21,097 nucleotides of DNA from Candidatus Geocrenenecus huangii (GTDB lineage: Archaea > Thermoproteota > Nitrososphaeria_A > Caldarchaeales > Wolframiiraptoraceae): the NCBI GenBank assembly GCA_023254095.1, contig JALNLM010000018.1:1-21097 (forward strand), given 5' to 3'. The notes under the pieces were generated by a model that had not been told where the DNA came from, searched no databases, and was given only the letters and a program-made list of their open reading frames with translations. Numbering within the stretch: the first letter of the stretch is position 1; each line of letters starts with the position of its first letter. Below are positions 1 to 21,097 of this stretch, in pieces. A program made the position numbers and the translations under genes.

Positions 1-189
1 ATAGATAGAGACCTCCAAGTGATCGCCTTAGACTACTTCCCATCATTTAGAAGAAGATCTATTAGAAGACCTAGCGTAGAAGAAATGCTCAATGTTAAGA
101 AGAAGCTCGAAGATAGAGGTTTAAGAACGGTGATTGTACAGACGAGTATAGGTCATTTCGGCCCATCCCAGAGCTCTAGAACATATTAA
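1..189 (+). CDS. 3' end (partial) of a radical SAM protein, pyruvate-formate-lyase activating enzyme-like archaeal family
   Basis: Frame 1 is open from the window edge to TAA at 187-189 and reads IDRDLQVIALDYFPSFRRRSIRRPSVEEMLNVKKKLEDRGLRTVIVQTSIGHFGP..., resembling the C-terminus of archaeal PflA-like radical SAM proteins. The CxxxCxxC motif lies outside the window. Confidence 0.6.
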   Translation: MDRDLQVIALDYFPSFRRRSIRRPSVEEMLNVKKKLEDRGLRTVIVQTSIGHFGPSQSSRTY

Positions 190-283
190 CTAAGAATGAA
201 GATGAGAAATATCCTTTTGGATAAGTGTTCGATTATTTTGCTAAGTGTCTACTAAGGGGAGAATCTAAGAGTATGCTTTATAA

Positions 284-1039
284 CTACATTAGGTCGCCGC
301 ATTCACATAATGCTTCATGTATTATGGTATAGAGGTCGCTCATCCCTTCTCCCGTCTTCGCAGAGATCTTCACAATTCTAATACTCTTAGAGAATTCTTT
401 TAGAAGCTGAATGTATCTTGATGCAAGGTCTCCAATGAGTCCAGATTCTTCTCTAGCTATCTCCTGCCCTAGCGTCGATGTATCCTCGAGGAATTTTTCT
501 ACTTTATAGATTTCAGGCATATCGGACTTATTGATTACAGATACTGTAGGCACTCTTAATCGTAATCTTGTTATCAATGGGAGTGTTAGAGAGATCGCTA
601 ACCCACTTGAGCTTGAAGCTATGGCAGGGTCCATTATGTAGACTGAGACTGTTGGAGAATACCTCGAAACATCTTCTATTAATCTCGGACCCATAGACCT
701 GAATAGGAAGAGCTCCAATTGACCAGGCGTATCTATCAAGATGAAATCACTGCTTAGCGAGTTTATCTCATTGCAAATTACGCCTAAGTTTTCCTCAATT
801 ATCTCAGCCGCTCTAATCATGCCTCCATTCGGCCCCAACCCTTCCTCCATTAATTTCTCAACCGTTACTATCTCTCTTACATCGTATGAGGGTTTGTAGG
901 GCGTGGTATAGACGCCGGGGTCCATATTAATGTACGAGATGCTTGCATCTAGTTCTTCCTTCAACCATTCTCCGAAAGCGTATGTTAGACTTGTTTTTCC
1001 GCATCCCGCTGTTCCGAGGAATACTATCTTGAACATCAT
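284..1039 (-). CDS. GPN-loop GTPase (PAB0955-like ATP/GTP-binding protein)
   Basis: Walker A GTAGCGKT, NMDPG, the GLGPNG loop, DTPGQ, NKSD, SAKTGEG and a C-terminal CECGDL. Start is placed at the ATG ATG pair (1039/1036) just downstream of GGAG rather than at 1069. Confidence 0.93.
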   Translation of the reverse strand: MMFKIVFLGTAGCGKTSLTYAFGEWLKEELDASISYINMDPGVYTTPYKPSYDVREIVTVEKLMEEGLGPNGGMIRAAEIIEENLGVICNEINSLSSDFILIDTPGQLELFLFRSMGPRLIEDVSRYSPTVSVYIMDPAIASSSSGLAISLTLPLITRLRLRVPTVSVINKSDMPEIYKVEKFLEDTSTLGQEIAREESGLIGDLASRYIQLLKEFSKSIRIVKISAKTGEGMSDLYTIIHEALCECGDLM

Positions 1040-1116
1040 TCTCCAACTCTTTAATTTAGGTTGCAGCATTTAAGTAAATTCGTTTAATGTTTATTTGGGT
1101 GATTTATCTTGGTTTG

Positions 1117-1180
1117 ATATGTGATGGATGTGGCCGTATCTGACCTTTTGGGGATGAGGATAGCGGGCTTGACTGATGTA
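1117..1180 (+). ncRNA. Candidate archaeal C/D box 2'-O-methylation guide sRNA
   Basis: C-like box GTGATGG (1121-1127), a 12-nt guide, D' box CTGA (1140-1143), short CC-TTTT-GG hairpin, C' box ATGAGGA (1154-1160), a 12-nt guide and D box CTGA (1173-1176). It is intergenic, with AT-rich TATA-like sequence at about 1083-1096. Confidence 0.65.
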
Positions 1181-1238
1181 TGAAGATTGAGAACATATCA
1201 AGTAGGCGATTAATCTTAAAGATATAACGTGGAGATCG

Positions 1239-2504
1239 TTATTCTCTTCTTAATGCTTCCACGGGAGTGTATTTAGCCGCCCTCCATGCTGGGATCAATC
1301 CTGCAAGTATTCCCACTATGAAAGCTAAGCCTATGGCTGTAAGTAGTAGCTCGGGGGTTATTCTAGGCGTATATGCTATGTTTAATGCTGAGAAACCCAT
1401 CTGACCTCTAATATTGGATATTCCTCCTTGAGCTTCCTGCTCTGGTGATGATGGTTGTGCAAGTATGTATGCTCCAGCTGCTCCCACTACTGCACCTATT
1501 ATCCCCCCTATTAAACCTATTAATGCCGCTTCCATCAAGAACGATAATAGGACGTCTCTTGTCTTGAACCCTAACGCTTTAAGTAAGCCTATCTCTCTTA
1601 TCCTCTCTGTTACCGCTGTAAACATCGTCGCCATTATCGCTAGGAACGCGACAATCAAAGACATAGAGGCCATAGATGCTAAAAAGATGGTAAGAGTCCC
1701 CGAGATTGTTTGAACCGTCTGGAGGACAGCTTTAGTTGAGATGACTATTACTTCTCCGCCATATCTTTCGCTTAACCTGGTTTCAATGTAATCTATCAAC
1801 GATGAGTCCTCAGCTATAACGAATATTCCTGTATAGCTTCTTCCTCCAATAAGCTTCTTCCCAGCTTCTCTTGATACAAATATTAATAGATCCGGGTTGT
1901 AGAAGAATGATTGCCCATAGTAATCTAATATACCTTGAACAACCACTGAGTGAGATTTCGATTCACCTGCAGGATTATGCCTTATGATTGTTATAGCATC
2001 TCCGACATATATTCTGGGTAGGTCTTTGCTATCCGGTACAGCTACTTTCGACCCTATCAGTGCAACGTTATCCCCACCTAGAGGCATTAATCCTTCTTTC
2101 AGCTTAGCTCCAGGAAATATCTTATCGATATCTCTAAAATCTAATGCAAGGACTGAGTATGTCTCCGCAGGGTTAAGCTCAACCGTCATCCCCTTTGCTT
2201 TTGCTTGCCCCGTACTCATAGCATAGAAAGGTATAGCGTACTTCACACCTTGAATCCTAGAGATGTCTTCAACCATTTTATCGGTTATATCTATGTTGCT
2301 TCTGGCACTTCTCCATACAAAGATCTTCTCTGCTCCGAGATTCCTCAAGCTATCGATTATGGATTCGCTTATACCTTCCGTAGAGGCTATTACGGCGACA
2401 TAGGCCGCGGGGCCAACTACCATTCCGAGTATTGTAAGTACGGTTCTAAGTTTTCTATCTTTTAAAGCTGAGAAGGCTAACAGGACAACGTCAAGTAATC
2501 TCAA
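1239..2504 (-). CDS. ABC transporter permease, MacB/FtsX (LolE-like) family
   Basis: N-terminal RKLRTVLTILGMVVG TM segment, a large extracytoplasmic domain, VTERIREIGLLKALG, and C-terminal GLIPAWRAAKYTPVEALR. The TTG start overlaps the end of the upstream gene. Confidence 0.92.
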   Translation of the reverse strand: MRLLDVVLLAFSALKDRKLRTVLTILGMVVGPAAYVAVIASTEGISESIIDSLRNLGAEKIFVWRSARSNIDITDKMVEDISRIQGVKYAIPFYAMSTGQAKAKGMTVELNPAETYSVLALDFRDIDKIFPGAKLKEGLMPLGGDNVALIGSKVAVPDSKDLPRIYVGDAITIIRHNPAGESKSHSVVVQGILDYYGQSFFYNPDLLIFVSREAGKKLIGGRSYTGIFVIAEDSSLIDYIETRLSERYGGEVIVISTKAVLQTVQTISGTLTIFLASMASMSLIVAFLAIMATMFTAVTERIREIGLLKALGFKTRDVLLSFLMEAALIGLIGGIIGAVVGAAGAYILAQPSSPEQEAQGGISNIRGQMGFSALNIAYTPRITPELLLTAIGLAFIVGILAGLIPAWRAAKYTPVEALRRE

Positions 2505-4506
2505 CCTTCTTCTTCCTCCTTCTTAGGGCCACGTAGGTTATGACTCCTAAGGCGACCATTGCGAGCACCACTAGCAATACTTGCTGGTTAGCTAGAGCAA
2601 ATGATTGCTCGCTGGGTTTTGGCGATGATGTGCTTTCTGGAGGCTTCTCCCCAACATTGATATCAAGGTACCCGGAAGCTTCGATCTTGTCGCCGTAGGA
2701 ATTTTCCGCTTCGACGACTACTTTCACGTTGTAGGTCCCAGGCTTGGCATTATCTGATACTCGGAGTGATAAGGTGAAGGAAGATGTAGAGTATGGGGAT
2801 ACGTCGCCTATATAGTATGTTGAGTATTGAGTCGGTGTTAATGGTTCTTCGAGAATAAGCTTAACGTTTGTTAGCCTTGCTGTTGTCGTCCCACTGTTCA
2901 AAACTTCTCCTAAAATATCTACTAACCCTCCAGGATACGTCTTTGATACACCTAGTTGAAGTTGCCTAAAAGATAGTTTAATCAATCCCTTAACTATGAG
3001 AGGCAGTGATAAGCTATCTGTCCTCGGCTGACCATATGGATCCCTATATGAGATCGTTATGCTACCTTCATATACTGTCTCATCAGCTTTGGGTGATACA
3101 AGTAGCTCTAGAGGAATTCTTACTTCTTCGCCAGGCTTCATCTCATGGATGTAAGCATTCTGTTCTCCAGCAATGATTACCGCCGGTAAGCCTTTCAGAG
3201 AGATGAGAGTCTTTACTTCAGTTACTGGACCATCATAAAGATTCTTCAAGACTATATTTATCTTCGAAGACCTGGAAGTTATTAGAGGTTCACCTTCAAC
3301 AAACGATGTTAATCCTACTTCTGGTGTACGACGTACGTACACACCTATACCTCTTACCTCGGATTTCTGAACCCCAGAAGAATCTAGATAATTTATTGTA
3401 AGAGTTAATGCGTAGGAGCCTTCAGGCAAGGTCGGTGGAGCGAATATCAATGGTTTAAAAGTCACTGATTGACCCGGGGTGAGGATGTTTACCTCCTTTG
3501 TGATCTCTGATAAGATTATCAATCCCCCTTCTGCGGTGACTCGAGACTTTACAGAATATATAGGTGCGCTACCCTTGTTCTTGATAACTATCTCGGCGTT
3601 TTCTAGAGAGCCTGCAGAGATAAGCATTCCCTGTAAGTTTACGTCGAGGTCTCCAGATCCACTCACTTTTACTGGTACCTGGATTTCCTGGCTTACTTCT
3701 TTAAGCCATCGGTTATAATATCTTAGAGAAAGGCTTAGTGTATGTACTCCAATTAAAGCATCTTCAGCAATGTTTAGACCGAATTTTAGCGAGAAGACTT
3801 GACCTCCTAGCACTTGTCCGGTATAGAATGATTCAGCTATCCTTCCACCAGTTAGATTTGTAAAGGATCTTGATAGGTATAGTATTCCTTTAATGTTCGA
3901 GGCGGAATAATATCTTGGGAGGTATAATGTTAATGTGAGGAATTTAGCATAATCCCCTGGTCCAGCATATGTTGGTAAACCATCTTGTGTGACCCAGTTT
4001 GAATCAATTACTTTTATCTCGGGGTAATCCCAAACTTTTAGCTTTATGCTGGCCCTAGTTGAAAGCTCTGGATAATCGGGATCCTCGCAATCCATGTAAG
4101 TGAAGTACACGTTCACATCGTAGTATCCAGGCTTAGCTTCTGGAATCACAGATACATCGAATTCTATGCTTCTTACTTCTCCTACACGTATGTATCCTTC
4201 ATGGTAGCCCAGGATTGTTGTTCTCCCATCTTTATCTCTAAATGGATATGGGATGTTTTTATCCTTCTCAAATATCGTTGCTTTTAGACCGCATATTGTT
4301 GTATCATCGTTATTCTTTATGATTAGCGTGAGCTTAGCGTTATCGTCGCCAGGTATCACCGCCCATTCCTCTCCTGCCCTCCCCCAATAGTAGTCGAGGA
4401 TCTCTATTCCTTTACTAGCTCTCACCGTATCGAGGGCTGGGGATTGCATAACTATCATAGAAGCGATGAGCAGTATCATTAAGAGATGCCTACTCTTCAA
4501 CTTCAT
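2491..4506 (-). CDS. COG1361-type S-layer-like / multi-Ig-domain cell-surface protein with signal peptide and C-terminal membrane anchor
   Basis: N-terminal signal peptide, repeated beta-rich modules (e.g. IKNKGSAP, PGTYNVKVVVE), an S/P-rich linker, and a C-terminal TM helix followed by RRRKKK. It sits between an ABC ATPase and a MacB-type permease, a typical archaeal arrangement. Confidence 0.75.
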   Translation of the reverse strand: MKLKSRHLLMILLIASMIVMQSPALDTVRASKGIEILDYYWGRAGEEWAVIPGDDNAKLTLIIKNNDDTTICGLKATIFEKDKNIPYPFRDKDGRTTILGYHEGYIRVGEVRSIEFDVSVIPEAKPGYYDVNVYFTYMDCEDPDYPELSTRASIKLKVWDYPEIKVIDSNWVTQDGLPTYAGPGDYAKFLTLTLYLPRYYSASNIKGILYLSRSFTNLTGGRIAESFYTGQVLGGQVFSLKFGLNIAEDALIGVHTLSLSLRYYNRWLKEVSQEIQVPVKVSGSGDLDVNLQGMLISAGSLENAEIVIKNKGSAPIYSVKSRVTAEGGLIILSEITKEVNILTPGQSVTFKPLIFAPPTLPEGSYALTLTINYLDSSGVQKSEVRGIGVYVRRTPEVGLTSFVEGEPLITSRSSKINIVLKNLYDGPVTEVKTLISLKGLPAVIIAGEQNAYIHEMKPGEEVRIPLELLVSPKADETVYEGSITISYRDPYGQPRTDSLSLPLIVKGLIKLSFRQLQLGVSKTYPGGLVDILGEVLNSGTTTARLTNVKLILEEPLTPTQYSTYYIGDVSPYSTSSFTLSLRVSDNAKPGTYNVKVVVEAENSYGDKIEASGYLDINVGEKPPESTSSPKPSEQSFALANQQVLLVVLAMVALGVITYVALRRRKKKVEIT

Positions 4507-5198
4507 GTGTTTATCACCTCTTTTTCTATTAACCCGTCCCTCAAATAGATTATTCTTCTAGCACAGCTGGCCATCTCCATATTATGTGTAACCATGACTA
4601 TGGTTCTACCCTTAGAGTTTAAGTCGCGGAATAACTCTGCAATGATCTTCGAATTCGCAGAGTCAAGGTTTCCAGTAGGCTCATCCGCAAGAATTATCTT
4701 CGGGTCGCTTACTAACGCTCTAGCAATAGCTACACGTTGCTGCTCTCCCCCACTCAATTGTGTAGGTTTCTTGAACGCTTTATCTTTTAGCCCAACTTCT
4801 TCAAGAGCCTTCAATGCCTTTATCCTCCTCTCCTGCGGCGACACACCTCTAACAATTAATGGAAGCTCTACATTCCTCAATACAGGTATTCTAGCTAGAA
4901 GATTGTAAGTTTGGAATATGAATCCTATCTTCTTGTTTCGAAGTTCTGCTAAACCATCATCGGACAGCCTGGTAATGTCTATTCCATCTATTAAGACCCT
5001 GCCGCTTGTCGGCCTATCAAGTGCACCGATCATATTAAGTAGCGTTGATTTCCCACTACCCGAAGGCCCCACTATCGCTAAGAATTCTCCGTTCATTACT
5101 TTTAGATTTACCCCTCTCAGTGCAGATGTAGGTATACCGTTTGCGTAATAGGTCTTCTTTAAATCTATCAATTCTATTACAGGCATCTCACCACTCAT
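4503..5198 (-). CDS. ABC transporter ATP-binding protein (LolD/MacB-like)
   Basis: [35 protein letters not shown] and VTHN motifs; ATGA overlaps with both neighbouring genes. Confidence 0.95.
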
Positions 5199-5764
5199 GA
5201 GAACATCACCTGTACGGCTTCTTCTTTTAATTCATCTGCAAACTTTTTCTCTAAAGGCCTCGGATAAAAGAATGTATAATGTATTAGCCCATTCAGCGTT
5301 ATCATGAAGAGCGTCGCTCTAATCTCACTTCTAGCTATGCCCGCATGCCTGAGTATACTCGCAATCTTATTTCTAATTTTCTCATATGATTCTTTAATAA
5401 AATCGTATCTATTGTTTTCTGCGAGGGCTCTACAAATCTCCGAGACGAATTCTAAGGAGCTCGGCTTATCCGTATTCATCTGAGCGTACTGTATCGTAAG
5501 GTCAACTAGCTGCCGAATCTTCTCTTTATCTTCGTCAGATGATGATAGAATCTGGTCCACTTTCTGCTCAATTGTTGCTAGGATATTCTTCATTACTGCT
5601 TCTGCCAGATCAATCTTTGAATTAAAGTAATGAAAGATAGCACCTTTAGAAACTCCTGCCCTCAACGCTATATCTTCTATCGATGATTTAGAGTAAGATT
5701 GTTCAGAGAATAATTCTATCGCTGCCTTTATTATAGCTTCCCTAGTGGTGGATGAACGTATCAT
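5195..5764 (-). CDS. TetR/AcrR family transcriptional regulator
   Basis: N-terminal HTH TREAIIKAAIELFSEQSYSKSSIEDIALRAGVSKGAIFHYFNSK. Start is placed at ATG 5764, about 27 nt downstream of a TATA box, not at the track's 5806. Confidence 0.92.
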   Translation of the reverse strand: MIRSSTTREAIIKAAIELFSEQSYSKSSIEDIALRAGVSKGAIFHYFNSKIDLAEAVMKNILATIEQKVDQILSSSDEDKEKIRQLVDLTIQYAQMNTDKPSSLEFVSEICRALAENNRYDFIKESYEKIRNKIASILRHAGIARSEIRATLFMITLNGLIHYTFFYPRPLEKKFADELKEEAVQVMFS

Positions 5765-5771
5765 ACCATAT

Positions 5772-5785
5772 ACCGACTGGTCGGT
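5772..5785. promoter_or_regulatory. Palindromic operator, probable TetR autoregulatory site
   Basis: Perfect inverted repeat ACCGAC-TG-GTCGGT lying between the TATA box and the tetR start codon. Confidence 0.7.
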
Positions 5786-5789
5786 CCAC

Positions 5790-5799
5790 CTTATATATC
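5790..5799 (-). promoter_or_regulatory. TATA box of the tetR-ABC operon
   Basis: Minus strand reads GATATATAAG about 27-35 nt upstream of ATG 5764, consistent with a leaderless archaeal transcript. Confidence 0.6.
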
Positions 5800-5913
5800 T
5801 TGACAAACCAACACAAAACGAAGATAAGAAGGTAAAAATAAAGAATTAATACTACCTTTGAAGAAGGAAACCTTATTCTAAAATGAGGAGATAATGTTGT
5901 AAGGGTTTGACAC

Positions 5914-6495
5914 TTGAGTGTAGAGTTAGAGCACTTACGGAAGATGGTTGAAGAATGTAGAAAATGTCCATTATGGAGGAATAGAAATAAGCCTGTATTC
6001 GGTGAAGGCCCACCTGATGCAAAGATAATGCTGATAGGCCTAGGACCAGGATATAATGAAGACCGTGAGGGGAGACCATTCGTAGGAGCTGCTGGAAAAT
6101 TCCTCAACAAGCTACTCGAGTCGTCGGGCTTGAAAAGAGAAGAAGTATACATAACGAACGTCGTTAAATGTTATCTTCCAGAGAATAGGGCTACGGATGA
6201 AGAAGTTAAAGCCTGTACACCCTACCTAGACAAACAGATAGAGCTAATAGATCCAGAATACATTATTGGGCTGGGAAACACCGCCGCCGAATACCTTTCA
6301 AAAAAGTATGGATTCGATTTCACATCCATGGAGAGAATACATGGAGTTACATTTAAGATCTCGACAATATCTAAGGAAGTTAAGATAACGGTGATGTATC
6401 ATCCAGCAGCAGGGCTGAGAAATCCACCTCTTAGAAAGATCATTGAAGAAGATTGGGGAAAGCTCCGTGGATTACTAGGTAGTAGAATTATTTAG
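5914..6495 (+). CDS. udg: Uracil-DNA glycosylase, family 4 ([4Fe-4S] type)
   Basis: CRKCPL, PVFGEG, motif A GLGPGYNEDREGRPFVG, TNVVKC...C and motif B YHPAA; four cluster-ligating cysteines are present. Confidence 0.92.
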   Translation: MSVELEHLRKMVEECRKCPLWRNRNKPVFGEGPPDAKIMLIGLGPGYNEDREGRPFVGAAGKFLNKLLESSGLKREEVYITNVVKCYLPENRATDEEVKACTPYLDKQIELIDPEYIIGLGNTAAEYLSKKYGFDFTSMERIHGVTFKISTISKEVKITVMYHPAAGLRNPPLRKIIEEDWGKLRGLLGSRII

Positions 6496-6559
6496 AGTAA
6501 AAAGGTATGCTCCTGGCATATGTTGTCTGCGATCTTTCACTCTCTAGTTTTCTTCTTAC

Positions 6560-6802
6560 CTCTTAAGTCTCGAGAAAAATTACAAGCAACCCATGAATAT
6601 CTTAACTCCAAAATTGTATTCTTCCATTAACATGTTTTACAAGTAAGTTATATTCTCTACTGTGAAGCATTGCACATTTGACCTCGAGCTCTTTCTACTC
6701 TCATTAGAACTATATCGAGACTAGCTTGGTTATTAATTTGTTTCTCTCACGACCTAACCTCAGCCTATACTTCCATAATTCTTCTTATTAATAGTCCTCC
6801 AT
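6560..6802 (-). pseudogene. Possible decayed small gene, weakly resembling a minimal nucleotidyltransferase (MNT)
   Basis: TTTAAA (6829-6834), GGAGGGT and ATG at 6802 are followed by immediate stops. Fragments in different frames read KLVSI / IVL...ARG / SREYNLLV, echoing the MNT pattern hhLFGSxARG...SDxDhhV. The 3' limit is uncertain. Confidence 0.25.
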
Positions 6803-6981
6803 ACCCTCCGCCAACAGATGCATAGAGGTTTAAATTACTATATAATGATAAAGAAATTATTTTTCTCTAGATCTGACGATATTCTTTCTCTATCTTCCCT
6901 GCTCACGTTAAAACTATAATTTTGAGATTTATAGAGTTCACGAATAGACGTAAAAGCGTGTTGGTATTCAAAGCGTTTCGG

Positions 6982-7284
6982 GGGCGTGCGGCGGTAGCCC
7001 TCCTTCTGTATTTAGGCGGGATTCGTCTTGTCGGTTCTTCAGGGTTCTCTCCGAAGGCAGGATCATAGAGCCCTGACCTTTCCCCACGTGGGACGCCCGT
7101 TTCAGCCACTCTCCATCTACTCGATCAGCAGCTTACCACCTGCATCATCTTCATTGTAGGTGGAGGGGTCTCGTTTCTGATGCGTTGCCCGGGGTCTCCC
7201 CCGACGCCTCACGGCGCCACGTGCCTTCATCTGGGGGAGGAACTTCCTCGGGAGTTCCCCCGTGACCCGCCCCGCCGCTCGCCC
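6982..7284 (-). ncRNA. rnpB: RNase P RNA, archaeal type A
   Basis: GC-rich island. On the minus strand: P1 GGGCGAGCGGCGG/CCGCCGCACGCCC, P2 GGCGGG/CCCGCC, CR-I GAGGAAGTTCC, P7 CACGTGG/CCACGTG, P8 GCC-GTGA-GGC, P9 CGGGG-GAGA-CCCCG, CAGAAAC and TGAAAC, P6 GAAGGC/GCCTTC, P16 CAGGG/CCCTG, and CR-V ACAGAAGGAGGGCTA. Confidence 0.96.
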
Positions 7285-7433
7285 AATCTATATCCCTACA
7301 CACCATGATTAAAATTTTAATGTACTTATTCATGTTATCATTCTTACCTAGTAGGTTGTGAAGTCATTCTTCGAGATTACCTTAAATTTAACAGTTGATT
7401 CTTGAGCGTAGAAATTGTAAATCTGGCTGGTTT

Positions 7434-8339
7434 CTATCGAGCGAATATTTTCCTGTAGGGTTCTACTACGTCTTTAACGAAGTCGTTGATCCCTTCTATT
7501 GTTTTGCTATGTGTTAACATTTCCTTCAATACGTAGAATGGCACGGTAACGATATCTACGCCTATCTCCGCCATCTCTCTTACTTGCCTAGCATTCCTAA
7601 TACTTGAAGCAATAACTTGGGATTTGAAACCATAATTCCTAAAAATGGTTACTATAGATTTTACGAGCTCGACGCCACTAGATATCCCGTTGTCATTTAG
7701 TTTGGATACGGCATCTTTTACTTCATTGTCTAAGTATACTTCTTTAGGCGAGCTGATGTTTTTCGAGGAAAGCGTCTTCTCGATCATTAAGGATTCAACG
7801 TTCTTCATTAAATTGAAGTTGTAGTACTCTGATTTCTGATAATCTCTGCCTCTCCTCATCCCAATCTTATCTCTAATATAGTCGTCTATCCTTCCCGCGA
7901 ACGGGCTCACATACATTGCTCCCGCCTTAGCTGCAAGGATTGCTTGTTCTGGAGACATTACGAGCGTAGCGTTTACAGGTATACTCTCGCCTGCAAGTTT
8001 CCTGATAGTTTTCAGGCCATCATATAAGTTATTTACACCATCTAGACTCGAGCAGACAGGTATCTTGATAACTACATTTCCATGCTTCCTAAACCTACTA
8101 TGTAGTAGCCTAGCTTCTTCAACCATCTTCTCGAACTCCACACTAATAACCTCTAAACTAACAGGTCCCGGAGTCAATTCAAGTATCTTCTCAATATATT
8201 CTTCCATGTTTACTGAGCCGCTTCTTTTCTCAACAGCCTGTTTAATAAGAGACGGGTTTGTGGTAACTCCGTCGATAACCCCTGCAGAGACAGCAAAACT
8301 AATCTCATCGATATCAGCCGTATCGAGGAAGATCTTCAT
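7434..8339 (-). CDS. tal: Transaldolase (TalC/MipB-type fold) with an approximately 64-aa insertion
   Basis: MKIFLDTAD, GVTTNPSLI, SLEV (Glu), VVIKIP (Schiff-base Lys), NATLV, YVSPFAGRIDD (Phe) and ASSIR. The Glu/Phe pair favours transaldolase over fructose-6-phosphate aldolase (Gln/Tyr). Start is placed at ATG 8339. Confidence 0.9.
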   Translation of the reverse strand: MKIFLDTADIDEISFAVSAGVIDGVTTNPSLIKQAVEKRSGSVNMEEYIEKILELTPGPVSLEVISVEFEKMVEEARLLHSRFRKHGNVVIKIPVCSSLDGVNNLYDGLKTIRKLAGESIPVNATLVMSPEQAILAAKAGAMYVSPFAGRIDDYIRDKIGMRRGRDYQKSEYYNFNLMKNVESLMIEKTLSSKNISSPKEVYLDNEVKDAVSKLNDNGISSGVELVKSIVTIFRNYGFKSQVIASSIRNARQVREMAEIGVDIVTVPFYVLKEMLTHSKTIEGINDFVKDVVEPYRKIFAR

Positions 8340-8429
8340 GCAATATAACGGTATTAACTCCAATTTAAGAATATCTTTATGGATAGCGTGTTATCCGCCT
8401 ATCAATCAAACTTTTGCTTAACCTTTCAG

Positions 8430-10421
8430 CTATAAAAGATTGAAATGCTGTAGAATTTTTTCAGATATTTTTTCACTTGTGAACCCGAAGTCCACCATCA
8501 GATCTTGATATGGAGCCGATTTACCAAATCTTTCAATACTAATTACTAGACCATCTTCTCCAACGTACCTATACCAGCATAGACCTCTACCAGCTTCTAT
8601 AGCAACTCTTGCAACACTTCTCGGAACAACTCTTCTTCTATAATCTTCATTTTGTAGTTCAAACAGCTCGAATGAGGCCATGTTGACTACCCTTGTCTTC
8701 ACCCCTTTTTCTTCGAGTATCTTCTTAACTTCAAGAGCTATGTGAACCTCTGAGCCTGAGGCAAGTATTAGTAGATCAGGCTCGTTACCTGAGTCTGCAA
8801 GTATGTATGCACCTTTCCTTATACTGTCAGCGGGCGGATATTTGCTTCTATCTAATACAGGTACTTTCTGCCTAGTCAGTATAATGGCGGTTGGACCATC
8901 CTTTCTTTCTATTGCTATCTCCCATGCTACTGATACTTCGTTGGGGTCGCATGGTCTGATAACCCAGAGATTAGGTATTAGCCTAAGTGATGAGAGCTGT
9001 TCTACTGGTTGATGTGTTGGGCCATCTTCTCCAACCCATACAGAATCATGGCTGAACACATAGATTACCTGTAGGTCTGCCATTGCAGCTAATCTTATCG
9101 CTGGCCGCATGTAGTCTGAGAATACTAAGAACGTACCACCGTAGGGCAGTATGCCCCCATGATACACCATTCCGTTCATTATGGCCCCCATAGCATGCTC
9201 TCTCACACCATAGTGTATATTCCTGCCTAGAGGGTTATCAGCCTGGAAATCTCCTAAACCCTGTAGATACGTGCTAGTCGATTCGAACAGGTCAGCCGAG
9301 CCACCCACCATTGTTGGGATGTATTTAGCGATTGCATTCAATACCTTGCCGCTTGCAGCTCTTGTAGCCATCCCCTCGCTGAACACTGGTAGATGCTTTT
9401 TGTATTCTTCTCCCCAATCTCTATTGAAAGATCTTAATAATAACTCTGCAAGCTCAGGATATTTTTCATTATACTTTTCAAATAATTTCCTCCATTCTGC
9501 TTCTCTCCTTAATCCCAGTTTAATCTTCTCTTCTCTATATTTCCAAACTTCTTCAGGTACGTAGAATTCTTGAAGAGACCAACTAAGTTTCTTCTTCATC
9601 TCATCCACTATTTCTTTTCCGAGAGGAGCCCCATGCGCACGACTATCGTCTTGAAGCCTACTTCCATAAGCTAGATGAGTTCTAACAGCTATAAATGAAG
9701 GTTTATCCTTTTGCTCTCTTGCATTTCTTATAGCATTCTCAATCTTTGATAAATTGTATCCATCTTCGATGTCTTGCACATACCAGCCTAGAGCGTCAAA
9801 TCTTTCTACGACGTTCTCAGACCACGCTAAAGACGTCGGCCCATCGATGGTAACCTTGTTATTATCCCAGACAACTATTAATTTACTAATTTTGAAGTGC
9901 CCAGCTAAGGCTGCTGCTTCGCTGGATACTCCCTCCATCAAGTCTCCATCGCTTGCTAAGACATACGTGTAATGGTCTATTATGTTGAATCCGTCTTTAT
10001 TGAAGTAGCTTGAAAGATACTTCTCAGCTATAGCCATGCCAACACTATTCCCGAATCCCTGCCCAAGCGGTCCAGATGTAACTTCAACTCCAGGGGTCAA
10101 CGTATTCTCAGGGTGGCCAGGAGTAATACTATCTAATCGCCTAAACCTTCTCAAGTCTTCTATAGTTACATCATAACCATTTACGAAAAGTAACGAGTAA
10201 AGCATTGCACTTGCATGACCAGCCGACAAAACGAATCTATCACGATCTATCCACTTAGGATTCTTAGGATTAAACTTCAAGAACCTATCAAAGATTATAT
10301 ACGCTATGTGAGAAGCCCCCAGAGGCATACCAGGATGACCAGATTTAGCAAACTCAACTTGATCCGCACTTAGGAATCTTATAGTATTTATTACCAATTC
10401 ATCCATATCCTTATCTTTCAT
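8430..10421 (-). CDS. tkt: Transketolase, full-length single-chain bacterial type
   Basis: SGHPGMPLG, DRDRFVLSAGHAS, TPGHPE, GPLGQG, ThDP motif SDGDLMEG...NN, GSADL, GVREHAM, GEDGPTHQP and FGKSAP; 663 aa. Confidence 0.97.
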   Translation of the reverse strand: MKDKDMDELVINTIRFLSADQVEFAKSGHPGMPLGASHIAYIIFDRFLKFNPKNPKWIDRDRFVLSAGHASAMLYSLLFVNGYDVTIEDLRRFRRLDSITPGHPENTLTPGVEVTSGPLGQGFGNSVGMAIAEKYLSSYFNKDGFNIIDHYTYVLASDGDLMEGVSSEAAALAGHFKISKLIVVWDNNKVTIDGPTSLAWSENVVERFDALGWYVQDIEDGYNLSKIENAIRNAREQKDKPSFIAVRTHLAYGSRLQDDSRAHGAPLGKEIVDEMKKKLSWSLQEFYVPEEVWKYREEKIKLGLRREAEWRKLFEKYNEKYPELAELLLRSFNRDWGEEYKKHLPVFSEGMATRAASGKVLNAIAKYIPTMVGGSADLFESTSTYLQGLGDFQADNPLGRNIHYGVREHAMGAIMNGMVYHGGILPYGGTFLVFSDYMRPAIRLAAMADLQVIYVFSHDSVWVGEDGPTHQPVEQLSSLRLIPNLWVIRPCDPNEVSVAWEIAIERKDGPTAIILTRQKVPVLDRSKYPPADSIRKGAYILADSGNEPDLLILASGSEVHIALEVKKILEEKGVKTRVVNMASFELFELQNEDYRRRVVPRSVARVAIEAGRGLCWYRYVGEDGLVISIERFGKSAPYQDLMVDFGFTSEKISEKILQHFNLL

Positions 10422-10530
10422 ATTTTTAGATCCTTAATTCTCTATGTTATATTTTAAATTATTTTTCAGTATTATCCTATACTATGTGGAAGGAAAAATA
10501 GCCATAAACATCGACAGCTGCCGATATTTA

Positions 10531-11310
10531 TTATTTTTCGATTATGTTTAAAGCTTCTTCAACTTCTTTATCTTCATGTAGGATAGCGACTAAGGCTTTT
10601 ACAACTTTCTCTGGTTTTTCATGCTGCCATATATTTCTACCGATAGTTCCACCTGTTGCACCTGCCTCCACGGCTTCTTTCAGCATCAATAAAAATTCTC
10701 TCAAGCTTTCAATCTTGGGACCACCCATTACAGTGATAGGAACAGGTGTTGATTTTACGACTTCACTGTATCTAGATGGTGGTCCAACATACGCTGTTTT
10801 AATAATATCTCCTCCAAGCTCAGCCCCAATTCTAGCAGCCTGCTTTACTTTCTCCACGTCATAGATAACTTTCCCTTTTTCATCACATGGAACAACTTCA
10901 GCCATGTAGGGCATCCCCCATTCTTCGGCTGCCAGTGAAACTCTCCATACTTTATTCATTGTCTCCCAATCAAGTGGTACGGGTCCAAAGTAAGTTGTCT
11001 TAACAGCATCGGCACCAAGTTTGACAGCGTATTCAACATATTTCTCATCGTAGGGTATCGACAAGACTAATGAAATCCTATCTTTAATCTTCTTAACAAG
11101 ATATTTACCTATAGCGGGAGTTACTAATAACGCATCAGCCCCTCCATCAATCATCTTCTTCGCTACAATCTCAATATGCTCCAGACATCTAAAATCTCCA
11201 ATCATCCCATGATCCATCGCCACGATGAGTGCTTTACCATCTTTCGAGAAAATATTCTTAAACCTGCATAACTTCCCAATACTTGAGAACTCGATTTCAA
11301 AACTTGTCAT
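10531..11310 (-). CDS. Class I aldolase, DhnA/LsrF/ADH-synthase family; substrate uncertain
   Basis: ALIVAMDHG, GADAV, AARIGAELGGDIIKT (Schiff-base Lys), MGGPK and GRNIWQH. Start is placed at ATG 11310, after an AGGTG RBS-like sequence; the track's extension to 11427 runs through promoter DNA. Confidence 0.85.
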   Translation of the reverse strand: MTSFEIEFSSIGKLCRFKNIFSKDGKALIVAMDHGMIGDFRCLEHIEIVAKKMIDGGADALLVTPAIGKYLVKKIKDRISLVLSIPYDEKYVEYAVKLGADAVKTTYFGPVPLDWETMNKVWRVSLAAEEWGMPYMAEVVPCDEKGKVIYDVEKVKQAARIGAELGGDIIKTAYVGPPSRYSEVVKSTPVPITVMGGPKIESLREFLLMLKEAVEAGATGGTIGRNIWQHEKPEKVVKALVAILHEDKEVEEALNIIEK

Positions 11311-11498
11311 CCTATAACACCTTGAGTCAAAATAGAACATCGAATCGCATAATTTAAAGATTAGCTGAAAAACCTCAAAACACAAAAAGTTCAGAAACCA
11401 TAATACCAATTGTTTTTCATCAAACAATTATCAATTTTTCTGTGAATGTATATTAGATTTGTTGAATAATGCTTATATTCTTCTCATCCGATGATTGA

Positions 11499-12632
11499 GT
11501 GATTATGAAGACTATTTCCTTCTCTGTAAATGATAAAATCCCTCCCCGAGAAGTTTGTGGATGTGGTTTTCCACATCACTACAATCTAAAAAACGTTCTA
11601 TTTGGAAACGTACTCGATTTATTAGAGCTTCTCCCTGAATTTGATATGAGTCCTCCGTATGGAGTATTTTATGATGAGATCACGTTTAAGGTATGTGGAA
11701 AGCAAGTTGTAGAGCAGCTAAACGCTGTTGAATTTAATGTAAAGTATCCAACATTTGATGAGGCGGAAACGCATTTGAGAAGAGTTAGAGATCTGAGAAC
11801 AATTATTGCCGTCGGAGGAGGTGCAGTAATCGACGTAGCCAGGTATGTAACTTACAGGGCTAAAACAACCTTTGTGGTAATCCCTACGGCTCCTTCACAA
11901 GATGGAATAGCTTCACCGAGGTCAGCTCTCTACGCTGTTTCTCCTGAGGGTGAACTGGTCTATAAAGGAACCGCTGAAGCAAAAGCTCCAGATATCGTGA
12001 TATTCGATTTAGATATCGTTTCTTCAGCACCAATCACATTGATAAGATCCGGATACGGAGACATCTTAACAAAGTTAACTTCGATCAAAGACTGGCAATT
12101 AGGAAGAGACGATCTAGGCGAACCATATTGCCCCACCGCAGAGAAACTTGCTTTAGAAGCTGTTGAATCCATAATAAATGTAGGTAGCGAATACAAGTCA
12201 GCTAACTCGATCATGAATCTATGCAAAGCTCTAATACTATCAGGGGCTGCAATGGGCATTGTAAATTCTACGAGGCCAGGAGGAGGTAGTGAGCATATGA
12301 TAGGTCGTCACCTAGAAATATACACAAAGAGAAAGTTATCTCATGGCATCGCGGCTGCGGTAGGAACCTTGCTTATGGCCTCTTTACATGAATTGAAGAA
12401 TCCAAATTGGTGGAGTGAAGAAAGATACAAGTTAAATTCTATAAGAGAACGATGTGAGAAATGGGATATTCTTAAATCATTGAAAGAAGCAAATATTCCA
12501 AGGCAGGTATTTGTAGAAGCGATCACCGAGTCTTGGAAAACTCGTCCTGAGAGATATACTATTCTCCATAAATATAAACCAGAACGTGAATTAGCCGAAC
12601 AGCTAGTCAGTTATTCAAGAATGGAGATCTAG
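11499..12632 (+). CDS. sn-glycerol-1-phosphate dehydrogenase-like protein (AraM/EgsA, DHQS/Fe-ADH superfamily), divergent
   Basis: VGGGAVIDV, IPTAPSQDGIASP, DLDIVSSAP, GYGDILTK...DW, RPGGGSEH, HG and C-terminal RPERYTIL; N-terminal CGCGFPHH. The start may instead be ATG 11505. Confidence 0.85.
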   Translation: MIMKTISFSVNDKIPPREVCGCGFPHHYNLKNVLFGNVLDLLELLPEFDMSPPYGVFYDEITFKVCGKQVVEQLNAVEFNVKYPTFDEAETHLRRVRDLRTIIAVGGGAVIDVARYVTYRAKTTFVVIPTAPSQDGIASPRSALYAVSPEGELVYKGTAEAKAPDIVIFDLDIVSSAPITLIRSGYGDILTKLTSIKDWQLGRDDLGEPYCPTAEKLALEAVESIINVGSEYKSANSIMNLCKALILSGAAMGIVNSTRPGGGSEHMIGRHLEIYTKRKLSHGIAAAVGTLLMASLHELKNPNWWSEERYKLNSIRERCEKWDILKSLKEANIPRQVFVEAITESWKTRPERYTILHKYKPERELAEQLVSYSRMEI

Positions 12633-12713
12633 GCAAGGATGTCTATAAGAATAATCATAAAAAATAACGGATAGAAAATACAAGAAAAATATAAAGAGGG
12701 TATTTGTAGTCTT

Positions 12714-14504
12714 CTACAATGGTCCTACTTTCTTGCCCATCCAACCGCTTTCTTTTAAGAAGTCGTCTATAGCTTGAGCTACGTATACAGCTATCTCTTC
12801 GCCTTTCATTCCTTTTCCGAATGCTTCCATTCCTTTGTCTCTGGCTAGAGGCAATATGTATGGGTAGACCACGCCTATATCGTTATCTGTTCCGAAGTGG
12901 CTCCTACCTGCTATCTCAGTTACTGTTACTATACCGCCCCATTCTGCATCTTTAGCTTTGAATCTGGGGTCTTGGAATGTTGACCATCTAACCGGTAATC
13001 CTACGTCTAAGTTCTTCTTTAGTTCTACAGCCTTTGATACCATGAATGAAGCGAATAAGAATGATGCTTCTTGTCTTGGGGAATATGCCGAGAGCACCCA
13101 CCCCGAGGGGTCAATGTATCCTCTAGGCTTTCTTGGATGGTAGTATGGTGCATAAGCTGGGTAGGGGGCAAATTCGAACTTTCCTCTCACGAGTGAGTCT
13201 TCAGCCGCTAAGCCTGTCGCCCAATGGAAGTAGAATGGCCACATGGTTGCATAATTACCGTCATACTTGAAAGCGTCATGAGCCTCGACAACTCCTATCT
13301 CGTAAGCTTTCTTCGGAGCATATTTTAACGAGTCTTCAAGCCACCACTTGTACATAGCTTTCCCACCCTCGCTATCTAGTCTTCCTCCATTCTTTGTACT
13401 GGCTCCTCCAATAGTATCATCCTTGACATTAATTGCCCATGGAGTTGATACTCCGTCAATGTGAGTTACCTCCAGAGGCATCTTTCCTTCTGGTGCGGGG
13501 TCGGCAAGCTGGAAGCAGTCATCTAGACCATCAGCGATATACCATCCCAACCAGTCTCCAGGTTTGACGCCGGTCACATACCCATACACTCCTTTATCCG
13601 GGTCTGTGAAGAACTCTGCTATGTCTCTTGCTTTATCTGTAGTCCAATCATCTTCTACCTTTCCAGATTTCTGTGCATCAAGGTAATACTGTCTCGGCGT
13701 CTTTAGCTCGTACCCATATCTCTTCTTGAACTCTTCCTTATTCTTCGGATCTTCAAACCAGTCTTTTCTGTAAACTGTTCCGGCGAAGGCATTGTATGCA
13801 TGAAGTGCATATAGATTTCCTTTGCTGTCGCTGTAGCTTGCTCGTAAGAAGAAGTCTTCAACATCAAAGTGAGGTGGAGTTAGCTCAGGTTTCCTCTTTA
13901 GCAAGTCCGTTATGTTAACCGCACTCTTATTATAGATATAGAATCCATTCATGTCTTGGTCTGTTCCGACTAGGTCATAGATTCCAGCTTTTAGTTTTGC
14001 ATCTTCCATGCTTTTAACAATCGTCTCCCAGTTTGACATTGATTCATACGTAAGCTTTATTCCCGTTATCTTCTCAAACCATGGACCTAAGTTCTTCTCT
14101 TCCCATACTGCACCCGGCACCGCTTCATACATTATGTGTAATGTTTGACCCCTATACGGTTTCGAAGCTCTAACGTAGTGGATCACTTCTTCCTCCAGCT
14201 GTTTCGGGGATAAGACCGTTACACCACCTATCCAATCAATCAACTGGTAGGCTGCCTTAAGATACGGTTCATCTTCAGGACCTAAACCTGGAGGATACGC
14301 AGGAGTAGTCGGAGGAGTGATGGTCGGGGTCCCGGTAACCGTAACTGTCTCTCTTACAGTCTCAGTAACTATTTTAGTCACTGTTTCTCTCGCTGCTTCT
14401 GGTTTAGCAAGATATCCTATAACTCCTCCAATGACAAGCCCAGCAATCGTTCCGCTTACAATTTTAAGAGCAGACCTTCTATCAACTTTTTCTCCGCCTG
14501 ACAT
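12714..14504 (-). CDS. glpV: ABC transporter substrate-binding protein, GlpV (glycerol)-like, with Tat signal/TM anchor and Thr/Pro linker
   Basis: VDRRSALK twin-arginine motif, hydrophobic helix and a T/P-rich linker. The core LSPKQLEEEV..YVRASKPYRG, YRKDWFEDPKNKEEFKKRYGYEL, IAEFFT and GYIDPSGW resemble the GlpV family. Partner genes lie divergently. Confidence 0.8.
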   Translation of the reverse strand: MSGGEKVDRRSALKIVSGTIAGLVIGGVIGYLAKPEAARETVTKIVTETVRETVTVTGTPTITPPTTPAYPPGLGPEDEPYLKAAYQLIDWIGGVTVLSPKQLEEEVIHYVRASKPYRGQTLHIMYEAVPGAVWEEKNLGPWFEKITGIKLTYESMSNWETIVKSMEDAKLKAGIYDLVGTDQDMNGFYIYNKSAVNITDLLKRKPELTPPHFDVEDFFLRASYSDSKGNLYALHAYNAFAGTVYRKDWFEDPKNKEEFKKRYGYELKTPRQYYLDAQKSGKVEDDWTTDKARDIAEFFTDPDKGVYGYVTGVKPGDWLGWYIADGLDDCFQLADPAPEGKMPLEVTHIDGVSTPWAINVKDDTIGGASTKNGGRLDSEGGKAMYKWWLEDSLKYAPKKAYEIGVVEAHDAFKYDGNYATMWPFYFHWATGLAAEDSLVRGKFEFAPYPAYAPYYHPRKPRGYIDPSGWVLSAYSPRQEASFLFASFMVSKAVELKKNLDVGLPVRWSTFQDPRFKAKDAEWGGIVTVTEIAGRSHFGTDNDIGVVYPYILPLARDKGMEAFGKGMKGEEIAVYVAQAIDDFLKESGWMGKKVGPL

Positions 14505-14529
14505 ATCAGCTGTAATTAAGGTTCTTGAG

Positions 14530-14544
14530 CTTAATATATTTTTC
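14530..14544 (-). promoter_or_regulatory. BRE/TATA promoter of the substrate-binding protein gene
   Basis: Minus strand reads AAAAATATATTAAG about 26-40 nt upstream of ATG 14504, i.e. leaderless spacing. Confidence 0.55.
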
Positions 14545-14919
14545 TACACAAAAAATAATTGAAGAAAGTTCAAAAAATTTGAGCTCCTAATGAAAAGTTG
14601 TTATCAAGCTTGTCCTCTTATCGTGTGTCCAGAATAGTAGAGATTTGAGGAGATGGAGAGTTCACTTTCACATGTATCCCATACAATTCGTTATCAAATT
14701 GTATACGTGTTAAGTACCATTTTCACTACTATCACTGATAGGAGAGAATACGTAGGAACAGAATTATTAAGATTCTGAAATGTTCAAGAAAGTATGAAGA
14801 GATCCGTTAACGATTAACACTCCATTCTTCAAATGTAGCACTGTAGTTCTATGCAGCGATAATATGAGTACTCGATTAATTTAAGGTTAAATACGAGGTA
14901 TGCCTCTTGAGTTAGCAGT

Positions 14920-15783
14920 ATGAAAACACAAGTGTGGCTATTATTTCCTGCACTAATATTAACAGCGTTTGTAGGCATTTTCCCGATCTTCGCTCTCGTC
15001 AACTATGCTCTCCAGACACCATTCGCTATAGAGAACAGATTTGTCGGACTAACACATTTCGGCTTTATGTTCAGGGATTATCGATTTATCGACGCCATAA
15101 CAAGAGGTATAACTTTTGCTGCAATATGCTTAGCAATAGAAATCCCACTAGGATTAGGGCTTGCATACATGCTTCGAAAACCTGGAAAAATAAATGCTGT
15201 AATCTCAGCATTAATAGCACTTCCAACATTATTCCCACCCGTAACAATAGGTATGATGTGGCTGCTAATGGCTAGAAGCAATGGTCCGATCGGAATGATC
15301 TTCAATACTATACTAACATCTATTGGAGCAGGTATTTATGACCCGTTCAGGAACCACATGCATGCATTAGGAACAGTAATTCTAATGGATGTTTGGCATT
15401 GGACAGGTTTAGTATTCTTAGTCTCTCTAGCGGCGATCTCAGGAATGGATGAGACATACGCTTTATCTGCTAGAACAGAGGGAGCTACAAGATGGCAGAT
15501 CTTTAGATACGCTGAACTGCCGCAACTGGTATTCCCATTAACGTTCGTCTCTCTTTTGAGATTGATAGATACATTAAAAATCTTTGATGAAGTATATATC
15601 TTAACTGGAGGAGGCCCAGGATTATCAACAGAATTTGTTACACAATATATTAGAACAGTTGGAATTGAGCAATGGAATGTAGGTTATGCATCTGCAGTAT
15701 CTCTTGTTTATCTTTATATCGTAATTGTTTTGTGTTGGCTCATGATCACTGTCTTGACTAGGGGCAGGGGGTTGATCGAATGA
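14920..15783 (+). CDS. glpP: Carbohydrate ABC transporter permease (GlpP-like)
   Basis: Multiple TM segments, IEIPLGL, MDVWHWT, an EAA-like loop (SARTEGATRWQIFRYAELP) and LTGGGPG. Confidence 0.85.
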   Translation: MKTQVWLLFPALILTAFVGIFPIFALVNYALQTPFAIENRFVGLTHFGFMFRDYRFIDAITRGITFAAICLAIEIPLGLGLAYMLRKPGKINAVISALIALPTLFPPVTIGMMWLLMARSNGPIGMIFNTILTSIGAGIYDPFRNHMHALGTVILMDVWHWTGLVFLVSLAAISGMDETYALSARTEGATRWQIFRYAELPQLVFPLTFVSLLRLIDTLKIFDEVYILTGGGPGLSTEFVTQYIRTVGIEQWNVGYASAVSLVYLYIVIVLCWLMITVLTRGRGLIE

Positions 15784-16595
15784 AGACTATCGGCTTTATT
15801 CTCAGAATTATCATACTCGTATTCGTTTCAGCTCTATTTATAATACCGATTTATTTTACTTTCTCCGTTTCTATCTCCTCTAAACCCAGAATAAATGAGG
15901 GCGCCATTGTTCCAGATTTCTATTTAGGACATTGGATAGAAGTAACCGGAGGTTTCGGATATTGGCGAGCAGGAATAATAAACTCTGCTATTGTCTCGTT
16001 GGCATGTATGTTAATAGCATTGTTGGTTAGCCTGCCAGCTGGGTATGTTTTTACAAGGATCAAATTTTTAGCGGATAAGCATTTATTCTTTTGGTTCCTA
16101 ACAAATAGAATGGCTCCTCCTGTTGTATTCGCAATCCCGTACCTAATGATCTGGAGAGGCTTGAAGATATGGGATACCTATACAGGTTTAATACTAGCCT
16201 ACATGGTCTTCGAAATACCTATCACTACATGGATCATCGCAAGCTTTCTTGCAGGAATTCCAAAGGAGATCGATGAAGCAGCATACATAGATGGATATAA
16301 TACATTTAGACTATTCACAAAGATTATCCTCCCACTGTTAAGACCTGCTATAGGCGTAGCCATGTTCTTCGCATGGCTATTCGCTTGGACTGACATGTTC
16401 TTCGCAAGCGTTCTAACATCAGTAAATGCAAAGACCTTACCGGCACAACTGCTTACGGCATTGGGAAAAGTAGGTTGGGGTGTAGAATACGGACCTGCAG
16501 CAGCCGCTGGATTCGTGACATTAGTTCCTGGACTAATGTTATTATATTGGGTAAGGAAGTATATCTTGCGAGGATTCATCTTCGGGAGGCTGTGA
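15780..16595 (+). CDS. glpQ: Carbohydrate ABC transporter permease (GlpQ-like)
   Basis: DKHLFFWFLTNRMAPP (characteristic of GlpQ-type permeases), EAA loop IPKEIDEAAYIDG and AAAGFVTLVPG; ATGA overlap with the upstream permease. Confidence 0.88.
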   Translation: MKTIGFILRIIILVFVSALFIIPIYFTFSVSISSKPRINEGAIVPDFYLGHWIEVTGGFGYWRAGIINSAIVSLACMLIALLVSLPAGYVFTRIKFLADKHLFFWFLTNRMAPPVVFAIPYLMIWRGLKIWDTYTGLILAYMVFEIPITTWIIASFLAGIPKEIDEAAYIDGYNTFRLFTKIILPLLRPAIGVAMFFAWLFAWTDMFFASVLTSVNAKTLPAQLLTALGKVGWGVEYGPAAAAGFVTLVPGLMLLYWVRKYILRGFIFGRL

Positions 16596-16599
16596 AAAC

Positions 16600-16914
16600 A
16601 TGACCACAGGCGTATTAGAATCATTCGAGTTATGGTTGAATGAGATGATGCCTTGGATGTATTGGAAAGGCGAAGTAGCATTATTCTTCATATTCTTCTT
16701 TTCTTTCCTGACAATCTTAGCAATCTATAATATTAAGAAGCCGTCCAATCCAAGAAGTGGAATCTTGAGGATTCCGACGACGTTAGGTGACAGGATCTTC
16801 GTCAGCGTTGTGATATTCATAGCAGTAATGTTGACTGTCGCTGCGTTAGGGTTACCATTGTATCTACTAATTATTGCGCTACCTATATTAATTATCATAC
16901 TCTTGCGGGGTTAG
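16600..16914 (+). CDS. glpU: Small integral membrane protein, DUF2160 (GlpU-like)
   Basis: WMYW...ALFF...P..PRSGILRIPTTLGDRIFVS matches the DUF2160 pattern; about 3 TM segments; directly after the GlpQ-like gene. Confidence 0.8.
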   Translation: MTTGVLESFELWLNEMMPWMYWKGEVALFFIFFFSFLTILAIYNIKKPSNPRSGILRIPTTLGDRIFVSVVIFIAVMLTVAALGLPLYLLIIALPILIIILLRG

Positions 16915-16917
16915 ACG

Positions 16918-18021
16918 ATGACCGAAATACTATTAGAAAACGTTTCAAAATACATTAAAGGCAAAACAGTATTAAATAACATAAATCTAAGAGTGCAATC
17001 GGCAGACGTAGCCGTTCTACTAGGACCAGCAGGTGCCGGAAAGACAACACTGCTCAGAATAATTGCCGGAACTGAAAAACCTGATAAAGGCAGAATATAT
17101 TTCGATGGTAAAGATGTAACTGATCTTCCACCGCAGAAAAGAGATGTTGGCATGGTTTTCCAAACCTTTGCACTATATCCAAACATGACTGTTTACGAGA
17201 ATATAGCTTCACCGCTTAGGATTCGAAAGCTCCCTGAAGCAGAGATAAACAAGAAAGTAAAAGAGGTGGCGGAACTACTCAATATAACTCACATACTGAG
17301 TAAAAAGCCTCATGAATGTAGCGGAGGCGAAGCTCAAAGAACAGTAATTGCCCGAGCAATAGTAAAGAGGCCAAAAATCTACTTATTCGATGAGCCGCTG
17401 ACTAACCTAGACTACAAAGTTAGAGAAGTCTTGAGGCTCGAATTAAAGAAAATATTTAATGAAGTCAGATCTACAGTTTTATATTCAACTTCAAACCCTG
17501 AAGAAGCCGCAGCATTGGGAAAAACCTTAATCCATATCAGAGAAGGGAGAATAATCCAGACTGGCCCTATAAAAGATTGTTTCAGAAAACCCGCTGACAT
17601 TAATGCCGCATTGTATTATTCACCGGTCGGTGTAAACATTTTCAATAGCAAATGTTTACGAGTGGATTCAAGAAAATACTTACATGTAAACAGTGTGCTG
17701 AAATTTGATGTCACCGACGTCGAGCAGGTCCAGGAAGGCAAAGAATATATGATAGGGATCTATCCTCATAGCATCAAGTTGTTTAAACTTGCCTCCGAAA
17801 ATAAACTAATAACGATCCCAATCGATGTTGACTTCGTGGAGAATATGGGATCTGAATTAGTAGTAGTCACTAAATGTGGTGAACATATTATGACCATACT
17901 CTCATCTGAAGTTGAGAGACTTCATGAAATAAAGGACCTGAAATATGCCTATGTACCTCCTAATGAAATAATGATATTCTCGAAGGATGGGGGTGAATAT
18001 CTCCAAACCCTAGAGAGGTAA
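16918..18021 (+). CDS. glpS: Carbohydrate ABC transporter ATP-binding protein (GlpS-like)
   Basis: GPAGAGKTT, CSGGEAQR and YLFDEPLTNLDYKVRE; the H-loop lacks His (YSTSNPEEA); C-terminal TOBE-like region. Confidence 0.85.
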   Translation: MTEILLENVSKYIKGKTVLNNINLRVQSADVAVLLGPAGAGKTTLLRIIAGTEKPDKGRIYFDGKDVTDLPPQKRDVGMVFQTFALYPNMTVYENIASPLRIRKLPEAEINKKVKEVAELLNITHILSKKPHECSGGEAQRTVIARAIVKRPKIYLFDEPLTNLDYKVREVLRLELKKIFNEVRSTVLYSTSNPEEAAALGKTLIHIREGRIIQTGPIKDCFRKPADINAALYYSPVGVNIFNSKCLRVDSRKYLHVNSVLKFDVTDVEQVQEGKEYMIGIYPHSIKLFKLASENKLITIPIDVDFVENMGSELVVVTKCGEHIMTILSSEVERLHEIKDLKYAYVPPNEIMIFSKDGGEYLQTLER

Positions 18022-18026
18022 AGAGC

Positions 18027-19094
18027 ATGGTAGACGTTTCTCTCGTTAATATCAGCCACTCCTACGATGGTGGAAAAACATGGGCTGTACAAGATATAAA
18101 TCTAGAGTTTGAGTCGGGAAAACGATATGCACTGTTAGGACCATCAGGTTGTGGTAAGACTACACTACTAAAAATAATCTGTGGTTTAATCAAACCTAGC
18201 AAGGGCAGAGTTTTCTTCGAAGATGTAGATGTAACAGAATATCCGCCCGAGAAAAGGAACGTCGCAATAGTTTTCCAATTCCCAGTCGTTTACAAGATGA
18301 CGGTACTAGAGAATCTGCTTTTCCCATTGATGAACGTGAAAATTTCTAAAGATGAAAAAATCAATAAAGCTAAGGAGGTGGCTAGTCTCCTAAAACTTGA
18401 AGGAATCTTGAAAGAGCCTGCTCATAGACTTGGTCCGGCTGATAGACAGAGAATCGCTATAGGAAGAGCTCTAATAAGAAATGCTGGAATTATCTTACTA
18501 GATGAGCCGATGAGCTCGATAGAGCCCGATAGAAAATACGAGATCAAGAAGCTTCTCATAGACATAAGTCGAAGCCTCAAGAGAACTATGATCTTTGTAA
18601 CCCATGACCAGACAGAAGCACTAACCTTTGGAGAAAAAATAGCAGTAATGTCGCCTAAAGGAAGATTACTACAATTTGGAAACTTCGATGAAATATATCA
18701 TAAACCATCACATGAATTCGTCGGATTCTTTATAGGATTCCCAGGAATGAATCTCATAGAAGCCGTACTAGAAAATAATTTCTTAAACTTCGGATCATTT
18801 AAGATAAGTATCAGAAAAGAAATTATACCGTTAAAAACGGGCACTCGCTTAAAGGTTGGAATACGTCCTGAACATGTAAGGGTTTCAACAGTCCAATTAG
18901 AGGGCCACATCCCATTCAAGGTAGTCTATGTAGAAGACCTTGGAAGAGGGAAATGCATACTACACCTACAGAATGATAGTATCATCATAAAGGCAATCTC
19001 TGAAAAAGAATTACCTATTCATTCGACGGCATGGGTCAAATTCCCAGAAGATTATCTAAACTTCTTCGATGAGTCAGGACAGAGGATAATGTAA
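18027..19094 (+). CDS. glpT: Carbohydrate ABC transporter ATP-binding protein (GlpT-like)
   Basis: ISHSY, YALLGPSGCGKTT, VFQFPVVY, degenerate signature LGPADRQR, LLDEP, VTHDQTEALTF and FIGFPGMN. Confidence 0.85.
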   Translation: MVDVSLVNISHSYDGGKTWAVQDINLEFESGKRYALLGPSGCGKTTLLKIICGLIKPSKGRVFFEDVDVTEYPPEKRNVAIVFQFPVVYKMTVLENLLFPLMNVKISKDEKINKAKEVASLLKLEGILKEPAHRLGPADRQRIAIGRALIRNAGIILLDEPMSSIEPDRKYEIKKLLIDISRSLKRTMIFVTHDQTEALTFGEKIAVMSPKGRLLQFGNFDEIYHKPSHEFVGFFIGFPGMNLIEAVLENNFLNFGSFKISIRKEIIPLKTGTRLKVGIRPEHVRVSTVQLEGHIPFKVVYVEDLGRGKCILHLQNDSIIIKAISEKELPIHSTAWVKFPEDYLNFFDESGQRIM

Positions 19095-19095
19095 C

Positions 19096-20325
19096 TTGAA
19101 GATACCGCTAATCGCCGTCATTGGACTAGGCAAGATGGGGGAAGCACTGGTACACCATATAAGGAAAACGAATCATAGGTTGACCATCGCAATTGAAGTA
19201 AACCTAACAAGAGGAAAAGAAGTTCTGAGTAGAGCTGGGATAAAGTATGCAGTCGCCAACAATGTTGAAGATGCTCGCCAGATATCGGAAAGAGGAGAAA
19301 CCATCCTCACGGATAGCATAGACCTCGCATTTGAATTGGACGATGTAAACGTTATAATAGACGCTACTGGAAATATAGATGCTGGGGCATACATTGCATG
19401 GAAGTGCATTAATATAAAGAAAAACATAGTTATGCTGAACGCAGAGTTAGATGCTACTATAGGGCCGATATTATCAAAGATTGCTAGATCAGCTGGAATA
19501 ATCTATACAGGCGATATAGGAGATGAGCCAGGTTCAATAATGTATTATCTCTACAGACCCCTAAAGGAAATAGGACTAGAAATACTCGTGGCAGGTAAAG
19601 GAAAAAACAACCCTCTCAACCCACATGCAACTCCATCATCTCTGAAAGAAATGAGCGAAAAATTAAAACTTAATCCGAGAATCTTAACATCTTTCGTAGA
19701 TGGTACAAAGACCATGGTTGAAATGACTATACTCTCTAATGCGACAGGACTTCTTCCAGACGTAAGGGGGATGCATGGTCCAGTCGCCGATTTAAAAGAC
19801 CTGGCGAAACTATTTCGAACAAAAAATGAAGGTGGCATATTGAATAATCTACACGTAGTTGATTACGTTATAGGGATAGCCCCGGGAGTATTCGTAATAG
19901 CAACAACAGATGATGAAGCAATAATGGAAAATCTCCGATATCTGAAAGTAGGGGACGGCCCCAACTTTCTCTTCTACAGACCATACCATCTACCAGGCTC
20001 CGAAACATTATTATCCGCGGTTAAAGCAGTATGTGAAAACGAAGCTGTAATTCAGCCGATTGGATACTTTAGTGAAACCGTAGCAGTTGCTAAACGGGAC
20101 CTGAACTCTGGAGAAAGAATAGATGGAATAGGTGGAGATACTGTTTACGGTATAATAGAAAGAAGAACCATAACTTCAGCTGAGGGTCTCTTACCTATAG
20201 GTCTCTCCGAGTCAGCCACTCTGAAAAGGAGTGTCAGAAAAGACGAGGTACTAACCTTCGATGATGTAGAAATACCGGACAAGCTGGTACACGCTCTCTG
20301 GAGATTACAGCAAAAGTCCCTATAA
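19096..20325 (+). CDS. NAD(P)-dependent oxidoreductase with C-terminal SAF domain (COG4091, homoserine dehydrogenase-like)
   Basis: Rossmann GLGKMG, IIDATG, NAELDATIGP, GDEPG, AGKGKNNP, FVDGTKTMVEM, YRPYHL and SAF region AVAKRDLNSGERIDGIGG...LPIGL. The TTG start lies 1 nt after the preceding stop. Confidence 0.88.
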   Translation: MKIPLIAVIGLGKMGEALVHHIRKTNHRLTIAIEVNLTRGKEVLSRAGIKYAVANNVEDARQISERGETILTDSIDLAFELDDVNVIIDATGNIDAGAYIAWKCINIKKNIVMLNAELDATIGPILSKIARSAGIIYTGDIGDEPGSIMYYLYRPLKEIGLEILVAGKGKNNPLNPHATPSSLKEMSEKLKLNPRILTSFVDGTKTMVEMTILSNATGLLPDVRGMHGPVADLKDLAKLFRTKNEGGILNNLHVVDYVIGIAPGVFVIATTDDEAIMENLRYLKVGDGPNFLFYRPYHLPGSETLLSAVKAVCENEAVIQPIGYFSETVAVAKRDLNSGERIDGIGGDTVYGIIERRTITSAEGLLPIGLSESATLKRSVRKDEVLTFDDVEIPDKLVHALWRLQQKSL

Positions 20326-20423
20326 TAAACAACATGCTTCCAAGCAAGACCTTCACACTTTAAAGAGATATAGTCTACCTCGATATTTCAAAATTTATTT
20401 GTTCCTCTATAAGATAGACAACT

Positions 20424-20933
20424 CTAGTATCCTAACAGATGCCTCCATCGAAATACGGTTGGAGCTTTATATGACCTCAGAACAGCATAATCAAACTTCT
20501 TCCTTATTAGTGATGAGTAAAACCAATCAGTTGCACGGAGAAGCTCGAATCTGTAAAATGTATCTATATCCTTGAAAACATTCTCTAGATGCTTCATTTT
20601 ACTTAAATGATAGTCTCTCGCATATTTACTCTCAATCTCTAAATAAGGATCTTTCAATTTTTGTAGTAAAAGCTTTCTCAATAGCTCATTACTTTTACAA
20701 TAATATATCGCAAAAGTCATTTCGTAGATTCTATCAACTTTTAATTTCTCAATATTTACATAAGATGAAACATCCGCAATGAACATCATTTCATCTCTAG
20801 GAACAAAAACGACGACTTCTTTTCTACGAGGGTCCACCTGTACCAGATATCCATAAGTCTTGAAATATTTTAGGAATTTCCAGTCAATATTAGAAAGATC
20901 GTAACTCTTCTTCGTAGTGCGCTCACTTTCCAC
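20424..20933 (-). CDS. Hypothetical protein
   Basis: 169-aa ORF filling the gap, with a GTG start preceded by GAAGGA and co-oriented with the upstream kinase; no family recognised. Confidence 0.65.
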   Translation of the reverse strand: MESERTTKKSYDLSNIDWKFLKYFKTYGYLVQVDPRRKEVVVFVPRDEMMFIADVSSYVNIEKLKVDRIYEMTFAIYYCKSNELLRKLLLQKLKDPYLEIESKYARDYHLSKMKHLENVFKDIDTFYRFELLRATDWFYSSLIRKKFDYAVLRSYKAPTVFRWRHLLGY

Positions 20934-20972
20934 AATCCTTCTACCCGACTCTAGTTTGTCATTATTCTTATT

Positions 20973-21097
20973 TTAGGTTTGTGTTAGTTTGTGCATGTTT
21001 TCTCTTAGTTTTGGGTATAGTTCTAGGTATATCTTGTATAGTTGATTGTATCTCTCTATGTTCTCCGGGTTCGGTCTTGTCTCCTCGTCTACTTCTA
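20973..21097 (-). CDS. 3' end (partial) of an FGGY-family carbohydrate kinase (xylulokinase-like)
   Basis: Not in the ORF track. The minus strand reads EVDEETRPNPENIERYNQLYKIYLELYPKLRENMHKLTQT-stop, the typical P..EN...Y..LY..Y..LY..L C-terminal helix of FGGY kinases. Confidence 0.7.
   Translation of the reverse strand, partial: EVDEETRPNPENIERYNQLYKIYLELYPKLRENMHKLTQT

Follow-up and report, generated by a model that had tools for sequence, protein, structure and literature searches.

The DNA studied here, from an archaeon of hot springs, carries a co-conserved gene unit, by homology one for the uptake and catabolism of a small polyol, in which a DXR-II/DRL-type oxidoreductase is the last cistron of an ABC-importer operon and is accompanied by an atypical class I aldolase, a paralogue of sn-glycerol-1-phosphate dehydrogenase (G1PDH) and an FGGY kinase. 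Judged from homology and gene context, its substrate would most likely be 2-C-methyl-D-erythritol or a close erythritol-type analogue, and we tentatively propose that the module may catabolise 2-C-methyl-D-erythritol-type polyols by running the DXR reaction backwards. If true, an archaeon without the MEP pathway would be using a DXR-II-type enzyme for catabolism.

Composition and conservation of the locus

The window, i.e., the whole stretch of DNA analysed (21,097 nucleotides), is the entire contig C7 of an assembly that is 96% complete. The initial annotation had read a 13.7-kb block of it as one pathway in which every recognisable gene handles sugars or polyols. The ORF list and Pfam and NCBIfam profile searches recovered all genes that it named at the coordinates given below, together with the two divergent intergenic regions it described (11311/11428–11498 and 14505–14919); no relation to sugars is recognisable for hyp169. 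The block is a composite of two parts, a transketolase–transaldolase pair (Tkt-Tal, 7434–10421) and a module reaching from 10531 to the contig end.

The Tkt gene (8430..10421, minus strand) encodes a full-length bacterial-type enzyme (TIGR00232, 857.8 bits vs. a cut-off of 682), and the Tal/FSA-family gene (7434..8363, minus strand) carries an insertion of about 90 aa, with PF00923 matching in two stretches (181 bits). The ATG at 8339 is its likely true start. Tkt was present at 76–85% identity in 11 of the 13 genomes of the genera g1 and g2 (six of seven and five of six, respectively), whether or not these contained the module, with 82–85% inside the genus, where Tal identities were 75–86%. 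Synteny from a GPN-loop GTPase gene to Tkt was full in genome G005 and partial in three more genus relatives; the right flank of Tkt varied among them, with pentose-type genes there in every case. Tkt and Tal are a vertically inherited housekeeping pair bordering a variable carbohydrate region. They do not belong to the unit to which they had been assigned, since they are the sole copies in the genome (for Tkt, the sole real copy in a profile search), are kept in the genus with or without the module, and are absent from G038, a module carrier of 95% completeness in which neither Transketolase_N nor TAL_FSA was matched.

The module begins with a DeoC/DhnA class I aldolase gene (10531..11427, minus strand; PF01791, 114 bits), for which the ATG at 11310 is the likely true start and 10531–11310 the likely coding range. 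It is followed by the G1PDH-like Fe-ADH_2 gene (11499..12632, plus strand; NF002022, 216.9 bits vs. a cut-off of 413) and the gene of a 596-aa substrate-binding protein in the GlpV position (12714..14504, minus strand), assigned by homology to a Rhizobium etli binding protein. Plus-strand genes then run from 14920 to 20325 with gaps or overlaps of only 1–5 bases: ABC permeases 1 and 2 (14920–15783 and 15780–16595; PF00528 in both), a small DUF2160 membrane protein in the GlpU position (16600..16914; PF09928, 61.8 bits), ABC ATPases 1 and 2 (16918–18021 and 18027–19094; PF00005), and the DXR-II/DRL-type NAD(P) oxidoreductase with its SAF domain (DRL; 19096..20325; PF21135, 195.5 bits; PF08666), which is translationally coupled to the importer, its start codon lying 1 base past the ATPase stop. 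On the minus strand follow hyp169 (20424..20933; 169 aa, no known family) and the FGGY kinase gene (20973..21095). Hyp169 occupies the same position in the genomes G038 and G043 (orthologues 45% and 61% identical); it had no Pfam or NCBIfam match, and a protein atlas returned only unnamed archaeal clusters.

The same gene set was found, in order, in an archaeal MAG, in at least seven contigs from metagenomes, including hot-spring ones, and in two further genomes of the Caldarchaeales. Such recurrence is more than chance would give, and this neighbourhood check upheld the earlier proposal of a co-conserved uptake and catabolism unit. In G038 and G043 (45–82% identity per protein), a radical-SAM gene (rSAM) stands next to a ZnADH-FGGY-hyp169 group that converges on SBP-Ald-Perm1-Perm2-DUF2160-ATPase1-ATPase2-DRL. 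In L033 and the metagenome loci L121, L126 and L127, the order is Ald-G1PDHl-SBP-rSAM-Perm1-Perm2-DUF2160-ATPase1-ATPase2-DRL on a single strand, and L124 and L125 share it with the start of the locus cut off. In every such archaeal locus, DRL closes the importer operon and is tightly coupled to it. A B12-radical-SAM gene (TIGR04190-like, 373–401 bits) goes with the module in most relatives; the 10 related archaeal loci that have it are L008, L029, L033, L121, L124–L127, L131 and L132. Among 76 genomes of the class/order, the DRL family was matched in seven and the DUF2160 family in six, five of these above the cut-off, and the binding protein keeps 86% identity in a different genus and 78% in a different family. 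The module is a mobile unit of patchy distribution that has probably spread horizontally.

The importer and its associated enzymes

The importer has the six-part Glp architecture, in line with the Glp type assigned to it at first. As in the rhizobial GlpSTPQUV system with glpD/glpK (R. etli p42b, NC_007763.1), two ATPases, two permeases, DUF2160 and a binding protein of about 575–600 aa are present. The order differs from that of R. etli (glpD-ATPase-ATPase-permease-permease-DUF2160-SBP-glpK), the archaeal module has neither glpD nor a GlpK-type kinase, and its importer is instead coupled to the DXR-II-type enzyme, the atypical aldolase and the G1PDH paralogue. GlpD was absent from the whole window, as annotated. 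The binding protein aligned to the 574-aa R. etli protein with 27% identity along 83% of its length, matched PDB 5iai (‘sugar ABC transporter’, E 5e-6), had no Pfam match, and was 76–86% identical in G010, G038, G043 and L033 (BLAST or HMMER). Permeases were 73–82% identical in G038 and G043. The best NCBIfam match of the ATPases was UgpC-like (277.9 and 254.9 bits, both under the cut-off). The annotated FGGY kinase is present, known here from its last 40 codons, where the contig end cuts it; over 37 aa, this fragment was 54% identical to the C-terminal end of the G038 kinase, and the rest of the assembly gave no further FGGY_C match. The G038 orthologue is XylB-like (333.7 bits vs. a cut-off of 380) rather than GlpK-like (207 bits), making glycerol an unlikely substrate.

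The oxidoreductase, previously listed as a SAF protein of unknown function, is of the DXR-II/DRL type, as indicated by its match to the Brucella abortus DRL structure (PDB 3UPY/3UPL; E 2.2e-72) and by its signature residues. Seven of the eight DXR-II signature residues are kept (G121, K191, K193, T229, H250, R320 and Y322), the eighth, V351, being replaced by Phe. The same seven are common to five of the six other archaeal copies, the exception being the DLO-like G040 protein, and the enzyme falls in the archaeal clade of the tree. K191, K193 and T229 are fosmidomycin/substrate anchors, and T229, H250 and G121 separate DXR-II from the DLO1 and DLO2 families according to a family survey (PMC3847144). 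The archaeal protein resembles Brucella DXR-II in its pairing of DRL_cat and SAF and in its conserved anchors and clade markers. It differs from it in the V351 exchange, in belonging to an archaeal host, and in its gene being the last cistron of a polyol-importer operon. No IspF, IspG or IspH was found in the host genome (96% complete), which excludes a biosynthetic role of DXR-II and, together with the operon position, means that the function cannot be isoprenoid synthesis. To our knowledge, DXR-II-type enzymes have been known so far only from that process in bacteria.

The aldolase active site is indeed non-canonical, as first annotated. In alignments with MJ0400, Thermoproteus tenax FBPA and LsrF, and of the seven module-linked copies against the host's other paralogue (on contig C5), all seven copies retain the Schiff-base Lys but carry Val in place of the catalytic Tyr, while the C5 paralogue has a canonical site. 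LsrF, a CoA-dependent thiolase that acts in the breakdown of autoinducer-2, also lacks the Tyr in these alignments. The module enzyme shares the fold family and the Schiff-base Lys with LsrF and the ADH synthase MJ0400, and the lack of the catalytic Tyr of FBP aldolases with LsrF; it differs from both in belonging to a separate clade, marked by an ‘AVKTTYFG’ motif and the loss of about 10 residues. All NCBIfam scores were under their cut-offs, the best being ADH synthase (197.6 vs. 241 bits) and LsrF reaching 122 vs. 297. ADH synthase and LsrF, the two non-FBA members of the family, both act on CH3-CO-bearing sugar phosphates.

Likewise, the G1PDH-like enzyme proved to be a dedicated paralogue. 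It belongs to the family of archaeal EgsA (sn-glycerol-1-phosphate dehydrogenase) and retains the GGxVIDV, DGIxSP, GSEH and PHG motifs, but it is a second copy with a clade-specific 6-residue insertion, found only beside the module and 44% identical to the housekeeping G1PDH on contig C20 (NF002022, 269.8 bits). Four metagenome loci (L121, L125, L126 and L127) and L033 have orthologues of 58–60% identity beside the aldolase and binding protein. The modules of G038 and G043 have no G1PDH paralogue.

A possible methylerythritol catabolism and its alternatives

In the proposed route, the polyol would enter through the Glp-architecture importer and the XylB-like FGGY kinase would convert methylerythritol to MEP, which the DXR-II-type oxidoreductase would handle in the catabolic direction. 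The resulting DXP could then be oxidised at its C4 hydroxyl, adjoining the CH2-O-phosphate, to 3-hydroxy-2,4-pentanedione 5-phosphate, by the G1PDH paralogue or, in relatives without it, by the Zn-ADH; the C4 configuration of DXP would be D, the same as G1PDH handles in glycerol 1-phosphate. Finally, the Tyr-less DhnA-family enzyme may perform an LsrF-like, CoA-dependent cleavage to DHAP and acetyl-CoA. The complete module of G038, lacking Tkt and Tal, implies that products enter metabolism as C3 and C2 units, which fits these two compounds. The DXR equilibrium favours MEP, and reversal would therefore need product removal.

Bacterial relatives of the DRL clade point in the same direction. In 80 genome loci, 79 of them from bacteria, the genes no further than 7 kb from DRL included glucitol-type PTS genes in 45 loci, PDH/acetoin-DH-like E1/E2 genes in 29, both in 24, and IspD-family paralogues in seven; the archaeon G017 has DRL-E1a-E1b-E2 plus FGGY kinases. 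The sorbitol PTS reportedly takes up methylerythritol in Salmonella. Bacterial glucitol-type PTS/DXR-II/E1-E2-E3 operons combine the same DXR-II clade with polyol import and a system for C-C cleavage. The archaeal module has an ABC importer and FGGY kinase instead of the PTS and, in its relatives, an extra B12-radical-SAM gene; cleavage would fall to the Tyr-less aldolase with the G1PDH paralogue or Zn-ADH rather than to a TPP/lipoyl complex. No published account of methylerythritol breakdown by DXR reversal was found in the literature, and the archaeal aldolase/G1PDH branch of such catabolism is new.

Several observations count against the methylerythritol route: it gives no role to rSAM and hyp169, the Zn-ADH of G038 and G043 is a stand-in only, V351 is Phe, and the aldolase lies under all NCBIfam cut-offs. 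In L125, no FGGY kinase was seen up to 10 kb downstream of DRL; some module versions may import a pre-phosphorylated compound or rely on a kinase gene at another site. L131, a distant variant, has additional TIM and RpiB genes, which encode isomerases of the types found in the erythritol pathway of Brucella. These extra genes also favour an unmethylated tetritol, which we consider an unlikely substrate overall. Erythritol or threitol would be imported and phosphorylated to erythritol 4-phosphate, from which either the DXR-II-type enzyme would form erythrose 4-phosphate or erythrulose 4-phosphate, or the G1PDH paralogue erythrulose 1-phosphate, cleaved by the aldolase to DHAP and formaldehyde; Tkt and Tal, where present, would take erythrose 4-phosphate. 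MEP is a methylated erythritol 4-phosphate, and this scaffold suits the one activity known for the family (PMC3847144). In G000 and G004, DRL adjoins Tkt-Tal, and Tkt or Tal is also close to it in L052, L054, L087 and L096; its placement in G004 and these four loci would suit a pentose-phosphate-pathway product and also counts against the methylerythritol route. Against a tetritol stand the G038 module without Tkt/Tal, the lack of TIM and RpiB in the window and in the annotated parts of the G038 and G043 loci, the full conservation of DXR-II-specific residues, and the E1/E2 complexes and IspD paralogues near the bacterial clade, which better fit a methyl-ketone/MEP intermediate.

The initial reading, in which a linear C3–C6 polyol is taken up, undergoes oxidation and phosphorylation, is split or condensed by the aldolase and passes on to Tkt/Tal, with the SAF enzyme as a generic polyol(-phosphate) dehydrogenase, also appears improbable. 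It draws on the sugar- or polyol-related nature of the genes, the pentose-type genes right of Tkt in the genus, the replacement of SrlD by DRL in glucitol-type PTS operons, and the joint occurrence of Zn-ADH, DRL and FGGY in six of the 80 loci. However, Tkt/Tal and the module are not conserved together, and the DXR-II active site, Tyr-less aldolase and G1PDH paralogue would be left without a reason.

A biosynthetic or salvage module, in which rSAM, a DXR-type rearrangement and the G1PDH paralogue would convert an imported precursor to a polyol phosphate, branched or modified, that serves lipids or the cell envelope, is very unlikely. The recurrent B12-radical-SAM gene, the lipid-backbone role of the G1PDH family and the IspD-type cytidylyltransferases of some bacterial operons of the clade are consistent with it, but the distribution is accessory and patchy, importer, aldolase and kinase form the usual catabolic signature, and no lipid-synthesis gene was found in the window. 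Uptake of glycerol or glycerophospho-compounds, with the G1PDH paralogue replacing GlpD, is hardly plausible: the six importer components, the UgpC scores and the glycerol phosphate used by the G1PDH family agree with it, while the low binding-protein identity, the XylB-like kinase, the superfluous aldolase and DXR-II enzyme, and the G038 and G043 modules without the paralogue argue against it. Lsr-like scavenging of DPD (the autoinducer-2 precursor) or a related 1-deoxy-pentose derivative, with FGGY and aldolase akin to LsrK and LsrF, would explain the missing Tyr and the kinase orthologue's secondary match to autoinducer-2 kinase (173.8 bits), and on chemical reasoning phospho-DPD, DXP and the LsrF substrate differ in redox state only, but it is highly improbable given scores far under the cut-offs (173.8 vs. 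528 for LsrK, and LsrF as above), an importer from a different family and no LsrG-type gene seen in the window.

In a single metatranscriptome study, two RNA runs contained a contig that spanned the whole binding-protein gene, and several other module genes were covered by short contigs, a weak hint of expression in situ.

Composition of the sugar and polyol block

The window is one entire contig of 21,097 bp from a host genome of 1.6 Mb that is 96% complete; homologues with assigned names put the host in the Caldarchaeales (Aigarchaeota). All genes named in the initial annotation were located in place by ORF, Pfam and NCBIfam analysis, with the qualification that the kinase is a tail only. 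A Tal/FSA-family gene (7434–8363, minus strand, probable start at the internal ATG 8339) and a full-length, bacterial-type Tkt gene (8430–10421, minus strand, above the TIGR00232 cut-off) are followed by genes for a DeoC/DhnA class I aldolase (10531 onward, minus strand, probable start at the internal ATG 11310), a G1PDH-like protein of the Fe-ADH_2 family (11499–12632, plus strand) and a 596-aa binding protein without a Pfam match (SBP; 12714–14504, minus strand). Two permeases, a DUF2160 protein, two ATPases and an oxidoreductase with DRL_cat and SAF domains (DRL; 19096–20325) are encoded at 14920–20325 on the plus strand, with gaps or overlaps of 1–5 bases. Converging on these genes from the minus strand are an ORF of 169 aa (hyp169; 20424–20933), for which no match was found in Pfam, NCBIfam, the protein atlas or among neighbours, and the final 40 codons of a gene for an FGGY kinase (20973–21095). 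No other part of the assembly gave an FGGY_C match when searched for the rest of this kinase. The final 127 bases of the window (20971–21097) were also present on a separate contig in independent DNA runs, at approximately twice the depth and preceded by a different sequence, indicating that the contig breaks within a stretch common to another context or strain. The only homologue in this genome of the B12-radical-SAM (rSAM) gene that accompanies the module in relatives lies on a 5.3-kb contig (C3:869–2234); it was rejected as the missing flank, as it showed 42–45% identity, was split over two frames and had no adjoining kinase. Eight intergenic regions searched for a shared operator yielded only two AT-rich 11-mers, likely due to chance.

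Tkt and Tal are each encoded by a single copy in the genome. Of the seven other genomes in the host genus, six had Tkt, as did 5 of 6 genomes of the sister genus, at 76–85% identity and with or without the import and catabolic module; the other genera searched gave absent, weak or split-type matches, so that 16 of 41 genomes matched overall. Within the order, full-length Tkt was limited to the host and sister genera, and the type found in genus g5 was split or divergent (30–40% identity). This distribution suggests that the bacterial-type Tkt of these archaea is an old acquisition. One relative (G005) was syntenic with the window throughout the left flank, comprising the GPN-GTPase, FtsX, CARDB protein, ABC ATPase, TetR, UDG, RNase P RNA, Tal and Tkt genes, and the RNase P–Tal–Tkt segment alone was syntenic in three others (G003, G007 and G001). 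To the right of Tkt the relatives all differed, carrying class II aldolase/epimerase genes, FGGY kinases, Zn-ADHs or other ABC systems. The sole copies, the genus-wide presence of Tkt and the synteny with a variable right flank together identify Tkt–Tal as an inherited pair edging a variable carbohydrate region. The 13.7-kb block is thus composite, consisting of this pair and a separate module that extends from 10531 to the contig end.

Relative G038, which is 95% complete and carries the full module, had neither a Transketolase_N nor a TAL_FSA match, and the same was true of G010. Transketolase_N matches were only weak in G043 and G017, and that in G017 overlies an E1-alpha gene beside DRL. 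Tkt and Tal are therefore not needed by the module. The initial annotation had proposed a pathway feeding an imported polyol into Tkt/Tal; this was not borne out, because Tkt occurs independently of the module and G038 is a carrier without either gene.

Several features of the left part of the window were observed in addition. The Tal/FSA-family protein has approximately 300 aa compared to the usual ~215, since its Pfam and TIGR00875 matches are split by an insertion of ~90 residues (residues ~170–255) that is also present in genus relatives with 75–86% identical proteins. An archaeal RNase P RNA (RF00373, 172 bits; 6984–7282, minus strand), which was very abundant in both RNA runs, lies between UDG and Tal, as it does in four genus relatives. 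Further left, a co-directional set (1239–5806, minus strand) encodes TetR, an ABC ATPase, a CARDB/NPCBM_assoc surface protein of 671 aa and a permease of the MacB/FtsX type, and is syntenic in G005. An ORF of 136 aa (5742–6152, minus strand) that overlaps the UDG gene in antisense and has no family match is probably not a gene. In another genome of the genus, a different island adjoins Tkt–Tal (G004:C19, 6269–16716), with a form-III-like RuBisCO-family gene, a class II aldolase/epimerase gene and a DXR-II-type gene between two XylB-like kinases.

Distribution and expression of the module

Conservation across relatives had been set as a check on the block as a whole; it held for the import and catabolic module, which recurs, and failed for Tkt and Tal, which are not co-conserved with it. 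In G038 and G043, from another family of the order, rSAM is followed by a Zn-ADH–FGGY–hyp169 group that converges on SBP–aldolase–permease 1–permease 2–DUF2160–ATPase 1–ATPase 2–DRL. An archaeal MAG (L033) and three metagenome loci (L121, L126 and L127) carry the order aldolase–G1PDH-like–SBP–rSAM–permease 1–permease 2–DUF2160–ATPase 1–ATPase 2–DRL on a single strand, and two further loci (L124 and L125) share this arrangement with the start cut off. Additional variants were found in L120, L130 and L131, G010 had SBP (86% identity) and aldolase (63%) genes on a 3.8-kb contig, and a 5.4-kb contig (L119) was 100% identical to the window, with the same end point.

DRL was detected in 7 and DUF2160 in 6 of 76 genomes of the class, a set in which the class-level search covered the same genomes as the order-level search. 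Among the other members of the genus, no DRL match was found in six of seven and no DUF2160 match in any of the seven. SBP identity across families (78–86%) was similar to Tkt identity inside the genus. This patchy occurrence, combined with high cross-family identity and near-absence in the genus, points to horizontal spread of the module. The rSAM genes, found in 10 related archaeal module loci (for example L008:4520–6181, L029:1173–2825 and L033:3959–5659), resemble the TIGR04190 'Ta0216' type at 373–401 bits, which is below the cut-off. Downstream of the module in L125 (14572–16479) lies a gene for a 635-aa protein in which a nucleotidyltransferase is fused to a CDP-alcohol phosphatidyltransferase, as in the synthases of polyol-phosphate solutes or lipid head groups.

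A weak hint of expression in situ came from two metatranscriptome runs of one study. The SBP gene was spanned by one contig in each run (12722–14487 and 12810–14495), and short contigs lay over the genes for Tal, the aldolase, one permease and the ATPases, with the oxidoreductase gene covered in one run; such contigs give neither levels nor strands, their depth cannot rank genes, and module parts that they leave uncovered are uninformative.

Enzymes and importer of the module

The oxidoreductase combines a DRL catalytic domain (PF21135, 195.5 bits) with a C-terminal SAF domain (PF08666, 29.7 bits) and matched the Brucella DRL structure (PDB 3UPY) at an E-value of 2.2e-72. In a HMMER alignment to 3UPY, K191, K193, T229, G121, H250, R320 and Y322 (Brucella numbering) were all kept, as they were in 5 of 6 other archaeal copies. 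According to PMC3847144, T229, K191 and K193 are the fosmidomycin and substrate anchors of DXR-II, T229, H250 and G121 are among the sites that set it apart from the uncharacterised DLO1/DLO2 families, and eleven DXR-II members were active by complementation. The signature was nearly universal in an alignment of 83 clade members, with a single, DLO-like outlier (G040). Val351, which most DXR-II proteins keep, is the one signature residue to differ: it is Phe in the window protein and three other archaeal copies, and was Val in just 40 of the 83 clade members. The archaeal copies formed one clade in the tree (SH-aLRT 99), within which the four ABC-linked copies formed a subclade (SH-aLRT 100). 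D-apionate oxidoisomerase (ApnO) was considered as a DRL family member and rejected, given its KARI-like fold; the accessible part of the 2026 paper mentions neither DXR nor SAF.

Judged by its sequence, the protein that had been called an oxidoreductase of unknown function is a DXR-II-type enzyme. No IspG, IspH or IspF match was found in the 96%-complete host genome. Because the host is without the MEP pathway and DRL is coupled to a polyol importer, its role cannot be biosynthetic. DXR-II members also occur in bacteria with the mevalonate pathway only or with no pathway (PMC3847144), a scattered occurrence that is left without explanation in the available portions of that paper and of a 2026 review (PMC13001223).

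The atypical active site attributed to the aldolase was confirmed. The Schiff-base Lys of the D-x-x-K-T/I motif is kept ('GGDIIKTAY', aligned with the single Lys in 'GADIVKTSY' of MJ0400), the catalytic Tyr of the 'YPRG' motif is replaced by Val ('EVVPCDEKG'), and approximately 10 residues are deleted. Every one of the seven module-linked copies has all three features. The paralogue on contig C5 of the same genome is canonical ('MMYPRGE'). FBP aldolases and MJ0400 have the Tyr (Y146 in T. tenax, Y153 in MJ0400), whereas LsrF likewise lacks it. Searches for Lsr system membership were negative: the aldolase scored 122 bits vs. 297 for LsrF and the kinase orthologue 173.8 vs. 528 for LsrK, no LsrG-type gene was found in the window, and the importer type differs from LsrACDB.

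The module G1PDH-like protein scored 216.9 bits against an equivalog cut-off of 413, lower than the housekeeping copy on contig C20 (269.8 bits), to which it is 44% identical. Identity was 58–60% to the copies in L033-type modules, compared to 41–49% to housekeeping-type copies of closer relatives and 30–36% to distant ones, the best among 40 relatives being 49%. With the family motifs kept and a clade-specific insertion present, the protein appears from these comparisons not to be orthologous to housekeeping G1PDH (EgsA).

The Glp-type importer was recovered with its full set of components upon comparison to the cluster annotated on R. etli p42b (glpD–ATPase–ATPase–permease–permease–DUF2160–SBP–glpK). 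Two ATPases, two permeases, DUF2160 and a large (~575 aa) SBP are common to the window importer and GlpSTPQUV, and the window SBP aligns over 83% of its length, at 27% identity, with the R. etli binding protein of 574 aa. GlpSTPQUV is encoded with glpK and glpD and has glycerol as its ligand, whereas no GlpD-type gene was found in the window with Pfam and the orthologue of the truncated kinase resembles XylB (333.7 bits, not reaching the cut-off of 380) rather than GlpK. A literature search returned no paper on DUF2160 and none relevant on GlpSTPQUV.

Bacterial context of the DRL clade and a candidate route

Genome loci with DRL of 40–48% identity (80 examined, 79 of them labelled bacterial) were compared by counting ORFs within 7 kb of DRL; as many contigs are short, the counts are lower bounds. 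Glucitol-type PTS genes were present in at least 45 of the 80, commonly in the order SorC–GutM–EIIC–EIIBC–EIIA–DRL, and PDH/acetoin-DH-like E1/E2 genes in at least 29, together with the PTS in at least 24. Six loci combined Zn-ADH, DRL and FGGY without a PTS, and in 22 the PTS, E1/E2 and Zn-ADH/FGGY sets were all absent. Methylerythritol import by the sorbitol PTS is said to have been reported for Salmonella by Testa in 2004. The archaeon G017 carries DRL–E1a–E1b–E2 with FGGY kinases and Zn-ADHs. IspD-family paralogues (PF01128, 215.7 bits) occurred in seven loci, their closest solved structures being IspD enzymes, with TarI slightly behind. Taxa of the clade overlap DXR-II carriers named in PMC3847144, e.g., Tepidanaerobacter, Halanaerobium and Listeria.

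From the identities and contexts of these genes we infer a substrate and the second to fifth of five steps. The Glp-type ABC system would take up 2-C-methyl-D-erythritol or a close analogue, the XylB-like kinase would phosphorylate methylerythritol to MEP, and DXR-II operating in reverse would convert MEP to DXP. The recruited G1PDH paralogue would then oxidise the C4 hydroxyl of DXP, and the Tyr-less class I aldolase would carry out an LsrF-like thiolytic cleavage to DHAP and acetyl-CoA; in bacteria, an E1/E2/E3 complex would split DXP to acetyl-CoA and GAP. XylB acts on deoxyxylulose, and the DXR equilibrium favours MEP. LsrF is a CoA-dependent thiolase, and both LsrF and ADH synthase act on sugar phosphates bearing a CH3-CO group. 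By stereochemical reasoning, the carbon adjoining the phosphate ester of D-sugar phosphates has the sn-glycerol 1-phosphate configuration. That mevalonate-only archaea consume 2-C-methyl-D-erythritol released by bacterial neighbours through such a 'reverse MEP' route is a tentative proposal, which we consider possible but less likely than not. It gives no role to rSAM, hyp169 or Zn-ADH, and L125, with no kinase near its module, is likewise unaccounted for. A literature search found no paper describing a methylerythritol breakdown pathway of this kind.

An erythritol-type route in place of methylerythritol is kept as a live alternative, in keeping with the TIM and RpiB genes carried by the distant variant L131. 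A hydroxymethyl analogue, in which apiitol 4-phosphate would be converted to xylulose 5-phosphate, was ranked lower than the methyl version, given the absence of Tkt and Tal from G038.

DXR-II has so far been treated solely as an alternative enzyme of isoprenoid synthesis, and a clear-cut natural example of a non-biosynthetic setting is provided by a DXR-II-type gene coupled to a polyol importer in an archaeon lacking the MEP pathway. The methylerythritol route, if true, would account for the scattered DXR-II of organisms whose biosynthesis does not require it, and would be a second way of achieving the cleavage, independent of TPP, besides the acetoin-dehydrogenase-like complex that bacteria seem to use. 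It would also represent a new catabolic pathway for a polyol abundant in microbes and plants, add new reactions to the G1PDH and DhnA aldolase families, and link bacteria with hot-spring Caldarchaeales by cross-feeding. Since the five proteins are small and soluble, the idea is directly testable in vitro.

A further small protein was observed in the neighbourhood of DRL. This ~110-aa protein with CxxC pairs and no Pfam family was encoded no more than 7 kb from DRL, often immediately after it, in 16 of the 80 loci, including the bacterial loci L036, L044, L050, L051, L053, L054, L056, L073 and L099–L101; in L050, L099, L100 and L101 it immediately follows the IspD-family paralogue.
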